From an uncultured Planctomycetales bacterium (GTDB taxonomy: Bacteria > Omnitrophota > Gorgyraeia > Zapsychrales > JAHFFX01), in assembly GCA_964612665.1 (NCBI GenBank), contig CAZTCI010000006.1:77750-141749 (forward strand): 64,000 nt of DNA, written 5' to 3'. The notes below the pieces were generated by a model that made no database searches, was not told the origin of the DNA, and worked only from the letters and a program-made list of their open reading frames with translations. The position numbers were made by a program, and so were the translations under genes. This document shows, in pieces, positions 1 to 64,000 of this stretch (positions are counted from its first letter, which is position 1; each line of letters begins with the position of its first letter).

Positions 1-271
1 TTTTATCAGCATCATTACGAGTCATGCGGTCAGTAACATCAAATATAATGTGTTCAACATCGGTGTGTTTTCGAGCATATTCGACCATTTGAATAAACTT
101 GGCTCGTCCTTTAGCCGAATCCCAAGCCGATTCAGCCCCTTTCCAAGTATGAACTATTGTAAAGCCTTTCCGAGCCGCGTAATCAATTCCCATTTTTTCT
201 TGAGCATCTAAAGAATAACCGTCTTCTTGCTCTTTACTTGAAACTCGAATATAAAGGAGGGCTTTATTCAT
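1..271 (-). CDS. Large serine recombinase (resolvase/invertase catalytic domain), N-terminal part; the gene continues past the window start
   Basis: The reverse-strand translation begins MNKALLYIRVSSKEQEDGYSLDAQ..., which is the canonical serine-recombinase N-terminus with the catalytic Ser in the 'RVSS' context. The start codon is at 269-271, with a GGAG RBS just upstream on the minus strand. Confidence 0.75.
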   Translation of the reverse strand, partial: MNKALLYIRVSSKEQEDGYSLDAQEKMGIDYAARKGFTIVHTWKGAESAWDSAKGRAKFIQMVEYARKHTDVEHIIFDVTDRMTRNDADK

Positions 272-300
272 TGATTTAACTCCTAAGAAATTTTAAAAAA

Positions 301-492
301 TTACGTCCACCAAGAATTTATATATGCGATTAACCGATTAATTCCTTCAGATTTTCTCACAAATAATTGAATTCCGCAAGAATCACAAATCATGTAAGGT
401 TTTCCTTTATCAGAAATACGAATTTCTTGTTTGTTTTGACAAAGAGGACAGGGGAAAGATTTATTTCTAAAAATTTCAGAATAATTTTCCAT
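301..492 (-). CDS. Small Zn-ribbon protein (CxxC...CxxC), hypothetical
   Basis: A 63-aa ORF with two CxxC pairs (CPLC...CDSC). It sits between the recombinase and the Rep gene on the same strand. Confidence 0.45.
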   Translation of the reverse strand: MENYSEIFRNKSFPCPLCQNKQEIRISDKGKPYMICDSCGIQLFVRKSEGINRLIAYINSWWT

Positions 493-672
493 TTTTTATC
501 CTTTTTAATTTTCTTGTTATGTTGGAAATATTTTTAAAAAGTTTTATAGAAAATAATTTTTAAAACAATTTATTTTCCCAAAAAGAATTTAATTTTACTA
601 TCCGCCTTAGTTTAAAAACACAACGTTACGTATACGTTAAAAAACCAAAAAATAAGAAAAATTAAGAAAAAA

Positions 673-1551
673 TTATTTCTTCGTATTAAAGTAACTTTTT
701 GAAAATTTTTGTCTGGATTTTCCAAAAAGATAGGTTCTAAGGCCGGGAAATTCATCCAAAAGACAAAAAGCTGTCTCAAAACACCGCAAACGATTGTCAA
801 AGTCCTTTTCCTCATTAAAAGAATCGTATCCGGCCAACCGAAGCAGATTTTCAATTGGAAAGGTCATTACCACCCAGAAACTTCGCGAAATTTCCTTAAC
901 CTTGCGCTCGATTAAAGTCATATCCCTTGAAGTGGTATAGCGGCGATTCTTCCCGTAATGCTCGAGAAACATGGATTTCGTCAGATATTTCGAGAGATAG
1001 TGAGTAGTGCGGTGGATATCAACATGTTTGATATGGACGATTTGACCTCCCCCTATTGACTCCCAAGCAGTCGAAACCCACGACTGTTCGATGAAGCGAT
1101 CAACCATGATGTGCAAGTGAGCGTACCCACTTTTTTGAAGTTCCAACACAGCAATAAACGAAATGTTTTTTCCAAACTTTCGTTTAAGATACGTACGCAT
1201 TTTATTCCAACAGTTTTTAATATATACAATTGATTCTTCAGCTTCACATTTAGAAGGATCAAGTGTGAGCGTAAGCAGGCGACAGAGATTTTTTTCTGAA
1301 GCCTTTTTAATAATTAATTTTCTAAGCCTGCTCGCTTTCTTCGGGCCACATGAAGGACAAACCCATTTCTTGCAATACATCCTAAGGTGCGACCATTTGT
1401 CTGCTCGCACGATGTCTTGAGTGCCAACTAAAGTCATCGCACCACAGGAGCATTCCTCTTTGTTTCGATTATGCCCATCTTTGTCAAGTGAAGTACAGCT
1501 ATTAGCTTCATTAGCTATATAGCTAGAGTCCAAATTAATATTCAAATCCAT
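673..1551 (-). CDS. Rolling-circle replication initiator (HUH endonuclease, superfamily I, phiX174 gpA-like two-Tyr type)
   Basis: All three Rep motifs are present: motif I 'LLTLTLD', motif II HUH 'HLHIMV', and motif III 'YLSKYLTK' with two Tyr spaced by three residues (compare phiX gpA YVAKY). There is also an N-terminal CxC...CxxC zinc-finger region. Confidence 0.8.
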   Translation of the reverse strand: MDLNINLDSSYIANEANSCTSLDKDGHNRNKEECSCGAMTLVGTQDIVRADKWSHLRMYCKKWVCPSCGPKKASRLRKLIIKKASEKNLCRLLTLTLDPSKCEAEESIVYIKNCWNKMRTYLKRKFGKNISFIAVLELQKSGYAHLHIMVDRFIEQSWVSTAWESIGGGQIVHIKHVDIHRTTHYLSKYLTKSMFLEHYGKNRRYTTSRDMTLIERKVKEISRSFWVVMTFPIENLLRLAGYDSFNEEKDFDNRLRCFETAFCLLDEFPGLRTYLFGKSRQKFSKSYFNTKK

Positions 1552-1682
1552 ATTTCCAGCCTTTCAGGAAGGTCATTTTTAGGCCTCCCACAGTCAGGGG
1601 TGATCAGGCCCCGACGCGAGAGGTAGGTCAGACTGTGGTCTGGCCTCTTGAGGGGAGAGACCTTCCGAGCTCACCCCCAAGA

Positions 1683-1946
1683 TCAGTTAAGGTTTTTATA
1701 CTCTTTGAGAATTTCTTCTTTGATTGACTTCTTGAGCCCTTCGGAAATCTCAACTACGGGCGTGTATTTTTTCTTACCATTTTTGTCGTCGTAGGAGGTT
1801 TGAGGGAGGCCCAGCCAATCACCTTTTTGGTCTTCCATTAAGCGAATTCCGTTAACGGTGACTTCGCCGACAGCAACGTCAGCGAAAGCCCGCAGCATTT
1901 CTTTTCCTTCAATTTTCTTAATCCTAATGACAGTTATTTGTGACAT
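1683..1946 (-). CDS. spoVG: SpoVG family protein
   Basis: MSQITVIRIKKIEGKEMLRAFADVAVGEVTVNGIRLMEDQKGDWLGLP...EILKEY matches the conserved SpoVG pattern (I-D/T-V-R-I ... G-x-L/M-R/K-A-x-A ... I-R-V/L ... Y C-terminus). Internal ATG at 1944-1946 chosen as the start; the ORF-track 5' extension is probably spurious. Confidence 0.7.
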   Translation of the reverse strand: MSQITVIRIKKIEGKEMLRAFADVAVGEVTVNGIRLMEDQKGDWLGLPQTSYDDKNGKKKYTPVVEISEGLKKSIKEEILKEYKNLN

Positions 1947-2022
1947 AGGTAATCCTTTCTCATATTTGATTTTTATTTGGGTTAAGATAATTTTTACAAC
2001 AATCGAAATATGAGTAGGCGAC

Positions 2023-2211
2023 CTACACCTCAACAGAAATTTTCTTCTCACAATTGGGTTCTCCACATTTTCTTGATAGCCGTCCAGACAGCTCCACGAG
2101 TCGGCCAAAATTTTCAATTATTTCGATAGCCTCGTCGCTCGAAATTTGTCGTCCATCGACGCGGCTGAAAGTTTGAATAACATCCGCAATGAAAGCCGCA
2201 GAATATTTCAT
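2023..2211 (-). CDS. Hypothetical small protein (62 aa) between the two SpoVG genes
   Basis: ORF only; tightly packed with the flanking genes on the same strand. Confidence 0.3.
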   Translation of the reverse strand: MKYSAAFIADVIQTFSRVDGRQISSDEAIEIIENFGRLVELSGRLSRKCGEPNCEKKISVEV

Positions 2212-2519
2212 AGAAACGTCTCCTGACTCTCATGAGGCGGCTTTGGATTATCAAATAAATTTCTATAAGCATTCACGATTGCTTTAGTGAGCGCTTGTTC
2301 AGTTTCTTTGTTTATGGGGTAAAAAGAAGGGAGTTGTTTACCATTACGAAGAGGTTTAGTCGGAAATACTAAACGTATGTCAGTCTTATCAAAAGTCTCG
2401 TGCAAGGCAATATTCCCTAAAAAAAGCTGATTATTGACGACGCACGAAGCGAATCCGCACAATCCTTGATCAAGTTTGATTAGCCTGACACTTATTTCAG
2501 TTATAGATATCGGGTTCAT
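2208..2519 (-). CDS. SpoVG-like paralog
   Basis: MNPISITEISVRLIKLDQGLCGFASCVVNNQLFLGNIALHETFDKTDIRLVFPTKP...AIVNAY has the same SpoVG fold pattern as the neighbouring gene. Start chosen at the internal ATG (2517-2519), which is preceded by GAGGAAA; the ORF-track start at 2570 lacks an RBS. Confidence 0.6.
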   Translation of the reverse strand: MNPISITEISVRLIKLDQGLCGFASCVVNNQLFLGNIALHETFDKTDIRLVFPTKPLRNGKQLPSFYPINKETEQALTKAIVNAYRNLFDNPKPPHESQETFL

Positions 2520-2611
2520 TAGTTTCCTCAAAGTAAAAAAGCCATCTGCAATTTTTTGCAGATGGCTCACTATACATCAGGAACCCTAGAACCCCTCGAC
2601 GAGTAAAGGGG

Positions 2612-3421
2612 TTACCTTATTTGTCGGTAACCTCCATTGATAAGTGAAAGGCAAGCATTGTATCGACGCCGAATATTATCTTCCATAGAGGCGCCTGTTG
2701 TTTTAGATTCCAATGGGTACATGTCCAGAGCAATATCCATGAAGTCTTTTCCGCTCTCACGTAGCTCATATACTCTAAGATAACCAACATACTTTTCGAT
2801 GTGAACACGAGTTTGATCAATGTTTTGTTTCTTCATATCATATAAAAGACTAATTGAATCCAAGATTGCAGACTTCGAATGGTTAAAATTAATCAGAACT
2901 GATTGCAAATATTCTGGGAGGGGAAAATCTAATTTAGGATCAATTTTTATATTGACTGGAAATGGAGCATTTGTTTCCATAAGGGAATTGGCTGTAACTT
3001 CAAACATTCTCATGAAAATAAAAGCTAATAAACAATGGTGCTTTCGTCCTTTAAAAGTAAGAGTATCAAAATTAAAAATTTCATTTGAAAAAGTCCACAC
3101 ATCATATTCGGGTGGAAGTAATGCCAACATTTCCCAATCCTGACATAATTGACGATAAAGTTTATAAAAATGATTGTTCTTTTCAAAACTTATACAGGTT
3201 TTTTTAACGTAAGCTAAGGTTTCATCGCTGAGTTTAGGGCTTGGATAAGTCTTGTTTGCGATAGCAAAAAATTTGGTGAGGTCAAGCGAGCAAGATTTAG
3301 AATAATTTTCAATATCTTTAAAAAGTTTAGAAAAGGAACTGTTTCGACGTAAGAATTCCCATTTTAAGACAAAAAGTTCTAATTTCCGTTTCCACACATC
3401 TTCACGAGACAGTTTTGTCAT
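2612..3421 (-). CDS. Hypothetical protein with a 'WEFLRRN' motif (putative MGE regulator/DNA-binding protein)
   Basis: A 269-aa ORF. The WEFLRRN motif near the N-terminus is one I associate with a family of MGE-encoded putative transcriptional regulators. It is the last gene of the minus-strand backbone, just before the divergent intergenic region. Confidence 0.5.
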   Translation of the reverse strand: MTKLSREDVWKRKLELFVLKWEFLRRNSSFSKLFKDIENYSKSCSLDLTKFFAIANKTYPSPKLSDETLAYVKKTCISFEKNNHFYKLYRQLCQDWEMLALLPPEYDVWTFSNEIFNFDTLTFKGRKHHCLLAFIFMRMFEVTANSLMETNAPFPVNIKIDPKLDFPLPEYLQSVLINFNHSKSAILDSISLLYDMKKQNIDQTRVHIEKYVGYLRVYELRESGKDFMDIALDMYPLESKTTGASMEDNIRRRYNACLSLINGGYRQIR

Positions 3422-3637
3422 AAGGACTCACATATTCATCAAAAATAACTTCATAACTCGAAGGTTCTATTCAATATACAACAGAAAACTATTCAGGTAC
3501 AGTAACAAGCAACAGCAAATAAGCAAAAAAGAAGAATATATTTTAAAACATCGTTTTCCTTAGCCCTTCCTAAAGTTAATTGTTATAAATGGTATTAAGC
3601 ATTATAATATAAAAACTTTTTAAAGGTACGGGGAAGC
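3422..3637. promoter_or_regulatory. Divergent AT-rich intergenic region between the minus-strand element backbone and the plus-strand helicase operon
   Basis: 216 bp of AT-rich non-coding DNA between divergently oriented genes; promoters are presumed but not mapped. Confidence 0.35.
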
Positions 3638-6600
3638 ATGGCATTAGAACTAACGAAATACATCAAGTATTGTCTTGCATACGTAAGACTTACAACGCAG
3701 AAGGCTTTTACTCTTCAACAAAGGTATTCTATTCAATTTCCCAAAGATAAGTTCAATCTTTTGGGACTTTTGAATGGGGATATTGATGGGAATCTTGGAG
3801 AATTAATCAAGCTTGATATATTTTACAATTATGATCCTAAGAAGGTTCCTTCAGAATTAAAATCTCTTTATGAGAGTGAAAAGGAATTAGCAAATAAAAT
3901 AGAAGATATATACAACAAATTTAAAAATGATCCTTATACCAAACAAATCATATTAAACTTTGGATACTTCACATTAGAGGTTCCCCCAGAAGACGATGAT
4001 GTAATTTTGAGTGATGAAGATTCTGATTTAAACTCCTCGAAACAACAATGTACCCCATCGAGTAAAACAGTCCAATTTCCCCTTTTTACCATTCCCGTAA
4101 AAATTGAAAAGAATATTGAAAAAGGTGTAGGTAAATACCTGGTTTATTCTGTCGATCCTGAATTTCACGTTAATATAAGTGTATTTGAAAAAATTCTGGG
4201 GGATGATCTTTACTTCCAACTCATAGAAAAATTTGGTTTTATGGAAGTAGAAGGTCAATTTGTACTCCCAGTAACAAGTTTGGATATATTTGTAAAAATT
4301 TGGCAAGAAATTAAGGCGCAATTAAAATTACGAAATGCTAATTTTGATGAGAACTCGTTTAGCGTAGATGAAACGAATCTTTCTCTGGCTCCGAAAGTCA
4401 ATTATTTTCTCGCTGAAGATTTGGAAAAATTAGCAAAATTGGAACAATCTCAATTAGCTAAAACTTCTCTTACAAGCTGGATCGATAACGCAGATATAAA
4501 TATCTATGATTCCGAAGCCAAAGAAGCAGATATTTATTTTCCTTTTCAATATGACAAATATAAACTCAAAGTCCTTTCCGTCATTAATAACAAAGCATCA
4601 GTGGTTCAAGGGCCACCAGGAACAGGAAAATCCGAAACAATTGCAAATCTTTTATGCCATTTAGCCGCAAAAGGATTTAAGGTTTTATTTGTTAGCCAAA
4701 AGGCCCAAGCCCTAAAAGTGGTAAAAGACAAACTAAAAAAACTAAATGTCCACTATCTCTCTGGATATATTCCCAACTTAAACTCTGTTCAATTAAACGA
4801 GGAAGACGAGGTTGACGGAATCGCAATTCAATTATCGGCTTTAGACGGTTATATTGAGAAATTGACATATTCCTTAGACAACGGAAGGTTAGAAAAAAAT
4901 CATTCTTTGGAATCAATAGAATCAGAAAAAACAACGCTGAAAGAATCGTTCAACCGTTGTTTCATTGAAGAAAGGAGATTTTTTGAGTTAAAAACAAATC
5001 AACAAGCTTTCAAGCCTTTTGATTTGGGAAACTTTGATTCAGGAAAATTTGAAAATAATTTTTCATTTGAAGTTATAAGAGATATTCAAAAGATGGTAAC
5101 CGAAATTCAAAGTCTTAAATCTCAGATTAAACAATCCGAATCATTGGAATTTATTAATTATTTCGACGATCAGTTCCAGAAGATAATTGGAAAAAAGGGA
5201 AGATATCTAGAGAGTGTAGGAAGATTCAAGAATGATTACCAAAAAACCGGATATGATCGACATAATATTCTTTTTAGAATTTTAAACAATAGCCTCAGAA
5301 AAATAAGAATAAATAATGATTGGGGTCAGCTCCCTCGGGAGATAACAGACTATATCAATGTTGAATTGAATAAAGATATCTCAAGAAGCGAAGGCGTTGC
5401 AGTCATTAGCAAGTTAGAAAAGTATTTAGAATACTATAAAGCAAAAGAAACACAACAGACCAAAGAAAACGAGTTGAATGAATTATTAAATAAATCTGGA
5501 ATAACTTTCGATCAGTTTGAATTGATAGTTAAGTGGATTAAATCGAATTCATTTGAAACAGTTAAACAAAATATAATAAAGTTTCAACAAACAAATAAAT
5601 CAGTTCAAAGTTTTTCAAATTTAATTGATCAAAACAACGTTCAAAATGGATTGAATAAGATATCAATAACCAGAACTCAAACAGTTGCCAATTATCTGCA
5701 GAACATCATAAATCAAAAATTTATTGGACGCTGGAAGAAAGATGCGAACCTTCGACAAACTACAAAGAAACTCGGAAAGGCTTTTGGTAAATCCAAGAGA
5801 GCCTTTAAGACTTTTGATAATCTTCGAGCAGACCCGACTAATTTTAAATCAATTTTAGACTTGATCCCCGTATGGATAATGGAACTTGATGACGCTTCAA
5901 GAATTATTCCTCTTGAGAATAACATTTTTGATTATGTAATCCTAGATGAGGCTTCGCAGTGCAATATCGCATATACCTTGCCAGTAATGTTTCGAGCAAG
6001 TAAGACACTATTTTTTGGAGATAGCGAGCAAATGCGAGATAGCACAGTCCTGTTTAAATCTAATCAAGCATTTGATGAGTTAGCCAGAAGATATCAAGTC
6101 CCCGAAGAACTAAGAATCAAAACAACAGGAAGTTCTGTACAGTCCGTTTTAGATATAGCGTCTATGAGAGGATTTTTATCAATTCCACTTAGATATCATT
6201 ATCGTTCACCGAGAGAATTAATTGGTTTCAGTAACAAGTATTTTTATAAGCCGAAAGGAAAAGAACTAATTCCTCTAAACAATAATTACTTAACCTACAA
6301 AGACACTAATAGAGTAATGGTAGTCCATGAGGTTAAGGTTGATCATTCAATCGAGATATCAGACAAGATCAATGCCTCGGAAGCTAGAGCAATATTAAAG
6401 TTATTTAAAGAATTAAAAGCCGACGCTAGATACAAAGACAAATCCATAGGAATTTTAAGCTTCTTCAACGCACAAGCTTCTTATTTAAGAGATGTCTTTG
6501 AAAGAGAAGGTTTTAAGGAAGATGATAATAACTACAAGATCAGTATCATTGAAGGTATTCAGGGAGACGAAAAGGATATTGTTATTTATTCTTTTGTAAT

Positions 6601-7177
6601 GCGTAGCCCTGATCAAATTAGACAGTATTATCCCTTAACAGGTGAAGGTGGCGATATCAGGGGAGATATAAACAGAGGTAGAGTTAATGTTGCATTTTCG
6701 AGGGCACGTCAACAAGTTCATTGTTTTGTAAGTATGTCTATTGCTGATATCCCAGACAAAATTTGGATTAAGAAATATCTTGAGTATGCAAGGGATTGTG
6801 GGAAAGTCGACTCTTGCTCCGTTGATTTAAGACCCTTTGATTCTTACTTTGAGGAAGAATTCCATTCTTTGTTAAGGACAAAGCTCAATTCCGATTATTT
6901 AATCCAGAATCAAGTTCCAAGTTGTGGATTTAAGATAGATTTCGTTGTTACAAATTTAAAAACAGAAAGACGAATAGCAATTGAATGCGACGGCCCAACA
7001 CATTTTAAGAATGAATCAGATGAAGAGTTTGGATATTACATAGAAAGCGATGAGGAAAGACAGCGTGTCCTAGAATCGGCAGGATGGGAATTTTATAGAA
7101 TTAAATATTCCGACTGGATTAACAATAATAAAGCTAGGCAAGATTCGTTGAAAGAAATAATGGTACTCCTAAAATAG
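3638..7177 (+). CDS. DUF4011/SF1 (Upf1-like, AAA_11/AAA_12) helicase with a C-terminal DUF559 (Vsr/REase-like) domain
   Basis: Walker A 'VVQGPPGTGKSETIANLL' and Walker B 'VILDEASQC' (DEAxQ, Upf1-like). The N-terminal 'FPLFTIPVKIEK' block is typical of DUF4011. The C-terminal '...IAIECDGPTHF...DEERQRVLESAGWEFYRIKYSDW' is the DUF559 signature. Confidence 0.85.
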   Translation: MALELTKYIKYCLAYVRLTTQKAFTLQQRYSIQFPKDKFNLLGLLNGDIDGNLGELIKLDIFYNYDPKKVPSELKSLYESEKELANKIEDIYNKFKNDPYTKQIILNFGYFTLEVPPEDDDVILSDEDSDLNSSKQQCTPSSKTVQFPLFTIPVKIEKNIEKGVGKYLVYSVDPEFHVNISVFEKILGDDLYFQLIEKFGFMEVEGQFVLPVTSLDIFVKIWQEIKAQLKLRNANFDENSFSVDETNLSLAPKVNYFLAEDLEKLAKLEQSQLAKTSLTSWIDNADINIYDSEAKEADIYFPFQYDKYKLKVLSVINNKASVVQGPPGTGKSETIANLLCHLAAKGFKVLFVSQKAQALKVVKDKLKKLNVHYLSGYIPNLNSVQLNEEDEVDGIAIQLSALDGYIEKLTYSLDNGRLEKNHSLESIESEKTTLKESFNRCFIEERRFFELKTNQQAFKPFDLGNFDSGKFENNFSFEVIRDIQKMVTEIQSLKSQIKQSESLEFINYFDDQFQKIIGKKGRYLESVGRFKNDYQKTGYDRHNILFRILNNSLRKIRINNDWGQLPREITDYINVELNKDISRSEGVAVISKLEKYLEYYKAKETQQTKENELNELLNKSGITFDQFELIVKWIKSNSFETVKQNIIKFQQTNKSVQSFSNLIDQNNVQNGLNKISITRTQTVANYLQNIINQKFIGRWKKDANLRQTTKKLGKAFGKSKRAFKTFDNLRADPTNFKSILDLIPVWIMELDDASRIIPLENNIFDYVILDEASQCNIAYTLPVMFRASKTLFFGDSEQMRDSTVLFKSNQAFDELARRYQVPEELRIKTTGSSVQSVLDIASMRGFLSIPLRYHYRSPRELIGFSNKYFYKPKGKELIPLNNNYLTYKDTNRVMVVHEVKVDHSIEISDKINASEARAILKLFKELKADARYKDKSIGILSFFNAQASYLRDVFEREGFKEDDNNYKISIIEGIQGDEKDIVIYSFVMRSPDQIRQYYPLTGEGGDIRGDINRGRVNVAFSRARQQVHCFVSMSIADIPDKIWIKKYLEYARDCGKVDSCSVDLRPFDSYFEEEFHSLLRTKLNSDYLIQNQVPSCGFKIDFVVTNLKTERRIAIECDGPTHFKNESDEEFGYYIESDEERQRVLESAGWEFYRIKYSDWINNNKARQDSLKEIMVLLK

Positions 7178-7199
7178 ATTAAGCAACATTTGTTTTTTT

Positions 7200-8639
7200 A
7201 TGAAATTTACAAAAGCTTTTAGAATCGATAAAACACAGCCAGAATTAGATTTTGTAGACATTCCGCTTCATACTGATACACCCTTATTTATTGATCCTTA
7301 TGCAATCAGCAAAAGAAACGATATTTGGTCTATTGAATGCCATAACGCAATAGCCGATTTTTTTCAAAAGGCCGTAGACGCAATTCGCAATAACAAAGAT
7401 TCAGAAGCAATCCAGATGTTTTCAAAATTAAATGAGACAAATGATACCCATTTAGGATTTTCAAGTGCTAAAGCACAGGGAAAGGGAGTCAGCGAAGGGC
7501 AAGCCTTATTACTTTATAAAAAGCTAAAAGAAAGTTCGGCAGTAAAAACTGGCTTTATAACAGAATTAGCCGATTGTGAATTATTAATTGAGGGAATCGG
7601 CCCAGATAAGATTAGCGATATAACCACAAAAATAATTAAAGAAAAACTTATTGAATACACAATTAATCAATGCGCATTGTTAGGTTTGGAAACCGTTAAG
7701 GTTTCATCGGGTTATTATTGGGATAGAGAAAAACAACGATGGACAGATAATTTTTTTCCTCTACCAGTTTATAAAAATCAGAGAATAATCTTAGTCCCGA
7801 GAGCAATTGCAAGATATGAGTTCTCATACAATTATTCCGAATACTACAATCATTTTATTCTTAATTATTTACAAGCAGAACATTTAAATGCCAATTCATC
7901 ACTTGTTCAAACCTTAAAGAAAGGTAGACGTGTAGTCTACAAAAAAACATTAAAAGAAAGAGAAGAATATCCATGTTCAAAAGAGTTTATTTATAAATTT
8001 TCGAGGCAACATCCAAAAGTGCTTGAAGAGTATAAAAAAAGAAAAGGCCAGCAAATTAAAGATGAAACAGTGGAAGAATTAGTTAAGGCTTTTGATGTAT
8101 GTGAGACCTCTTCATATCTAACAAGAGCATTGAAATCAATCGCCTCGGGTGATAATGAAGCTTCAAAGTATCACGATCTAATTATCGGAATAACCGAGTT
8201 CATATTTTATCCATTATTAAACTATCCCAGAAAAGAAGAGCCGATACATGGTGGGAGAAAAAGAATTGATATTTGTTTCAATAATGCCGCAAGTGATGAT
8301 TTCTTTTTTCATCTTCATAAATCACATGAAATCCCATGTCACTTAATTATGGTTGAATGTAAGAATTATAAAGGAGACCCCAAAAATCCAGAATTAGATC
8401 AATTAAGTGGACGATTCGGTGTTAATCGAGGGTGTTTTGGCTTTTTAATTTGTAGACGTTTTGATGATAAGAAGCTATTTATTGAAAGATGTAAAGATAC
8501 ACATAAAGATGGAAGGGGAATAATTATGGCGTTAGATGATGATGATATTGTTCGACTTTTATCATTTAAGGCTGATAAGAACGACAAGGAGATAGACAGA
8601 TTTTTTAACTTAAGATTTAGAGAGATATTAACAGGTTAA
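7200..8639 (+). CDS. Hypothetical protein with a C-terminal PD-(D/E)xK nuclease-like domain (Shedu/HamA-like?)
   Basis: The C-terminus '...EEPIHGGRKRIDICF...HLIMVECKNYK...' gives an E...D...ExK arrangement on predicted beta-strands. I do not recognise the N-terminal ~330 aa. It lies 23 bp downstream of the helicase on the same strand. Confidence 0.6.
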   Translation: MKFTKAFRIDKTQPELDFVDIPLHTDTPLFIDPYAISKRNDIWSIECHNAIADFFQKAVDAIRNNKDSEAIQMFSKLNETNDTHLGFSSAKAQGKGVSEGQALLLYKKLKESSAVKTGFITELADCELLIEGIGPDKISDITTKIIKEKLIEYTINQCALLGLETVKVSSGYYWDREKQRWTDNFFPLPVYKNQRIILVPRAIARYEFSYNYSEYYNHFILNYLQAEHLNANSSLVQTLKKGRRVVYKKTLKEREEYPCSKEFIYKFSRQHPKVLEEYKKRKGQQIKDETVEELVKAFDVCETSSYLTRALKSIASGDNEASKYHDLIIGITEFIFYPLLNYPRKEEPIHGGRKRIDICFNNAASDDFFFHLHKSHEIPCHLIMVECKNYKGDPKNPELDQLSGRFGVNRGCFGFLICRRFDDKKLFIERCKDTHKDGRGIIMALDDDDIVRLLSFKADKNDKEIDRFFNLRFREILTG

Positions 8640-8710
8640 TTAAAAAACCCGTCTTTATGCAATGGTCAGATGAATTAAGTCAAAAATAACTTTTCTTAAG
8701 AGAATCAAAT

Positions 8711-9316
8711 ATGATAAAGGTCGTCGAAGTATTTCAAGCCGATAGAAATACAAAACGTGAATTGCCTCTTTTCCTTTCTAAAATTCGTGCAGGATTTCCG
8801 TCTCCTGCAGACGATTATCAAGATAAAAAACTCGATCTCAACGAATATTTGATAAAACACCAAGCCGCAACTTTCTTTGTGAGGGTCAGGGGCGACTCTA
8901 TGATCAAAGCAGGCATTCACTCGGGAGATATTCTTGTGGTTGATCGTTCTATTGAGCCAAAAGAGAAAAAGGTTGTGGTAGCTGTAGTAAATGGTGAATT
9001 TACCGTAAAGCGTGTTTGTAAAATAAAAAATAAACTATTTCTCATACCTGAAAGCGACGATTACACGCCTATTGAAACAAGTTGTAGCATAATAACTACT
9101 ATGCCCAATAAATTGATGGCTGGAATTCACGACCGAATGCCTGTTATTTTAGATAAAGAAAAAGAACGACAATGGTTAACTGAAAAAGACTTAGATAAAG
9201 CGATAGGTTTACTAAAGGCTTATAGTGCTATTAGAATGACAGCTTACCCTATTTCAATAGCAGTAAACAATCCTAGAAATAATTCAGCCGATATAATTAA
9301 ACCTTTGGAATTATAA
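8711..9316 (+). CDS. UmuD-like S24 peptidase fused to a C-terminal fragment of an SRAP (YedK-like) protein; chimeric, probably a remnant
   Basis: The first part matches UmuD: 'LPLFLSKIRAGFPSPADDY...FFVRVRGDSMIKAGIHSGDILVVDRS...EFTVKRV', with the A-G cleavage site and the Ser/Lys dyad. The second part, '...SIITTMPNKLMAGIHDRMPVIL...WL...AYPIS..VNNPRNN', matches the C-terminal half of SRAP. The N-terminal Cys2 half of SRAP is absent. Confidence 0.65.
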   Translation: MIKVVEVFQADRNTKRELPLFLSKIRAGFPSPADDYQDKKLDLNEYLIKHQAATFFVRVRGDSMIKAGIHSGDILVVDRSIEPKEKKVVVAVVNGEFTVKRVCKIKNKLFLIPESDDYTPIETSCSIITTMPNKLMAGIHDRMPVILDKEKERQWLTEKDLDKAIGLLKAYSAIRMTAYPISIAVNNPRNNSADIIKPLEL

Positions 9317-9348
9317 TTTCAGAAAACAGATTAGGAAATTAAATTACT

Positions 9349-10185
9349 TTGAAAGCCTTAAAATTACCTTTTGGATTAAAGAATAGCCAACTTATTCAAG
9401 TTTCGGATGTAGAATCTGGGTTGAAATGCGGGTGTAATTGTCGCGCTTGTGGGTATCCTCTTGTAGCAAAAAAAGGAAAAAGAAAAATTCATCATTTTGC
9501 ACATCACAAACAGCCAGATTGTAAATACGCTACAGAAACAGCGTTACATGAGGCCGCAAAAAAAGTAATTGAAGAAGCCGGTTACATAGTATTACCCGAA
9601 TTGAAATATAAAATTGGTGAAACGGGTCATCGATTAATTGTCAGTCAAGGTAAGTTACATTTTGAAGAAATTACTTTAGAGAAGAGATTTCATAATGTTA
9701 TTCCCGATATTTTAATAAAGCAAGAAGGACAATTTCTTAATGTGGAAATTTGCGTTACTCATAGAGTAGATGAGGAGAAATTAGAAAAGATAAAAGAGAG
9801 TAATTTGTCGACTCTAGAAATCGATTTGTCAAACATTGATCGGACGATTGGTTTTCCACTTCTAAAAGATTTGATAGTAAATTCAATTGAAAATAAAAAA
9901 TGGCTTTTTCATAGAGAATATAATGATTTAAAAGAAATGTTTATTGGGAGATCAAAATCAAAAAGATGTAGTGGTTATGATGGAATATCTGTTTCTAATT
10001 GCCCTAAGGCAATAGAAAGGTCGTATAGGTTACTTGGTCCTCACTTTGATAATGATTGTGGAAACTGTTCTTATTGTGTAGAACAATATAAGAATGATAA
10101 TTGGACGCTGAGAAAACTTAACTGCATTGGTCATTTAAACGAAGAAGAAATTAGTAATTCACTGAAAACCACAATCAGCATATAA
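9349..10185 (+). CDS. CoiA-like competence-family nuclease (Zn-finger + PD-ExK) with an extra C-terminal Cys cluster
   Basis: 'CGCNCRACGYPLVAKKGKRKIHHFAHHK' is the CoiA N-terminal C4 finger plus the HFAH motif. 'VIPDILIK...NVEICVTH' is the D...ExC/K nuclease core. The C-terminus adds 'CGNCSYC'. Confidence 0.6.
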   Translation: MKALKLPFGLKNSQLIQVSDVESGLKCGCNCRACGYPLVAKKGKRKIHHFAHHKQPDCKYATETALHEAAKKVIEEAGYIVLPELKYKIGETGHRLIVSQGKLHFEEITLEKRFHNVIPDILIKQEGQFLNVEICVTHRVDEEKLEKIKESNLSTLEIDLSNIDRTIGFPLLKDLIVNSIENKKWLFHREYNDLKEMFIGRSKSKRCSGYDGISVSNCPKAIERSYRLLGPHFDNDCGNCSYCVEQYKNDNWTLRKLNCIGHLNEEEISNSLKTTISI

Positions 10186-10227
10186 TTCAGATCGATTTTT
10201 GATAATGATTGCTCTAGACTACATAAA

Positions 10228-10704
10228 ATGAGAAAAAATCGAAAAATTAATATTCTATTAGTTGCGATACCATCTTTTTTTATACTTGGTTGTGCCACGA
10301 CAGAGAATTATGAAGCAATACTAAATCAATGGGTAGGTAAATCTGAAAGTGAATTAGTTACCGCTTGGGGCATCCCAAAAGATAATTATAAACTTGATGA
10401 TGGTGGCAAGATTTTACTTTATTCCAATAGCCATAGTGTTGAAACCGGTGGTTATTCATATACTATGCCTCAAACTACATATCGTACGGAGACTATACAA
10501 GGTACCCCGGTATATTCTAGGGACCCTATAGCCACTATGCAGTCAGCACAACCGAGGACATATCAAATAAAGACCACGGAAAATGTTACTACTACAGTAC
10601 CAAAAGCCATAAAAAATTATTCATGTGAAACCAGATTTCATCTTGATAATAAAGGTATTGTAAAAGATTGGAAATGGCAAGGCAACGACTGCGTATCCTA
10701 TTAG
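10228..10704 (+). CDS. Lipoprotein, hypothetical
   Basis: Signal peptide with an 'ILGC' lipobox. Confidence 0.55.
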   Translation: MRKNRKINILLVAIPSFFILGCATTENYEAILNQWVGKSESELVTAWGIPKDNYKLDDGGKILLYSNSHSVETGGYSYTMPQTTYRTETIQGTPVYSRDPIATMQSAQPRTYQIKTTENVTTTVPKAIKNYSCETRFHLDNKGIVKDWKWQGNDCVSY

Positions 10705-10720
10705 CGTTGAGAAATAAAAA

Positions 10721-11137
10721 ATGATTAGAAAAATTTTTTTGATCTTATTCTTATGCAGTATTCCTTTATTTTTCAATAAAGAACTTTACGCTGACGAACC
10801 GGAACAAATCTCGATTATAAACCTAATAGCTACTCCTGAAAAATATGAAGGTAAATTAATAATGATTTTTGGTTATGTAAAATTAGAATTTGAAGCAACA
10901 AGTGTTTATTTGACAAAAAGTGACATGGAAAATTATATATGTAAAAACGGTTTGTGGTTAAATGGCATCGGTTCTGATGAGTGGAAGAAATACGATGGTC
11001 AGTTATGTTTAATTGAAGGTATTTTTGATTCTACAATGACTGGTCATATGGGGGCTTGCAGTGGTGGAATTAAGAATGTTTCGAGACTTCAAGTTTGGAA
11101 CATTGAAAAAATAGCACCGAACGCTCATGCGAATTAG
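10721..11137 (+). CDS. Secreted hypothetical protein
   Basis: N-terminal signal peptide (LILFLCSIPLFFNKELYA). Confidence 0.5.
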   Translation: MIRKIFLILFLCSIPLFFNKELYADEPEQISIINLIATPEKYEGKLIMIFGYVKLEFEATSVYLTKSDMENYICKNGLWLNGIGSDEWKKYDGQLCLIEGIFDSTMTGHMGACSGGIKNVSRLQVWNIEKIAPNAHAN

Positions 11138-11390
11138 TAGTTAACCAGTTGATAAACTCGTCCATTAACTGACCCCAGTAATTTTCGTGCGGAATCTTCC
11201 GTCGAGATACAATGAGCCGTGATCGCCAGTGGTGGTCGCGGCTTTTTGCATGACCTAACGTTTCAAATGGTTAGGCGATTATTGTTTTATAGTTTCGATC
11301 AATTTTTCCCATTCATCCACCCACGCATCCAAATCCCGTCGGAAGTCCATAAAATCCGCTCAAAATGTATCTGTTTATCTGCGTTTTTGA

Positions 11391-11521
11391 CTATTTAACA
11401 GGCCGGATATTTAACTGCGATTTTGGGGATATTACCGCAGAATTTGGGACTTGTTGGTTTGGCAAATAAGCAGTTAAATGGAATCAGCGAAAGTGCGGCC
11501 GAATTTTCGGGCAGTTAAATG
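11391..11521. repeat. Cluster of three copies (two direct, one inverted) of GCAGTTAAAT in the intergenic region
   Basis: atttaactgcg at 11409-11419 (inverted); gcagttaaat at 11470-11479 and 11511-11520 (direct). Confidence 0.5.
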
Positions 11522-11593
11522 AGAATCGCTTTCCAGAGGGAGGTCTGCCGATCCCAATTGGATTTACAGTCGTATGAAATTTGTATTGTGATG

Positions 11594-11615
11594 CAATGTA
11601 ATACATGTTACATTG
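11594..11615. promoter_or_regulatory. 8-bp perfect inverted repeat CAATGTAA-n6-TTACATTG, 24 bp upstream of chrB (candidate operator)
   Basis: Arms at 11594-11601 and 11608-11615, placed immediately before the chrB start codon. Confidence 0.4.
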
Positions 11616-11638
11616 ATGATTAACCGAAAGGGAAAGTT

Positions 11639-12580
11639 ATGAATTGGTTAGTATTTTCCTACTCTTTATCTACAAAAATAAGTTCAAGTTCTCGGGTTGC
11701 CATCTGGAGGAGGCTGGGGCGATTGGGCGCAGTCACTCCGAAGGCCAGCGTTTATGTTTTGCCGGATAAAGAAGAATGTTTTGAATCGTTTCAGTGGCTC
11801 GCTCAAGAGGTTCAAGAAGCTAAAGGTGAAGCGGTTGTCATGCGGGTTAATAAATTTGAGGGGTTATCTGACACGCAATTGGTAAAAATTTTTCAGGAGG
11901 CAAGAAAAGATGATTATGCCGCGATTGATTTAGAATTGGATGGCTTTGAGAGGGAGATTCACATGAAAAATAAAATATCAAAACCTTCTCAAGTTGCGGA
12001 TGCGTTAAAGAAAATCCATAGTCGTTTTTCTGAAGCTAATGAAGTTGATTTCTTTGATTCTTCCAACGCTGTCCGAGTGCGTCAGCGCATTAATAAATTG
12101 GAAAAAGAATTAAACGCTTCCGAACATCCTGCGCAAAAGATTTCCAAAGTTTCTATTCGACAGTTCAAAAATAAACGATGGGTAACCCGTCCGCATCCTC
12201 ACGTTGATCGTCTGGCCTGTGCTTGGTTGATACGGCGTTTTATTAATCCCAAAGCCGTCATTCGCTATTCTGATAATCCCAAATCCGACGAGGTTCCCTT
12301 TGATATGAAAGACGCCACATTTGGTCATCAAGGGAATTTTTGCTCTTTTGAAACAATCATTCATTCGTTTAATTTACACAATGCTGGGTTAAACGCTCTT
12401 GCTGAAATTATTCACGAGATTGATTTAAAGGATGGTCGCTATGTCCGTCCCGAAATCGAAGGAGTTGCGGCTATTCTTAATGGATGGCGCTTGGCAGGTT
12501 TTTCTGATAGCCAGTTGGAATCCCACGGAATTAGCCTATTTGAAGGCCTCTACTCAGCATTAAATCACACAAAAAAATAA
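11639..12580 (+). CDS. chrB: Chromate resistance regulator ChrB
   Basis: The MNWLVFSYSL... start is typical of ChrB. The C-terminal 'WVTRPHPHVDRLACAWLIRRFINP' is the ChrB C-terminal domain signature. It is immediately upstream of chrA. Confidence 0.75.
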   Translation: MNWLVFSYSLSTKISSSSRVAIWRRLGRLGAVTPKASVYVLPDKEECFESFQWLAQEVQEAKGEAVVMRVNKFEGLSDTQLVKIFQEARKDDYAAIDLELDGFEREIHMKNKISKPSQVADALKKIHSRFSEANEVDFFDSSNAVRVRQRINKLEKELNASEHPAQKISKVSIRQFKNKRWVTRPHPHVDRLACAWLIRRFINPKAVIRYSDNPKSDEVPFDMKDATFGHQGNFCSFETIIHSFNLHNAGLNALAEIIHEIDLKDGRYVRPEIEGVAAILNGWRLAGFSDSQLESHGISLFEGLYSALNHTKK

Positions 12581-12585
12581 AATTT

Positions 12586-13749
12586 ATGTCAGTTCCCAGT
12601 GAAACAAAACCCGTTAATTGTAGCTTGAAAGAATTTTTTCTTTATTTCTTACAGTTAGGAACATTCGGTTTTGGAGGCCCCATCGCTTTGGCTGGTTACA
12701 TGCAGCGCGATCTTGTTGAACAAAAACGATGGATTTCAAAAGAAGATTATGTTGATGGTCTCGCACTCGCGCAACTTGCTCCGGGCCCTCTGGCCGCTCA
12801 ACTGGCGATGTATTTGGGGTGGGTGAGGGCAGGAGTTCTAGGGGCTACGCTTGTGAGTGTTGCATTTATTTTACCGTCGTTTTTAATGGTGCTTGTCATT
12901 TCAGCATTTTATTTGCGATTCGGCGGGCTTCCTTGGATGCAGGCAGTGTTTTATGGCATTGGGGCCGCTGTTATTGTGGTCATCGTCAGAAGCGCGTTCA
13001 AACTTGTCAAATTGACTTTAGCCAGAGACAAGGTATTGTGGGCTATTTTTATAGTCAGCGCAGTTATTACTGGCTGGACTGAATCAGAAATCATTTGGGT
13101 TTTTTTACTTTCCGGGGTCGCTGCTCTTTTTATTAAGGCACCGCCACGTTTTAATTCTAAAACAGCAATTTTTGCGGTTTTCCCTTCATGGCTTATTCAA
13201 GGCTTGCATGGCTCTGCTTCCGTTGGGCTATTGTGGAAAGTGCTTATTTATTTTGCAACAGCAGGATCAGTTGTTTTTGGAAGTGGTTTGGCGATTGTAC
13301 CTTTTATGCACGGAGGAGTGGTGAGTCATTATCAATGGCTTACTGAAAGGCAATTTATCGATGCGGTGGCTGTAGCAATGATTACGCCCGGGCCTGTTGT
13401 TATCACGGTCGCATTTGTCGGCTATCTTGTCGCTGGCCCTCTAGGAGCGGTGATGGCTTCTATCGGAGTCTTTTTGCCGACGTATTTGTTTGTTGTTATT
13501 CCCGCGCCTTTTTATAAACGTTATGCAAAGAATGCGCAAATCAAAGCATTTGTTGACGGCGTGACAGCCGCAGCAACGGGAGCGATTGCCGGTGCCGCTT
13601 TTGTGCTGGGGAAAAGGGCAATTATTGATGTTCAGACAATTTTGATTGCCCTGGTAACGTTTATCATTTTGTTTAAGTTTAAGAAAATACCAGAACCGAT
13701 AGTGATTCTATTGTCCGGATTTGCCGGTCTTTTATTATTTCATAAATAA
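12586..13749 (+). CDS. chrA: Chromate transporter ChrA (CHR family)
   Basis: 'FGFGGPIALAGYMQRDLVEQKRWIS...LALAQLAPGP' is the CHR family signature. It is duplicated in the second half ('ITPGPVVITVAFVGY'). Confidence 0.85.
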   Translation: MSVPSETKPVNCSLKEFFLYFLQLGTFGFGGPIALAGYMQRDLVEQKRWISKEDYVDGLALAQLAPGPLAAQLAMYLGWVRAGVLGATLVSVAFILPSFLMVLVISAFYLRFGGLPWMQAVFYGIGAAVIVVIVRSAFKLVKLTLARDKVLWAIFIVSAVITGWTESEIIWVFLLSGVAALFIKAPPRFNSKTAIFAVFPSWLIQGLHGSASVGLLWKVLIYFATAGSVVFGSGLAIVPFMHGGVVSHYQWLTERQFIDAVAVAMITPGPVVITVAFVGYLVAGPLGAVMASIGVFLPTYLFVVIPAPFYKRYAKNAQIKAFVDGVTAAATGAIAGAAFVLGKRAIIDVQTILIALVTFIILFKFKKIPEPIVILLSGFAGLLLFHK

Positions 13750-13759
13750 GGGAGGGATT

Positions 13760-14701
13760 ATGAAAAGGGCAACATTTTTATTAACAGGATTTTTGATCTT
13801 TTTTGCTGTGCAGACGCAAATCGTCGCGGCAAAAGAAAATAGTAAATCATCTATGAAAGAATCTGTGGAGCTAATATGGAATGAGCAAATAGAAAAAATT
13901 ACTGAGTTAAAAGGAACTTTCAACGATGACAAAAGTGTTTTTAAAGTGACATCACCGCGCAACGATGTGAAAGTTTCTGTTGATCAATGGTCGATGCCGC
14001 CGTTTATGGGATTAACTTCGTGGGCGGGATTTACCAAAGGTTCCAAGAAAAATATGATGGTGATGGGAGATTTGGTTTTATTTCAGGATGAAGTGAATCC
14101 TGTCATGAGTGTGGCCTTAGATAATGGGTTGCAGGTCACCGCCCTGCATAATCATTTCTTTTTTGATGAGCCAAAAGTTTATTTTATGCACATTGGCGGC
14201 GAGGGGAGTATAGAACAATTAGCAACGGGAGTTCGGAAAACCCTCGATAAGGTTAAAGAAATCCGTGCGGCTAATTCAAATCCTGTTAATAGCTTCGGAC
14301 GCGGAGACATTTCACAAACGAGTTCCATTACACCAAAAACTATTGAAGATATTTTAGGTGTAAAGGGGCAAAGCAAAGATGGGATGTTTAAGGTTGTTAT
14401 CGGACGAAAAACAAAAATGTCTTGTGGTTGTGAAGTTGGGAAGGATATGGGAATCAATACGTGGGCGGCATTCGCCGGGAGCGATGATAAAGCTATCGTT
14501 GACGGTGATTTTGTCGTCCATGAAGATGAACTTCAGTCTGTGCTTAAAAGTTTAAGGAACGCGAACATTAATGTTGTTGCCATTCACAGTCACATGACTC
14601 AAGAAAATCCTCGTTTATTGTTCATTCATTACTGGGGAATTGGTTCAGCTAAGGATTTGGCTGAGGGATTAAACACGGCTTTAAAAAAACAAAAACTATA
14701 A
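13760..14701 (+). CDS. Secreted protein with two internally repeated domains (DUF1259-like?)
   Basis: Signal peptide MKRATFLLTGFLIFFAVQTQIVAA. Two repeats of the form '...GD(L/F)V(L/V)...LQ...(V/I)TA(L/I)H(N/S)H...'. RBS GGGAGGG before the ATG at 13760. Confidence 0.55.
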   Translation: MKRATFLLTGFLIFFAVQTQIVAAKENSKSSMKESVELIWNEQIEKITELKGTFNDDKSVFKVTSPRNDVKVSVDQWSMPPFMGLTSWAGFTKGSKKNMMVMGDLVLFQDEVNPVMSVALDNGLQVTALHNHFFFDEPKVYFMHIGGEGSIEQLATGVRKTLDKVKEIRAANSNPVNSFGRGDISQTSSITPKTIEDILGVKGQSKDGMFKVVIGRKTKMSCGCEVGKDMGINTWAAFAGSDDKAIVDGDFVVHEDELQSVLKSLRNANINVVAIHSHMTQENPRLLFIHYWGIGSAKDLAEGLNTALKKQKL

Positions 14702-14721
14702 TCATAAGAAAGGAGTAGTCT

Positions 14722-15294
14722 ATGTGGTCAAAGAAAGAAATCCTAAGAACTATTGGAGTGGGGGTGGTTGTTTTATCGTTGGGCATCCTCGGATTGAAAA
14801 CTGCTATGGCTGAGGATATGGATGAGTATCAAGCATCCGACGCATTATTAAAAGCCCTTCCGTCGAGCAAGCATACGTTGGCCGATGGAATTAGTCAGGC
14901 CGCCCAAGGAGGAGAAAAAGCGGTTTCGGCGAAATTTGAAATGGACGATGGAAAGTTGTCGCTTTCAGTCTATACGGCAGATGCGGCAAATAATACTTTT
15001 AAAGAAGTCGCTGGTGATGCGGAGGCTGCAACTTGGAGTCCTCAAGCGGAAGTTATCAAAGAAGGCGAAGATTTACAAAACGCAAAAGAGCAACTGAAAG
15101 TCCTGACAGGTTCAAAGTTTTCACTGTTGGATTTTATTGCCAAGGCTCAGAAGGATCAACCGGGCACTGTGCTCTCCGCTATTCCCGAGGTTGAGGGAGG
15201 CAAGAGTGTCTGCGAAGTTAGAATCGTGTCACAGGGGAAAGTTATAGAAATTCATTACGATGTGACGAGTGGAGAAAAAGCGAATGTGGAATAA
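14722..15294 (+). CDS. PepSY-domain secreted protein
   Basis: Signal/TM segment followed by two PepSY-like modules ('...LSAIPEVEGGKSVCEVRIV...'). Confidence 0.55.
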   Translation: MWSKKEILRTIGVGVVVLSLGILGLKTAMAEDMDEYQASDALLKALPSSKHTLADGISQAAQGGEKAVSAKFEMDDGKLSLSVYTADAANNTFKEVAGDAEAATWSPQAEVIKEGEDLQNAKEQLKVLTGSKFSLLDFIAKAQKDQPGTVLSAIPEVEGGKSVCEVRIVSQGKVIEIHYDVTSGEKANVE

Positions 15295-15847
15295 GATAGA
15301 ATTAAAACACGTCAAAGTTACCATATTGAGTGTTTTTCTATCCATTCTGTTTGTTTCTCATGCAGGGGCGGCTTTGACACCGGCAGAATCAGATGCCATG
15401 AATGGTCAGGCCGCTCCTGTTTTTTCTTTTAAGACGTTAAAAGGAGACACCGTTTCATTGGCCGATTATCAAGGTCACCCGGTGCTTCTTAATTTCTTTG
15501 CCAGTTGGTGCCCGCCATGTCGGGCGGAAACAACGGAATTGATAAAGCTTGATGAGAAGTATGCATTTCAAGGTTTGGCCATTATCGGAGCGGCCACGGA
15601 TTCCAAATTGATTACGGATACGTCAAAAGAAAAAGAACAAGCCGATGTTGCTGAGCTGGCAGGTCAATTAAAAATACCTTATCCCGTTACAATTGCTGAT
15701 GAGAATTTGATAAGCGCCTACAAATTTATAGGAATTCCGACGATAGTATTTATCAATGGCGAAGGGAAGATTATAAAAATATTTTATGGGTACCATAGCG
15801 CTCAACAAATCGAGCAGGTCATTCAAAAATTATTTCCCGCAAAGTGA
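15284..15847 (+). CDS. Thiol-disulfide oxidoreductase, TlpA/ResA-like thioredoxin
   Basis: 'FFASWCPPCRAE' CxxC thioredoxin motif after a signal peptide. Start chosen at ATG 15284, which has a GGAGA RBS; the ORF-track GTG start is at 15269. Confidence 0.7.
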   Translation: MWNKIELKHVKVTILSVFLSILFVSHAGAALTPAESDAMNGQAAPVFSFKTLKGDTVSLADYQGHPVLLNFFASWCPPCRAETTELIKLDEKYAFQGLAIIGAATDSKLITDTSKEKEQADVAELAGQLKIPYPVTIADENLISAYKFIGIPTIVFINGEGKIIKIFYGYHSAQQIEQVIQKLFPAK

Positions 15848-16341
15848 TTGAATTAATCAAACCTTTCTATAAAGTCTTTACCAGCCCTCCTCAACAGTGG
15901 CATCCTTTACTTATTCATTTTCCATTGGTTTTCTTAATATTAGAAGCCTTCTTTATTTTAGTATTTTTTCTAACTAAAAAGAGCGACTACGAAAAGCTAG
16001 CACTTAATTTTTTGAAGGCAGCTTTTGTCTCTATTCTCATTGCGATGGCCGCTGGAATTCATGACTGCGGACTTAATCTTGGCCCGGGGAATAAATTTGT
16101 GCTGGGATTGCAGGATCGTTTTAAGAATGCTTTTCATTTTCAAAGTTCAGTAACAGTGCATTTCTGGCTTGCGATTGTATTATTGATTCTTGTTTTATGC
16201 CGTTTGGTTTGGTGTTCCTGTGAAGGAACAGGGTTTTGGAAAAGCAGAGAGCAAGCCAGTTTATATGGATTTCTCCTCTTGATCGGTCTTTGGGTGCTGC
16301 TAGCCATGAGTTATGTCGGCGGATCATTGACTCACCAATAG
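15844..16341 (+). CDS. DUF2231-like integral membrane protein
   Basis: 4-5 TM segments and a 'HPLLIHFPLVF' motif shared with the 24447..24884 paralog. GTG start overlaps the upstream stop (GTGA). Confidence 0.5.
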   Translation: MIELIKPFYKVFTSPPQQWHPLLIHFPLVFLILEAFFILVFFLTKKSDYEKLALNFLKAAFVSILIAMAAGIHDCGLNLGPGNKFVLGLQDRFKNAFHFQSSVTVHFWLAIVLLILVLCRLVWCSCEGTGFWKSREQASLYGFLLLIGLWVLLAMSYVGGSLTHQ

Positions 16342-16368
16342 AGCCTTTAACCTTATATCGGAGGCGCT

Positions 16369-16914
16369 TTGCACAAAAACATTAAAATTCTTTTAACCTG
16401 TTCAATTTTTATTCATGGCGGCATAAATCTTTTGGCACCGATTTATGCCATTTTTATTAAAAACATTGGTGGGACAATTATTGATGCCGGTGTAACTGTC
16501 GGTTTTTATGCCATCTTAAGAGGTATACTTTATTTCGCATTGAAAAATTTAAAGGAAAGTAAATTCAGCAAGAGGTTGATGATTTCGTTTGGTTATTTTA
16601 TTTTCTTTTTGGGTTATGTATTTTATATCTTTGCTTCCAATGTGACTCACGTGCTTATTATTCAAGGCCTGCTTGCTTTCGGGGAAGTGGTCATTAATCC
16701 TTCTTGGAGCGCTGTCATTGCCCAGGCGTTGACCAAAGGTAAAGAGAGAGGCATTTATTCTGACTTTTATGGATACAGATCTTTGTTTGAAGGAGCCGCT
16801 GCTATTTCAGGAGGACTCCTAGCAACTAAAGTAGGGTTTCATTTTTTATTTGGGTTAATGGCCAGTTTTGCCTTAATTGCAAGCTTTTTAAGTTTGTTGT
16901 TAAGAGATGAATGA
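16369..16914 (+). CDS. Six-TM membrane protein (MFS-half-like)
   Basis: TTG start 4 nt after GGAGG. The hydrophobicity pattern resembles the C-terminal half of an MFS transporter. Confidence 0.4.
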   Translation: MHKNIKILLTCSIFIHGGINLLAPIYAIFIKNIGGTIIDAGVTVGFYAILRGILYFALKNLKESKFSKRLMISFGYFIFFLGYVFYIFASNVTHVLIIQGLLAFGEVVINPSWSAVIAQALTKGKERGIYSDFYGYRSLFEGAAAISGGLLATKVGFHFLFGLMASFALIASFLSLLLRDE

Positions 16915-17156
16915 TTGATGTCCAAGGACAAAAAGTGGACATCCAATATGTATATGATATATAAAGAGTTAGTAGTTGTTCTCTCTCGAGGAAGTGGACA
17001 AAAATAATGGACTTTTAAGGTGTTTGTCCGCGTTTTGTCTATGGTCTGATGATCAGAGAACACTACTAAAAAATCAATCTGGCAGCTTCAAAAAATCGGT
17101 TTAATTTGGCAATTGAATCATGTATACTCAATGATTAATATTGATAGATTATTTTA

Positions 17157-17178
17157 GGTGGGTGTGTGGTCACCCACC
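17157..17178 (+). terminator. Stem-loop GGTGGGTG-n6-CACCCACC followed by CTTT (weak terminator-like)
   Basis: 8-bp perfect GC-rich stem in the intergenic region upstream of brnT. Confidence 0.3.
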
Positions 17179-17301
17179 CTTTGAATTAAATCATTGTAAT
17201 TAAATAAGTTACAATGGGTTTTTGTTGACTGATAGGATGTAAGAACCTGATCATTTTTCTGTTGAATTGTTTTTGATATATGTTATATTTACATTGTACA
17301 T

Positions 17302-17595
17302 ATGAATGAAATTCATTTTACTTGGGATAAACAAAAAGCAGTCTTAAATCAAAAGAAACATGGTGTTTCTTTTGAAGAAGCCAAAACCATTTTTTATGAT
17401 GACAATGCTGTAGAATTTTTTGATCCAGATCATTCGGAAGGCGAGGATCGATTTATCATGTTAGGAATGAGTTTTATGGCGCGTGTTTTAGTTGTTTGTC
17501 ATTGTGTGAGAGAAAAAGGTTCAATTATCAGGATCATTTCAGCTAGAAAAGCGACAAAACAGGAAAGCAAGAAATATCAGGAGGGAAAAATATGA
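17302..17595 (+). CDS. brnT: BrnT-family ribonuclease toxin (DUF497)
   Basis: MNEIHFTWDKQKAVLNQKKHGVSFEEA...RIISARKATKQE is typical of BrnT. It overlaps the downstream antitoxin by 4 nt. Confidence 0.8.
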   Translation: MNEIHFTWDKQKAVLNQKKHGVSFEEAKTIFYDDNAVEFFDPDHSEGEDRFIMLGMSFMARVLVVCHCVREKGSIIRIISARKATKQESKKYQEGKI

Positions 17596-17807
17596 GATCA
17601 GAATACGATTTTTCTAAAATGAAGGGACGCCGTAATCCATATGCGGTGCGTCTTAAAAAACCAGTTACTATTCGTCTGGGGGATGATGTGATTAGCTATT
17701 TTAAATCTATGGCAGATCAAATGGGGGTTCCGTATCAAAATTTAATCAACCTTTATTTGCGGGATTGTGTTAAATCGCATCGTAAGATCGAATGGGTTGC
17801 ACATTGA
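17592..17807 (+). CDS. brnA: BrnA antitoxin
   Basis: MRSEYDFSKMKGRRNPYA...NLINLYLRDC is typical of BrnA (CopG/RHH-like). Confidence 0.8.
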   Translation: MRSEYDFSKMKGRRNPYAVRLKKPVTIRLGDDVISYFKSMADQMGVPYQNLINLYLRDCVKSHRKIEWVAH

Positions 17808-17810
17808 ACA

Positions 17811-17953
17811 AGTTCTAACCTTCTTGAGCCATCGACCCTTGAATTCAAGATCACCCTTGCCCAGGTAAAACTTCTGTATGCAAGCAAAACGGTTGTCCGA
17901 ATACCCTTTGAAGCTCGTCGATAACGCCGCGACTTCAAAGGGTCATCCACGCT
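17811..17953 (+). repeat. Dispersed intergenic repeat family A, copy 1 (~140 bp, contains an 11-bp-stem hairpin)
   Basis: Roughly 80% identical to 23292..23430. Contains ACCCTTTGAAG-n19-CTTCAAAGGGT (17914-17954) and an EcoRI-centred palindrome. Confidence 0.7.
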
Positions 17954-18281
17954 TACTTGATGCCAATACGAACCTGGAATGGTTTGTAAACTTAATGCAA
18001 AAAATTGAAGTTATGGCTTTTTGGTTTTAGATTGAATCACGATATTGAAAGGTTAGTCAATGAGTCAAGAGGAACAAAAGTTCTTTATCCCCGTTGCTTC
18101 TTCTACAGATCCGAATAATTTAGGAAATCTAGTAAGAGAAGCATTACAAAAAAATTATTCGGCAACTATTTCTGCAGGTAGGCAAGGAAAGAAAAGTTGA
18201 TTTAAAGAAAGTTGAGATTAGGCTGGGCCCAAGTTGGTTTTACTGTAAAATTGGGGAAAGTAGATAATAGGAGTTTCGTCT

Positions 18282-18788
18282 ATGCGGCCCTTTGGTCAGA
18301 AAAATAATTTGGTTAAAGAATTTGAAATGTTAGTGAAGCAGAACAACTTTGAAAGTGCAATTAAAATATTAGTAAAAATACAAGAACAAAATCTTTTAAG
18401 CCCAGAAGTTATAAATGAATATAATGAAATGTGTCTTGATGGATACGCGACTAATTTATTTGCTACTTCAGGAACCCTTTTTGAAGAGAAAAAGTACGAA
18501 GCGGCTAAAGAATATTCTAATATTGTAACGGAATTAATTAGTCAGAATTTAGAAGCATTTAAGCTGGATAGAGATTTGTTCTCAAATTTTTCTAATAAGA
18601 TGGTTGGTGAAATGTCACAGTTACCCAATTTGTCGATGACCATTGAAGAATTAAAAAGTTTCAGAATAAAATACCATACAAGAGCGGAAGAGATTTTTAA
18701 AAACAAAGTTCAAGTGAGCATTGTAAATATGTATACAGATTCACTGCTTAGATCTGCTCTTTGTGGATCGATGAAAAATAAAGATTAA
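18282..18788 (+). CDS. Hypothetical protein
   Basis: 168-aa ORF with an upstream GGAG-like RBS (aataggag). Confidence 0.45.
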   Translation: MRPFGQKNNLVKEFEMLVKQNNFESAIKILVKIQEQNLLSPEVINEYNEMCLDGYATNLFATSGTLFEEKKYEAAKEYSNIVTELISQNLEAFKLDRDLFSNFSNKMVGEMSQLPNLSMTIEELKSFRIKYHTRAEEIFKNKVQVSIVNMYTDSLLRSALCGSMKNKD

Positions 18789-18944
18789 AAAAGGCTCGAT
18801 GATTATGGATTATCAATTTATACATAATTTTATGTTGGATTCTTGCAGTTTTGATACTTCGAAGTGCAGACTGTATCATTAGTTTTTACAAACAAAAGGT
18901 TCCTTTTTTTTAAGAAACAATCTTTTCAACGACCAGCGTTTTGA

Positions 18945-20798
18945 ATGGGTTTCTTAAGTTATATGTTGATTCGTGATGATCAAGTAAAACTCTTCGACGG
19001 ATCTTTCCCTCGATTATGGCGGTTTAATCGTCATCCTTCCATTATTTTTTCATTTGTGGTTTTATTCTTAATTTTAAATCCTTTTATTGCCCACGCCCAA
19101 ATCCGTTTTGCTTCCCCACAGCAATACAATCTGCCTCAACCCGGCGGAGCACAATGCATGGTCGCTGCTGATTTCAATGGCGATGGCTATGCTGATATCG
19201 CTGTGTGCGTCGGATCGGGAGGCGCTGCTGGCGTTGGCGTATTTATGAACAAAGGAGACGGGACATTCTTGCCGCCTGTTATTTATGGAACCGGTTCAGG
19301 TGTTACGGTCGGACTTGTTGCGATCGACCTTAATGTCGATGGACATTCTGATCTTGTGGCTATCACAGGAGCTGGTCAACTGAACGTTCTTCTTGCCCGC
19401 AGCAATGGGACATTTGTGCCGTCTGTGCTCTATCCCCTCCCTGGAGGAGGAGACGCATGGTCTCTGGTAGCGGGTGATTTTAACGGCGATGGAAAAAAGG
19501 ACATTGCCGTTTCATATTCAGGCGGCAATGCTATCTTTTTAAACCGTAATGACGGCACACTCGCATTTTCCTCAAAGTTTTCAGCTCCCGCAGACAGCAT
19601 TAGCTTGTGCTGCGGAATTGCGGTTTTGGCAGACGCCGCCGACGTCAATGGCGATGGTGTTGATGACATCCTTACGACGGAGGAAAATAATGGATTTTCC
19701 ATATTGTTTGGCCAGCGCAACGGGACCATGAGTGCGCCGACCGTTTATACACCGGGCTTCTCTTATGCTGTCTATCACCTGGCCGATGTCACCGGCGACG
19801 GAAAGCCGGATGTCGTTCTGAGTGAGCAGTATGCCGCGTTTGCTCTTTTTAAAAATGATGGTACAGGAAAATTTGGGGCCCCTACGGCATTTGAAGTCAA
19901 CAATTATGGTTATGGACTGTCTGTAGCCATTGGCGACTTCAATGGAGATTTCTCTAATGATGTTGTTGCAGGGCCTGCAGACGGTAATCTATATATATTT
20001 ACCAACGATGGAAACGGAAATTTCAGCACTCCCGACCTAGAGCCGGTCAGCTTCGACGTTTGTTGTGGCGGCAACAGAGCAAACGCAATCGCGGATTTCA
20101 ACGGTGATGGATCTCTCGACCTCGCTTATTATGACGGGGCGTCCCAGGTTACTGTGCTTCCCAACACTTCAAAGGTTGTTGTTACTCATAGTTCATTTAA
20201 TCTTTCAACAGATCATGGCGGAAATACCGGCACAGTAACGTTAACTTTATATGGAAACGGGCCGGTTTCCGGAGATACGTTTAAACTATCTTGTGCCCAG
20301 GGTGAAATAAACGGAAGCAATCAAACGAATTCAGAGAAATCATTGACTGCTACTTTTGACCTCACAGGCCAGCCTCCGGGTCAGTGCAGTGTGATTGTTA
20401 CCCAGCCCGACGGCAAGACACAGACGGTGCCTCATCCGTTTACTATCGAACAAGGAGGCGCGGCGGATATTTGGGTGGATGTTGTGGGGTTTGATAAGAT
20501 CAGGGCGGGAAAAGCGCAGTCTTATTTCGTTAATTTTGGGAATCAAGGAAATGTGGATTCTAATAGTGGAACGGGCATATGGTTAAGATTTCCATCATTT
20601 CTAAATTATTTAACTCCAGAAAATGCAAAGCCAAGCCGTTCTCTTCAATCCGATACAGACACCCTTTTATATTATGAATTGAGTAATCCTTTATCAGCAG
20701 GAAGCAGCCAGGTATTTGCTATTCAGTTTATTCTGCCAGATGACCCACAATATGCTCATCGGGTATTTCAAATACAAAGCTGGACGGATGGAAACTAG
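18945..20798 (+). CDS. Secreted FG-GAP/VCBS-repeat (integrin-alpha-like beta-propeller) protein
   Basis: Repeated 'DFNGDGxxDIAV' and 'DVNGDGVDD' Ca-binding FG-GAP motifs, at least seven times, after a signal-like hydrophobic segment. Confidence 0.7.
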   Translation: MGFLSYMLIRDDQVKLFDGSFPRLWRFNRHPSIIFSFVVLFLILNPFIAHAQIRFASPQQYNLPQPGGAQCMVAADFNGDGYADIAVCVGSGGAAGVGVFMNKGDGTFLPPVIYGTGSGVTVGLVAIDLNVDGHSDLVAITGAGQLNVLLARSNGTFVPSVLYPLPGGGDAWSLVAGDFNGDGKKDIAVSYSGGNAIFLNRNDGTLAFSSKFSAPADSISLCCGIAVLADAADVNGDGVDDILTTEENNGFSILFGQRNGTMSAPTVYTPGFSYAVYHLADVTGDGKPDVVLSEQYAAFALFKNDGTGKFGAPTAFEVNNYGYGLSVAIGDFNGDFSNDVVAGPADGNLYIFTNDGNGNFSTPDLEPVSFDVCCGGNRANAIADFNGDGSLDLAYYDGASQVTVLPNTSKVVVTHSSFNLSTDHGGNTGTVTLTLYGNGPVSGDTFKLSCAQGEINGSNQTNSEKSLTATFDLTGQPPGQCSVIVTQPDGKTQTVPHPFTIEQGGAADIWVDVVGFDKIRAGKAQSYFVNFGNQGNVDSNSGTGIWLRFPSFLNYLTPENAKPSRSLQSDTDTLLYYELSNPLSAGSSQVFAIQFILPDDPQYAHRVFQIQSWTDGN

Positions 20799-20847
20799 AT
20801 GGACAAGTTAATTGTTTTTGTTTAAATGATTCTAAAATAAAAAAATC

Positions 20848-23250
20848 ATGAAAAAAGTTAAATATTATTCATTTTTATTTTTTATTTCAATATGTTCGAT
20901 TGCAAAGCCGAGTATGGCTTTTACTTCATGTCCCCCTCCAATTAATACAACGTTAGTCGGTATCAATCAAGGGCCCTGTGTAAATGGACATTATGATATA
21001 ACCCTTGCTGGACTTGCAGGTATTTCTTCTAACCTTCGTCCATCTATATTTGCCATTATTAGAGTTGGCTTGACGGCCGTTTTTGTGGATTTGCACGAAA
21101 CAACATGGGGGTTAACTAGTCTTCCCCCGGCATTTCCTAAACTTATTCCTGATCCCAATAATTATGTTTCAAGCCATCATTTTGATCAGCCTCCTGCCAG
21201 TAATAATTTAGTGGCTTTTAAATCAGGAATGGATTATTTAAACAAAGAACGAACGGATGCTGTTAATTCTTTTAAGAACTGTCAGGTTCCTGCTGGATTA
21301 AATGCATTAGGTAAAGCTTTACACGCCCTTCAGGACGCATATTCTCATTCAAATTATGTTGACGGAATGACAATGGATGATCAAGAAATTTATGATCAAC
21401 AGCTCCGGAATGGAACATTTACACAATTACCGGTTAGTTTAAAACTAACAATTTATGGTTTCGCAATCCCTCCCAATACGGATCCTGAAAATCCTGAAGG
21501 AAATTGCACCAAGGAAAAGACGATTCCTTATTGTCATAAATTTTATGCTAAAGATTATCCAAGTGAGAATGATGAGGCTCTTAATAATTACAAATGGGCA
21601 TTTGATGCTGCTGTTAATGCGACAACGGATTTTGTTATAGGCATTATAAAGGATGTGGGTGTCGATAAATGGCAGGATGTTGTAAATTATGGGAATCCTT
21701 TAAAGTCCAGTGCTTGCAACCCCAATAATTCATGTTCGATAAATCCATCTGGCATTTGCAACAGTAATTCTATTGAAGGCATCACCTCAGGCGACCCTAA
21801 CGACAAAGCCGGTTCCCAAGGCGTCGGGCCGCAGCAATACATTTCCGGTGCCACGCCACTTCGCTACGCAATCGAATTCAGTAATATGTCAACGGCAACG
21901 GCCCCTGCTGCCAAGGTCGTTGTAACCGATCAACTCAATCTTACCGACGACGATTTGAGCACATTTAACCTTGGCCCCATCAGCGTCGCGAATCAATTGG
22001 TCACACCACCGCCCGGCACGGATGATTTTGCAACGATATTGGATTTGCGTCCGGCGAATAATTTGTTGCTGGCGATCGTCACACACTTGGATTTAAAGAC
22101 GGGTTTGCTCACTTGGACTTTTGAATCGCTCGATCCAACGACGAATAAACCGCCAGAAGATCCAACGGTTGGCTTTTTACCGCCGGGCGCGGAAGGAAGT
22201 ATATTTTTTACGGTGATGCCGAAAGCAGATTTGGCAACGAACACCAAGATTGAAAACTTTGCAACGATTGTCTTTGATGCGAATGCTTCGATGAATACGC
22301 CGACGTGGTTCAACACGATTGACAATACACCACCGGTTAGCCACGTTCACAATCTTCCCGCCCAAGAAACTCAATCTGACTTTACCGTTGAATGGGCTGG
22401 CACCGATGAAGGCTCGGGCATTAAAGATTTTAGTGTCTTTGCCGCTGAAGATGATGGAGTATTCAATCTGCTTTTGACCGATACAACTTCCACATCAGTA
22501 TCGTTTCATGGTAACCCGGGACATAAATATAGATTTTACAGCTTAGCCCGGGATTTGACCGGAAACCGAGAAGTGAAGCAACCCGTCGATGAGGCCGTGA
22601 CAACGGTTATGGGAGATACAACTGCGCCGACGACAACAGCGGTGCCTTCGCCGCAGCCAAACAATAACGGATGGAACAAAAGTGATGTCGTGATTACTTT
22701 AACAGCGGCGGATAATTCCGATGGATCGGGGGTTAAACAGATTCAATACGCCTTAAACGGCGCTCAAACACTTACGGATCAAATCATTGCCGGGAATACG
22801 ACGAAGGTGACCGTTTCCAAGGAAGGGACAACCACTTTGACTTATTTTGCAACGGACAACGCAGGGAATGTTGAGCCAACCAAATCACTCACGATCAAGA
22901 TCGATCGCAGCGGCCCAACCATTTCAGGAATGCCGGTCAATTGCACACTCTGGCCACCGAATAAAAAAATGGTTCAAGTGGCGACGGTTTCTGCCAAAGA
23001 TAATCTTGCGGGACTGGTTAAGGGCTCATTCAAGGTGACAGGAGTAAGTAATGAACCTTCTGATCCGAAACATCCTGACATTGTCATTAGTCCCAATGCC
23101 TCAGGAGATTTTGTGATTCAATTGAACGCAGATCGTTCCGGCAACGGCTCAGGACGTATTTATACATTAACGACGACAGCTTCGGATTTGGCCGATAATA
23201 CCTCGACGGTAAATGCAACCTGCAAAGTGCCTCATGATCAGGGGCATTAG
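20848..23250 (+). CDS. Large secreted multidomain protein (DUF11-like 'conserved repeat' domain plus Ig-like/OmpL47-type domains)
   Basis: Signal peptide. 'GVGPQQYISGATPLRYAIEFSNMSTATAPAAKVVVTDQL' is DUF11-like. 'NGWNKSDVVITLTAADNSDGSGVKQIQY...' is a bacterial Ig-like domain. There is also an N-terminal His/Asp-containing 'LHALQDAYSHSNY' block. Confidence 0.65.
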   Translation: MKKVKYYSFLFFISICSIAKPSMAFTSCPPPINTTLVGINQGPCVNGHYDITLAGLAGISSNLRPSIFAIIRVGLTAVFVDLHETTWGLTSLPPAFPKLIPDPNNYVSSHHFDQPPASNNLVAFKSGMDYLNKERTDAVNSFKNCQVPAGLNALGKALHALQDAYSHSNYVDGMTMDDQEIYDQQLRNGTFTQLPVSLKLTIYGFAIPPNTDPENPEGNCTKEKTIPYCHKFYAKDYPSENDEALNNYKWAFDAAVNATTDFVIGIIKDVGVDKWQDVVNYGNPLKSSACNPNNSCSINPSGICNSNSIEGITSGDPNDKAGSQGVGPQQYISGATPLRYAIEFSNMSTATAPAAKVVVTDQLNLTDDDLSTFNLGPISVANQLVTPPPGTDDFATILDLRPANNLLLAIVTHLDLKTGLLTWTFESLDPTTNKPPEDPTVGFLPPGAEGSIFFTVMPKADLATNTKIENFATIVFDANASMNTPTWFNTIDNTPPVSHVHNLPAQETQSDFTVEWAGTDEGSGIKDFSVFAAEDDGVFNLLLTDTTSTSVSFHGNPGHKYRFYSLARDLTGNREVKQPVDEAVTTVMGDTTAPTTTAVPSPQPNNNGWNKSDVVITLTAADNSDGSGVKQIQYALNGAQTLTDQIIAGNTTKVTVSKEGTTTLTYFATDNAGNVEPTKSLTIKIDRSGPTISGMPVNCTLWPPNKKMVQVATVSAKDNLAGLVKGSFKVTGVSNEPSDPKHPDIVISPNASGDFVIQLNADRSGNGSGRIYTLTTTASDLADNTSTVNATCKVPHDQGH

Positions 23251-23291
23251 GATTTTTAGTTATTTTTTCAGGCGGCACAGATTAGCAAACT

Positions 23292-23430
23292 GGTTCTAAT
23301 CTTTTTCATCCAGCGACCCTCGAATTCAAAACCACTCCTGCAAAAAGAGCATTCTTGAACGAAGGACCACGGTTGTTCGAATACCCTTTGAAGCTCGTCG
23401 AAAACGCCGCGACTGCAAAGGGTCATCTAC
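23292..23430 (+). repeat. Dispersed intergenic repeat family A, copy 2
   Basis: Aligns with 17811..17953 over about 140 bp, with the same hairpin-forming core 'ggttgt(c/t)cgaataccctttgaagctcgtcga(t/a)aacgccgcgact(t/g)caaagggtcatc'. Confidence 0.7.
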
Positions 23431-23493
23431 CCAAAGCTTTAGGCTCGACAAATCGTTTGACTAAAAAATAATTTGGTGCGACACTAAATACTG

Positions 23494-23919
23494 ATGAAAA
23501 GGTTACACAAAAAGATAATCAGTGGATTTCTTCCCATCCCTTTTTTCTTCGCAATTACTTTTTGTTGCTGTTTAGGCGAAAAAGTTTTTGCGGATGAACA
23601 TCACTCCAATTTTTCAATGTCACACCATCAAGAATCCCAAGAAGTGGAAGAATCTCATCACGCTGATCATCAAGATCATTCTGAGGGGCAGGATGAATGT
23701 TCTTGTCCGAAACATTTTAGTTTTCTTTCACAACCGCCGGTTGATATAACTCCGGATTTATCGTTTCAACTACTCGCTAAGGGTGCTTTAATTGTCCCTG
23801 CATTTCAAGTTTTTCTTTTATCTTTCACATCCCCATATGCCAACGGCCCGCCTTGGCAAGACTATCGCGATTACGCGAGCATTCCTTTATTCTTCAAAAA
23901 TTCTAACCTACGTATTTAA
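23494..23919 (+). CDS. His-rich putative metal-binding secreted/membrane protein
   Basis: Hydrophobic N-terminus, then 'DEHHSNFSMSHHQESQEVEESHHADHQDHSEGQDECSCPKHF'. It sits at the head of the copper-type gene cluster. Confidence 0.45.
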   Translation: MKRLHKKIISGFLPIPFFFAITFCCCLGEKVFADEHHSNFSMSHHQESQEVEESHHADHQDHSEGQDECSCPKHFSFLSQPPVDITPDLSFQLLAKGALIVPAFQVFLLSFTSPYANGPPWQDYRDYASIPLFFKNSNLRI

Positions 23920-24046
23920 TCGAATCTAAAACTAAACCTAGATTCTTAACGCCAGAAGTGTGTTTTCTTTTGGATTAAGTAAATTCTAGGTTTTCGTGTT
24001 TATTCGTCCGTTTTTTAAACCGTTCAATTTAAAAAGGAGAAATAAA

Positions 24047-24436
24047 ATGAAATCTAAATTAATTGCTTTAAGTCTTGGGTTACTTTTGTCTTTATCGTAT
24101 TCCAATTTTGTTTTAGCTCATGAAGGAGAGAATCATGATGAAGCTACAGAAAATCAAAAAATAATTGCCATCGACAATAGTGATCCAACCAAAGCAGTAG
24201 AAACTGGCAATAAAATCTGTCCTGTGAGTGGCGATAAAATTCCGGCCCCTGGTGAAAAAGGGACGATGGGAGATAATCCTATTAAAGTTGTTTATAAAGG
24301 AAAAATCTACAACCTTTGTTGCCCGATGTGTTTAAAGGATTTCAAAAAGAATCCTGAAAAATACAGCAAAATGGCCGATGATGAAGTTGCTAAAGAAAAA
24401 ATGATGCAAGGAGCTCAAGAAGGTAACCAAAAATAA
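24047..24436 (+). CDS. YHS-domain (TRASH-like) periplasmic metal-binding protein
   Basis: Signal peptide; 'CPVSGDKI...KVVYKGKIYNLCCPMCLKDFKKNPEKY' is the YHS domain signature. RBS AAAGGAGA. Confidence 0.7.
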   Translation: MKSKLIALSLGLLLSLSYSNFVLAHEGENHDEATENQKIIAIDNSDPTKAVETGNKICPVSGDKIPAPGEKGTMGDNPIKVVYKGKIYNLCCPMCLKDFKKNPEKYSKMADDEVAKEKMMQGAQEGNQK

Positions 24437-24446
24437 GGAGGCCTTC

Positions 24447-24884
24447 ATGGATTTCTTAAATCATTTTTATGTTCCTCTGTTGCATCCGAGAGTTATCCAT
24501 TTCCCTATAGCGCTGTTTATCGGCGCTATAGGGATGGAACTCCTTAGTTTGATCTTTAAGAAAGACCGGTTTCATCGGACAGCTATAGATATTTATGTGG
24601 TGGCAACCTTAATAACGCCTTTGGTTGTTCTAACTGGTTTGCAGGAAGCGACGCATTTACATCTAGGCCACCCGGTATTAACCATCCATAAGAATTTTGC
24701 TTTTTTGACGATGTGGACATCGTTAATAAGTCTACCGATTCTTTGGATGGTTCATAAAAAAAATCCAAAAATGTTAAGACTCGTATTTTTGATTTTTCTT
24801 TTATCTATCGTGACTTTAGTAGCCATTACAGGACACAACGGTGGCCGAATGGTTTATGAATACGGTGTGGGAATGGAGCAATAA
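24447..24884 (+). CDS. DUF2231-like integral membrane protein (paralog of 15844..16341)
   Basis: 'HPRVIHFPIALFIGA' motif and 4 TM segments. Confidence 0.5.
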   Translation: MDFLNHFYVPLLHPRVIHFPIALFIGAIGMELLSLIFKKDRFHRTAIDIYVVATLITPLVVLTGLQEATHLHLGHPVLTIHKNFAFLTMWTSLISLPILWMVHKKNPKMLRLVFLIFLLSIVTLVAITGHNGGRMVYEYGVGMEQ

Positions 24885-24898
24885 AGGAAAATTACATT

Positions 24899-26332
24899 AT
24901 GAAAAATCAATTTATCGTTGGGATAAGTTTGATCGGTCTTTTTTTATTTTCTGGCTGTGCTTTGGCATCAACTAGGGCGAGTTTAAAGCAAATAAATAAT
25001 CTAGTGAAGGATCAGACAGGAGTATCTGATAGCACTCGGCAATTAAGCGATGCGGATGCTCAAAAAGAAATTAACTCGATTCTTCAAGAACCGCTCACGG
25101 TTGATAGCGCGGTCAAAATTGCAATTTTAAATAATCCTTCAATTAAAGCGGCGATGGCCCGTCTTGGAATATCGCAAGCGGACATGGTTCAGGCAGGATT
25201 ACTGCATAATCCTAAACTTTCAGGATTTGTCCGTAAGTCGAGCGAAGAGAACAGTAAAACCAACACCGAATTTGAAGTCAAGCAAGACGTCATGGATTTA
25301 TTGTTTTGGCCATTGCGTAAAAGACTCGCCAACACTCAGTTTAAACAAGCTGAGTATGAGCTCGCCAAAACCACGATCGATTTTATTAAGGAAGTTCGTA
25401 TTGGATTTTACGATTGGCAAGCCAGTGAACACATGTTTTCCATGAGACGAGATCATTTTAAGGCCGAAGAATCTGCGTTGGAACTAGCTAAGAGACAAAA
25501 GGAATCTGGAAACATTAATGAGTTAGATTGGGAACAGCAAAATGGAGTTTACTATCAAGCGAAAATTGATTTAGGTCGCAGTGAGCTTGAAGCGAATGTA
25601 TCCAGACAAAAGCTACGAAATCTTTTGGGATTAACCAATAGCGAATTGACCTGGTTGTCTGAGGAAAGTTTGCCAGATTTACCATCGGAGGAATTCTCTT
25701 TGGGTGAATTGGAAAGAAAGGCGATTGGCAATCGGATTGAAATTGCTATGAAACGTCAGGAAATAAAAGCTTTTGAGCAATCCTTGACGCTGGCGCGTGT
25801 AGGCATCATTCCATCGGTGGAAGGTGGGTTTAATTGGGAAAAAGAATCTAGTGGAGAGAAATTAAAAGGCCCGGCCTTTGAGGCCGACGTTCCAATTTTT
25901 AATCATAAACAAGCAGACAGACTTCGTTCGAAAGCTCAAATTGAAGCAAGTAAAAAAGAGTTGGAAGCATTGGAAGCTCAAGTACGAATGGAAGTGCGGT
26001 TAGCTTTTGATCAACTGACTTCCGATAAAACTATTGTGGAAACTTATGCGGAGGCCATTCCAGTTCGTCAGAAAATTCTAAAAGAAACGCTGTATCACTA
26101 CAACTATATGCTCAAAGGAGTTTACGATTTATTACGAGCTAAGCAGGAAGAGATCAATACCCAGCACGATTATATCGTGGCTTTGCGCGATTATTGGATT
26201 GCGCGTTCAGAACTGGAGCACGCTGTAGGAACATCACTTCCTGTTCAACAAACAAAAACAAAAAAATCAATAAAACCAGATAGCGAACCTATGCCTGAAC
26301 ACGAGCATCATTCTCACGGAGGTCATAAATGA
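24899..26332 (+). CDS. Outer-membrane efflux protein (TolC/CzcC family) with a His-rich C-terminus
   Basis: Lipoprotein-like signal (LFLFSGCAL), two OEP repeats, and a C-terminal 'PEHEHHSHGGHK'. Overlaps the downstream MCO start (ATGA). Confidence 0.75.
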   Translation: MKNQFIVGISLIGLFLFSGCALASTRASLKQINNLVKDQTGVSDSTRQLSDADAQKEINSILQEPLTVDSAVKIAILNNPSIKAAMARLGISQADMVQAGLLHNPKLSGFVRKSSEENSKTNTEFEVKQDVMDLLFWPLRKRLANTQFKQAEYELAKTTIDFIKEVRIGFYDWQASEHMFSMRRDHFKAEESALELAKRQKESGNINELDWEQQNGVYYQAKIDLGRSELEANVSRQKLRNLLGLTNSELTWLSEESLPDLPSEEFSLGELERKAIGNRIEIAMKRQEIKAFEQSLTLARVGIIPSVEGGFNWEKESSGEKLKGPAFEADVPIFNHKQADRLRSKAQIEASKKELEALEAQVRMEVRLAFDQLTSDKTIVETYAEAIPVRQKILKETLYHYNYMLKGVYDLLRAKQEEINTQHDYIVALRDYWIARSELEHAVGTSLPVQQTKTKKSIKPDSEPMPEHEHHSHGGHK

Positions 26333-27573
26333 GAAAACGTATTTTTTATTTACTAATCGTTATGTTTTTATTTTCTCTCGTACCGTTAATCCAAGCGGAA
26401 GTTAAATCTTCTGAGAATCAAAAGTTGCCTTACACGCCAGTCATAACACCTAATGGGAGCACATTGCCTTGGACAATGGCAGAAGATGGGGTCAAGGTTT
26501 TTCATTTAACAATCGATCAATGTAAACATGAAATTGCACCGGGTATGACGATCAACGCTTGGTGTTATAACGGTGAAACGCCGGGCCCAACGATTGAAGC
26601 TGTTGAGGGAGATCGCGTAAGAATTTTTGTCACAAACAAGTTGCCTGAACAAAGCGCAGTTCATTGGCATGGCATACGACTTCCCAATGGTATGGACGGT
26701 GTTTCTGGGTTAACACAGAAAGCGATTCAAACAGGAGAAACTTTTAAATATGAATTCACTTTAAAACAACACGGGACATTCATGTACCATTCTCACGGTG
26801 ATGAAATGGTTCAAATGGGTTTAGGGACAATGGGATTTCTGATTATTCATCCCAAGAATGAATTCCATAAAGTCGATCGGGATTTCGCCATTTTCTTAAA
26901 TGAATGGTTTGTTGATCCTGGAACAAAAACACCCAATCCAAATGTTATGACAGATTTTAATATTTTTACTTTCAATAGTCGTGCCTTTCCTGGGACAGCT
27001 CCTCTAGTTGCTAAAACAGGTGACCGCATACGAATTCGCTTTGGTAATGTGGGACAGGAGTCTCATCCCATTCATTTACACGGATTCAATTTTAAAGTCG
27101 TAGCAACCGATGGAGGGGACATCCCAGAATCAGCTCAATGGCCTGAAACAACGGTGCCCGTTGATCCGGGAACAACACGAACAATTGAGTTTGTCGCCGA
27201 TGTCCCTGGTGATTGGGCATTGCATTGTCACCGTCGACATCATCCCATGAATGCGATGGGTCATGAAATTCCGAATATGATTGGAGTTAATCAAGACGAT
27301 GTGAAAGATAAAGTTCGTGATTTAGTACCCGGATACATGGCGATGGGAGAAACTGGTATGGATGAGATGACTCAAATGAATATGAAGGGGCCAGAGAATA
27401 CTTTGCCAATGATGGGTGGAGAAGGTCAATTTGGATCTGTCGGCATGGGAGGCATGTTTACTGTTCTCATGGTTCGGGATAATTTAAAAGATTATGATCA
27501 TCCGGGTGACTATCCGTATCCGAAGGGTACGGTGGCAGAGGTAGTAACTGAAAATAAAGAGGATAAAAAATGA
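26329..27573 (+). CDS. Multicopper oxidase (CopA/PcoA-like copper resistance MCO)
   Basis: Copper-binding motifs 'VHWHGIRLPNG', 'HSHGDEM', 'HPIHLHG', 'HCHRRHHPMNAM', and a Met-rich segment 'MGETGMDEMTQMNMKG...MMGGEGQFGSVGMGGM'. Confidence 0.85.
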   Translation: MRKRIFYLLIVMFLFSLVPLIQAEVKSSENQKLPYTPVITPNGSTLPWTMAEDGVKVFHLTIDQCKHEIAPGMTINAWCYNGETPGPTIEAVEGDRVRIFVTNKLPEQSAVHWHGIRLPNGMDGVSGLTQKAIQTGETFKYEFTLKQHGTFMYHSHGDEMVQMGLGTMGFLIIHPKNEFHKVDRDFAIFLNEWFVDPGTKTPNPNVMTDFNIFTFNSRAFPGTAPLVAKTGDRIRIRFGNVGQESHPIHLHGFNFKVVATDGGDIPESAQWPETTVPVDPGTTRTIEFVADVPGDWALHCHRRHHPMNAMGHEIPNMIGVNQDDVKDKVRDLVPGYMAMGETGMDEMTQMNMKGPENTLPMMGGEGQFGSVGMGGMFTVLMVRDNLKDYDHPGDYPYPKGTVAEVVTENKEDKK

Positions 27574-27911
27574 CACATACTTATCATATCCAATGGATGC
27601 CGTGCGCCAGTTGTGCGCAGAAGATTGAGAAGGTTTTAAAAGAAATACCAAATATTACATCTGTGAAGATTGATTTACAATCAAAGCAGGCGACCGTCAG
27701 CATGACGGAGCATGTGAGCACCGAACAATTGAACAAAAGATTAAAAGCAGCAGGAAGCTATTCATTAAGCGAACAAGTGTTGATTTCAGCTGTTGAAATA
27801 AAGAATGATTTCACGCCCTTGATTATCATTTTTTCAATCATTGTTCTTTTTACATTAGTAAGGCAATGGGGAGTCAGTTTTAATGCCATTCGGGCAATGG
27901 CCATAAATTGA
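27570..27911 (+). CDS. Heavy-metal-associated (HMA, MxCxxC) domain protein with a C-terminal TM helix; possibly a truncated N-terminus of a P1B-ATPase
   Basis: 'MPCASCAQKIEKVL' HMA motif. The C-terminal 'PLIIIFSIIVLFTLV' is a TM segment, followed by a stop and then about 500 bp of non-coding DNA containing repeat B. Confidence 0.6.
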   Translation: MTHTYHIQWMPCASCAQKIEKVLKEIPNITSVKIDLQSKQATVSMTEHVSTEQLNKRLKAAGSYSLSEQVLISAVEIKNDFTPLIIIFSIIVLFTLVRQWGVSFNAIRAMAIN

Positions 27912-28079
27912 GAACCCGGTCGTGCTCTTCTATTCTTCCCTTAATTATAAATTTCCGTTTGACACAGTTATTTAATTTTATATAATCCCAAAAGAGGCAT
28001 CACTCCAGATGTCTCAGCATATCCTGCAAAGCGCCCGCAACCAGTATCTACCCAAGCCTTCTTCGATTATTAATCTGTT

Positions 28080-28177
28080 CTTACTGACTTTTGCATTGCA
28101 AAAATCTAGTATTAGGCCTTTTCTCCTCGAGAATGATAGAACAACCTTATCTTGGGAAGAGAAAAGGCCAATAATAA
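28080..28177 (+). repeat. Dispersed repeat family B, copy 1 (~100 bp, two conserved hairpins)
   Basis: Roughly 80% identical to the reverse complement of 52040..52144. Hairpin 1 is GACTTTTGC-att-GCAAAA(A/G)TC. Hairpin 2 is GGCCTTTTCTC-n~33-GAGAAAAGGCC. Confidence 0.7.
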
Positions 28178-28415
28178 GTTATTCAAAAGTTTGAATAATA
28201 ATTCCTAACACTTTTGGCTCAAGCAGCGCCGAAGGTCTTGCTTGGGCATAAGTATTTTTTATTAAAACCGTCAGAGAAGTGAAAGGAGGCACTTTATGTA
28301 ATGTCTAAATTCAAGTACCATAGGGTAAGATTCTTGTCTTCAACTTGGTCCAGATTTTCCCGATAGAGGCAGGATTTTTTCGAAAGAAATTTTAAAATAA
28401 GATTGTGAGATCACT

Positions 28416-29450
28416 ATGAAGAGAAAAATTCTTTCAATGCTTTTTTTGTTCTCTGTTCTTGCTTTAAGTGTTGCAACCTCCCAACTTTTTGCTCAAATTG
28501 TAAATCCGACGCAGACAAACGTCTTAAATTTTGCTGCCAGAGGCGACGGGCAGACTGATGATTCGGCCGCCTTGCAATCCGCTATTGATGCCACGCCTGA
28601 AAACGGAACATTGTTTTTTCCCCAGCCCGCGCAGTATTACCTCCTCACGCAAGGATTGCGTCTTAAATCGAACATAATTCTGAAAGGCGACGAATCAACC
28701 ATTTTCATGCCGGCCAATGATGAAGAAAACGGCAAAAGTATTTTTTACACTGATTCGAGAAGCAACACTGCCAACGTCGAAATCGCGGGGCTTATTCTTA
28801 AATCGTCCAACCAGATCCCGGGCAGCGGTTATTGGACGGGATCTTTAATAAGCAATAATAAAGGCATGTACTTGCAAAACACCAGTAATTTCAATATTCA
28901 TGATCTAGTCATTTCAAATATGGTGGACGGCATTAAAATAGCGACAATTAATAATAGCCGCATCTCGTTTAAGGACGTAAAAATTCTGCAGACCGCAACC
29001 GATATATATGTCAGTAACGCCTCGGGAATTTTTATGGACGGATTGACGCTGGACAGCACGGGGTTTCTTGAAACCAACCACCATCTTCACAATGTCTATA
29101 TCTAATCCAACGTCCAGGATTTGCATATCGATAATTCAGTGTTTTTGAACACAGCCGGGGCGGGCGTCCAGATTTACCAGGAAGGCGGTACTCCGGCGGA
29201 AAATATCTTTGTCACCAACGCGTCTTTCTATAATTGCCGCGAAGTCCTGGTGTCCTGGGCAAGCCGAAATATCCATCTTGAAAAATTCAAGGCGATCAAC
29301 TGTGCCTTTGTGTTAAACCTGCAAGACACTCAGGTCTTTGTGACTGACGGTGAGGTGAATGCCGGTCATGATTTCTTTATGTCAGATTCTAATCCAGGTT
29401 CTGATAGCGTAATCTCGAACATCTTATTTAATGGAGCGAAGCTTTATTAG
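28416..29450 (+). pseudogene. Right-handed beta-helix (pectate-lyase-superfamily / GH28-like) secreted protein interrupted by an in-frame TAA at 29103-29105
   Basis: ORFs 28416..29105 and 29121..29450 are in the same frame (both ≡0 mod 3) and are separated only by one TAA. The N-terminus 'LNFAARGDGQTDDSAALQSAIDA...GTLFFP' is the pectate_lyase_3-type signature. The sequence after the stop continues the beta-helix. Confidence 0.6.
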
Positions 29451-29503
29451 CGCCAATGCCTAAAGAACAGTGATGATTTCTATTTTGTTTTAATGGTTGA
29501 AAA

Positions 29504-29557
29504 GGACTTTCGAAGCCGGCTGTTCTCCGAGAGAGAACAGCCGGCTTCGAAAGTTCC
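29504..29557 (+). terminator. Very long (~22 bp) near-perfect hairpin GGACTTTCGAAGCCGGCTGTTCTC-cgag-GAGAACAGCCGGCTTCGAAAGTTCC downstream of the beta-helix gene
   Basis: Perfect complementarity apart from a 1-nt bulge. There is no strong T-tract afterwards, so it may be a bidirectional terminator or a processing/structural element. Confidence 0.5.
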
Positions 29558-29715
29558 TAATTGATATTGTTTATTACGTCTTGAATTGGAAAGTTTCGAA
29601 TTCAAAAGCATGACCGCGTTTCCAGGAAGGAAAACAGTTTCAAAGAATTATGAGAGAAGTGATTCATAATAAATGTTTTTCTTGAGGATGACTCGGTTGT
29701 GCTTTTTAGGATCAC

Positions 29716-29752
29716 CAACCCTCTTCATAAATGCAGAGGGGGTTTTTCTTTT
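29716..29752 (+). terminator. Rho-independent-terminator-like hairpin CCCTCT-tcataaatgca-GAGGGG followed by TTTTTCTTTTT
   Basis: GC stem followed by a T-run, in a gene-poor intergenic region (possible 3' end of an sRNA). Confidence 0.4.
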
Positions 29753-30407
29753 TGCCTCGTTGCTTTGTTGACTCATAATAGAGCCTCAAAAGGTTGTTCA
29801 TAGTAAGACCGCTTGCATAGAAAAAATTTAGAGAACAGAATAAATTCTCAATACAAGGGCTTTTGTTTGCCCTTGAATCGCCCTTCTTTAGAAATTTTTG
29901 GTGAGGCGAAAGGGTTCAATGAATGGCACTTGGAATCTGTTTTTAGAATATTCTTTATAACCGTTTTGTAAACAGGCTTTTGTGATAACACTCAGAAGTG
30001 TCAATTTTATCCAAAAATTTTGTAACTTTATGGTTTCATACGAATAACCCATGGAAAGATTGCCCAACCTTATGGACAAAAAACGATGAAGAAATAATGC
30101 AAATTTATCAGTCAGGAGATTCACAGGCCATGACACATATTTTTTAACGCCATAAAATTCGGATATTAAATTTCTGTTTCAGCATATTAGGCAATCGCGC
30201 TGATGATGAGAAAGATGGATAAGATACGATAATCCTTACAGAACTCTTGCGAATTTTTTCCTTCCATTATAAAATCCAGATTGTTTTTCGAACGCTTTTT
30301 TGCTACAACAATGTGTCTTGTGTAATAAACACCTGACCGCGTACCATCAGAATAATATTTAGGAGCTTTATAAGATATTTAGTCTTAATCAATGAAAGGA
30401 GCTGAAA

Positions 30408-30608
30408 ATGAAAAGATTAGTTATTGTCATGCTTTTGGGTCTTTTGGCTGCACCTACACTTTGGGCAGCAGATTCTGATACCCAAAACACACCAAAGCCG
30501 GCTGTGCATTCTCATAAAGGCAAGGGTGCCCATCATCATAGACGGCATAATCAAACTAATTCAAAGACGAAAAATAATAAACAAACTGATGTTAACGGTG
30601 ATAAGTAG
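30408..30608 (+). CDS. Small secreted His/Lys-rich protein (66 aa), hypothetical
   Basis: RBS AAAGGAG 7 nt upstream. Signal peptide MKRLVIVMLLGLLAAPTLWA, then 'HSHKGKGAHHHRRHNQ'. Confidence 0.45.
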   Translation: MKRLVIVMLLGLLAAPTLWAADSDTQNTPKPAVHSHKGKGAHHHRRHNQTNSKTKNNKQTDVNGDK

Positions 30609-31034
30609 ATCCGTTTTTTAGGTTCGTTTTTCAATGGGCTGGAGTTTTAACTCCGGCCCATTAACATTATAGGCAAAGAAACGAATTATCAGGCAACAGC
30701 ACTTTTCGCACTCCGACGTTTTCCTTCCCCCTGAAATTATAAAAATAAAATCGCACGAATTTGCGCTTACAAATTCCTCTGTATGCTTTAAAGATTTATC
30801 CCATATAATAATGTCTCAAGCAAGGACGCTGGGCTGGGCGCCCGCGGATTTTGTTACGAAGCGCCCAGCCCGGCTATGATTCAGAAAAATTAATCTTTAA
30901 TCCTCCAAGACTTTCACGTTCGGCTGTTCTTTCACGGAGAACCTGTTCTGCCTTTCCTAATACTGATGAAGGCAGAGCTCGTTCACAGTTAAACGCGAAA
31001 GTCCTATCCTCACTTTTCCTTCAAGGAGAATATC

Positions 31035-31945
31035 ATGCCATCGCTTAATCGGCGCCGGCTTAACTGGAAAGATTTGACCCGTCGGGTCTGGAAAGAATTT
31101 TGGGAAGACCGCGTGCTGGATCAATCTGCGATGATGTCGTTTTATTTTTTTTGTCGATATTTCCGCTTTTAATTTTTCTCATGGATCTTCTTGGATTTTT
31201 GTACCGCACTGATCCTTTGTTAAAGGATTTCTTCGAGCAAACAATCAACAAATATATCTCGGACTTTGTTCCGGGTTCCGCTTCGCTTTTGATCAAAGCA
31301 ACCTTAAGTGAAATCACTCAAAACCCGGCGGGCCGCAAATTTTCGCTGGCCCTTTTGTTCACCGTATGGTCCGCTTCAAGTGGGATGTCGGCGATTATGG
31401 AAGGATTGAATATTGCTTACGGCATCAAGGAAACTCGCAGCTGGTTTAAAAAAAAATTGGCGGCGTTTATTTTGACGATTGTCTGCGGCGGGTTTATGGC
31501 GGTGTCTTTGATCATTCTTATCAGTGGAGAACGTTTAGGACAATTCATTTGGGGGCATTTGATCTTTCGAAATTTTATGGGGATTGTGGGCCGAATTATT
31601 GAAGGCTTGCTTGTGATCGTCTCGGCGTTTATCTTTTTTAATATCCTGTATGTATACGCACCCAATATTCACCGACGACAATGGCACTGGTTTATGCCGG
31701 GGACCATGATCGGCGTCGGCATTTGGCTTATGTCGTCGTTGGGATTCAAACTTTATTTAAGTGTTTATGACCGTTATACACTGACCTACGGATCGTTAGG
31801 TGCGGTCATTGTTCTTATTATGTGGTTTTATTTGACCGGAATCGCTATTTTGACCGGGGCGGAGGTCAATTCTGAAATTGAAAAGGCTTCAGGAATGCTG
31901 GATCCCGACGGAATGAAACGCGATAGAAGGGAAAAAAGGGAATAA
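31035..31945 (+). CDS. YihY/BrkB-family inner-membrane protein; the reading frame as given needs a +1 shift inside a T8 homopolymer (31145-31152)
   Basis: Frame 0 from ATG 31035 gives MPSLNRRRLNWKDLTRRVWKEFWEDRVLDQSAMMSFYFF and then a stop at 31170-31172. The ORF-track frame (31100..31945) continues '...LSIFPLLIFLMDLLGF...' with the full YihY TM core. Together they make a canonical YihY N-terminus only if the T-run is 9, not 8. Confidence 0.6.
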
Positions 31946-32272
31946 ACGAAAAAATTATTTATGGCCAGGCTGTCTATCCAAAAGAAATTTTGCAGCAAGA
32001 AAGCTTATTCAAATAATAATAAGAAGAAAGGGCGATCATTAAGATTCCTGCAACTAAAAATGCTGCAGGCGTTTTTTTATCTACCACCAATGAATTTTGA
32101 CATCTTTCCTTGCCAGCGATTGATCTTTTTCTATAATGAAATCGTTCATAAAATATGACTACAACACCATTATTACTTCCCCAAAAGGATTTTCTTAAAT
32201 TTAAAGGCTAAAAAAATTTTAGGGATTTGAAGGTGATTTCTTCTTACCGCAGCCGTAAAAATATTTAAGATA

Positions 32273-32875
32273 ATGTATAAACTTTCCATGTTCAAAGACC
32301 GCCTCGAAGCTTTTAGCGACGGGGTTTTTGCGGTGGCTTTGACTTTACTCGTCTTGGATTTGCACGTGCCGAGCGTCGCGGATCATTCTAGTCTCGGTGA
32401 GTATGCCGCAGCCATTGCACCACTTGTTCCTAAGATTGATAGTTTCGCGCTGACGTTTGTTATGATTTGCATTCATTGGGTCGGTCATCATTATTTTTTT
32501 GCACAATTGCGCCGTGTCACTATTGCTCTGGTTTGGTTGAATAATTTTTATTTGTTATGGATCTGTTTTATGCCTTTCCCAACGGCCATGCTGGGTGATC
32601 ACCCGACGGACCAATTTCCAATCCTTTTGTACGCCGCAAACCAACTCCTCGCGGCGGTGACTTTTTTCGCATTTAGGAATTACGCCAGCCATCATAATCT
32701 TTTTGCAGACCATGCCTCGGCCCAAGCGATGGGACCACGGCACAGTATTCCCGCGATCACCATTTTCGTATTATCAATCGTGTTTGCGTTTGTGAATGTT
32801 TATTTATCGTTGCTGTGTTTTGTCCTTGTTCCATTGCTGTATTTTGTGCCCACTCTGATTTCTAGACGAGAATAA
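32273..32875 (+). CDS. TMEM175/DUF1211-family putative K+ channel
   Basis: 'RLEAFSDGVFAVALTLLVLDL' is the hallmark RxxxFSDGV-A-TLLVL motif. The motif recurs in the second half, and the protein has 6 TM segments. Confidence 0.7.
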   Translation: MYKLSMFKDRLEAFSDGVFAVALTLLVLDLHVPSVADHSSLGEYAAAIAPLVPKIDSFALTFVMICIHWVGHHYFFAQLRRVTIALVWLNNFYLLWICFMPFPTAMLGDHPTDQFPILLYAANQLLAAVTFFAFRNYASHHNLFADHASAQAMGPRHSIPAITIFVLSIVFAFVNVYLSLLCFVLVPLLYFVPTLISRRE

Positions 32876-32891
32876 GAAGGAGGAATTAACG

Positions 32892-34076
32892 ATGAACTCA
32901 TCGCCAATAAGACAAATGCTGAACAAGGTTCCCGCGGTCACTATTTATTTTTGGATCATTAAAATTTTTTGCACAACGGTTGGAGAGACAGCCGCAGATT
33001 ATCTTAATATGACGCTTCATTTCGGGCTCACCGGAACATCATTGGTTATGAGCGTTTTGCTCACCGTCATTATGTTCTTTCAATTTAAGGCAAACAAATA
33101 TATTCCTTCCATTTACTGGCTCGCGGTTGTTTTAATCAGTATCGTCGGTACTTTAATCACGGATAATCTTACGGATAATCTCAATGTTCCTCTTGAAACA
33201 ACTACCATTGTATTTTCGGTTCTTCTCGCGCTGAGTTTTATTGTCTGGTATGCACGTGAGAAGACATTGTCTATTAATTCGATAGATACACCGCAACGCG
33301 AAACTTTTTATTGGCTTGTCGTGCTTTTTACATTCGCCCTAGGGACAGCCGCCGGAGATCTTACTGCCGAGAAATTTGAGATCGGGTATTTGAAATCAAT
33401 TTTTATATTTGGCGGGATCGCGATCGCCGCGATTGTTTATTATAAAATGAAAGGAACCGCCGAACACAAGCATGAATCTGTCCACGCGATTCTTATTTTT
33501 TGGATCGCCTATATTTTTACCCGGCCTTTGGGGGCTTCTATCGGCGATTATCTTTCCCAATCACCCGCCGACGGTGGTCTTGGGTTGGGAGCAACGGCAA
33601 CCAGTGCGCTTTTTCTGATCACGATTTTAGCGTTAGTGGTTTATTTAACAATCACGAGCAAGGCCAGCAATGCTCGACGCGGCCGGTTGGTTGGTGTTAT
33701 TACTCTTGTATTGATCATTGGGATCGGCGGTTGGTTAGTTTTAGGAAATTCATCTCATAAAACAAAAACGTTAACGGCTCAAAAATCTACCTTGCCTTTA
33801 GGTGACCTTTCCTTATTTATAAAAATTGCTGAAGATAGTTTGAAGCTCGTAGAAGCGGATGACCTTCCAAGTGCGAAACGTCGGATAAAAGATCTTGAGA
33901 CAGCATGGGACGATGCTGAAGCAAAACTGCGGTCTATGAGTCCTGCCGATTGGACGTCTGTTGATGCATCCATCGACCGCGTGCTTTCGAAGCTGCGCGC
34001 CAGTCAACCGGACAAAAATGCTTGCGTTAATGCTTTAACGGCTTTCATTGCAAAATCTAAAAGCATATCCAAATAA
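32892..34076 (+). CDS. Membrane protein with repeated 'GET-x-(A/G)D' TM hairpins (COG4705-like), plus a C-terminal soluble domain
   Basis: Paralogous to 46284..47051 ('KVPAVTIYFWIIKIFCTTVGETAADYL' versus 'KVAQITAFFWVMKILATTLGETFGDLL'). Confidence 0.5.
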   Translation: MNSSPIRQMLNKVPAVTIYFWIIKIFCTTVGETAADYLNMTLHFGLTGTSLVMSVLLTVIMFFQFKANKYIPSIYWLAVVLISIVGTLITDNLTDNLNVPLETTTIVFSVLLALSFIVWYAREKTLSINSIDTPQRETFYWLVVLFTFALGTAAGDLTAEKFEIGYLKSIFIFGGIAIAAIVYYKMKGTAEHKHESVHAILIFWIAYIFTRPLGASIGDYLSQSPADGGLGLGATATSALFLITILALVVYLTITSKASNARRGRLVGVITLVLIIGIGGWLVLGNSSHKTKTLTAQKSTLPLGDLSLFIKIAEDSLKLVEADDLPSAKRRIKDLETAWDDAEAKLRSMSPADWTSVDASIDRVLSKLRASQPDKNACVNALTAFIAKSKSISK

Positions 34077-34132
34077 TTACAACGAAAAAGTCTCAGTAAC
34101 TTTAAAATTTTTTTACAGGAAGGTTAAATAGA

Positions 34133-34528
34133 ATGGAAATCAAACGAAGCGGCTCACAGCCTTCCAATAAAGGATCGTCGGAATATTTTACTGGAACAGT
34201 ACGAATCGATCCGCTTTTCAGCGCGCCCGCTCCGGCGAGGGCGGTTGGTGCCAGTGTCACCTTTGAGCCTGGCGCTCGCACCGCATGGCATTCTCATCCG
34301 TTAGGTCAAACTCTAATTGTGACGGCCGGCTGCGGACTTGCGCAGCATTGGGGAAGTTCCATCGAAGAAATTCGGCCTGGCGATGTCATCTGGTTTGCAC
34401 CCGGAGAGAAACATTGGCACGGCGCTACGCCAACAACCGCCATGACACATATCGCTATTCAGGAACAACTCGACGGAAAAACCGCTGACTGGATGGAGAA
34501 GGTTAGCGACGAACAATACAAGCCTTAA
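34133..34528 (+). CDS. Cupin-domain protein
   Basis: '[22 protein letters not shown]...[19 protein letters not shown]' carries the cupin_2 metal-binding His/Glu motifs. Confidence 0.65.
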
Positions 34529-34656
34529 AATCTCACCGGTAGTACCATCCTAAGATTACGAGAAATAATTGTTTAATTAAATATTGTCTCTTTGTTGGTT
34601 CCGTTTTATATTAATTTCTGTTCATTGATTATTTTAAAATTTTTTAAAGAAGAATT

Positions 34657-37101
34657 TTGAATAAACATTTCAAAAAGTATCTGCTCATTTTGTTTTCCTG
34701 CCTTTCGTTAAGCGGCATGAACGCCGAGGCCGCTACATTTACGATTAGTGATAGTGAAAGTGATCCCATTGCCGTTTCCAGCGGAGACACGGTGACCGTT
34801 ACGGGGACAGGTGCTTTGGATGTTTTGAATGTAACCAATGGCATCGACGGAGATACGGTGAGTAATGTGACTGTCACCGTGCAAAGCGGAGGACAGATTA
34901 CTGCTCAAGGTTCAAGAGTTACCGATGGCGTTGCTGGCCGGGCCATCGATCTCGGCGATAATGCCACGATTAACGTCAAGGATGGAGCAACTGTAGAAGA
35001 TTTTGGGCTGGATGTCACCTTCCCTGGAGATAATGCCAGCGCCATTGTGGCCGGCGCTAATTCGGCCATCAATGTAGATGGAACGGTTTTTACAACGCGT
35101 CCTGCCAATGGTAAAAATAATTTCTCACCGGGCATCGTGGCTGGTGCTGGTTCAGTCATCACTGTTGGCACCAACGGATTGGTTAAATCCAGAACCTCTA
35201 ATGGACCTGCAATCGAATTATCTGGCGGAGGAATGGTGGTTAACGCCGGGACTATTCAAACCATTTTTTTAGCCAATGCTGACGTCGGCGTTATCAATAT
35301 TCCAGCCGGCAACAGCACGGTCACGAATAACGGTAGTATTCTCACCAACGGCGCACATGAATCGATCGTCATGGGCACCGGTGGCACATCGACGGGTAAT
35401 GTGGTCAATCTGTATGGGAATGCCAATGTGGTTGGAAGCATGCGCAACGATGGCGCTTCTGGCGGCGCGCTGGTTAATTTTGGATATACAGGCAGTGCGG
35501 CTGATCTAGCGGCGGCGGTCAGCGTCAGTGCTGCCATTGGTTTGGCAGGAAATCCCTGGGACGGCCATGTCTACGCCGGTACCTCTACGATTAACGCTAG
35601 CGGGACATTTAACAATCTACAAATTGATTCCGGCGCCACGCTTACGGCTAACGATTATGTCAGTATCGGCGGCACTTTTACCAACACCGGTACCTTAAAC
35701 TCGACGAGCAATTATATCCAAAACGATGGTTCGACCTTAAGCGTTCTGGCCAACTCCAACACGAATTACGGTAAGATTGTGACGACGAGCCCCGCCACTG
35801 TTTCGGCTGACAGCACTTTGAAATTTAATTTAACAGGAACGATTTCCGACAACACAGACTTTAAAGTCATCGATACATCGGGACAAGGGATTGGGAATGT
35901 GCCAGGGACCATTACAACTGACAGCGCGTTTTTTAGTTTCACTGCTTCCGATGCCAGCGGTGATTTGGTTGTGACTTCTCATCGTACAGGCGTTACCTTC
36001 AACAGTATTGCGGCCAATACAAATGCAGGCAGTGTAGGAACGGTTCTGGATAACATGAATAATCCGTCGAGCGAGATGAGTAACATTTTGAGCGCTCTTG
36101 AGGCATCGCCGGCAAGTGAAGTCGCCAATAGCATTAATTCGTTTAGTTCCAAATTTGATAATACGATCCCGCAGGTTAGCCAGACGACGATGGATCAGTT
36201 TGTGGCAAAAACCATAAATCACACGAGCACGAGTGACAACAGTGTTCCGACGGGCGTATCGACAGGAAGCGAGATGCGCCATGATTGGGCCATGTGGGCT
36301 GAAGGCTTTGGCGGTGGTTTGCATCAGTTGGCTCAAGAGGCGAGTCAGGGCTATAACGCCCGTATCGGCGGCACCATTCTCGGGATTGAAAGAGATGCGT
36401 GGGATACTGGGAAGGCAGGATTTTCCCAAGGGTGTTCCCAGTCCCTTATTAGAGGAAAGGACAACGCGAATAATTCGAACATTGCCAGTTTCCAAAGTTC
36501 TTTTTATGGATTGTTTAACATCGGCGCCTACTACGTTAATGCCGCCTTCTCGTTTGGCTACAACCGTTATCATAATTCACGCGAGGTTAATGATCTTGGC
36601 ACCATTCTTACAGCGGTTTTTCACGTCGGTGGAGAACAATATTCTCCTTACATCGAGGGCGGTTATACATTCAATTATGGCAATTGGCAGATTACCCCGC
36701 TGGCTTCATTTGAATATATGAAGCTTTATATTCCAGGTTATACAGAAAGCGGCGCCGGAGCTTTAGACTTGCAGGTTGATGCGCAGGATTATAATTCAGC
36801 TCAGACGGGTTTTGGATTCAAACTCGGATGTCCGATTGCAGACAAATTCCTTCCCGAATTTAAATTCAAGTGGCTGCATGATTGGGTGGGCGATCCTATG
36901 GAAAATACGGCGAGCTTTACCGGTGGAGGGACTTCATTTAAGACCGTTGGGTTTACTCCTGATCGAAACACATATGAATTGGGCGCCCAATTAACTTTAT
37001 TGAACAAGGGAGCCGCCGTCGTCAGCGTAAGCTACAATGCCGATTTTAGAAAAAATTTCGTGAGTAATGTCGGTTATCTAAATGTTCGGCATGATTTCTA
37101 A
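34657..37101 (+). CDS. Autotransporter (type Va): signal peptide, Gly/Thr/Asn-rich beta-helical passenger, C-terminal beta-barrel translocator
   Basis: Signal peptide MNKHFKKYLLILFSCLSLSGMNAEA. The passenger is rich in 'GxxG/NxT' tandem degenerate repeats. The C-terminal '...SVSYNADFRKNFVSNVGYLNVRHDF' ends in an aromatic residue, as in the autotransporter beta-domain. Confidence 0.8.
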   Translation: MNKHFKKYLLILFSCLSLSGMNAEAATFTISDSESDPIAVSSGDTVTVTGTGALDVLNVTNGIDGDTVSNVTVTVQSGGQITAQGSRVTDGVAGRAIDLGDNATINVKDGATVEDFGLDVTFPGDNASAIVAGANSAINVDGTVFTTRPANGKNNFSPGIVAGAGSVITVGTNGLVKSRTSNGPAIELSGGGMVVNAGTIQTIFLANADVGVINIPAGNSTVTNNGSILTNGAHESIVMGTGGTSTGNVVNLYGNANVVGSMRNDGASGGALVNFGYTGSAADLAAAVSVSAAIGLAGNPWDGHVYAGTSTINASGTFNNLQIDSGATLTANDYVSIGGTFTNTGTLNSTSNYIQNDGSTLSVLANSNTNYGKIVTTSPATVSADSTLKFNLTGTISDNTDFKVIDTSGQGIGNVPGTITTDSAFFSFTASDASGDLVVTSHRTGVTFNSIAANTNAGSVGTVLDNMNNPSSEMSNILSALEASPASEVANSINSFSSKFDNTIPQVSQTTMDQFVAKTINHTSTSDNSVPTGVSTGSEMRHDWAMWAEGFGGGLHQLAQEASQGYNARIGGTILGIERDAWDTGKAGFSQGCSQSLIRGKDNANNSNIASFQSSFYGLFNIGAYYVNAAFSFGYNRYHNSREVNDLGTILTAVFHVGGEQYSPYIEGGYTFNYGNWQITPLASFEYMKLYIPGYTESGAGALDLQVDAQDYNSAQTGFGFKLGCPIADKFLPEFKFKWLHDWVGDPMENTASFTGGGTSFKTVGFTPDRNTYELGAQLTLLNKGAAVVSVSYNADFRKNFVSNVGYLNVRHDF

Positions 37102-37912
37102 AATCGTTTGGATAGTTCTGTTAGTTTTCCTCGGAGCATGCACCACAATTCCTTCGCATCAAGAAAGAACCACCCTTAGCGATCAATTGGCCTCAGCCAA
37201 CGGATTTCAAAAATCCTTCATCAAAACTCATTCATTCACTCTCACCGTTTATAGCCGTTTGAAATCCGTCGGCCAGCCTATTCACATTTATATTGAAGGC
37301 GACGGCGTAAGTTGGATATCTCGCACCAAATCTTCAAACGACCCAACTCCTGACCAGCCGCTTGTTTTAAAATTAGCAACCCTTGATACCGCCGAGAACG
37401 TGGCGTATCTGGCCCGGCCAGGACAATATGCCGAGGAGAATACACCGGACTGCGATCCAGTGTATTGGTCGAATAAACGTTTTTCCGAAGAAGTCATTGA
37501 ATCGATGAACGAAGCGGTCAGTGCCTTGGCGTCTCGAGCCGCAACTAAGCAAATTCATTTGATAGGATATTCCGGAGGCGCCGCCGTCGCAGTCTTAATC
37601 GCCGCCAGACGCAGTGACATCATGAGCATCAAGACCATTGCCGGAAATTTAAATTCAAAAGCGGTTTGCCAATATCATCATGTTAACCCGTTGGAAGGAT
37701 CGCTTGACCCTTTCTCCGTCGCCAGGAAAATAAAAAGCATTCCTCAGCGCCATTTTGTTGGATCAAAAGATCAGATCGTTCCGTTATTTATTGCCCAATC
37801 GTTTGTCCGGGAAGAGGGAGCCCGTGATGACCGGCAGATTACGGTTGTGCCCGGCGTTTCTCATTCAAGCGGGTGGGAAAAGATGTGGGGGCAGTTACAA
37901 AGTGGATTCTAA
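37082..37912 (+). CDS. Lipoprotein alpha/beta-hydrolase (GxSxG esterase/lipase)
   Basis: Lipobox 'FLGAC'; 'IHLIGYSGGAAVAV' contains the GYSGG nucleophile elbow. Confidence 0.6.
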   Translation: MFGMISKIVWIVLLVFLGACTTIPSHQERTTLSDQLASANGFQKSFIKTHSFTLTVYSRLKSVGQPIHIYIEGDGVSWISRTKSSNDPTPDQPLVLKLATLDTAENVAYLARPGQYAEENTPDCDPVYWSNKRFSEEVIESMNEAVSALASRAATKQIHLIGYSGGAAVAVLIAARRSDIMSIKTIAGNLNSKAVCQYHHVNPLEGSLDPFSVARKIKSIPQRHFVGSKDQIVPLFIAQSFVREEGARDDRQITVVPGVSHSSGWEKMWGQLQSGF

Positions 37913-38023
37913 GAAGCGCACAACGGCCAAGCGTCAAACAATTTCAATCCTACCGTGGTATAATCAAAACCTTGCTATCGATGGTATCTGTTTGAATGGT
38001 TAATTTACTGAAACGAATTCTCT

Positions 38024-38893
38024 ATGCGGTTGGATTGTATAAAAACATTCGTGGTTGTTTTTCTTATATCTTTTCTATGCATTGTAAATCTTAATGCCGC
38101 GATAGAAGATGAGAATAATTATAAACAAAGTCTCGACGGATATGTCCGTTATTTACCCAGCCTTTCTGAAGAAACGACGTCTGACCGTATCGACATTACT
38201 GAATCAAACCTCGAGTACAATTATGAATTGAAATTATTCAATCAAGTCCCGTTAGATTTAGGATGGGCTTTGCAGGATATTGCTATAAATAACGCGACTC
38301 CATTGGATCTTCCTGCGCATTTGGTAGGCATCGGTACAAATATTGAAACAGTTTTACCGATGTTTACGATAAACAATTTCTATGTCAATGTAGGAGTGAC
38401 GCCGGGATTTTATGGCGATAGTTTTAATTTTGATTCATCCAATTTTAAGCTTTCCAATCATTATGTCCTTGTTTACCGCCCGAATGAGAATTTGACATTC
38501 TTAGGAGGAGTAGCTATATACTATCATGAGGAAACTTCAAAATTTCCAATAGTTGGTGTTAACTATAAACCTAACGATAAATTAACATTTGATATAACAA
38601 CCGATGAGCAAAATATAAGTTATTCATTAAATGATAAAGTTGATTTATTTATTCGAGGCGGCGTTTCTATTGATGAATTTTCTATAAGACAGAATAACGA
38701 CGAGAAAACTGTTCGTTATGTAGAGCAACGTTTAGGGGGCGGAATAACATTGAAGATTAATAAATCTCTAAACTGTTCGATATCATCGGGGGAAATTTTT
38801 AACGCCACGCTTAAGTACAGGGATCTGCCCGGAAAAATTTCTTTAAAAGATGGAGCCTTATATACAGAATTCAGCCTGGAACTAAAGTTATAA
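38024..38893 (+). CDS. Secreted/outer-membrane hypothetical protein
   Basis: Signal peptide. Alternating hydrophobic pattern with frequent Y/F/N/G, suggesting a beta-barrel. Confidence 0.45.
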
Positions 38894-38913
38894 GGGAAAG
38901 AACCGGATTCAAA

Positions 38914-39594
38914 ATGCGTCTTTTAATTATCGAAGATGAGAAAAAAACAGCCGCTTATCTTAAAAAAGGACTTTCGGAAAGCGGCTTTATAGTGGACATC
39001 GCTGTCAATGGGGATGATGGTGTCCACCTCGCATTGACCAATGACTACGATTTGATTATTTTAGACGTTATGCTTCCCGCAAGAGACGGGTGGTCGATTA
39101 TGGCTGAAATCCGACGACAGAAAAAACAAACCCTGGTGCTTTTTTTAACCGCACGCGATTCTATTGAAGATAAGGTTAAGGGCTTAAGGTTGGGTGCGGA
39201 TGATTATCTGATCAAACCGTTTTCTTTTTCTGAGCTTCTGGCAAGGGTTCGATCAATTTTACGGCGTGTTCCCACGCGACAACCAGAAATTTTAAAGATA
39301 GCTAATCTTGAGATTGATTTTGTTCGTCACAGAGCGACGCGTGATGGAAAGCGATTAGACCTTTCTCCAAAGGAATTTATTCTTTTATCTTTCTTAGTCA
39401 GAAGAAAAGGAGAAGTTCTCTCAAGGACTTTGATCGCTGAACAAGTTTGGGATATGAACTTTGATAGCGATACGAATGTGGTCGACGTTGCGATCCGCCG
39501 GCTTCGCAGCAAAGTGGACGACCCATTTTCTATTAAGCTGATTCACACTGTTCGGGGAATGGGGTATGTTCTGGAAGAGAATAAAGAAAGATAG
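38914..39594 (+). CDS. OmpR-family response regulator, heavy-metal (CusR/CopR-like) type
   Basis: '[22 protein letters not shown]...[11 protein letters not shown]' receiver domain with Asp, followed by a winged-helix domain. Confidence 0.85.
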
Positions 39595-41002
39595 AGAAAA
39601 GAAATACGCCCAATCTTTTTCCATCACAAAAAGATTGACCATCTTATCTACCATTTCATCCCTCCTGATTCTTTTTTTATCCACAACATTTTTATATTGG
39701 ACGCTTAAAGACGATTTAGAAAATAAAGATGCCAAATTTCTAATCGACGAGATTGCGGAAGTTAAATCTAACTTAGAAGATCAGTCTTCCAATTGGGAAG
39801 ATGTAGAAAAAAGTATAAAGGTAAGCGAAACTGCCTATAGGTTTAGTAAATATTATAGAAGAATACTTGATGAGAATGGACGCATCCTTGTTGAGACCAT
39901 CGGAATGGATAAAATTATCCCCCCGAAAGTATTCCCGTCCCCCATTACCATCGATCCCGATGAGCTTGGAGAAAAATGGAAATCGCGGGAAGGGCAAACA
40001 TTTCTCACAATGAGTACGTGGGCCGATGCAACGCATAAGAAAAACAAATATGTTCTACAGTTAGCGGTTGATGTTTCTCAAGATGAGAACCTTGTTAATG
40101 CGTTTCGCGATAAGATGGCTTTAGTATTTTTTTTAGGGCTTGTTTTTTCTTGCGGGATTAATATTTTGGTCGCCAAAAGTGGGATGCAGCCTTTGAAGGA
40201 AATGACTAAAAAAATCCATCAGATTACGGCGAGTCAGCTTCATGAACGGATCTATCCAGAACGTTGGCCTAAAGAATTAAACGCTTTGGCGATTGCTTTT
40301 GACGAAATGTTGGATCGTCTCGAAGATTCCTTTGACCGGTTATCTCAATTTTCCATGAATCTGGCTCATGAGCTGCGCACGCCGATCAATAACTTGATGG
40401 GAGAGGCGCAAGTCGCCCTTTCTAAAGTGAGAACACCAAGTGAGTATGCCCAGATTCTCGAATCCAGTCTGGAAGAATTTTTAAAGCTTTCTCGAATGAT
40501 AGACAATCTGCTTTTCCTTGCGCGTTCTGAAAATAAAGAAATTAAGCTTGAACTTGTATCCTTTGATGCCCGACGGGAAATTAAAGCAGTTATTGAATTT
40601 TATGATGCCGTGGCCCAAGAAGGCGGCATTAAGGTTTTTTGTGACGGGGAGTCATCTTTAAAAGCGGATATAGGGTTGTTCAGACGGTTAATCAATAATT
40701 TACTTTCAAACGCTTTACAATACACCCCTCAAGGTGGGAAAGTGACCGTTTCGATTCTGCATACCGTTGAATATGTTGACATTGGTGTTAAGGATACGGG
40801 GATTGGTATTGATTACGAAGATCTTCCGAATGTCTTTAATCGTTTTTTTAGGAGTGAATCTGCACGCTCGAAATATCCCCAAGGGATGGGGTTAGGGCTT
40901 AATATTGTCAAATCCATTATGAATTTACACGGCGGCCATGTCATCATCCAGAGTATCCCCGGCCAAGGAACGAATGTGACTCTTCGTTTCCCCCAAATTT
41001 AA
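39566..41002 (+). CDS. Heavy-metal sensor histidine kinase (CusS-like)
   Basis: Two TM segments flank a periplasmic domain, then a HAMP domain, the H-box '[10 protein letters not shown]', and the N/G1/G2 boxes ('...GGKVTVSI...DTGIGI...[10 protein letters not shown]'). Confidence 0.8.
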
Positions 41003-41146
41003 GATTACAAAAATGTAATATTTTTGTAATTCTCCTGTCATATTTAATTAATATAATTAAAATCACATTAAAGAACTTGTAAGGAAAAACTGTCTGCTCA
41101 TTCTAATTTATTGCATCGTCAAAGGATTTTAACAAAAGGAGATAAA

Positions 41147-41587
41147 ATGAAACTAGTTAAAGGTTGGATGCTTGGGTTATTTGCATTGGGGCTTGTCGTA
41201 TTGTTGTCATCAACATCGTTTGCGGAAAAAGGACATGAACAAAGGAAAATAAAACTTCTAAATGATGCAGCGGAAGCTTTAAAGCAATCAAATCCACAAC
41301 TCGCGGATGGGCTGACTAAATTTGCAAATGAAGAAGCGGCAGAAAAAGAAGAAAAAGATGACAAGAAGAAAGAAGCGGAAGAAACAAAAGAAAATAACGA
41401 AAAGCAGCACGCGGAGCACATTCAGCTTTTAAAAGATTCTGCAGCCGCTCTACAGTCATCGCACCCGGAGCTCGCCGAGCATTTAACAAAAATGGCCAAT
41501 CATATGATGAAGAGAATGGAAGAGAAAAAAGAGGACAAGGAAGATTCTAAAGAGATGGAAGAAAAAGAAACGAACGATAAAAAATAG
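41147..41587 (+). CDS. Periplasmic two-repeat helical protein (Spy/CpxP/ZraP-like?), hypothetical
   Basis: Signal peptide. Two repeats, 'LLNDAAEALKQSNPQLADGLTKFAN' and 'LLKDSAAALQSSHPELAEHLTKMAN'. Immediately downstream of the CusRS-like pair. RBS AAAGGAGA. Confidence 0.5.
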   Translation: MKLVKGWMLGLFALGLVVLLSSTSFAEKGHEQRKIKLLNDAAEALKQSNPQLADGLTKFANEEAAEKEEKDDKKKEAEETKENNEKQHAEHIQLLKDSAAALQSSHPELAEHLTKMANHMMKRMEEKKEDKEDSKEMEEKETNDKK

Positions 41588-41607
41588 TCCCATCGCAAAT
41601 AAATCAA

Positions 41608-41644
41608 ATGCCCTCTAAAGCTCGAACCTTTAGAGGGCATTTTT
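41608..41644 (+). terminator. Rho-independent terminator ATGCCCTCTAAAG-ctcgaac-CTTTAGAGGGCAT + TTTT
   Basis: 13-bp perfect stem followed by TTTT. It overlaps the 5' extension of the ORF-track fabF call, which supports the downstream ATG at 41662 as the true start. Confidence 0.7.
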
Positions 41645-41661
41645 CTAGCAGAAAGCAAATA

Positions 41662-42903
41662 ATGAAACGACGTGTAGTCATCACAGGTTTGGGCATTGTT
41701 GCACCCAATGGAATCGGTAAGGATAGATTTTGGAAAGCAAATATAGAAGGGAAATCGGGCATAGATAAAGTCACCTCTTTCGATGTCTCCGTGCTTGATT
41801 CTCAAATTGCCGGTGAAATAAAAGAATTTAATCCAGTAGATTATTTTCCGTTTGAGGTTGTTAAGAGAGTAGATAGATTTGTGCATTTAGGGTTGGCGTC
41901 CGCGAAAATGGCTTTGGAAGACAGCCGTTTGAATTTAGAAAAAGAAGATAGGTCAAAAATAGGAGTGGTGGTTGGCTCAGGGTTGGGAGGCGTAATTTTT
42001 CATGAAGAGCAGATGATGGCCGCTTTACAAAAGGGTATCGATCGAATTCATCCTTTAAGTGTTCCGCGTGTTACTCCCAATGCCGTTGCAAGTCACATTG
42101 CTATTCAGTTTGGGTTGACCGGACCTAATTTGGTCATATCGACGGCGTGTGCCTCGGGGTCACATGCTGTCGGTGAAGGATTTCGAAAAATTCAATATGG
42201 CGAATTAGACTTATGCTTGTCTGGCGGGGCGGAAGCACCGGTGACTCAATGTACTTTTGGCGCTTACGATGCTTTAAAAGTTCTTTCAAGAAGAAATAAT
42301 TCTCCTCAAGAAGCTTCTCGCCCCTTTGATAAAGAACGTGATGGTTTTGTTTTAGCAGAAGGCGCAGCTATTCTCTGTTTAGAAGAACTGGATCATGCTC
42401 TGGCAAGAAATGCACATATTTATGCTGAGATCATAGGTTATGCGTCTAATTCGGGTGCCTACAATATGGTGATGCCTCATCCGGATGGCGAAGACGCCGC
42501 GAGGGTAATGGCGAGTGCTCTTAAAGATGCTAAGCTAAATACTAAAGATATAAATTATATCAATGCCCATGGGACCTCCACTCAAGCTAACGATAAAGCC
42601 GAAACAAAAGCTATAAAAAAAGTTTTTGGAGACGATGCTTATAAAATTCCTGTCTCATCGACAAAATCAATGATCGGACACAGTATCGGCGCCGCCGGAG
42701 CAATCGAAGCTTTAGTATGTGCCTTGGTCGTAGAAAATAATCTTATTCCTCCAACAATCAATTACAAAAATAAAGATTTGGATTGTGATTTAGATTTTGT
42801 TCCGAATGAAACAAGAAACGCCAAAGTTAAATTTGCCTTATGTAATTCTTTTGGTTTTGGGAGTTGTAATGTAAGTGTGGTGTTTGGCAAGGGGAAAATC
42901 TAA
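41662..42903 (+). CDS. fabF: Beta-ketoacyl-ACP synthase II (FabF/KAS II)
   Basis: 'RRVVITGLGIVAPNG', active-site 'TACASG' Cys, 'HGTSTQAND' and 'GHSIGAAG' His motifs. Confidence 0.85.
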   Translation: MKRRVVITGLGIVAPNGIGKDRFWKANIEGKSGIDKVTSFDVSVLDSQIAGEIKEFNPVDYFPFEVVKRVDRFVHLGLASAKMALEDSRLNLEKEDRSKIGVVVGSGLGGVIFHEEQMMAALQKGIDRIHPLSVPRVTPNAVASHIAIQFGLTGPNLVISTACASGSHAVGEGFRKIQYGELDLCLSGGAEAPVTQCTFGAYDALKVLSRRNNSPQEASRPFDKERDGFVLAEGAAILCLEELDHALARNAHIYAEIIGYASNSGAYNMVMPHPDGEDAARVMASALKDAKLNTKDINYINAHGTSTQANDKAETKAIKKVFGDDAYKIPVSSTKSMIGHSIGAAGAIEALVCALVVENNLIPPTINYKNKDLDCDLDFVPNETRNAKVKFALCNSFGFGSCNVSVVFGKGKI

Positions 42904-43169
42904 TGGATTACAATGAAATAGAATTGGAAATAAGAAAAATATTAGCTGAACAATTAAATCTAGATATCAGCAAAATCATTTTAGAGGCCAATCTCACGCC
43001 TGATTTGGGAATGGATTCGTTTAACTCAATTGAGATAGTATTTGAGTTAGAAGATAAATTTGAAATCAAAATATCCGACGCCGATATCGTTAAGGCAAAG
43101 ACCGTCAAAGATATTGTGGACTATGTGGTGATGCAAATAAATGCGAAAGGAGATAGTAAAAAAATTTAA
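42903..43169 (+). CDS. Acyl carrier protein (dedicated ACP)
   Basis: 'LGMDSFNSIEIV' has the DSL-like phosphopantetheine attachment Ser. Start overlaps the fabF stop. Confidence 0.8.
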   Translation: MDYNEIELEIRKILAEQLNLDISKIILEANLTPDLGMDSFNSIEIVFELEDKFEIKISDADIVKAKTVKDIVDYVVMQINAKGDSKKI

Positions 43170-43172
43170 CTT

Positions 43173-44084
43173 ATGTCTGTAAGCTTTGTTTTCCATATTA
43201 AAAGATCCAGTGCGCTTAAGTTAAATATTAAAGACGAGGCGGGATTATTTTTCAAAGGAGACAATGGCCGTCATGTGATTTTAATCCATGGTCTGACGGG
43301 GACTCCTTATGAGGTAGGGTTTTTGGCCAGGGCCTTGCATCGAAAAGGATATTCGGTGACCTGTCCTCGCCTGGCCAATCACGGTAAACCTATAGAAATA
43401 CTTAGAGACACAACCTGGCAGGAATGGTACCAATCGGTGCGTAAAGCGTTTTTTGATATTGAGGCTAAGAACGGCCGTGAAGAGATTTTTGTTGCCGGAT
43501 TATCGGTGGCCGCGCTTTTTTCACTATTACTGGCTGATGAATTTCCTCAAAGAATTTCGGGAGTCAGTTGTTTGTCGCCGACCATATTTTACGATGGATG
43601 GAATTGCACACGCTGGAAGTACTGGCTGCCGTTCGTTTATATGACACCTTTGAAGAATTTTTTCTATTTTAGAGAGGAACCACCTTACGGTATTAAGAAT
43701 GAAAATATCCGTCGGCGCGTGCACGAATATTACAGTAATGCGCGGATAGATGATTTGGAAAATATAAACCAGCACGGATATGCTTATTATCCTGTGGCTC
43801 TGCTTTATCAACATCATATATTGGTTAAACATTTAACCCCAAAGTTGCCTTTCATCAAAACGCCTGTGCAAATTATGCAAGCCCAGGATGATGACATGAG
43901 CAGTGTCAAGAATTCCCAATTTATTTATGACCGAATCGGTTCTCCAATCAAGGAGATCGTGATGCTGTATGATTCCTATCATATTATTACGGCCGACCAG
44001 GAGCGGGACAAGGTGGCCCAAAAAGCAGAAGAATTCTTTAACAAGATTTGCTCACAGAAAGTTTTGAAGGAAGTCAAAATATGA
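43173..44084 (+). CDS. Alpha/beta-fold hydrolase (esterase/thioesterase-like)
   Basis: 'HVILIHGLTGTPYE' oxyanion region and an 'AGLSVAAL' GxSxG-like nucleophile motif. Confidence 0.6.
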   Translation: MSVSFVFHIKRSSALKLNIKDEAGLFFKGDNGRHVILIHGLTGTPYEVGFLARALHRKGYSVTCPRLANHGKPIEILRDTTWQEWYQSVRKAFFDIEAKNGREEIFVAGLSVAALFSLLLADEFPQRISGVSCLSPTIFYDGWNCTRWKYWLPFVYMTPLKNFFYFREEPPYGIKNENIRRRVHEYYSNARIDDLENINQHGYAYYPVALLYQHHILVKHLTPKLPFIKTPVQIMQAQDDDMSSVKNSQFIYDRIGSPIKEIVMLYDSYHIITADQERDKVAQKAEEFFNKICSQKVLKEVKI

Positions 44085-44851
44085 TTAAGAATAGGATCGA
44101 TGAAAAACATTATCCGGCAGTCTTCAAAGATGTAAAAAATTTTTCCGGTGGGAATTTCTTATCTAATTTTTCATTAGTTTTATCGAACTTTAGGATTTTT
44201 TTGGATTTTGATAATACAATCACAACATGCGATGTTCTGGATGAGATTATCAAGAGATTTTCCATCAATAAAAAATGGATAGATTTAGAGAACGCCTGGC
44301 TGACCGACGAGATTGGAACTAAAGAATGTTTAAGTGGCCAATTGCGGGGAGTGAAGGTGACTAAAAAACGATTGTGCGAATATCTCGATGCTATCAAGCT
44401 TGACCATCATGTCCATAAGTTATTAACCTTTCTACAACAACACGGGGTCAAGCCCGTTATTTTGAGTGACAACTTTTCTTTTATCATTGAATATATTCTT
44501 CAAAACTACGGTATCAAAGATGTCAAAGTTTATGCCAACTCCATCAAATTTTATAAAGACCGGCTTATTCCGTCTTTCCCTTATGACAACCCTTTTTGTC
44601 CTTCCTGCGCTCATTGTAAAAAAATACATTTAACCAAAAATGGTCACGAAAATAAATTAATCGTGTACATTGGTGACGGCCATTCCGATATTTGCCCCGC
44701 CGAAGTTTCGGATATTGTTTTTGCTAAAGACAAATTGTTAGAGCACTTAAAAAAAGAGAAGAAGTGTATTCCATATGAGAATTTAGGCGATATTTATAAT
44801 TATTTTGAAGGAGTCGTCGATGGCATTAAAACAAATGGCAACCAAGATTAA
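44081..44851 (+). CDS. HAD-superfamily phosphatase (MtnX/phosphoserine-phosphatase-like)
   Basis: Motif I 'FLDFDNTIT'; the C-terminal 'YIGDGHSDICPA' is motif IV. ATG overlaps the upstream stop (ATGA). Confidence 0.65.
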   Translation: MIKNRIDEKHYPAVFKDVKNFSGGNFLSNFSLVLSNFRIFLDFDNTITTCDVLDEIIKRFSINKKWIDLENAWLTDEIGTKECLSGQLRGVKVTKKRLCEYLDAIKLDHHVHKLLTFLQQHGVKPVILSDNFSFIIEYILQNYGIKDVKVYANSIKFYKDRLIPSFPYDNPFCPSCAHCKKIHLTKNGHENKLIVYIGDGHSDICPAEVSDIVFAKDKLLEHLKKEKKCIPYENLGDIYNYFEGVVDGIKTNGNQD

Positions 44852-46244
44852 CAAAAGCAAAATCAATTCTCCTAAAGATAATCTTTTAGCGTTGGAAGCG
44901 AAGTATTGTTCGTGGGGCGATACGGTTCATTATGCTAAGGAATTAAATATTTTTAAAAAAGCTGAGGGGATTTATCTGTATGATCAAAATGGTATTGAAT
45001 ATCTTGATCTTCAAATGTGGTACTCGGCGGCAAATTTTGGTTACAAAAATCCACGATTGAACGAAGCCCTTAAAAAGCAAATCGATACGCTGCCTCAGTT
45101 GGCCTGTCAATATCTTCATGAAGAGAAGATACAGCTGGCAACCAAAATTGCAGAATATATGGAAAAGAAATTCGGCGTCAAAGGGCGTGTGCATTTCAAT
45201 GTCGGCGGGGCCGCGGCCATTGAAGATGCTATCAAGATTGTGCGCAGCCGCACAGGGAAGAATCTAATGTTTGCCTTTCAAGGCGGTTATCATGGACGAA
45301 CTTTGGGAGCAACAGCGATTACATCCAGCTATCGGTATCGCGAACGTTATGGTCATTTCGCCGATCGGGCAAACTTTATTCCTTATCCGTATTCGTTTCG
45401 ATGGAATGGAACCAGCTCTAAAGAGACCTGCTGTCAAGAGGCCTTGGATCAATTCAATAAGTTGTTCGAATCTGAATATTATTCCGTTGTGAATCCCAAA
45501 AATAAGAACTGCGAATTCGGGGCGTTTTTTATCGAGCCTGTGCAGGCGACGGGAGGATACATTATTCCACCGCCCGAATATTTCAAGGGCTTAAAAAAGA
45601 TTTTGGACAAATATAATATTCTTTTAGTCGACGATGAGATTCAAATGGGATTTTATCGAACCGGAAAAATGTGGGCGATTGAACATTTCGGCGTTGTGCC
45701 CGACGTTATTGTATTTGGCAAAGCATTGACTAATGGACTTAATCCCATCTCTGGCATTTGGGCGAAAGAAGAATTAATTTCGCCTGAAGTATTTCCGCCA
45801 GGTTCAACCCATTGTACGTTTTCATCTAACCCTTTAGGAACAGCCGTCGGGCTTGAGGTCATGAAACTTATTGAAGAATCCGACTTTTCTGAATCAGTTC
45901 CTCGAAAAGGAAAATATTTTGTTTCTCTTTTGAAAAAATTTCAGAAAAAATATCCTTACATCGGCGAAGTTGACGGATTGGGATTGGCAATCCGCATTGA
46001 AATGTGCCAGAAGGACGGCTTTACGCCGAATAGAGAATTAACCGATGCGATGATGAATATAGGATTAAGTGGAAAATTAACATCTGGCGGCAAGCAACGA
46101 GGTTTGATCCTTGATGTGGGCGGATATTATAAAAATGTTTTTACGTTAGCGCCTTCACTCTATATTACCGAAAAAGAAATCGGTCTTGCCGTCGATCTTT
46201 TTGAAGAAACTTTGCAAAAAGGTCTGACGCTTCTCGTTAAGTGA
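44820..46244 (+). CDS. Class-III (omega) PLP-dependent aminotransferase
   Basis: 'FIEPVQATGGYIIPPPEYFKGLKKILDKYNILLVDDEIQMGFYRTGKMWA...VIVFGKALTNGL' carries the PLP-Lys in FGKAL. RBS GAAGGAG. Confidence 0.8.
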   Translation: MALKQMATKINKSKINSPKDNLLALEAKYCSWGDTVHYAKELNIFKKAEGIYLYDQNGIEYLDLQMWYSAANFGYKNPRLNEALKKQIDTLPQLACQYLHEEKIQLATKIAEYMEKKFGVKGRVHFNVGGAAAIEDAIKIVRSRTGKNLMFAFQGGYHGRTLGATAITSSYRYRERYGHFADRANFIPYPYSFRWNGTSSKETCCQEALDQFNKLFESEYYSVVNPKNKNCEFGAFFIEPVQATGGYIIPPPEYFKGLKKILDKYNILLVDDEIQMGFYRTGKMWAIEHFGVVPDVIVFGKALTNGLNPISGIWAKEELISPEVFPPGSTHCTFSSNPLGTAVGLEVMKLIEESDFSESVPRKGKYFVSLLKKFQKKYPYIGEVDGLGLAIRIEMCQKDGFTPNRELTDAMMNIGLSGKLTSGGKQRGLILDVGGYYKNVFTLAPSLYITEKEIGLAVDLFEETLQKGLTLLVK

Positions 46245-46283
46245 GCCTTCTAAGAAGAATATATTTAACCAATGAGAGGAACA

Positions 46284-47051
46284 ATGACAGTGAAAAACAT
46301 GAATAAGGTTGCTCAAATCACCGCATTTTTTTGGGTCATGAAAATCTTAGCCACTACCTTGGGCGAAACATTCGGCGATCTTCTCTCGATGACTTTGAAT
46401 CTTGGATATATCACAAGTCTGATAATTACGACGGGCTTTTTTTTGTTGGCACTTGTTATGCAGTTGCAATCCAAAAGATTTCATCCGGTTCTTTATTGGA
46501 CGGTCATTGTTGGAACAACAACGGTGGGGACGGAGATTTCCGATTTAATGGACCGGACGCTCAAACTAGGATACATGATGGGATCATGTGTCCTAGTTTC
46601 TTGCTTATTGATTTCGCTTGCTGTCTGGTATTGGAACGAGAAAAAACTTGAAGTTTATCCTATCTGTACGAAAAAAGAAGAAACATTTTATTGGGTCACT
46701 GTTTTATTTTCGAACAGTTTAGGTACGGCTTTCGGCGATTTTTTAAGTGATAATATGAGGCTTAGTTATGTCGGCGGTGCTTTTGTGTGTGCTGGTATTA
46801 TCGCGCTTGTCATTCTTCTTCATTACTTTACCCGAATAAATCAGGTTCTATTATTTTGGATCGCGTTTGTATTTACACGTCCCTTCGGGGCGACTTTTGG
46901 AGATCTTCTCACCAAGCCTATTGTCAAAGGCGGTCTCAATCTAGGAACCCTTCCTGCCTCTATCGTAACGGCCTCATTGTTGGCCATCATATTAATTTAT
47001 ATGAACGCAATTGAGAAAAAAAACCATGTCATGGAAAGTGCTCATTCATAA
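46284..47051 (+). CDS. Membrane protein with 'GET-x-GD' repeats (COG4705-like), paralog of 32892..34076
   Basis: See the paralog. RBS GAGAGG before ATG 46284. Confidence 0.5.
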   Translation: MTVKNMNKVAQITAFFWVMKILATTLGETFGDLLSMTLNLGYITSLIITTGFFLLALVMQLQSKRFHPVLYWTVIVGTTTVGTEISDLMDRTLKLGYMMGSCVLVSCLLISLAVWYWNEKKLEVYPICTKKEETFYWVTVLFSNSLGTAFGDFLSDNMRLSYVGGAFVCAGIIALVILLHYFTRINQVLLFWIAFVFTRPFGATFGDLLTKPIVKGGLNLGTLPASIVTASLLAIILIYMNAIEKKNHVMESAHS

Positions 47052-47079
47052 CGCAATTGCGTCGTGATTACTTAAATAA

Positions 47080-48015
47080 ATGTTATCTGATTCCCTACGC
47101 ATATTGAATTTCGATGACAGCCTTACCAATCAAAAACAGCTTCTTCAGAAATACCACCCTGTTACCGTCGATCTCAAAGATATCGGCCCGTTTTGCCGTC
47201 TTTATTTAAACAGTAAAGACACGGATCATATCCGTCAACAGCTGGAGCCAGGTTTTAAAAACGCCATTACATTTTTAGGATCCGGCGATTTTCATCATGT
47301 CTCCGCGCTTTTAGTTGAACAATTTACTGAACCCCTTACCCTTATCGTCTTTGATTTTCATCCCGATTGGGATATCCTGCCGCCTAAATTAGGATACGGG
47401 TCTTGGATTACCTATATTCTCAATCGCCCGAATGTTAGAAAAATCATACTTTTGGGCGTTTCCTCCGACGACATATCTACTTTCTCCATCCAAACCGGAA
47501 ATTTTAAGGCGTTAGATAAAGACCGCGTCGAAATTTATCCTTACAAACATCAACCGACCCTCATGGCGTTCAAAGGACTTCCCCGTAAAACTTTGTCTGT
47601 GCGCATGGAACGGAAAACTTTATGCACCAAAATATATTGGAAAACATTAAAAGATGTTTCTCTCTCAGATTTTTTCAAGGATTTATTAAAGAGGATTGAA
47701 ACAAAACAAGTCTACGTCAGCGTGGATAAGGATTGCTTGAAATCAGAATACGCGTTAACGAATTGGGAAGAAGGCTGCATGGATTTAGACGATGTGCTTT
47801 TATTGTTAGGCTTAATTAAAAAGCAACTTGATATTGTGGGGCTGGATATAATTGGTGATTATTCTCCGGCCAACGTGGCGGGGATTTTTAAAAAATTTTT
47901 GTATCATTCTGACCATCCCAAGAAGTTTCCGGCAAAAGACAAAACTTCAAATGAAATTAAAGCAGTCAATGAACAAACAAATCTTAGGATTTTGGAATTG
48001 CTTAAAGGTCGGTAG
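47080..48015 (+). CDS. Arginase/deacetylase-fold (ureohydrolase/UPF0489-like) protein
   Basis: Motifs 'FLGSGDFHHVS' (compare GGDHS), 'FDFHPDWD' (DxHxD) and 'YVSVDKDCL' (SxDxD) resemble the arginase-family metal-binding motifs. Confidence 0.45.
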   Translation: MLSDSLRILNFDDSLTNQKQLLQKYHPVTVDLKDIGPFCRLYLNSKDTDHIRQQLEPGFKNAITFLGSGDFHHVSALLVEQFTEPLTLIVFDFHPDWDILPPKLGYGSWITYILNRPNVRKIILLGVSSDDISTFSIQTGNFKALDKDRVEIYPYKHQPTLMAFKGLPRKTLSVRMERKTLCTKIYWKTLKDVSLSDFFKDLLKRIETKQVYVSVDKDCLKSEYALTNWEEGCMDLDDVLLLLGLIKKQLDIVGLDIIGDYSPANVAGIFKKFLYHSDHPKKFPAKDKTSNEIKAVNEQTNLRILELLKGR

Positions 48016-48018
48016 AAC

Positions 48019-48393
48019 CTAACGAATAGCAACGAGAAGTATTCCTATCAGAATTAAAAGCGCTCCCAGGAGGCGGGTTTTATCGATGTGTTCTTTGAGA
48101 AAAAAATGGGCCGCGGCAAAGATAATCAAATAATGAATACTGCTCAGAGGAATGGCTACGCTTAAATTTAAACTGGCTAAGACGATCAACCATATCCACC
48201 ATGTTGCCCATGTCATGATAAAGCCCAGCCAAATGAGAGGAGATTTCAGGACTTTTTTAAGAAAAACAAAATAGCTTTCGAGGCGGCGGAAATTGGTGAT
48301 TTCCAGATTTTTTACACCTTTCTTAAAGAAAACCTGTTCAGCGGCGATGAATATTTCGTGGGCGATTATGAGTAAAAAGATTTTTAAGCTCAT
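48019..48393 (-). CDS. EamA/SMR-like 4-TM small membrane protein
   Basis: Internal start MSLKIFLL... at 48391-48393 overlaps the upstream stop (ATGA). The 4-TM topology is typical of the EamA half-domain. Confidence 0.5.
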   Translation of the reverse strand: MSLKIFLLIIAHEIFIAAEQVFFKKGVKNLEITNFRRLESYFVFLKKVLKSPLIWLGFIMTWATWWIWLIVLASLNLSVAIPLSSIHYLIIFAAAHFFLKEHIDKTRLLGALLILIGILLVAIR

Positions 48394-49931
48394 GACTGCT
48401 GGCGATTTTGTTGTGTTGTTTTTGAGACAAGAAATACACCGGTTATGATTAAGGCAATTCCCAGCCATTGCAGTAGCGTTACGTGTTCATGCAGGAATAT
48501 AAGGGATAATATTGGGACAATTACATACGTCGTACAACCCAAAGGAAAAGCTACACTCAAGTCTACTTTTGAAAGGGCAATGATCCATAGCAAAAAATTG
48601 ATCAGATACACGCCAACGCCAATCCAAAGCCAATGCGTAGTTAATAATTGAGAAGTGAAATAAAAAAGATTAGGCAACGTAATGTTGCTAATTCCTATGG
48701 TCATTGTGCTTTTTTTGAAAAAAAGATCGGCAATCGATTCGGCGACGTCGGCTAAGAAAATGAGGAGGAATATTTTTAACAAAAAACGATTTGGCTTTTT
48801 TTTCATGGATTTAAGAACGGGATCGAAATTTTCCGGCTTTAAAAAAGCACATACGATGCCAAATATAGCATTGATCAGGGTGTTACGGTGCCTGACGAGG
48901 ACGTAGGAAGGATTAAATTTGAAATCCAAATGTTTTTTAGGATCGTAATTTAATGTGCCTCCCTGAAAAACACGGATATTATTTTGAAGGCACCAATTAA
49001 AAATATCGCGAAAAGTCACGTGGTAAAGATGGTATTGATAGGCGACCGTATAATCTAACCCGATATACTCGTCGCTGAGAATGCCATTCGCCACAAGGCA
49101 CAGATCGAAGGCTGCGAGTTTTTCGTCGATCCACCAAAGAAAAAATCTTGTTTCGCCCGGCATATTTTGAGAAATTTTCGCGAAGAATTCTCTGGTTAAC
49201 TTTTCAAACTGGATTTCGCTTTTATTCAATGTGTTGAGATAAAGTTGATAGACTTTTTCCAGACGCGTTTTATCCAGAATATTCACGACCTCCATTTTAA
49301 TCGGGGACAAATTTTCTATTTCTTTAAATTTCCGCCGGGTGCTTTTTCGCGTCGCTTTGCTAAGAGAGGTTAAATAATGGTCGAAAGAATTAAAATTTAT
49401 GGCAAGCTCAGTTGTTGGGTAACTTTCCATGCGATGAAACCCGTTTTTCGGAAGTAATTTTAAGGTGTTTAAGGATTCCTGGGAAAAATCTTTGAAGGCG
49501 ATGAGATGCGCTTTTTTTTCACAGCCGACGGCGAACAGGGCATTGACCAGTGTTTGAACAATTTCAGGCCGAGAAGATTCTTTAAGACCGATTCTCCCCT
49601 CGGAAACAGGAAATCCACAGACGAGGGCTTTGAGCGTAAATAGTTTTGGCTTTTTCTTTTTGAGCCATTCCGTAACTTTTTTTAATATCCCTTCAACCGT
49701 TGTGTCTAGAGAATAATCAAGGATGAAACAAGGCGCAATACATACAATTTCCTCTTTTTCGTAAATGATGACATAGTATGATGTGAATTGTTCATAAAGC
49801 GTCTCTTCAATGGTTTTGAAAAAATTATAATTTTGCGGAACGGAGGGGAAGATGGCATTCCAGTCACTTTTATTAATTTGAGTGATGGAGTCGACAATTT
49901 GAATTTGGAATGGGTTGGAAAGATTTTTCAT
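48390..49931 (-). CDS. FemAB-like/GNAT (BioF2-like acetyltransferase) domain fused to a C-terminal EamA-like 4-TM domain
   Basis: The N-terminal ~380 aa carry FemAB/Acetyltransf_6-type features. The C-terminus 'LWIGVGVYLINFLLWIIALSKVDLSVAFPLGCTTYVIVPILSLIFLHEHV...LVSK' is EamA-like. Start ambiguous: the ORF-track TTG at 49970 would overlap the divergent downstream gene. Confidence 0.55.
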   Translation of the reverse strand: MKNLSNPFQIQIVDSITQINKSDWNAIFPSVPQNYNFFKTIEETLYEQFTSYYVIIYEKEEIVCIAPCFILDYSLDTTVEGILKKVTEWLKKKKPKLFTLKALVCGFPVSEGRIGLKESSRPEIVQTLVNALFAVGCEKKAHLIAFKDFSQESLNTLKLLPKNGFHRMESYPTTELAINFNSFDHYLTSLSKATRKSTRRKFKEIENLSPIKMEVVNILDKTRLEKVYQLYLNTLNKSEIQFEKLTREFFAKISQNMPGETRFFLWWIDEKLAAFDLCLVANGILSDEYIGLDYTVAYQYHLYHVTFRDIFNWCLQNNIRVFQGGTLNYDPKKHLDFKFNPSYVLVRHRNTLINAIFGIVCAFLKPENFDPVLKSMKKKPNRFLLKIFLLIFLADVAESIADLFFKKSTMTIGISNITLPNLFYFTSQLLTTHWLWIGVGVYLINFLLWIIALSKVDLSVAFPLGCTTYVIVPILSLIFLHEHVTLLQWLGIALIITGVFLVSKTTQQNRQQS

Positions 49932-49990
49932 AGGTATAGCATAATAAACATTACACTTTGAGAAGGTCAATCAATAAAGTTTTAATTTAT

Positions 49991-52003
49991 ATGAAGACCG
50001 TTGAATTCAAACCGAGAGTGACAAACAAATATTTTTTAATACTGGTTGGCTTAGCTGTATTCATAAAATTTATTCTGTTTCTCTTCGCCGAAATCAACGC
50101 CCCGCAAAGTAAATTTATGCCTGACTCCTCTGAATATTTAAATGCCGGAGAAATATTAATGTCCGAGAAAGCTTTTGCGCTCCGCAATGCCGACGGATCT
50201 TTGCATTATGAATTCAGAAGGACCCCCGGATATCCCCTTTTCGTCGGTGTTTTAAATAAATTAATGAAGATTCCTTTCAATGGAATCATTTTTATACAAG
50301 TCCTTTTAACCGTACTGGTCGGGTTGATTACTTATAAAACGGCGTTAGAGATAGAACCTGAATCGGCACTTTTAAGTATGGTGCTCGTTTTATATTCTCC
50401 GATTCTTTCCATCTATTCATTAATGCTTATTACTGAAGCACTGTTTGTTTTTTTGATAAGCTTGTTTATGTTTTATTTTGTTAAGTATCTGAAGAGCGGG
50501 GAAACCATAACGCTTTTATTTTCTGCTTTAACACTCGTTTGTGCTGTCTATGTAAGGCCCGGCGGATATTTTTTGGGAATCGTAACCGCTTTGTTTATTT
50601 TTCAGGTCAAGGTCCATGAGAATATCAAAAAAGCCATTTTACATTCTTTTATTTTTCTGGTCGTCGTGTATGGATTATTAGGTCTTTGGCAAGTCAGAAA
50701 TCTTTTCGTTTTTGGTAACCCTGAATTTAGCAGCATTCTCCACTCGGATCCGGCTAATTTCGGATTGTATAACAGTTATTTAAGAAATAAAGATATATAT
50801 ACGCAAGGAATGGGTCCGGTTCAATATTATATTAATGTGACCTGGCGTTGTTTTTTGTCCTTAATGACCCGGCCGGGATCTTTAAAATATTTCCATTGCC
50901 AGGGCTTGACAGCTTTTGAAAAAGGGTTGGGTTATCTTTGGGTCAGCTTCTGGATGAGTGGATTGCTATATGGTATCACAAAGACGGGGCGTAATAGGTA
51001 CTATCAATTTTTTATGCTTGTTATAATTTACTTTGTCTGCGGTAGTATTATGAGTGAGATGTGGCTGGTGGGAGAAAGATTAAGGGTGCCGATTGTTCCT
51101 TTTATCGCTATTCTCTCGGCCTATGGATGGATAGAAATAATCTCACTTATTAAAAGTAGAAGGACCCCGCGGATAATTCTTAAACAAATCTTTGAGTGGA
51201 TGACCGGAAGAGAACAAATTAAAAAGATTCTCAAACGTCTTTTTTTAACGACTTTATTTATTGCGGTTGTTACGACACTTGGATTTCTAATTTGGATTCA
51301 GAATCAATATGTCGTTCCTATTATGATGTATCACAGCGTTTCTTTGGCCGATGAAAGCCCTTTGAATGTGGTTAGCCCGAAATCATTTGCCAACCAAATG
51401 GAGTACTTAAAAAAACATGAGTACAAAATTATTAGCTTGGATGATTATGTGGAGAGAAACAAGGCAAAAAAAGAGTTCCCGCATAAAACGGTTGTGATTA
51501 CTTTTGATGATGGATACCGGGATAATTATAAAAATGCGTTTCCTATCATTAAGCAATATCATTTCCCAGTCACTATTTTCTTGATTTCTGATTACGTGGG
51601 CGTCAATCTAAATCTTTTGACTTGGAATCAGGTCAAGGAAATGGCACACGATGGCATTGAGTTTGGCAGCCATACCCGTCATCATATGTACCTTCCGGAA
51701 GCGACCGACGAACAACTTAAAGATGAAATAATCGATAGCAAGCGCATCATTGAAGAACATTTAAATAAACCAGTGAATTATATCGCTTACCCTAGTGGCG
51801 GTTTCAGTGAACAGATTAAAGGTATCGTGGCTCTGGCAGGGTATAAAGCTGCTTTGACCACAAACCGAGGATATGATCGATATAATATTGATCTTTATGA
51901 ACTAAGCCGTATCCGCATTAATAATGGCGATAATGGGATTATCCTTTGGTTTAAATTATCGGGTTACTATAATCTTTTCCGTAAATTAAGACCTTCGCAT
52001 TAA
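49991..52003 (+). CDS. Multi-TM (GT-C/PMT-ArnT-like) membrane domain fused to a C-terminal polysaccharide deacetylase (NodB) domain
   Basis: ~10 TM N-terminal region. The C-terminus 'KTVVITFDDGYRDNYKNAFPII...GIEFGSHTRHHMYLP' has the NodB motifs TFDDG and H..HH. Confidence 0.65.
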   Translation: MKTVEFKPRVTNKYFLILVGLAVFIKFILFLFAEINAPQSKFMPDSSEYLNAGEILMSEKAFALRNADGSLHYEFRRTPGYPLFVGVLNKLMKIPFNGIIFIQVLLTVLVGLITYKTALEIEPESALLSMVLVLYSPILSIYSLMLITEALFVFLISLFMFYFVKYLKSGETITLLFSALTLVCAVYVRPGGYFLGIVTALFIFQVKVHENIKKAILHSFIFLVVVYGLLGLWQVRNLFVFGNPEFSSILHSDPANFGLYNSYLRNKDIYTQGMGPVQYYINVTWRCFLSLMTRPGSLKYFHCQGLTAFEKGLGYLWVSFWMSGLLYGITKTGRNRYYQFFMLVIIYFVCGSIMSEMWLVGERLRVPIVPFIAILSAYGWIEIISLIKSRRTPRIILKQIFEWMTGREQIKKILKRLFLTTLFIAVVTTLGFLIWIQNQYVVPIMMYHSVSLADESPLNVVSPKSFANQMEYLKKHEYKIISLDDYVERNKAKKEFPHKTVVITFDDGYRDNYKNAFPIIKQYHFPVTIFLISDYVGVNLNLLTWNQVKEMAHDGIEFGSHTRHHMYLPEATDEQLKDEIIDSKRIIEEHLNKPVNYIAYPSGGFSEQIKGIVALAGYKAALTTNRGYDRYNIDLYELSRIRINNGDNGIILWFKLSGYYNLFRKLRPSH

Positions 52004-52039
52004 GTAATTTGGGGCCAATAAAGATTTTTTTGTTGAAAA

Positions 52040-52144
52040 TTTTCCTTTATTACTGGCCTTTTCCTTTCCAAAGATAAATCGTTCTTTTCGTTATCGAAGA
52101 GAAAAGGCCTAGTACTAGACTTTTGCAATGCAAAAGTCAGTAAG
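52040..52144 (-). repeat. Dispersed repeat family B, copy 2 (inverted orientation)
   Basis: The reverse complement aligns with 28080..28177. Hairpin 1 is perfect (GACTTTTGCattGCAAAAGTC). Hairpin 2 stem is retained (GGCCTTTTC/GAAAAGGCC) while the loop diverges. Confidence 0.7.
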
Positions 52145-52165
52145 TGGTTTTCTTGATTATTAAGA

Positions 52166-53458
52166 ATGAGAAATAATAATTTATATCGGGGTATCATTCT
52201 TCTTTTGTTAACGCCTAATTGCCTGTGGGCTGGAGAACCGCTCAGCCTCAACGACTGTTTTAAGGCAGCACTCAAAAGAAGTGAAGTTCTCGCCAATCAG
52301 CAGGAGTTGGTTGTTCAAGCCGAGGAAAATTATCATCGAGCGTGGGGCGCTATCCTTCCAGACGTCAACAGTTCTTTTTCTTACTTCCACCAACATGCTT
52401 CCGGACTTACCAGTTCAGGCAATACGGACTCTTCCGTCGGGCAACAAACTTTAAAATTTACAGCCGATCAACCTTTATTTAGAGGTTTCAGGGATTTTGC
52501 CGCTTTGCATGCGACGAAAGACTTTATTACGGCGCAGGAAGAATCCCGACGATGGGCTGGTCTGCAGCTTTATCGGGATGTGTCAAGGGCTTTTTATGCC
52601 CGCTTGGCTGTTCAGAAGGATCTGGAGATTCTGGATAAGGAATTGGATCAATACCAAGCAAGAATTAAAGAACTTCAGGATAGGCTTAAGATTGGTCGCT
52701 CAAGGACCACCGAAGTGCTTACCATACAATCGGCCCAGGCGATTCTCAAAGCTCAACGAGAACAAGTCTTAGGACAGTTGGATGTCGCTAAAGAAGTGCT
52801 GGCTTTTCTGACAGGTTTAGATGAAGACATTGAATTGGATAATACCGACGATATTTGTTTTGACAATATCGGATCGTTAGATAACTATCAGTCTAAGTTT
52901 AAGGAAAGACCCGATATCCTGGCCGCCAGAAGAAATTTGGAAGCTTTCAAATCTAAAGTTTCCGTTGCCAAAGGAGCTTATTTACCGTCGATCGATTTGA
53001 TCGGCAATTATTATGAAGAGCGGCCTGACCTTCACAAAAACGGAGACTGGGATATGGAACTGGTTGTCACGTTACCGATTTTTACCGGCGGAATTATTTC
53101 GTCGGATGTCAAGACCGCTGAATCCCAGAAACGCCAGAGCGAAATACAATTGAGCCAAGTGGAGCGGATGGCCCTCGAGGAAATCCGTTCGCTGCACCAT
53201 AACCTCAAGGCCGATCTGGCCCAGTTGTCCGCCCTTCAAGAAGCATTCAACATAGCGCAAGAAAATTACCAAGCTAATCTTAAAGACTACGAGTTGAATC
53301 TTGTTACTAATCTCGATGTACTACAGGCGCTCACCACTTATCAGGATACGCAACGTTCCCTAGAAAAGATCCGCTACCTCGCCAAGATTGACTACTCACA
53401 ACTGGAAGCCGCTGTCGCTCATCCTCTTTCTTTTATGAAAGGTCTCGAAAAACCATGA
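52166..53458 (+). CDS. Outer-membrane efflux protein (TolC/OprM family)
   Basis: Signal peptide and two OEP repeats. Stop overlaps the RND start (ATGA). Confidence 0.8.
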   Translation: MRNNNLYRGIILLLLTPNCLWAGEPLSLNDCFKAALKRSEVLANQQELVVQAEENYHRAWGAILPDVNSSFSYFHQHASGLTSSGNTDSSVGQQTLKFTADQPLFRGFRDFAALHATKDFITAQEESRRWAGLQLYRDVSRAFYARLAVQKDLEILDKELDQYQARIKELQDRLKIGRSRTTEVLTIQSAQAILKAQREQVLGQLDVAKEVLAFLTGLDEDIELDNTDDICFDNIGSLDNYQSKFKERPDILAARRNLEAFKSKVSVAKGAYLPSIDLIGNYYEERPDLHKNGDWDMELVVTLPIFTGGIISSDVKTAESQKRQSEIQLSQVERMALEEIRSLHHNLKADLAQLSALQEAFNIAQENYQANLKDYELNLVTNLDVLQALTTYQDTQRSLEKIRYLAKIDYSQLEAAVAHPLSFMKGLEKP

Positions 53459-56400
53459 ATCTATCTGAGATTTCGATTCGCCGGCCAGTCTTTGCCTGGA
53501 TGCTCATGTTTGGTTTAATTGTCTTTGGCGGCATTTCTTTTATGCGCATGGGCATCAGTCAGCTTCCCGACGTGGATTATCCGGTTGTCTCGGTTAATAT
53601 CCGCTTGGAAGGTGCAGCGCCGGAGGTCATTGAAACTTCCGTAGTCGACATTATTGAAGATGCAGTCATGAGCATCCAGAGTATCCGCAGTGTCACCTCT
53701 GAATCTGAAGACAGCGAAGGAACAGTGACAATTGAATTTGACCTCAATCGTAATATCGATCTTGCCGTCCAGGACGTTCAGGCTAAAGTTGATTCTGTCT
53801 TGCAGAGATTACCTAAACAAATCACGGCGCCAACCATTCGTAAATCTAATCCTGAAGACCAACCCATTATGCTGTTGACATTAGAAAGCGATAAATATCC
53901 TCTCAAAGATTTGATGTCTTATACAAATGACCGGATCAAGGATCAATTCTCGACGGTGGCGGGAGTCGGTGATATTTCTTTAGGCGGTTACCGCGATCCT
54001 AATTTGCGTATTTGGGTTAATGAAAAAGCGTTGAATTCTTACGCGCTTTCAGTCAATGACATCATCAACACGATTCAAAATGAACACCTGGAAAGCCCCG
54101 CAGGCCAATTGCAGGACGGCAACCGGCAATTGAATGTTCGAACGATGGGTGAAGCCAAGAGCCTCGAGGAGTTTGGAAACTTAATTATTAATCAACGCGG
54201 CGGCCAACCCAATTATATTCCGATTCATCTCAATCAAGTTGCACGTATCGAAGACGGAATGGCGGACACTTTTAGGATTAGCCGTGCTATGGGTACACCA
54301 GGTGTTGCGTTAAATATTCTCAAACAGCGCGGGTCAAATGCCGTCGAGGTAGCGAAAGCTGTCCGTGCCAAAGTGGCGGAAGTCCAAAAGGGTTTGCCGG
54401 ATGGCATGAAGTTGAATGTAAATTTTGACAGTACACGCTACATTGAACAAGCGGTGCGGGAATTAAATTTCACTTTGTTGTTTTCGGCGCTCTTGACCGG
54501 GTTGGTTTGCTGGATGTTTTTGGGTTCTTGGACATCCACTCTAAATGTTCTGCTGTCGATCCCAACTTCTGTCGTCGGAACTTTTGTCGTACTTTACTTT
54601 GCTGGGTTCACTTTAAACACTTTTACCTTGCTGGGGTTAAGTCTTTCCATTGGAATTGTCGTCGATGATGCGATTATGGTCTTGGAAAATATTATCCGCC
54701 ATCAGGAAAAAGGAAAAAGCAGAATTCTAGCAGCTTTGAGTGGGTCGAAAGAAATCACCTTTGCCGCGATGGCCGCTACTGTTTCCGTCGTGGCTATTTT
54801 TTTGCCGGTGGCTTTCATGAGCGGCGTGATTGGAAAATTTTTCTTTCAGTTTGGCGTGACCATAACGGTGGCTGTCTTATTATCTCTTCTCGAAGCGCTG
54901 ACTTTAACACCCATGCGCTGTTCGCAGTTTGTCGATATTGGAAAACGAACGACGCGGTTTGGTCAAGGCATTGAATGGCTAATGAATAAGACGAGAGATT
55001 TGTATGCTCATTCACTTAAGATTGCTTTAAACAATCGGCTGGCCGTCACCATCATAGCGTTTATCATTTTTGCGTTGAGTTTTTCAGCGCTTTTATTTAT
55101 TAACAAAGAATTTATTCCCTCGGAAGATCAGAGCCGGTTTAATGTGCGGCTGAAAACTCCCGTCGGTTCAGCGCTGTCTTATTCTGATTTGAAATTTAGA
55201 GAGGTTGAAAAATTCCTCGCAAAACGGCCGGAGGTTGAACGTTACGTCTTGCAAGTCGGCGGAGGTTCTCCGGGGGATTCTAACAGCGGTTCCGTATTGG
55301 TGACGATGAAGGGACGAGGCCAGCGCGACATTGATCCCAAGGTTGGTCATGAATTGAGTCAACAGGAATTTATGAGCATATGCCGCAAACAGTTCAATAA
55401 AATTCCCGACGTGCACGCGGTCATTCAAGACCTTTCAACAAAGGCCTTTACAGCTTCGCGCGGTTTCCCCATCGAATTTACAATCCAAGGTCCGGATTGG
55501 GACAAGCTGGCGGATTATTCTAAACAAATGGTCAATGAATTGGGAAAGACAGACTTGGTTACCGACTTAGATACCAATTATGCTTTGGGACAACCTGAAT
55601 TTCATATCGTGCCTGATCGTAAAAAGGCGGCCGAACACGAGGTCAACATTGCCAGTATTTCTCAAGTCGTTGAGGCGATGATTGGCGGCGTTCTCGTCGG
55701 TACTTATGAGAAAGGCGGACATCGTTATGATATCCGTTTAAAGTTAGAGGAAAGTAACGAAGACCCGCGTACAAAGGTAAATAGCCTTTTTATTCGCAAT
55801 AACCGCGGCGAATTGACGCCCCTTTCCAATCTGGTCACGATGGAAGAAAAAGAATCAATGGTGTCAATTTGGCGCAGCAACAGGGAAAGATCAATCACCG
55901 TCTATGCGAATGTGAAGACGGGAGAATCTCAGCAAAAAGCTTTGCTGGCAGCGCAGAATATTGCCAGGAGTATTTTACCGCCGGAGTATCACATTAAATT
56001 GACCGGAAGTTCGCAAACTTTTGCCGAATCGCTTCAAAGCCTGGTTTGGGTTCTGTTATTGGGTATTGTGGTTGCTTACATGGTGTTGGCTTCGCAGTTT
56101 AATAGTTTCATTGATCCTCTTTCCGTCTTGATGGCGCTTCCTTTCAGCATCTCCGGCGCGCTTATGGCTCTTTTTATCACTCATCGATCTATCAATATTT
56201 ATAGTGTCATTGGGGCGATTCTTCTTATGGGAATTGTCAAAAAGAATTCAATTTTGCTGGTTGATTTTACAAACCAGATCAGAGAAAGAGGCGAAGCGTC
56301 CGTACATAAAGCCCTTTTAACAGCCTGTCCAATTCGGTTGCGGCCTATTCTGATGACGTCGGTCGCCACGATTGCCGGTGCCATTCCCGCTGCGCTGGCT

Positions 56401-56583
56401 TTTGGTCCGGGAGCGGAGAGCCGCAGCCCTATGGCCATCGCTGTCATTGGCGGTGTTGTTTTCTCGACGGGGTTAACGCTTTATGTCGTTCCTTGTTTTT
56501 ACAGTCTCATGTCACGTTTCGAAGGAAAGAAAGAATATCAGAAATTGCTGACAGACACTTTGAAAGATGATAAAAAGATTTAG
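53455..56583 (+). CDS. RND-family efflux transporter (AcrB/HAE1-like), 12 TM
   Basis: 1042 aa. 'MNLSEISIRRPVFAWMLMFGLIVFGGISF' is the typical RND N-terminus, with large periplasmic loops and 'GIVVDDAIMVLENI'. Confidence 0.85.
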   Translation: MNLSEISIRRPVFAWMLMFGLIVFGGISFMRMGISQLPDVDYPVVSVNIRLEGAAPEVIETSVVDIIEDAVMSIQSIRSVTSESEDSEGTVTIEFDLNRNIDLAVQDVQAKVDSVLQRLPKQITAPTIRKSNPEDQPIMLLTLESDKYPLKDLMSYTNDRIKDQFSTVAGVGDISLGGYRDPNLRIWVNEKALNSYALSVNDIINTIQNEHLESPAGQLQDGNRQLNVRTMGEAKSLEEFGNLIINQRGGQPNYIPIHLNQVARIEDGMADTFRISRAMGTPGVALNILKQRGSNAVEVAKAVRAKVAEVQKGLPDGMKLNVNFDSTRYIEQAVRELNFTLLFSALLTGLVCWMFLGSWTSTLNVLLSIPTSVVGTFVVLYFAGFTLNTFTLLGLSLSIGIVVDDAIMVLENIIRHQEKGKSRILAALSGSKEITFAAMAATVSVVAIFLPVAFMSGVIGKFFFQFGVTITVAVLLSLLEALTLTPMRCSQFVDIGKRTTRFGQGIEWLMNKTRDLYAHSLKIALNNRLAVTIIAFIIFALSFSALLFINKEFIPSEDQSRFNVRLKTPVGSALSYSDLKFREVEKFLAKRPEVERYVLQVGGGSPGDSNSGSVLVTMKGRGQRDIDPKVGHELSQQEFMSICRKQFNKIPDVHAVIQDLSTKAFTASRGFPIEFTIQGPDWDKLADYSKQMVNELGKTDLVTDLDTNYALGQPEFHIVPDRKKAAEHEVNIASISQVVEAMIGGVLVGTYEKGGHRYDIRLKLEESNEDPRTKVNSLFIRNNRGELTPLSNLVTMEEKESMVSIWRSNRERSITVYANVKTGESQQKALLAAQNIARSILPPEYHIKLTGSSQTFAESLQSLVWVLLLGIVVAYMVLASQFNSFIDPLSVLMALPFSISGALMALFITHRSINIYSVIGAILLMGIVKKNSILLVDFTNQIRERGEASVHKALLTACPIRLRPILMTSVATIAGAIPAALAFGPGAESRSPMAIAVIGGVVFSTGLTLYVVPCFYSLMSRFEGKKEYQKLLTDTLKDDKKI

Positions 56584-56584
56584 T

Positions 56585-57580
56585 ATGTTTCCCTCAAGAA
56601 TAAGTAAAATGTTTCTTATCTGTATTTCTTTAATAGCCCTTATTTGTCCATCGGGTTGGGCGAATGTTGAACATGTTGTTTTAATCAGCTTTGATGGGCT
56701 AAGGCCGGATGCGATTAGTCAATTTGAAAATAAATTGCCGCATTTTCGACAGCTCATCCAAGAGGGTGTATCCACTTTTAATGCGCGCACGGATGTTGAT
56801 TTTACGGTGACGCTTCCAAATCATACCTGCATGTTAACCAGCCGTGGGGTGGCAGGAGCGGCTGGTCATGGTGTCACTCTTAATATGGGGACGAAGAAAA
56901 CAGTGCATGAGCTGAAAGGCGAGTATGTTAAAAGTATTTTTGATGTCCTGCATGAGCATAAATTATCGTCGGTGATGGATGCTTCGAAACTCAAATTTAA
57001 AATTTATGCTGACTCATACCCAATTGATCGTACCCATTTGACCGACCAACAGGATTCAGCAACAATGGCATACGCGCTTAAAGATTTAAAGGAAGACCAG
57101 CTGCCCACTTTTTTATTTATTCACTTTTCGAATCCTGATTTTACCGGCCACCATCGCGGATGGAGCGTTGATGCCGCTTCCAGCTATATAAAAGCTGTTT
57201 TTAAATTGGATGATTATTTAGGACAAATCATGGCGGCTATCCGCACCTTTAATGAAAAAGGGAAGTCGATAGTTTTAATTGTGACCTCGGATCACGGCGG
57301 GACAGGCCTAAATCATGATGATCCTAAAGACAAACGAAACTACACAATCCCATTTTTGGTTTGGGGAACGAATGTGGCTCACGGGCAGGATTTGTATGAA
57401 CTCAATAAAAATCAGCGTTTTAATCCGGGAGAAAGGCAAATCGCTTACAAAGAATCACAGCAGCCAATACGCAATGGCGAGGCTGCGAACCTTGCTTTAC
57501 ATCTTTTAGGTTTACCCTGTGTCCCGCAATCGACCATCGGCTGCGCTCCGGGTTTGATTGTAGAAGATTTAAGAAAATAA
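56585..57580 (+). CDS. Secreted alkaline-phosphatase-superfamily (nucleotide pyrophosphatase/phosphodiesterase type I-like) enzyme
   Basis: Signal peptide. 'VVLISFDGLRPDAI' and 'VTSDHGG' are AlkP-core metal-binding motifs. Confidence 0.6.
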   Translation: MFPSRISKMFLICISLIALICPSGWANVEHVVLISFDGLRPDAISQFENKLPHFRQLIQEGVSTFNARTDVDFTVTLPNHTCMLTSRGVAGAAGHGVTLNMGTKKTVHELKGEYVKSIFDVLHEHKLSSVMDASKLKFKIYADSYPIDRTHLTDQQDSATMAYALKDLKEDQLPTFLFIHFSNPDFTGHHRGWSVDAASSYIKAVFKLDDYLGQIMAAIRTFNEKGKSIVLIVTSDHGGTGLNHDDPKDKRNYTIPFLVWGTNVAHGQDLYELNKNQRFNPGERQIAYKESQQPIRNGEAANLALHLLGLPCVPQSTIGCAPGLIVEDLRK

Positions 57581-57759
57581 TTTCTAAGTTAATCTCCGAC
57601 GAGCTTATTTAAATTCACAAAAGTAAATAAAACGGGAAAGTAAATGTCAACGCAGTTGCTGTATAGCATAGACGAGGCCTTTCCCTTTTTCATATAAAGC
57701 CCATCATTGCAAATTGTTTAAACAGCGGATCAAGAATTTAGATTAAATCGGAGGTTGAA

Positions 57760-58194
57760 ATGTCAAATGTGCGTGAAATCCTCGGTAAAAAAGGAAATAC
57801 AATTTTGTCGGTAACTTCGCATGATACGGTTTACGATGCGCTTAAACTGATGGGCGAGAAAAACGTAGGCGCTGTACTGGTTATGGATGGAGGAAAGATT
57901 GCTGGAATTTTTTCCGAGAGAGATTTTGCGCGGTATTCCATTAAAGAGCATTTGCCGCTAGATAAAACGCCCATCAAAAATCTCATGACCAGCCGTATTC
58001 TGTTCGTCGATCCTTCGCAAACGACAGAAGCATGTATGACACTCATGAGCACCAAACGCATCCGTCATCTTCCCGTTATTGAAGGTGACAAAGTTATTGG
58101 TGTGATTAGCATTGGCGATGTAGTCAGCAAAATTATCGAAGATTATAAATTTTCAATCAATCAGTTAGAGAAGTATGTGACTGGAGAATATTGA
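57760..58194 (+). CDS. CBS-domain pair protein
   Basis: Two CBS motifs ('VGAVLVMDGGKIAGIFSERD', 'IRHLPVIEGDKVIGVISIGD'). Confidence 0.7.
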   Translation: MSNVREILGKKGNTILSVTSHDTVYDALKLMGEKNVGAVLVMDGGKIAGIFSERDFARYSIKEHLPLDKTPIKNLMTSRILFVDPSQTTEACMTLMSTKRIRHLPVIEGDKVIGVISIGDVVSKIIEDYKFSINQLEKYVTGEY

Positions 58195-58296
58195 AGTTGG
58201 CCACAATTTTTGATGGAAAAGACAGGACCCCGCTTACATACAACCAGTAAAACTGTTTACCTAAATTCGATCAAGAGATCTATAAAAGAGGAGAAC

Positions 58297-58623
58297 ATGA
58301 TGTCGCTGATTAAAGAATTTCAAGAATTTGCCGTTAAAGGAAACGCCGTCGATATGGCAGTTGGTATTGTTATTGGGGCGGCTTTTGGTAACGTTGTCAA
58401 TTCCATTGTCAGTGATATTATCATGCCGCCCATTGGATATGCCATCGGAGGGGTTGATTTTGCTAATTTGGAACTGGTTTTGAAACAGGCTGTTGGCGCA
58501 GCGCCGGCGGTTTCCATTAAGTATGGACTTTTTATCAATAAACTTATCAATTTTTTGGTTGTGGCTTTTTCAATGTTCATCGTTGTTAAAGGGATGAATC
58601 ATTTAAATAAAGCCAAAAAATAG
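58297..58623 (+). CDS. mscL: Large-conductance mechanosensitive channel MscL
   Basis: 'MSLIKEFQEFAVKGNAVDMAVGIVIGAAFGNVVNSIVSDIIMPPIG' is the canonical MscL N-terminus and TM1. Confidence 0.85.
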   Translation: MMSLIKEFQEFAVKGNAVDMAVGIVIGAAFGNVVNSIVSDIIMPPIGYAIGGVDFANLELVLKQAVGAAPAVSIKYGLFINKLINFLVVAFSMFIVVKGMNHLNKAKK

Positions 58624-58633
58624 TTTCTGACAA

Positions 58634-58680
58634 AACAACCCCTTAGCAATTTGCACTCATTGCTAAGGGGTTGTTTTGTG
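58634..58680 (+). terminator. Rho-independent terminator AACAACCCCTTAGCAAT-ttgcactc-ATTGCTAAGGGGTTGTT + TTGTG
   Basis: 17-bp perfect stem immediately after the mscL stop. Confidence 0.7.
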
Positions 58681-58727
58681 AATGGGTTTGTTTTACAAAT
58701 ATTTTTCTCTATGCTATTGTTCCTGGT

Positions 58728-59621
58728 ATGAAACCTTCGCATTTCCCTCAATCAGAGCACATCCGTTCCTTAATCAAAAGGGACGGCAGTTTGAATATTC
58801 ATGGCCCTCGAAATCTGCAGGACCGGATCATGGATCTTTACCATTATTTGTTCTCCTTGTCCTGGCCAAGATTTTTTATTCATATCGTTTCTATTTATTT
58901 GTTTATTAATTTGATTTTTGGCGTTTTATATTTTTTGTTAGGCGTAAATCCCCATGACCAAACCTTAGCGGGATTAGAACGGTTTAAGGAAGATTTTTTC
59001 TTGAGTGTCGAAACTTTAACGGCGATTGATTACGGCCGCATTCAACCGTCGGGATGGTTGACTTATGTGTTAATGACGCTGCAGGCGCTGCTTGGCATTC
59101 TGACCTTGGCCACGATTACCGGTTTATTTTACGCGCGGTTTTCCAGGCCGACCGCGAAGTTAATTTTCAGCAACAAAGCGATTATTGGCAATCATAACGG
59201 TGTCTTGTGTTTTTATTTTCGGGTGGCCAACCAACGATTAAATCAAATTGCCGAGGCGCACATGGCTTTGAGCCTGTCTAAAAATGAAATCAGCCAAGAA
59301 GGCGAACACAACCGTAAATTTTATAACCTTAAACTCGAAAGAGAGTATTCACCTCTATTTGCTTTAAGCTGGACGGTGCGCCATCCTATTGATGAACACA
59401 GTCCTTTCAAAAATTTGACAGAAAAAGAGATGCAGGAATCACAAGTTGCCATCATCGCTTCTTTGACGGGAATTGACGAAACGTTTTCCCAACCAATCAT
59501 TGCCCGCCACACGTATACCCTCGAAGATGTTGTCTACCATAAACATTTTAAAGACATCATTCATTGGCATGAAAGACGCGTCACCATTGATCTTAAAGGG
59601 ATCCATGAGGTGTATGAATAG
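58728..59621 (+). CDS. Kir-like (KirBac-type) inward-rectifier potassium channel with an atypical filter
   Basis: 'LYHYLFSLSWPRFF' slide helix/TM1, pore 'ETLTAIDYGRIQPSG', 'ITGLFYARFSRPTAKLIFS' and a C-terminal Ig-like domain. The filter reads AIDYG instead of TIGYG. Confidence 0.6.
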   Translation: MKPSHFPQSEHIRSLIKRDGSLNIHGPRNLQDRIMDLYHYLFSLSWPRFFIHIVSIYLFINLIFGVLYFLLGVNPHDQTLAGLERFKEDFFLSVETLTAIDYGRIQPSGWLTYVLMTLQALLGILTLATITGLFYARFSRPTAKLIFSNKAIIGNHNGVLCFYFRVANQRLNQIAEAHMALSLSKNEISQEGEHNRKFYNLKLEREYSPLFALSWTVRHPIDEHSPFKNLTEKEMQESQVAIIASLTGIDETFSQPIIARHTYTLEDVVYHKHFKDIIHWHERRVTIDLKGIHEVYE

Positions 59622-59877
59622 AATTTAATTGATTACAGTACTGGTCGATTCGTTCGATCAGGGATTTTTATTTGGACAATTTTTTTAGAATTTCTAAGAA
59701 ATTCAAATGACAAAAGACTGAATCATGTTGATTTTCTATAAAACATGGATGAGTTCGATATAACCAATCTTTCCATTTATATCGAACTCAGGTTAATTAG
59801 ATTAAACAATAGAAGCAAGCCTGGTTGTTGCCGGCCTTATTTTTTAATTCTTAGGAATATTAATTTTTAATTTTCCA

Positions 59878-62800
59878 CTATTGAACTTTAACCGTATTTC
59901 CTGTCAAAGCATTGTTGTTTTCATTGCTCTCGGTCAATGCATTGTTGTAATCTGCAATAGCCCCTAGATAGTAAGTACCGGCGCTGAGCGTACTGGGAAT
60001 CGTCACCGTTGTTGTCGCGGTGTTAACCGCGCCCGCCGCCAGAGAACTCACCGTCCGTGATCCCAGTAGAGTATCGGAGGTTGTAATCGTCGTGTCGCTG
60101 GAAAGGTAATAACGGATTGTAAAATTTCCAGCGTCACTGCCTCCTTGATTCTTGACCGTATTAGCGAGACTGATCGCTGTTCCTTTTGTCGCGCTAGTCG
60201 GACCTGAGAGAGACGTCATAACTAGATCAGGAAAATCAACACGGATTGTTGTTGCGCTGCAAGAGGAATTATTTTGTTCATTGAATTCCGTAACAACAGA
60301 ACCACTATCCGCCATCGCGCAGACGTAATAATTTCCGACGGGAGTCGTGGCCGGAATGGCGAGCGACGTCGTGTCGGTATTTATCGCGCCACCGTTTAAG
60401 GAGCTGATGGACCGCGTGGTTGCCAGAGGAATGTCGTCGGTCCCACCATATGCGATGTCGCGGGAAAGATGAAAACTAACGACGAACGGTCCGGTGGCTG
60501 TCACTCCTAGATTAAAGATTGAGTTCGTCGTCGGTAAATTTGAGCCAGGCACAGTTGTTTTCGCACTTACAGAAACGGATGGCAAGAGATCCGGAAGATT
60601 TGTCAGCGTGATTTGTACACTGGCGGTACTAGAGAGAACTCCATCCGAAACCGTCAGTGTCACAGGATAAATGCCATATTTTGTGAAGGTATGGGTGACG
60701 TAGATACCAGAGGCAGATGCAGATCCATCGCCGAAATTCCAGATATAGGTTAATGGATCTCCATCGGGATCACTGCTCCCTGATCCGGAAAAACCCATTG
60801 TGAAAGGAAATATGGCTGGAAGTGTTATGGGTAAATATCCTAAGTTTGTCTTGGCAATTGGCGGATGATTAATATGATTCACGGTGATTGTCACTGAGTC
60901 TGTTGCGCTCGCCGACCCGTTTGAGACGGTCAAAACAAAAGTCAGATTGGTTGTTGCTGTTACTTGGGGTGCGATGAAGTTTGGATTTGCCGTCGAAGCA
61001 TTCATCAGCTGGACAACAGGCTCTCCTAATTGGGCCCAGGAATAAGTCAACCAAACCCCGTTGGGATCGGTGCTGCCAGAACCATCGAGAATCACCCAAT
61101 CACCTTGGTTCACAGTTTGATCCGGCCCTGCGTTAGCAATGGGGGGGACTGTTTGCTTAGTAATGACGGTAATTAAAACCGATTGTGTTTTGGTCTCGAT
61201 CCCATTACTCGCTTTGAAAGTCACTGTATATTGCCCTGGAGCTGGTCCAGCTGGTGAATATCTGGGAGACCATCCAAACAATGAAGAGTTCCAGCCTGCA
61301 CCCGAAGCGACAGGAACAAAATAAGCAAAGAAGGGCAGATAACCTCCATCGATAGATATATTAATATTATGTCCTTGCCGATCTACCGCCATGACAGGAA
61401 AAACGGTACTGGTGTCTTCGACGATAGTCATGGTGGGCGCAAGAGCTATAAATTTAAAATTTTCAGTTGGACTAAAAACCACAACAGTGGGAACAATAGC
61501 GCTTTCGGTTTGGCCGTCGCTGGCGATAATGCGGATATTGCGGTAAACTCCCGCCTGGCCAGATTGAGGCGTCCAGGTTAATTTTTTTGTTGTTGGATCA
61601 AAGACCGCGCCCGGCGGTAAATTCTCTGCGCGGAAGGTGATGGGCTGGTTCTCCGGATCAGTAGCCGTCAAGGACACGCTTAATAATTGCCCTTCCGTCG
61701 TTGTTTGAAGTGCAACAGGATTGACAATAGGGGCTTGATTCTTTTTGACACTGCGAATTTTATTATAATAATTATTTCTCTGCGCATTGAAATATTTTGT
61801 GCCCCAGTCGACGCGGTTGGAATCATAAGGAACGTTTAAATCCCAAACATTGATCTCTCCTGTTCCCGAAAGATTATTGGAGTCAGCAATCAGTTCGGTT
61901 GTTCCATTATGATCAATATCCGCTATGCTTAAGGATGCTATTGTCTGTGCTGAACCAGCAATCTTGGGCCAACCCGCTATAGCGCTTCCATCAAAATTCC
62001 AAGCCATGACACTGTTACCAACTGCACCAATAATATCTTTTTTACCGTCACCATTGACGTCTGCTATTCTGACTTCAGATGGCCACGAGGGAGATAGTGA
62101 TTTCGGCCATCCGGCGGCGACCTGCCCATTATACCGATAAACGGATAATTGACTATAGTATGAACTGACGATTTCTAAATAACCATCATCATCTATATCT
62201 CCGATAACCGGATTAAATTGTGATGCGTTTGTCACAGGCCATCCGGGGAATAAGCGGCCGTCATTTCTAAAGACATAAATGGACCCTCCACTGTAATCAG
62301 TATTGAAAACGCCGCCTATGATAATTTCATTATTACCATCTCCATCTAAATCCGCAATGATAGGAGCGTTGGTGTAATAAATTCCACGGATAAATTGAGG
62401 CCACCCCGCCATTTCCTCTCCGTTATATTTTAGAACGTGAAGGAGGATGCCATCACTAAACCAAGTTGTGACAACGATCTCCAAATCTCCGTTATGGTCA
62501 AGATCTCCGACGGCAACATTTGCCATTACCGATGGAGAATCGATATCTTTATCAAGGGTGTATTTATATTTCATAGTGGGGAAAACATGGGGCCATCCTG
62601 ATGGCATGGAAGCATCCGGATTAAAAACGTATAATTTATAATCAACTAGAGGATTAGTAGGGTTGACGGGGCCTCCATAAAGCGGTTTATAAGATGGAAC
62701 AATTGTTTTTAGAATACCATCGTGATTTAAATCCGCAATAGCGGGGGATGATATGCCCCCTTCAGGAATATTGATTGGCCAGTTTTTCAGCGGAGTTCCA

Positions 62801-64000
62801 TCCGGATGCATTGCCAACAGTTGTCCTCCCTGATGTGTTGAAGATACGATATCTAACTGATTGTTATTCTCAAGATCGCCGAGGGCTATAACTCCGCCGC
62901 CTAAAAGATTCATTTTAGGCCAGCCCGGCTTAGCCGTTCCATCGGGCTTTAGTTGATAATAATTTCCGAGGATTCCGTAATTTGGAGTAACAAGAATTTC
63001 ATCTTGCAAGTCTTTATCAATATCGCCGACAGTGAGGTCTGATATCAAATTTTCTATTGTCTTAAACGGCCAGCCGGTCCGTTCGGTGGTTATCACCGAG
63101 CCAAGATCTAAATTATATGTTTGAGAAAATCCTCCGTCAGCGGTGATATTGACCGTTAAGGAAACATCCGTTCCTGGAGTAATTTGCGGGCTGAGCGAAA
63201 ATTCAAAAGAAGTCTGTTTGCTTTGCGATGGACTAAAATCGCCATAAAGTGCTGTCCCTTTTGTAATGGCCACCAATTGAGAAGTCGAACTCAGGGATGT
63301 TTTTATGTTAGTTACCGGTTTTCTGCCATTTAATAATTCTAAATTAAGATAGAAAGATTCCCCGGCTTCTAATTCATGATTTAAATTTCCCGTTTTTTCC
63401 GTCAATGTAAAATTTTTTATGACCACTCTGGGAGGTATGTTGCCAGGCGGATAAGTTTGCGCCATTTGAGCTGCTTTGAATGCATTAATACGTCCATACC
63501 CCGAATGAGTGTCTTTGCCGGGAACATCAACGTCATCCGCAGAAAGTTCAATAATATTTCTAACATCTTCATTGGATAATAGAGGGTTGACGCTGAATAC
63601 TAAAGCTGCCAAACCACTTGCGTGTGGCGCGGCCATGCTGGTTCCATTGAGAATAGAATAAGTATTATTCGGTGTCGTTGAGAGAATTCCAACGCCAGGA
63701 GCAGCGACGGCAACGTTGGATCCAAAATTTGAAAAACTGGCTTTAACGTCATTTTGATCAAAGGCTGAAACTACAAATGATTCCGGTATATTTTGAGGAG
63801 AGTAATTGCTGACATCGGCATTATCGTTACCAGCGGCAAAAACTACCAATGATCCCAAACCATTCGCGTATCGGACGGCGTCTTCGGCCACAGGGTTGCT
63901 TTTACATCCGCCTACACATCCCCAGCTGTTGTTTATAACCAGGGCCCCTTCATTGGCGGCGTAATAAATTCCGGCGGCCAAAGAACTGCTTGTTCCAGCT
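59878..64000 (-). CDS. Giant secreted subtilisin-like (S8) serine protease with FG-GAP/VCBS, cadherin/PKD-like and CARDB-like C-terminal domains; the N-terminus lies beyond the window end
   Basis: The S8 catalytic Ser block 'GTSMAAPHASGLAALV', FG-GAP repeats ('DIDKDLQDE', 'DLDGDGNNE', 'DIDDDGYLE', 'DVNGDGKKD'), PKD-like 'DPDGDPLTYIWNFGDG', and C-terminal tandem CARDB-like modules. The ORF is open to the window edge. Confidence 0.8.
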   Translation of the reverse strand, partial: AGTSSSLAAGIYYAANEGALVINNSWGCVGGCKSNPVAEDAVRYANGLGSLVVFAAGNDNADVSNYSPQNIPESFVVSAFDQNDVKASFSNFGSNVAVAAPGVGILSTTPNNTYSILNGTSMAAPHASGLAALVFSVNPLLSNEDVRNIIELSADDVDVPGKDTHSGYGRINAFKAAQMAQTYPPGNIPPRVVIKNFTLTEKTGNLNHELEAGESFYLNLELLNGRKPVTNIKTSLSSTSQLVAITKGTALYGDFSPSQSKQTSFEFSLSPQITPGTDVSLTVNITADGGFSQTYNLDLGSVITTERTGWPFKTIENLISDLTVGDIDKDLQDEILVTPNYGILGNYYQLKPDGTAKPGWPKMNLLGGGVIALGDLENNNQLDIVSSTHQGGQLLAMHPDGTPLKNWPINIPEGGISSPAIADLNHDGILKTIVPSYKPLYGGPVNPTNPLVDYKLYVFNPDASMPSGWPHVFPTMKYKYTLDKDIDSPSVMANVAVGDLDHNGDLEIVVTTWFSDGILLHVLKYNGEEMAGWPQFIRGIYYTNAPIIADLDGDGNNEIIIGGVFNTDYSGGSIYVFRNDGRLFPGWPVTNASQFNPVIGDIDDDGYLEIVSSYYSQLSVYRYNGQVAAGWPKSLSPSWPSEVRIADVNGDGKKDIIGAVGNSVMAWNFDGSAIAGWPKIAGSAQTIASLSIADIDHNGTTELIADSNNLSGTGEINVWDLNVPYDSNRVDWGTKYFNAQRNNYYNKIRSVKKNQAPIVNPVALQTTTEGQLLSVSLTATDPENQPITFRAENLPPGAVFDPTTKKLTWTPQSGQAGVYRNIRIIASDGQTESAIVPTVVVFSPTENFKFIALAPTMTIVEDTSTVFPVMAVDRQGHNINISIDGGYLPFFAYFVPVASGAGWNSSLFGWSPRYSPAGPAPGQYTVTFKASNGIETKTQSVLITVITKQTVPPIANAGPDQTVNQGDWVILDGSGSTDPNGVWLTYSWAQLGEPVVQLMNASTANPNFIAPQVTATTNLTFVLTVSNGSASATDSVTITVNHINHPPIAKTNLGYLPITLPAIFPFTMGFSGSGSSDPDGDPLTYIWNFGDGSASASGIYVTHTFTKYGIYPVTLTVSDGVLSSTASVQITLTNLPDLLPSVSVSAKTTVPGSNLPTTNSIFNLGVTATGPFVVSFHLSRDIAYGGTDDIPLATTRSISSLNGGAINTDTTSLAIPATTPVGNYYVCAMADSGSVVTEFNEQNNSSCSATTIRVDFPDLVMTSLSGPTSATKGTAISLANTVKNQGGSDAGNFTIRYYLSSDTTITTSDTLLGSRTVSSLAAGAVNTATTTVTIPSTLSAGTYYLGAIADYNNALTESNENNNALTGNTVKVQ

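Follow-up and report, generated by a model that had tools for sequence, protein, structure and literature searches.

A single open reading frame (ORF) in the 64,000-nucleotide stretch of DNA analysed here (the window) encodes a protein whose two ends belong to different families, a UmuD-type S24 peptidase at the N-terminus and an SRAP (YedK-like) protein at the C-terminus. The locus raises the question of whether the two were joined into a working fusion protein, or whether the ORF is what remains of genes that were once separate. The first-pass annotation had placed the ORF at positions 8711–9316 of the plus strand with a product of 201 residues; both its extent and every peptide quoted from its translation were reproduced here. 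The features of the ORF are as follows.

8711..9316, plus strand: chimeric ORF of 201 codons and a stop, consisting of UmuD residues 1–122, a junction codon and the C-terminal 78 residues of an SRAP
8711..9076, plus strand: umuD-derived segment, residues 1–122, with the native start and without the C-terminal 20 residues
8789–8794, plus strand: A27-G28 cleavage site of the umuD segment
8897–8899, plus strand: Ser63 of the umuD segment
9008–9010, plus strand: Lys100 of the umuD segment
9077..9079, plus strand: junction codon 123 (ACA, Thr), assignable to neither parent
9080..9316, plus strand: SRAP-derived segment, residues 124–201 and the native stop codon, corresponding to approximately YedK 144–222
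9128–9130, plus strand: H140 of the SRAP segment, the equivalent of His160 (R142 is the equivalent of Arg162)

Composition of the ORF and its junction

Profile searches assign Peptidase_S24 (Pfam PF00717) to residues 19–124 (E 8.8e-27, 93.6 bits, cutoff 23.3) and SRAP (Pfam PF02586) to residues 122–188 (E 1.4e-16, 61.2 bits, cutoff 27.1). The N-terminal part also matches NCBIfam NF007621 (Pol V autoproteolytic subunit) with 142.2 bits at a cutoff of 110. The SRAP similarity, initially proposed from the sequence alone, is supported by profile search with both Pfam and HMMER, and the chimeric nature of the ORF is real and far beyond chance.

Residues 16–125 of the chimera align to residues 13–121 of the 139 residues of E. 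coli UmuD, for which structures have been solved (PDB codes 8gmt and 1umu). The A-G cleavage site and the Ser/Lys dyad named in the first-pass annotation are both present: A27-G28 aligns with UmuD C24-G25, S63 (of the GDSM motif) with Ser60 and K100 (of the TVKRV motif) with Lys97, and all of these residues are invariant in an alignment of nine sequences (the chimera and eight close relatives). The S24 fold signature, the cleavage site and the dyad are thus shared with E. coli UmuD (PDB codes 8gmt, 1umu, 1i4v and 1ay9); in contrast to E. coli UmuD, the chimera has no C-terminal strands and no UmuC partner gene, and carries a foreign 78-residue tail. The description of residues ~1–135 as a complete UmuD does not hold. 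Homology to UmuD ends at DDYTPIE (E122), and the next 20 residues (IKDGADFEIWGVVVHVIHSV), common to all eight aligned relatives, are absent. The sequence on the umuD side of the junction reads ...CCTATTGAA, and the 3′ end of an intact umuD encodes IKDG...FEIWGVV. Measured against a UmuD profile, the segment matches positions 1–124 of 142, compared to the ~140 of 142 positions reached in the other 90 loci. The chimera therefore does not contain the complete UmuD catalytic/dimerisation domain, since the C-terminal strands (...FEIWGVVxHVIHxx) are missing.

The second part had been taken for the C-terminal half of an SRAP. It is indeed an SRAP C-terminus, although it begins at residue 124 and, with 78 of the ~220 residues of the domain, represents only its last ~36%. 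Residues 127–199 align to residues 146–221 of the 222 residues of YedK, whose structure has been solved, and the Pfam match is confined to profile positions 146–214 of 214. As had been noted earlier, this part does not include Cys2. The first ~141 residues of the SRAP are missing, including Cys2, Trp67/Trp68, Asn75, Arg77 and Glu105, and since the fragment does not form the N-terminus of the protein, it cannot have an N-terminal cysteine. Equivalents of Thr149, His160 and Arg162 are kept (IITT...IHDRMP, compared to IVT...IHDRRP in YedK). The chimera thus shares the IHDRxP motif (His160, Arg162) and the Thr149 equivalent with YedK and human HMCES (PDB codes 6nuh, 6kbs, 2icu and 6oe7), but differs from both in the loss of the Cys2 nucleophile and of Asn75, Glu105, Trp67/68 and Arg77. 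An AlphaFold model of the chimera computed from the single sequence was uninformative (pLDDT 35).

The junction was located by codon-level comparison with the four related loci L010, L093, L094 and L008. UmuD homology extends through GAA (E122) and SRAP homology starts from AGT (S124), which moves the junction from nucleotides ~9100–9130, as first estimated, to codon 123 (9077–9079). At the position of this ACA codon, the relatives have ATC or ATA (Ile) in umuD, and ATT, TTA or ATA just before SCSIITT in SRAP. Microhomology of 1–3 nt at the junction is possible from these comparisons.

The source of the DNA is metagenomic, and an assembly or sequencing artefact that joined reads of separate umuD and SRAP genes would also produce such an ORF. 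The identical protein is found in four Logan assemblies (each from a different run of SRR12313477-80) and on a 228-kb contig at NCBI, with the same neighbours and with 100% identity to the window over 0.9–12.6 kb. The exact junction and its flanks are identical in all five assemblies, which excludes a one-off misassembly. In addition, near-identical intact umuD or SRAP genes are present in no public assembly (apart from the sequence itself, the closest UmuD is 79% identical), and the junction contains no repeat that could have misled an assembler. An artefact is therefore extremely improbable. All of these assemblies come from one run series and are not evolutionarily independent; the five copies represent one clonal population and amount to a single evolutionary observation.

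Full-length homologs that share this architecture, which the first-pass annotation had named as the finding that would indicate a genuine fusion family if they were common, were sought in several collections, and none was found. Among the best 120 of 7,956 hits in a collection of 5.8 billion proteins, both Pfam domains occur only in the identical sequence (P0001), and every other hit among these 120 is a UmuD of ~142 residues that covers ~61% of the query. The SRAP part alone was also used in an exhaustive HMMER search against 1.84 billion representatives, which returned 5,526 SRAPs, with a best identity of 55%; the full-length SRAP hits align to the SRAP part at their positions ~140–220, and S24 similarity is absent from the best 150 of the 5,526. 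No umuD-SRAP fusion was found in 90 related loci from genomes, metagenomes and IMG/VR, nor among plasmid or phage records. With the 80-residue SRAP part as query, a word-index search for homologs gave no matches, and a search of genome contigs gave only two distant loci. Loci L016 and L021 and eight Legionella-family plasmids matched both halves of the query and were rejected, as they contain adjacent, separate full-length genes in the order SRAP-umuD-umuC. Recurrence of the S24-SRAP architecture in an independent lineage was not found in these collections, and the ORF does not appear to define a new protein family.

Related cassettes and the origin of the chimera

The UmuD part is 72% identical to the UmuD proteins of L010, L093 and L094 over residues 1–122, and 59% identical to that of L008; for L010 (from GCA_964515035.1), a BLASTP alignment gives 79% identity over residues 20–122. 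L008 is found in a Planctomycetales metagenome-assembled genome. The cassettes of these four loci are borne by mobile elements from uncultured bacteria. Cassette order was judged where the contig was long enough and an SRAP gene was present. In all four of these loci, which are the best UmuD matches that also carry an SRAP gene, the genes are arranged on the same strand as umuD-umuC-(small ORF)-SRAP. Their SRAPs are 53–62% identical to the SRAP part of the chimera, which equals or exceeds the 55% of the best hit among the 1.84 billion representatives. Both parts of the chimera are thus closest to the first and last genes of cassettes from a single clade, which indicates their co-ancestry in that clade.

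Strand and order of the genes in these cassettes are the same as those of the two parts of the chimera. However, the cassettes consist of three or four separate full-length genes, in contrast to the one ORF in the window, in which umuC, the small ORF, the 3′ end of umuD and the first two-thirds of the SRAP gene are missing. Joining the equivalent points in the intact cassettes deletes 1,758–2,168 nt. Since the order and strand of the cassette are compatible and both halves are cut at one codon, a single deletion is the most economical explanation. With a probability of about 0.78, the ORF is the in-frame scar left by a single internal deletion in a umuD-umuC-(small ORF)-SRAP cassette that had been acquired horizontally. 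The endpoints of this deletion would lie at codon ~123 in umuD and codon ~141 in the SRAP gene, so that the last 20 umuD codons, the whole of umuC, the small gene between them (if there was one) and ~141 codons at the start of the SRAP gene would have been lost. Translation of the remaining frame would then begin at the umuD start codon and terminate at the SRAP stop codon. The polymerase gene would be missing because the deletion spanned umuC. Both the mechanism and the ancestral gene order are deduced from sequence comparison, and we infer them from cassettes at other loci.

The earlier proposal of a deletion that fused adjacent umuD and SRAP genes, with intact neighbours to be looked for in related elements, is thus retained in part. 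A deletion-derived chimera is favoured, and umuD-umuC-SRAP cassettes do exist in relatives; however, umuD and SRAP are not adjacent in the closest of them, where umuC, in some cases together with a small ORF, lies between them. The observation that no umuC or dinB gene follows the ORF was correct, and none is found elsewhere in the 64 kb. No umuC, N-terminal piece of an SRAP or C-terminal piece of a UmuD was detected in the window by tblastn or by an unfiltered profile scan. A weak tblastn match of SRAP residues 84–128, obtained repeatedly at window positions 2838–2960, would have suggested insertion into an SRAP gene; the unfiltered profile scan did not reproduce it, and it was dismissed as noise. 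A pre-deletion allele or a syntenic relative of the island was not found, so that the gene order is taken from cassettes elsewhere whose UmuD is 72% identical. Homologs of the genes that flank the ORF in the window are absent from the 90 loci, and no relative of these flanking genes carries a umuD-umuC-SRAP cassette.

The divergence between the SRAP remnant and the SRAPs of the intact cassettes (53–59% identity) does not exceed that among these cassettes themselves (46–64% identity, at 77–80% identity of UmuD). The intact frame, the kept catalytic residues and the degree of SRAP divergence would fit a recent deletion, and would equally fit continued selection. An in-frame outcome of a deletion has a prior chance of 1 in 3, which counts against a simple scar.

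The arrangement of SRAP and umuD genes is variable in the wider set of loci. An SRAP gene lies within 10 kb of umuD in 30 of the 90 loci, in agreement with the association that has been published for SRAP genes and the UmuC-UmuD dyad (PMC3765255). The SRAP gene can precede umuD, separate umuD from umuC, follow umuC with the same orientation, or face umuC in a convergent arrangement. The order umuD-SRAP-umuC is seen in L064 (10001–12384), where umuD and SRAP are 2 nt apart. In L012, two umuD genes (6001–6426 and 8398–8823), both close relatives of the UmuD part, flank a gene for an AAA_14/DUF4143 ATPase; this stretch of contig is without umuC, and the solitary umuD genes are set in a Tn7-like/defence background. 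Small ORFs of 105–114 residues are located inside or just after the umuDC(-SRAP) cassettes of L010 (7638–7982), L005 (3778–4095) and L094 (8471–8797). None of the three has a Pfam match, and the product of the L010 ORF has a hydrophobic C-terminus. These small ORFs may represent an unrecognised accessory gene of the cassettes.

Some of these arrangements bear on an origin in two or more events, either by a deletion in a umuD-SRAP-umuC cassette such as that of L064 and a later, separate loss of umuC, or by illegitimate recombination, during assembly of the island, of a umuD and an SRAP gene carried by different elements. The required gene order exists in L064, solitary umuD genes occur in close relatives (L012), and the island in which the ORF is located is a mosaic. 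The GC3 of the two halves also differs somewhat (32% versus 22%), although these values are from 122 and 78 codons. However, L064 is distant from the chimera on both halves (46% and 36%), the closest cassettes for both halves are all of the umuD-umuC-SRAP type, and one event is more parsimonious than two. A history of several events is therefore unlikely, and a single internal deletion in a umuD-umuC-(small ORF)-SRAP cassette is the preferred origin.

Cassettes of this type are also found on plasmids of the Legionella family, in the order SRAP-umuD-umuC-dinB (e.g. pLD-TEX-KL, NC_009966.1). They resemble the proposed ancestor in that SRAP and umuDC are likewise carried on mobile DNA, but differ in that SRAP comes first and the genes are separate; their identity to the window is 44–47%. 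In L095 (3878–4342, plasmid pLLO-F1157CHC), umuD ends early (...PIDITQDVKW), at nearly the same point as the cut in the chimera, and is absent from the CDS table. In L097 (3152–3743, plasmid pLlyPCM2298_2), the SRAP gene is split into ORFs of 80 and 120 residues by an internal deletion and a frameshift. The Legionella plasmids thus show parallel decay, and decay of the cassette is not unusual.

The genomic island

The chimeric ORF is located in a region of low GC content near the left end of the window. This region and the sequence on either side of it have the following features.

2700..11140: low-GC island (30–36% GC, compared to 40–45% in the flanks) that holds the chimera
673–2570, minus strand: region with a rolling-circle-type Rep (REP_ORF2-G2P, E 4e-15) and SpoVG
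1683–2117 and 2208–2570, minus strand: two tandem SpoVG paralogs that adjoin Rep
3638–7177: SF1 helicase of 1,179 residues whose C-terminus carries an MTES_1575/DUF559 nuclease domain (best PADLOC match PDC-S37, E 3.8e-70; also Hhe-like and MkoA/C-like)
7200–8639: PDC-M36A-like gene, 479 residues
9349–10185: CoiA_N-like gene, 278 residues, with an N-terminal Cys-rich motif, directly downstream of the chimera
10228–11137: two small ORFs
11639–13749: ChrB/ChrA chromate-resistance pair, immediately to the right of the island, with a host-like GC content of 41–44%

The chimera is packed co-directionally with the helicase, PDC-M36A-like and CoiA_N-like genes. The helicase and the PDC-M36A-like protein are candidates for an anti-phage pair. 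Viral relatives of the PDC-M36A-like gene were not found. Homologs of the CoiA-like protein (44–48% identity) occur in unrelated contexts, beside a BglII-like restriction endonuclease (L098) or an SMC_N ATPase (L100), and the evidence suggests a defence-island nuclease rather than a competence protein. The Rep gene and the SpoVG paralogs may be the remnant of a small replicon that integrated at the edge of the island. The intact cassettes of the relatives sit amid methyltransferases, restriction and defence ATPases, and conjugation genes.

The borders of the island are not marked by tRNA genes, and att-like repeats around it are short and at chance level only. The region upstream of umuD in the window and those of the relatives could not be aligned and have no palindrome in common, so that no shared operator or SOS box was found. 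A promoter scan of the upstream region gave no more sites than were obtained in shuffled sequences.

Predicted activity of the product

Published experiments on both parent families bear on the residues that are missing. UmuDAb no longer dimerises after removal of 3 or 12 C-terminal residues, and in vivo the variant shortened by 12 residues does not repress its regulon (PMC11332147). Pol V consists of one UmuC bound to a UmuD′ dimer (PMC3901139). Crosslinking of abasic sites by SRAP proteins starts at the free alpha-amine and thiol of Cys2 and requires Glu105 (PMC9436759), and the ssDNA binding of YedK is abolished by each of the substitutions W67A, W68A and R77A (PMC6821365).

Because UmuC is absent and the dimerisation strands of UmuD are missing, we infer that the product cannot act as Pol V. 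It presumably cannot act as an abasic-site crosslinking SRAP either, because Cys2, Glu105 and Trp67/Trp68/Arg77 are missing. Both cuts lie inside single-domain folds rather than at domain boundaries; together with the missing essential residues, this argues that neither parental activity is retained. In all likelihood the polypeptide has no function, or no more than a vestigial one, and belongs to a mobile/defence island in decay. Of the two outcomes that had originally been left open, a decaying module or a natural fusion, decay is favoured over the latter, as the architecture is a singleton and both parts are without elements that experiments have found essential.

A functional new fusion would combine a putative RecA-sensing, self-cleaving S24 module with an SRAP tail that either replaces the missing UmuD strands or contacts DNA, and would serve as a damage sensor or regulator in the island. 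The ORF is intact, with all of the S24 catalytic and cleavage residues conserved, and the SRAP remnant, which has no excess divergence, keeps three conserved DNA-contact/active-site residues; the gene is also tightly packed and co-directional with candidate defence genes. Nevertheless, such a function is distinctly unlikely. Among billions of proteins the fusion was seen only in a single clonal population, it has no PADLOC match, and both fragments are cut within single-domain folds. Truncations much smaller than that of the umuD segment inactivate a UmuD homolog (PMC11332147), and the sites of W67A, W68A and R77A, each of which abolishes DNA binding (PMC6821365), are in the missing part of the SRAP. 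It is highly unlikely that the ORF encodes a selected, working protein in which a putative RecA-filament-responsive, self-cleaving S24 module has its missing strands replaced by the SRAP strand and helix, and which acts as a DNA-damage or phage sensor for the helicase-nuclease and PDC-M36A-like genes. Unless this low-probability reading is true, the locus opens no new mechanism.

The locus has a practical consequence for annotation. Domain-based pipelines would label the gene as both "UmuD" and "SRAP peptidase", with the risk that it is misread as a fusion of two peptidases. As the probable scar of an internal deletion, it would instead provide a codon-resolved example of how a mobile umuD-umuC-SRAP SOS cassette decays after landing in a genomic island.

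Follow-up and report, generated by a model that had tools for sequence, protein, structure and literature searches.

The window, by which we mean the whole 64-kb stretch of DNA that was analyzed, contains a 98-nt repeat in two copies, which are inverted with respect to each other, 24 kb apart and located in unrelated intergenic gaps. Copy 1 (28080-28177, plus strand, element positions 1-98) occupies part of a 504-nt gap; the HMA-domain gene at the end of an OEP-multicopper oxidase-HMA cluster lies 170 nt before it, and a pectate-lyase-like gene lies 240 nt after it. Copy 2 (52047-52144, minus strand, where element position p corresponds to window position 52145 - p) takes up 98 nt of the 162-nt gap between a PMT_2/polysaccharide-deacetylase gene and an OEP-AcrB pair, and ends 22 nt upstream of the OEP start codon. 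This arrangement is the one given in a preliminary description of the locus, which had placed copy 1 after the HMA gene and copy 2 before the TolC/RND pair. The same description had noted that both copies are next to efflux or metal genes. The window is made up mostly of such genes (ChrB/ChrA, DUF2231, YHS, OEP, multicopper oxidase, HMA, RND), so that adjacency to them is expected from position alone and is uninformative. No transposase, RAYT or recombinase gene was found near either copy, and no transposase or RAYT (Y1) gene was found among the ORFs of the 64-kb window or in the approximately 13.5 kb added at its edges.

A number of other features of the window were recorded. Positions 1-11140, together with the DNA just to the left (L037 3955-13553), look like an integrated mobile or defence island, with genes for a large serine recombinase (Resolvase + Recombinase), a REP_ORF2-G2P replication protein, two SpoVG proteins, an SF1 helicase-MTES_1575 nuclease fusion, an S24-SRAP fusion, a CoiA-like protein, a ParB-methyltransferase and SIR2. 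The metal-resistance region at 11639-27911 encodes ChrB, ChrA, DUF1259, redoxin, two DUF2231 proteins, a truncated MFS protein (181 aa), a YHS-domain protein, OEP, multicopper oxidase and HMA. Close homologues of the multicopper oxidase are found in MAGs labelled with many phyla, suggesting horizontal spread, and five clustered base differences between the OEP gene (window 25054-25077) and a Logan contig of run SRR12313477 point to strain heterogeneity in the source community. A second dispersed repeat of 69 nt is present at 17882-17950 and 23362-23430 in direct orientation; its copies are 90% identical, each has an 11-bp stem (ACCCTTTGAAG/CTTCAAAGGGT), and the pair brackets a 5.4-kb block with three genes (an unknown 168-aa ORF, an FG-GAP protein and a DUF7619 protein). 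The pectate-lyase-like gene (28416-29450) appears to be divided between neighbouring ORFs of 229 aa and 109 aa and is possibly a pseudogene, and in the approximately 1.6 kb that follows (29450-31100) no ORF exceeds 85 aa. At the location of copy 2, the order of the genes is not that of a relative (window 49958-56583 versus L009 6966-13356), and copy 2 lies at the junction. While the window has a fused PMT_2/polysaccharide-deacetylase gene (670-681 aa) upstream of OEP-AcrB, L009 has separate PMT_2 and deacetylase genes downstream of AcrB.

The two copies of the 98-nt repeat, which is 36% G+C, align without gaps at 83% identity, with 17 differences. A shared 32-mer, CTTACTGACTTTTGCATTGCAAAARTCTAGTA, has exactly two matches in the window (28080 on the plus strand and 52144 on the minus strand), with 0 expected in shuffles, and a repeat search of the window returned 28080-28177 and 52047-52144 as inverted arms of 98 nt, 83% complementary. 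When both regions were compared by blastn with 400-500 nt of context (E = 7e-23), homology was limited to the 98 nt. The coordinates first proposed for copy 1 therefore hold, while copy 2, initially drawn as 52040-52144, has its real limits at 52047-52144, the homology ending at ...GGCCARTAATAA. Similarity of the flanks past the 98 nt was not significant, with p = 0.4-0.8 upstream and p = 0.03-0.23 downstream, the latter varying with gap costs. A 10-mer, CGAAGGTCTT, is found approximately 50 nt downstream of both copies on the element strand (28230-28239 and 51988-51997), where at copy 1 it forms the loop of a terminator-like hairpin; its occurrence at both sites is not significant alone and is probably due to chance. 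No third copy was found in the 64-kb window, either by blastn or with a covariance model built from both copies and run with filters off, which gave 119 bits for copy 1, 120 bits for copy 2 and 19.6 bits (E = 0.1) for the next-best candidate.

Both copies fold into a 9-bp hairpin with a 3-nt loop (hairpin 1) and a second, long-stemmed hairpin which encloses the variable centre of the element (hairpin 2), and the folding energies beat those of shuffled sequences on both strands, as RNA or as DNA (z = -3.8 to -6.6). Hairpin 1 covers element positions 7-27. In copy 1 (28086-28106, plus strand) it is formed by GACTTTTGC-ATT-GCAAAAATC, with a C.A mismatch at 9/25 that becomes G.U on the opposite strand, and is extendable by 4-6/29-31. 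In copy 2 (52118-52138, minus strand) it is formed by GACTTTTGC-ATT-GCAAAAGTC and has 9 perfect pairs. A hairpin 1 with a 3-nt loop had been reported for both copies, and it is indeed present in both, but perfect only in copy 2. Hairpin 2 covers positions 32-93. In copy 1 (28111-28172, plus strand) it consists of an outer stem (32-34/91-93), a bulged A35 and the paired segments GGCCTTTTCTC/GAGAAAAGGCC at 36-46/80-90; in copy 2 (52052-52113, minus strand) the outer stem is the same except for C33:G92 in place of T33:A92, and there is a wobble at 45/81 and a mismatch at 46/80.

Divergence between the copies is uneven along the element. The 5' block (positions 1-46) comprises CTTAC-TG, hairpin 1, the linker CTAGTAYTA (TCTAGTAYTA with the preceding T) and the 5' arm of hairpin 2, with CTTACTG and CTAGTAYTA flanking the stems, and the 3' block (positions 82-98) comprises the 3' arm of hairpin 2 followed by ARTAATAA. 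The variable centre between them (positions 47-81; 28126-28160 on the plus strand in copy 1) accounts for 14 of the 17 differences. This amounts to 14/35 positions in the centre compared with 3/63 in the end blocks (positions 25, 33 and 92; Fisher p = 2e-5), or 97% identity in the end blocks versus approximately 60% in the centre, gap-free throughout. The loop of hairpin 2, previously described as diverged, has thus changed at 14 positions but is still alignable. Within the end blocks, unpaired bases (the hairpin 1 loop, the linker and the 3' tail) are conserved as well as paired bases.

When pairs were counted on one specified structure, 22 of 26 were invariant between the copies. The sole compensatory pair is 33/92 (C:G versus T:A), which adds three pairs to hairpin 2 past the bulged A35. 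As for the remaining changes, 45/81 becomes a wobble, and 9/25 and 46/80 are each broken in one copy. The covariation control is uninformative with n = 2 sequences, as 257 of 500 shuffles reach the observed value. The earlier wording, stems kept and loop diverged, is true as a description; its reading as a structure-constrained element is weaker, since the unpaired ends are conserved too and only one pair is compensatory. Because unpaired bases sit in the conserved blocks, it is the sequence of both ends that is conserved and not pairing alone, and the pattern is better described as an element with both ends kept in sequence and a variable centre.

The surroundings of copy 1 include two predicted signals that lie outside the repeat and occur at this locus only. 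A sigma-70 promoter with a 12/12 match to consensus (TTGACA-16-TATAAT; 27959-27986, plus strand) is located approximately 94 nt upstream, and a terminator-like hairpin (-19.7 kcal/mol) followed by a U-run (28217-28262, plus strand) is located 40 nt downstream. With this predicted promoter before it and the terminator-like hairpin after it, copy 1 is probably transcribed in the sense orientation. The two signals bound a unit of approximately 270 nt holding copy 1 and a 61-aa ORF (28009-28194), and the unit may represent a small RNA, a leader belonging to the gene at 28416, or a small gene that the repeat has disrupted. Copy 2 was found to have no promoter on its strand, and terminator-like sites were called on neither strand of either copy. 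If copy 2 is cotranscribed with its neighbours, its RNA would be the reverse complement of the copy 1 RNA. An intrinsic terminator formed by the repeat's own hairpins was considered and rejected; the tails that follow them are AAUAAUAAG and AGUAAGUGG.

Genes adjoining the repeat were traced in the k=31 Logan assemblies of four metagenome runs (SRR12313477-80). Contigs identical to the window were recovered, yet these were broken inside the element. At copy 1, left contigs stop at 28153 (2 runs) and right contigs begin at 28124 (2 runs); they share exactly the 30-mer at 28124-28153, an overlap of k-1 that is characteristic of a branching node. At copy 2, the contig from the left stops at 52109 and right contigs begin at 52115 (2 runs), and element positions 1-65 (52080-52144, minus strand) appear in the k=31 assemblies as a separate 65-nt collapsed repeat segment which starts exactly at element position 1. 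No self-reverse-complementary 31-mers were present at the break points. Since the longest exact stretch common to copies 1 and 2 is 24 bases, the k=31 branches were not caused by these copies between themselves. The simplest explanation of the branches is that the community contains at least two further copies, of which the break points would make one identical to copy 2 over positions 1-65, with a different 5' flank, and the other identical to copy 1 over positions 45-74. One run assembled straight through copy 1 (contig L036), and given this unbroken contig the additional copy resembling copy 1 may belong to another strain or have low coverage. The edge of the collapsed segment at element position 1 independently confirms the 5' boundary of the repeat, and the break points suggest that a few versions of the variable centre (at least two) are shared between copies, and that the centre does not drift freely.

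Searches beyond the window returned no relatives of the repeat. Rfam gave 0 matches at gathering score in the whole window, and around both copies only noise of 21.5 bits or less in E-value mode, well under the family thresholds. The exact 20-mer CTGACTTTTGCATTGCAAAA was searched in 185,579 GTDB representative genomes and gave 3 chance matches (Flavobacteriaceae, Pseudonocardia and Arcobacteraceae), none with the rest of the element. In JGI metagenomes there were 0 matches to a pattern of hairpin 1 and linker, and 17 matches to the hairpin 2 stem with a free loop, none of them with hairpin 1. Viral contigs, plasmids and phages gave 0 matches each. Extension of the window through Logan contigs (approximately 10 kb to the left and 4 kb to the right) revealed no further copy. 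The related loci of other organisms (OEP 73-81% and multicopper oxidase 92% identical) also had no copy; gene order in these relatives differs from that of the window at both sites, so that no exact empty site can be defined. As far as can be seen, the repeat family is restricted to this uncultivated lineage.

The repeat was compared with the known classes of small bacterial repeats. Like bacterial MITEs such as the Nezha elements of cyanobacteria, it is approximately 100 bp, non-coding, intergenic, found in both orientations, strongly folded on both strands and better conserved at its ends than in its interior. The Correia elements of Neisseria share these features. As in MITEs, the element is short (98 nt), carries no transposase gene and is dispersed in several copies, two in the window and at least two more indicated by the break points. 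Bacterial MITEs are often cotranscribed with their neighbours and are sometimes annotated as small hypothetical ORFs (PMC3184786). The differences concern the termini and the fold: MITEs have terminal inverted repeats of approximately 10 bp or more, target-site duplications and usually one long hairpin, whereas the repeat has two side-by-side hairpins and no known partner insertion sequence. Its terminal complementarity is only 6 nt in copy 2 (TTACTG at 2-7 with CAGTAA at 90-95) and 5/6 in copy 1, and the 33/92 covariation favours an alternative pairing of positions 91-93 over a terminal inverted repeat. No target-site duplication was consistent between the copies at any boundary offset, the flanks being GTT on both sides of copy 1 and CCA / AGG at copy 2.

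REP/BIME elements, which go with RAYT transposases and include SMAG of Stenotrophomonas, resemble the repeat in being extragenic and palindromic and in lacking target duplications; BIMEs are composite and mosaic. Their mobilisation is thought to use hairpin recognition on single-stranded DNA, and effects on the stability of upstream mRNA have been reported (PMC3184786). In contrast to REPs, which are G+C-rich palindromes of 20-40 nt with a GTAG-type tetranucleotide by the stem, present in tens to hundreds of copies and often near a RAYT gene, the repeat is 98 nt and 36% G+C, has no GTAG, and has no RAYT gene in the window. The pneumococcal BOX, RUP and SPRITE elements are intergenic repeats built of modules, of which those at the ends are conserved and the middle one varies or is optional, and they form stable RNA hairpins (PMC3184786). 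The repeat is like them in its small size, intergenic location, conserved ends, variable middle and stable hairpins; it has no sequence similarity to them and belongs to another host lineage. While BOX varies by the number of boxB modules, the repeat keeps its length (98 nt, no gaps) and the sequence of its centre changes.

PATEs derived from IS200/IS605 also resemble the repeat in that they lack terminal inverted repeats and target duplications and have a hairpin near each end. In the repeat, 6 nt separate the hairpins from the 5' end and 5-8 nt separate them from the 3' end, and TTAC is found at positions 2-5 in both copies (n = 2). In IS608, TTAC is the target and cleavage takes place approximately 19 nt away from the left hairpin. 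The C-TTAC at the start of both copies is reminiscent of this target, but the cleavage site would here be 1-2 nt from the hairpin, with no room for a guide sequence, and hairpin 2 spans the entire variable centre and is not a compact right-end hairpin. The IS200/IS605 resemblance is only a lead. An integron attC site was also considered and rejected on inspection by eye, as no RYYYAAC / GTTRRRY core sites bound the hairpin.

The repeat is neither a canonical MITE nor a canonical REP. We regard it as fairly probable that the two copies represent a new, lineage-restricted family of small non-coding dispersed palindromic repeats of the MITE/REP-like class, to which bacterial MITEs, REP/BIME, BOX/RUP/SPRITE and Correia elements belong. 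The preliminary description had left the choice between a MITE/REP and a small structured RNA; a dispersed repeat is favoured by the sharp boundaries, the two orientations, the intergenic sites, the additional copies indicated by the break points, the conserved ends around a variable centre and the absence from related loci, while the strict MITE and REP tests gave the departures described above. With respect to how such a family might arise, an enzyme provided in trans perhaps copies the element into new intergenic sites, or did so in the past; this enzyme would recognize the conserved ends, possibly as hairpins on single-stranded DNA. Recognition of this kind would explain why the ends are kept in sequence and the centre is free to vary or swap. 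Once inserted, the element would be carried passively in neighbouring transcripts in either orientation, where its hairpins may affect RNA stability or processing. The mobility, the trans-acting enzyme and any effects on expression are inferred. Against a dispersed repeat, only two complete copies were seen, the others being deduced from break points, with one run unbroken at copy 1; there is no target-site duplication, terminal complementarity is confined to TTACTG/CAGTAA, and no transposase or RAYT gene is nearby. The compensatory pair at 33/92, and the promoter and terminator-like hairpin at copy 1, also fit a role at the RNA level.

Such a role would be that of a structured RNA module whose functional unit is the two hairpins. 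The module would be a small RNA, or would act in cis as a UTR or intercistronic element, and would serve, for example, in exonuclease protection or as a site of processing or protein binding at the edges of efflux and metal operons. The stability of the folds relative to shuffles is consistent with this reading, as are the compensatory change from C33:G92 to U33:A92, two changes which remain wobble pairs in the sense strand and the placing of copy 1 between a perfect sigma-70 promoter and a terminator-like hairpin. With copy 2 only 22 nt before the OEP start, its cotranscription with the operon is almost certain. The copies are, however, oppositely oriented relative to their flanking genes, so that cotranscription would give complementary RNAs; copy 2 lacks a promoter on its strand, and both copies lack a terminator of their own. 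Unpaired positions are conserved like paired ones, two of the stem changes break pairs, the shuffle control carries no information at this sample size, and neither Rfam nor the other genomes and metagenomes searched held a homologue. We therefore consider a structured RNA module unlikely, with a small but real chance of being correct.

Mobility and RNA function may also be combined. The repeat would then be a mobile structured-RNA cassette placed at metal and efflux operon borders, with both hairpins kept by selection for pairing and an exchangeable apical module on the second, acting on transcript stability, processing or translation. Selection for pairing is hinted at by the C33:G92 / U33:A92 swap, and we consider this cassette a decidedly unlikely form of the repeat. 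In a further variant of this unlikely reading, the repeat would derive from a Y1/HUH-type, hairpin-recognizing single-strand transposon of an uncultivated lineage with unusual end geometry.

Two palindromes, the perfect GACTTTTGC-ATT-GCAAAAGTC (9-3-9) and CTAGTACTAG, could instead serve at the DNA level, as operators for a dimeric regulator common to two efflux/metal loci. Perfect palindromes are typical of operators, both copies adjoin OEP-containing efflux loci, and the sequence of hairpin 1 is conserved including its loop. The conserved unit of 98 nt with sharp edges is, however, far beyond operator size, copy 1 is downstream of its metal operon and not upstream, no regulator gene adjoins either copy, the break points imply copies elsewhere, and in a window this rich in metal and efflux genes adjacency is of little weight; an operator is accordingly improbable. 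A plain segmental duplication or recombination scar, that is, intergenic DNA copied once with neither mobility nor function, appears just as improbable. It would account for the presence of only two full copies and for the location of copy 2 at a gene-order junction, with PMT_2/deacetylase upstream of OEP-AcrB here and downstream in L009, but neutral decay would not give ends at 97% and a middle at 60%, and the k=31 branch points need extra copies.

With respect to coding capacity, the preliminary description had kept open a repeated micro-ORF with the peptide LLTFALQKSS(I/T)RPFL... and had proposed conservation of the reading frame as a check. One frame is open through both copies, and at copy 1 the 61-aa ORF 28009-28194, which lies between the strong promoter and the terminator-like hairpin, is called as a protein (P0001) in the NCBI record. 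The opposite-strand frame is equally open, however, the peptide similarity begins mid-ORF with unrelated N-terminal parts, and the copy 2 ORF would need a start codon inside the oppositely oriented OEP gene. Ten of 12 changed codons are nonsynonymous and the differences are distributed 4:6:7 over codon positions, so that the check on the frame revealed neither a synonymous excess nor a third-position bias. A profile of both peptides, searched against 5.8 billion proteins and 1.84 billion representatives (the latter read fully by HMMER), found only the window's own 61-aa ORF, and the peptide had no Pfam match. Look-ups of P0001 and of two further window ORFs, 53455-56583 and 32892-34076, gave no result. 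Elements of this kind are known to give rise to ORFs that end up annotated as hypothetical proteins (PMC3184786). A small protein gene was rejected for want of a conserved start, a synonymous excess or homologues, and with its probability close to nil the micro-ORF reading is refuted for practical purposes.

If the two copies do represent a dispersed repeat, the uncultivated source bacterium would provide a further example of a small dispersed repeat family specific to its lineage, and annotators should not treat the 61-aa "protein" that overlaps copy 1 as a gene. The repeat would then explain the breaks in short-read assemblies of the source organism at both sites and may mark recombination-prone junctions in the metal-resistance region. 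Should many copies be found to covary, or to hold a consistent position relative to operons, the repeat would be a mobile regulatory RNA module. Likewise, if the unlikely cassette form were true, it would be a regulatory module spread by transposition and not a purely selfish repeat.
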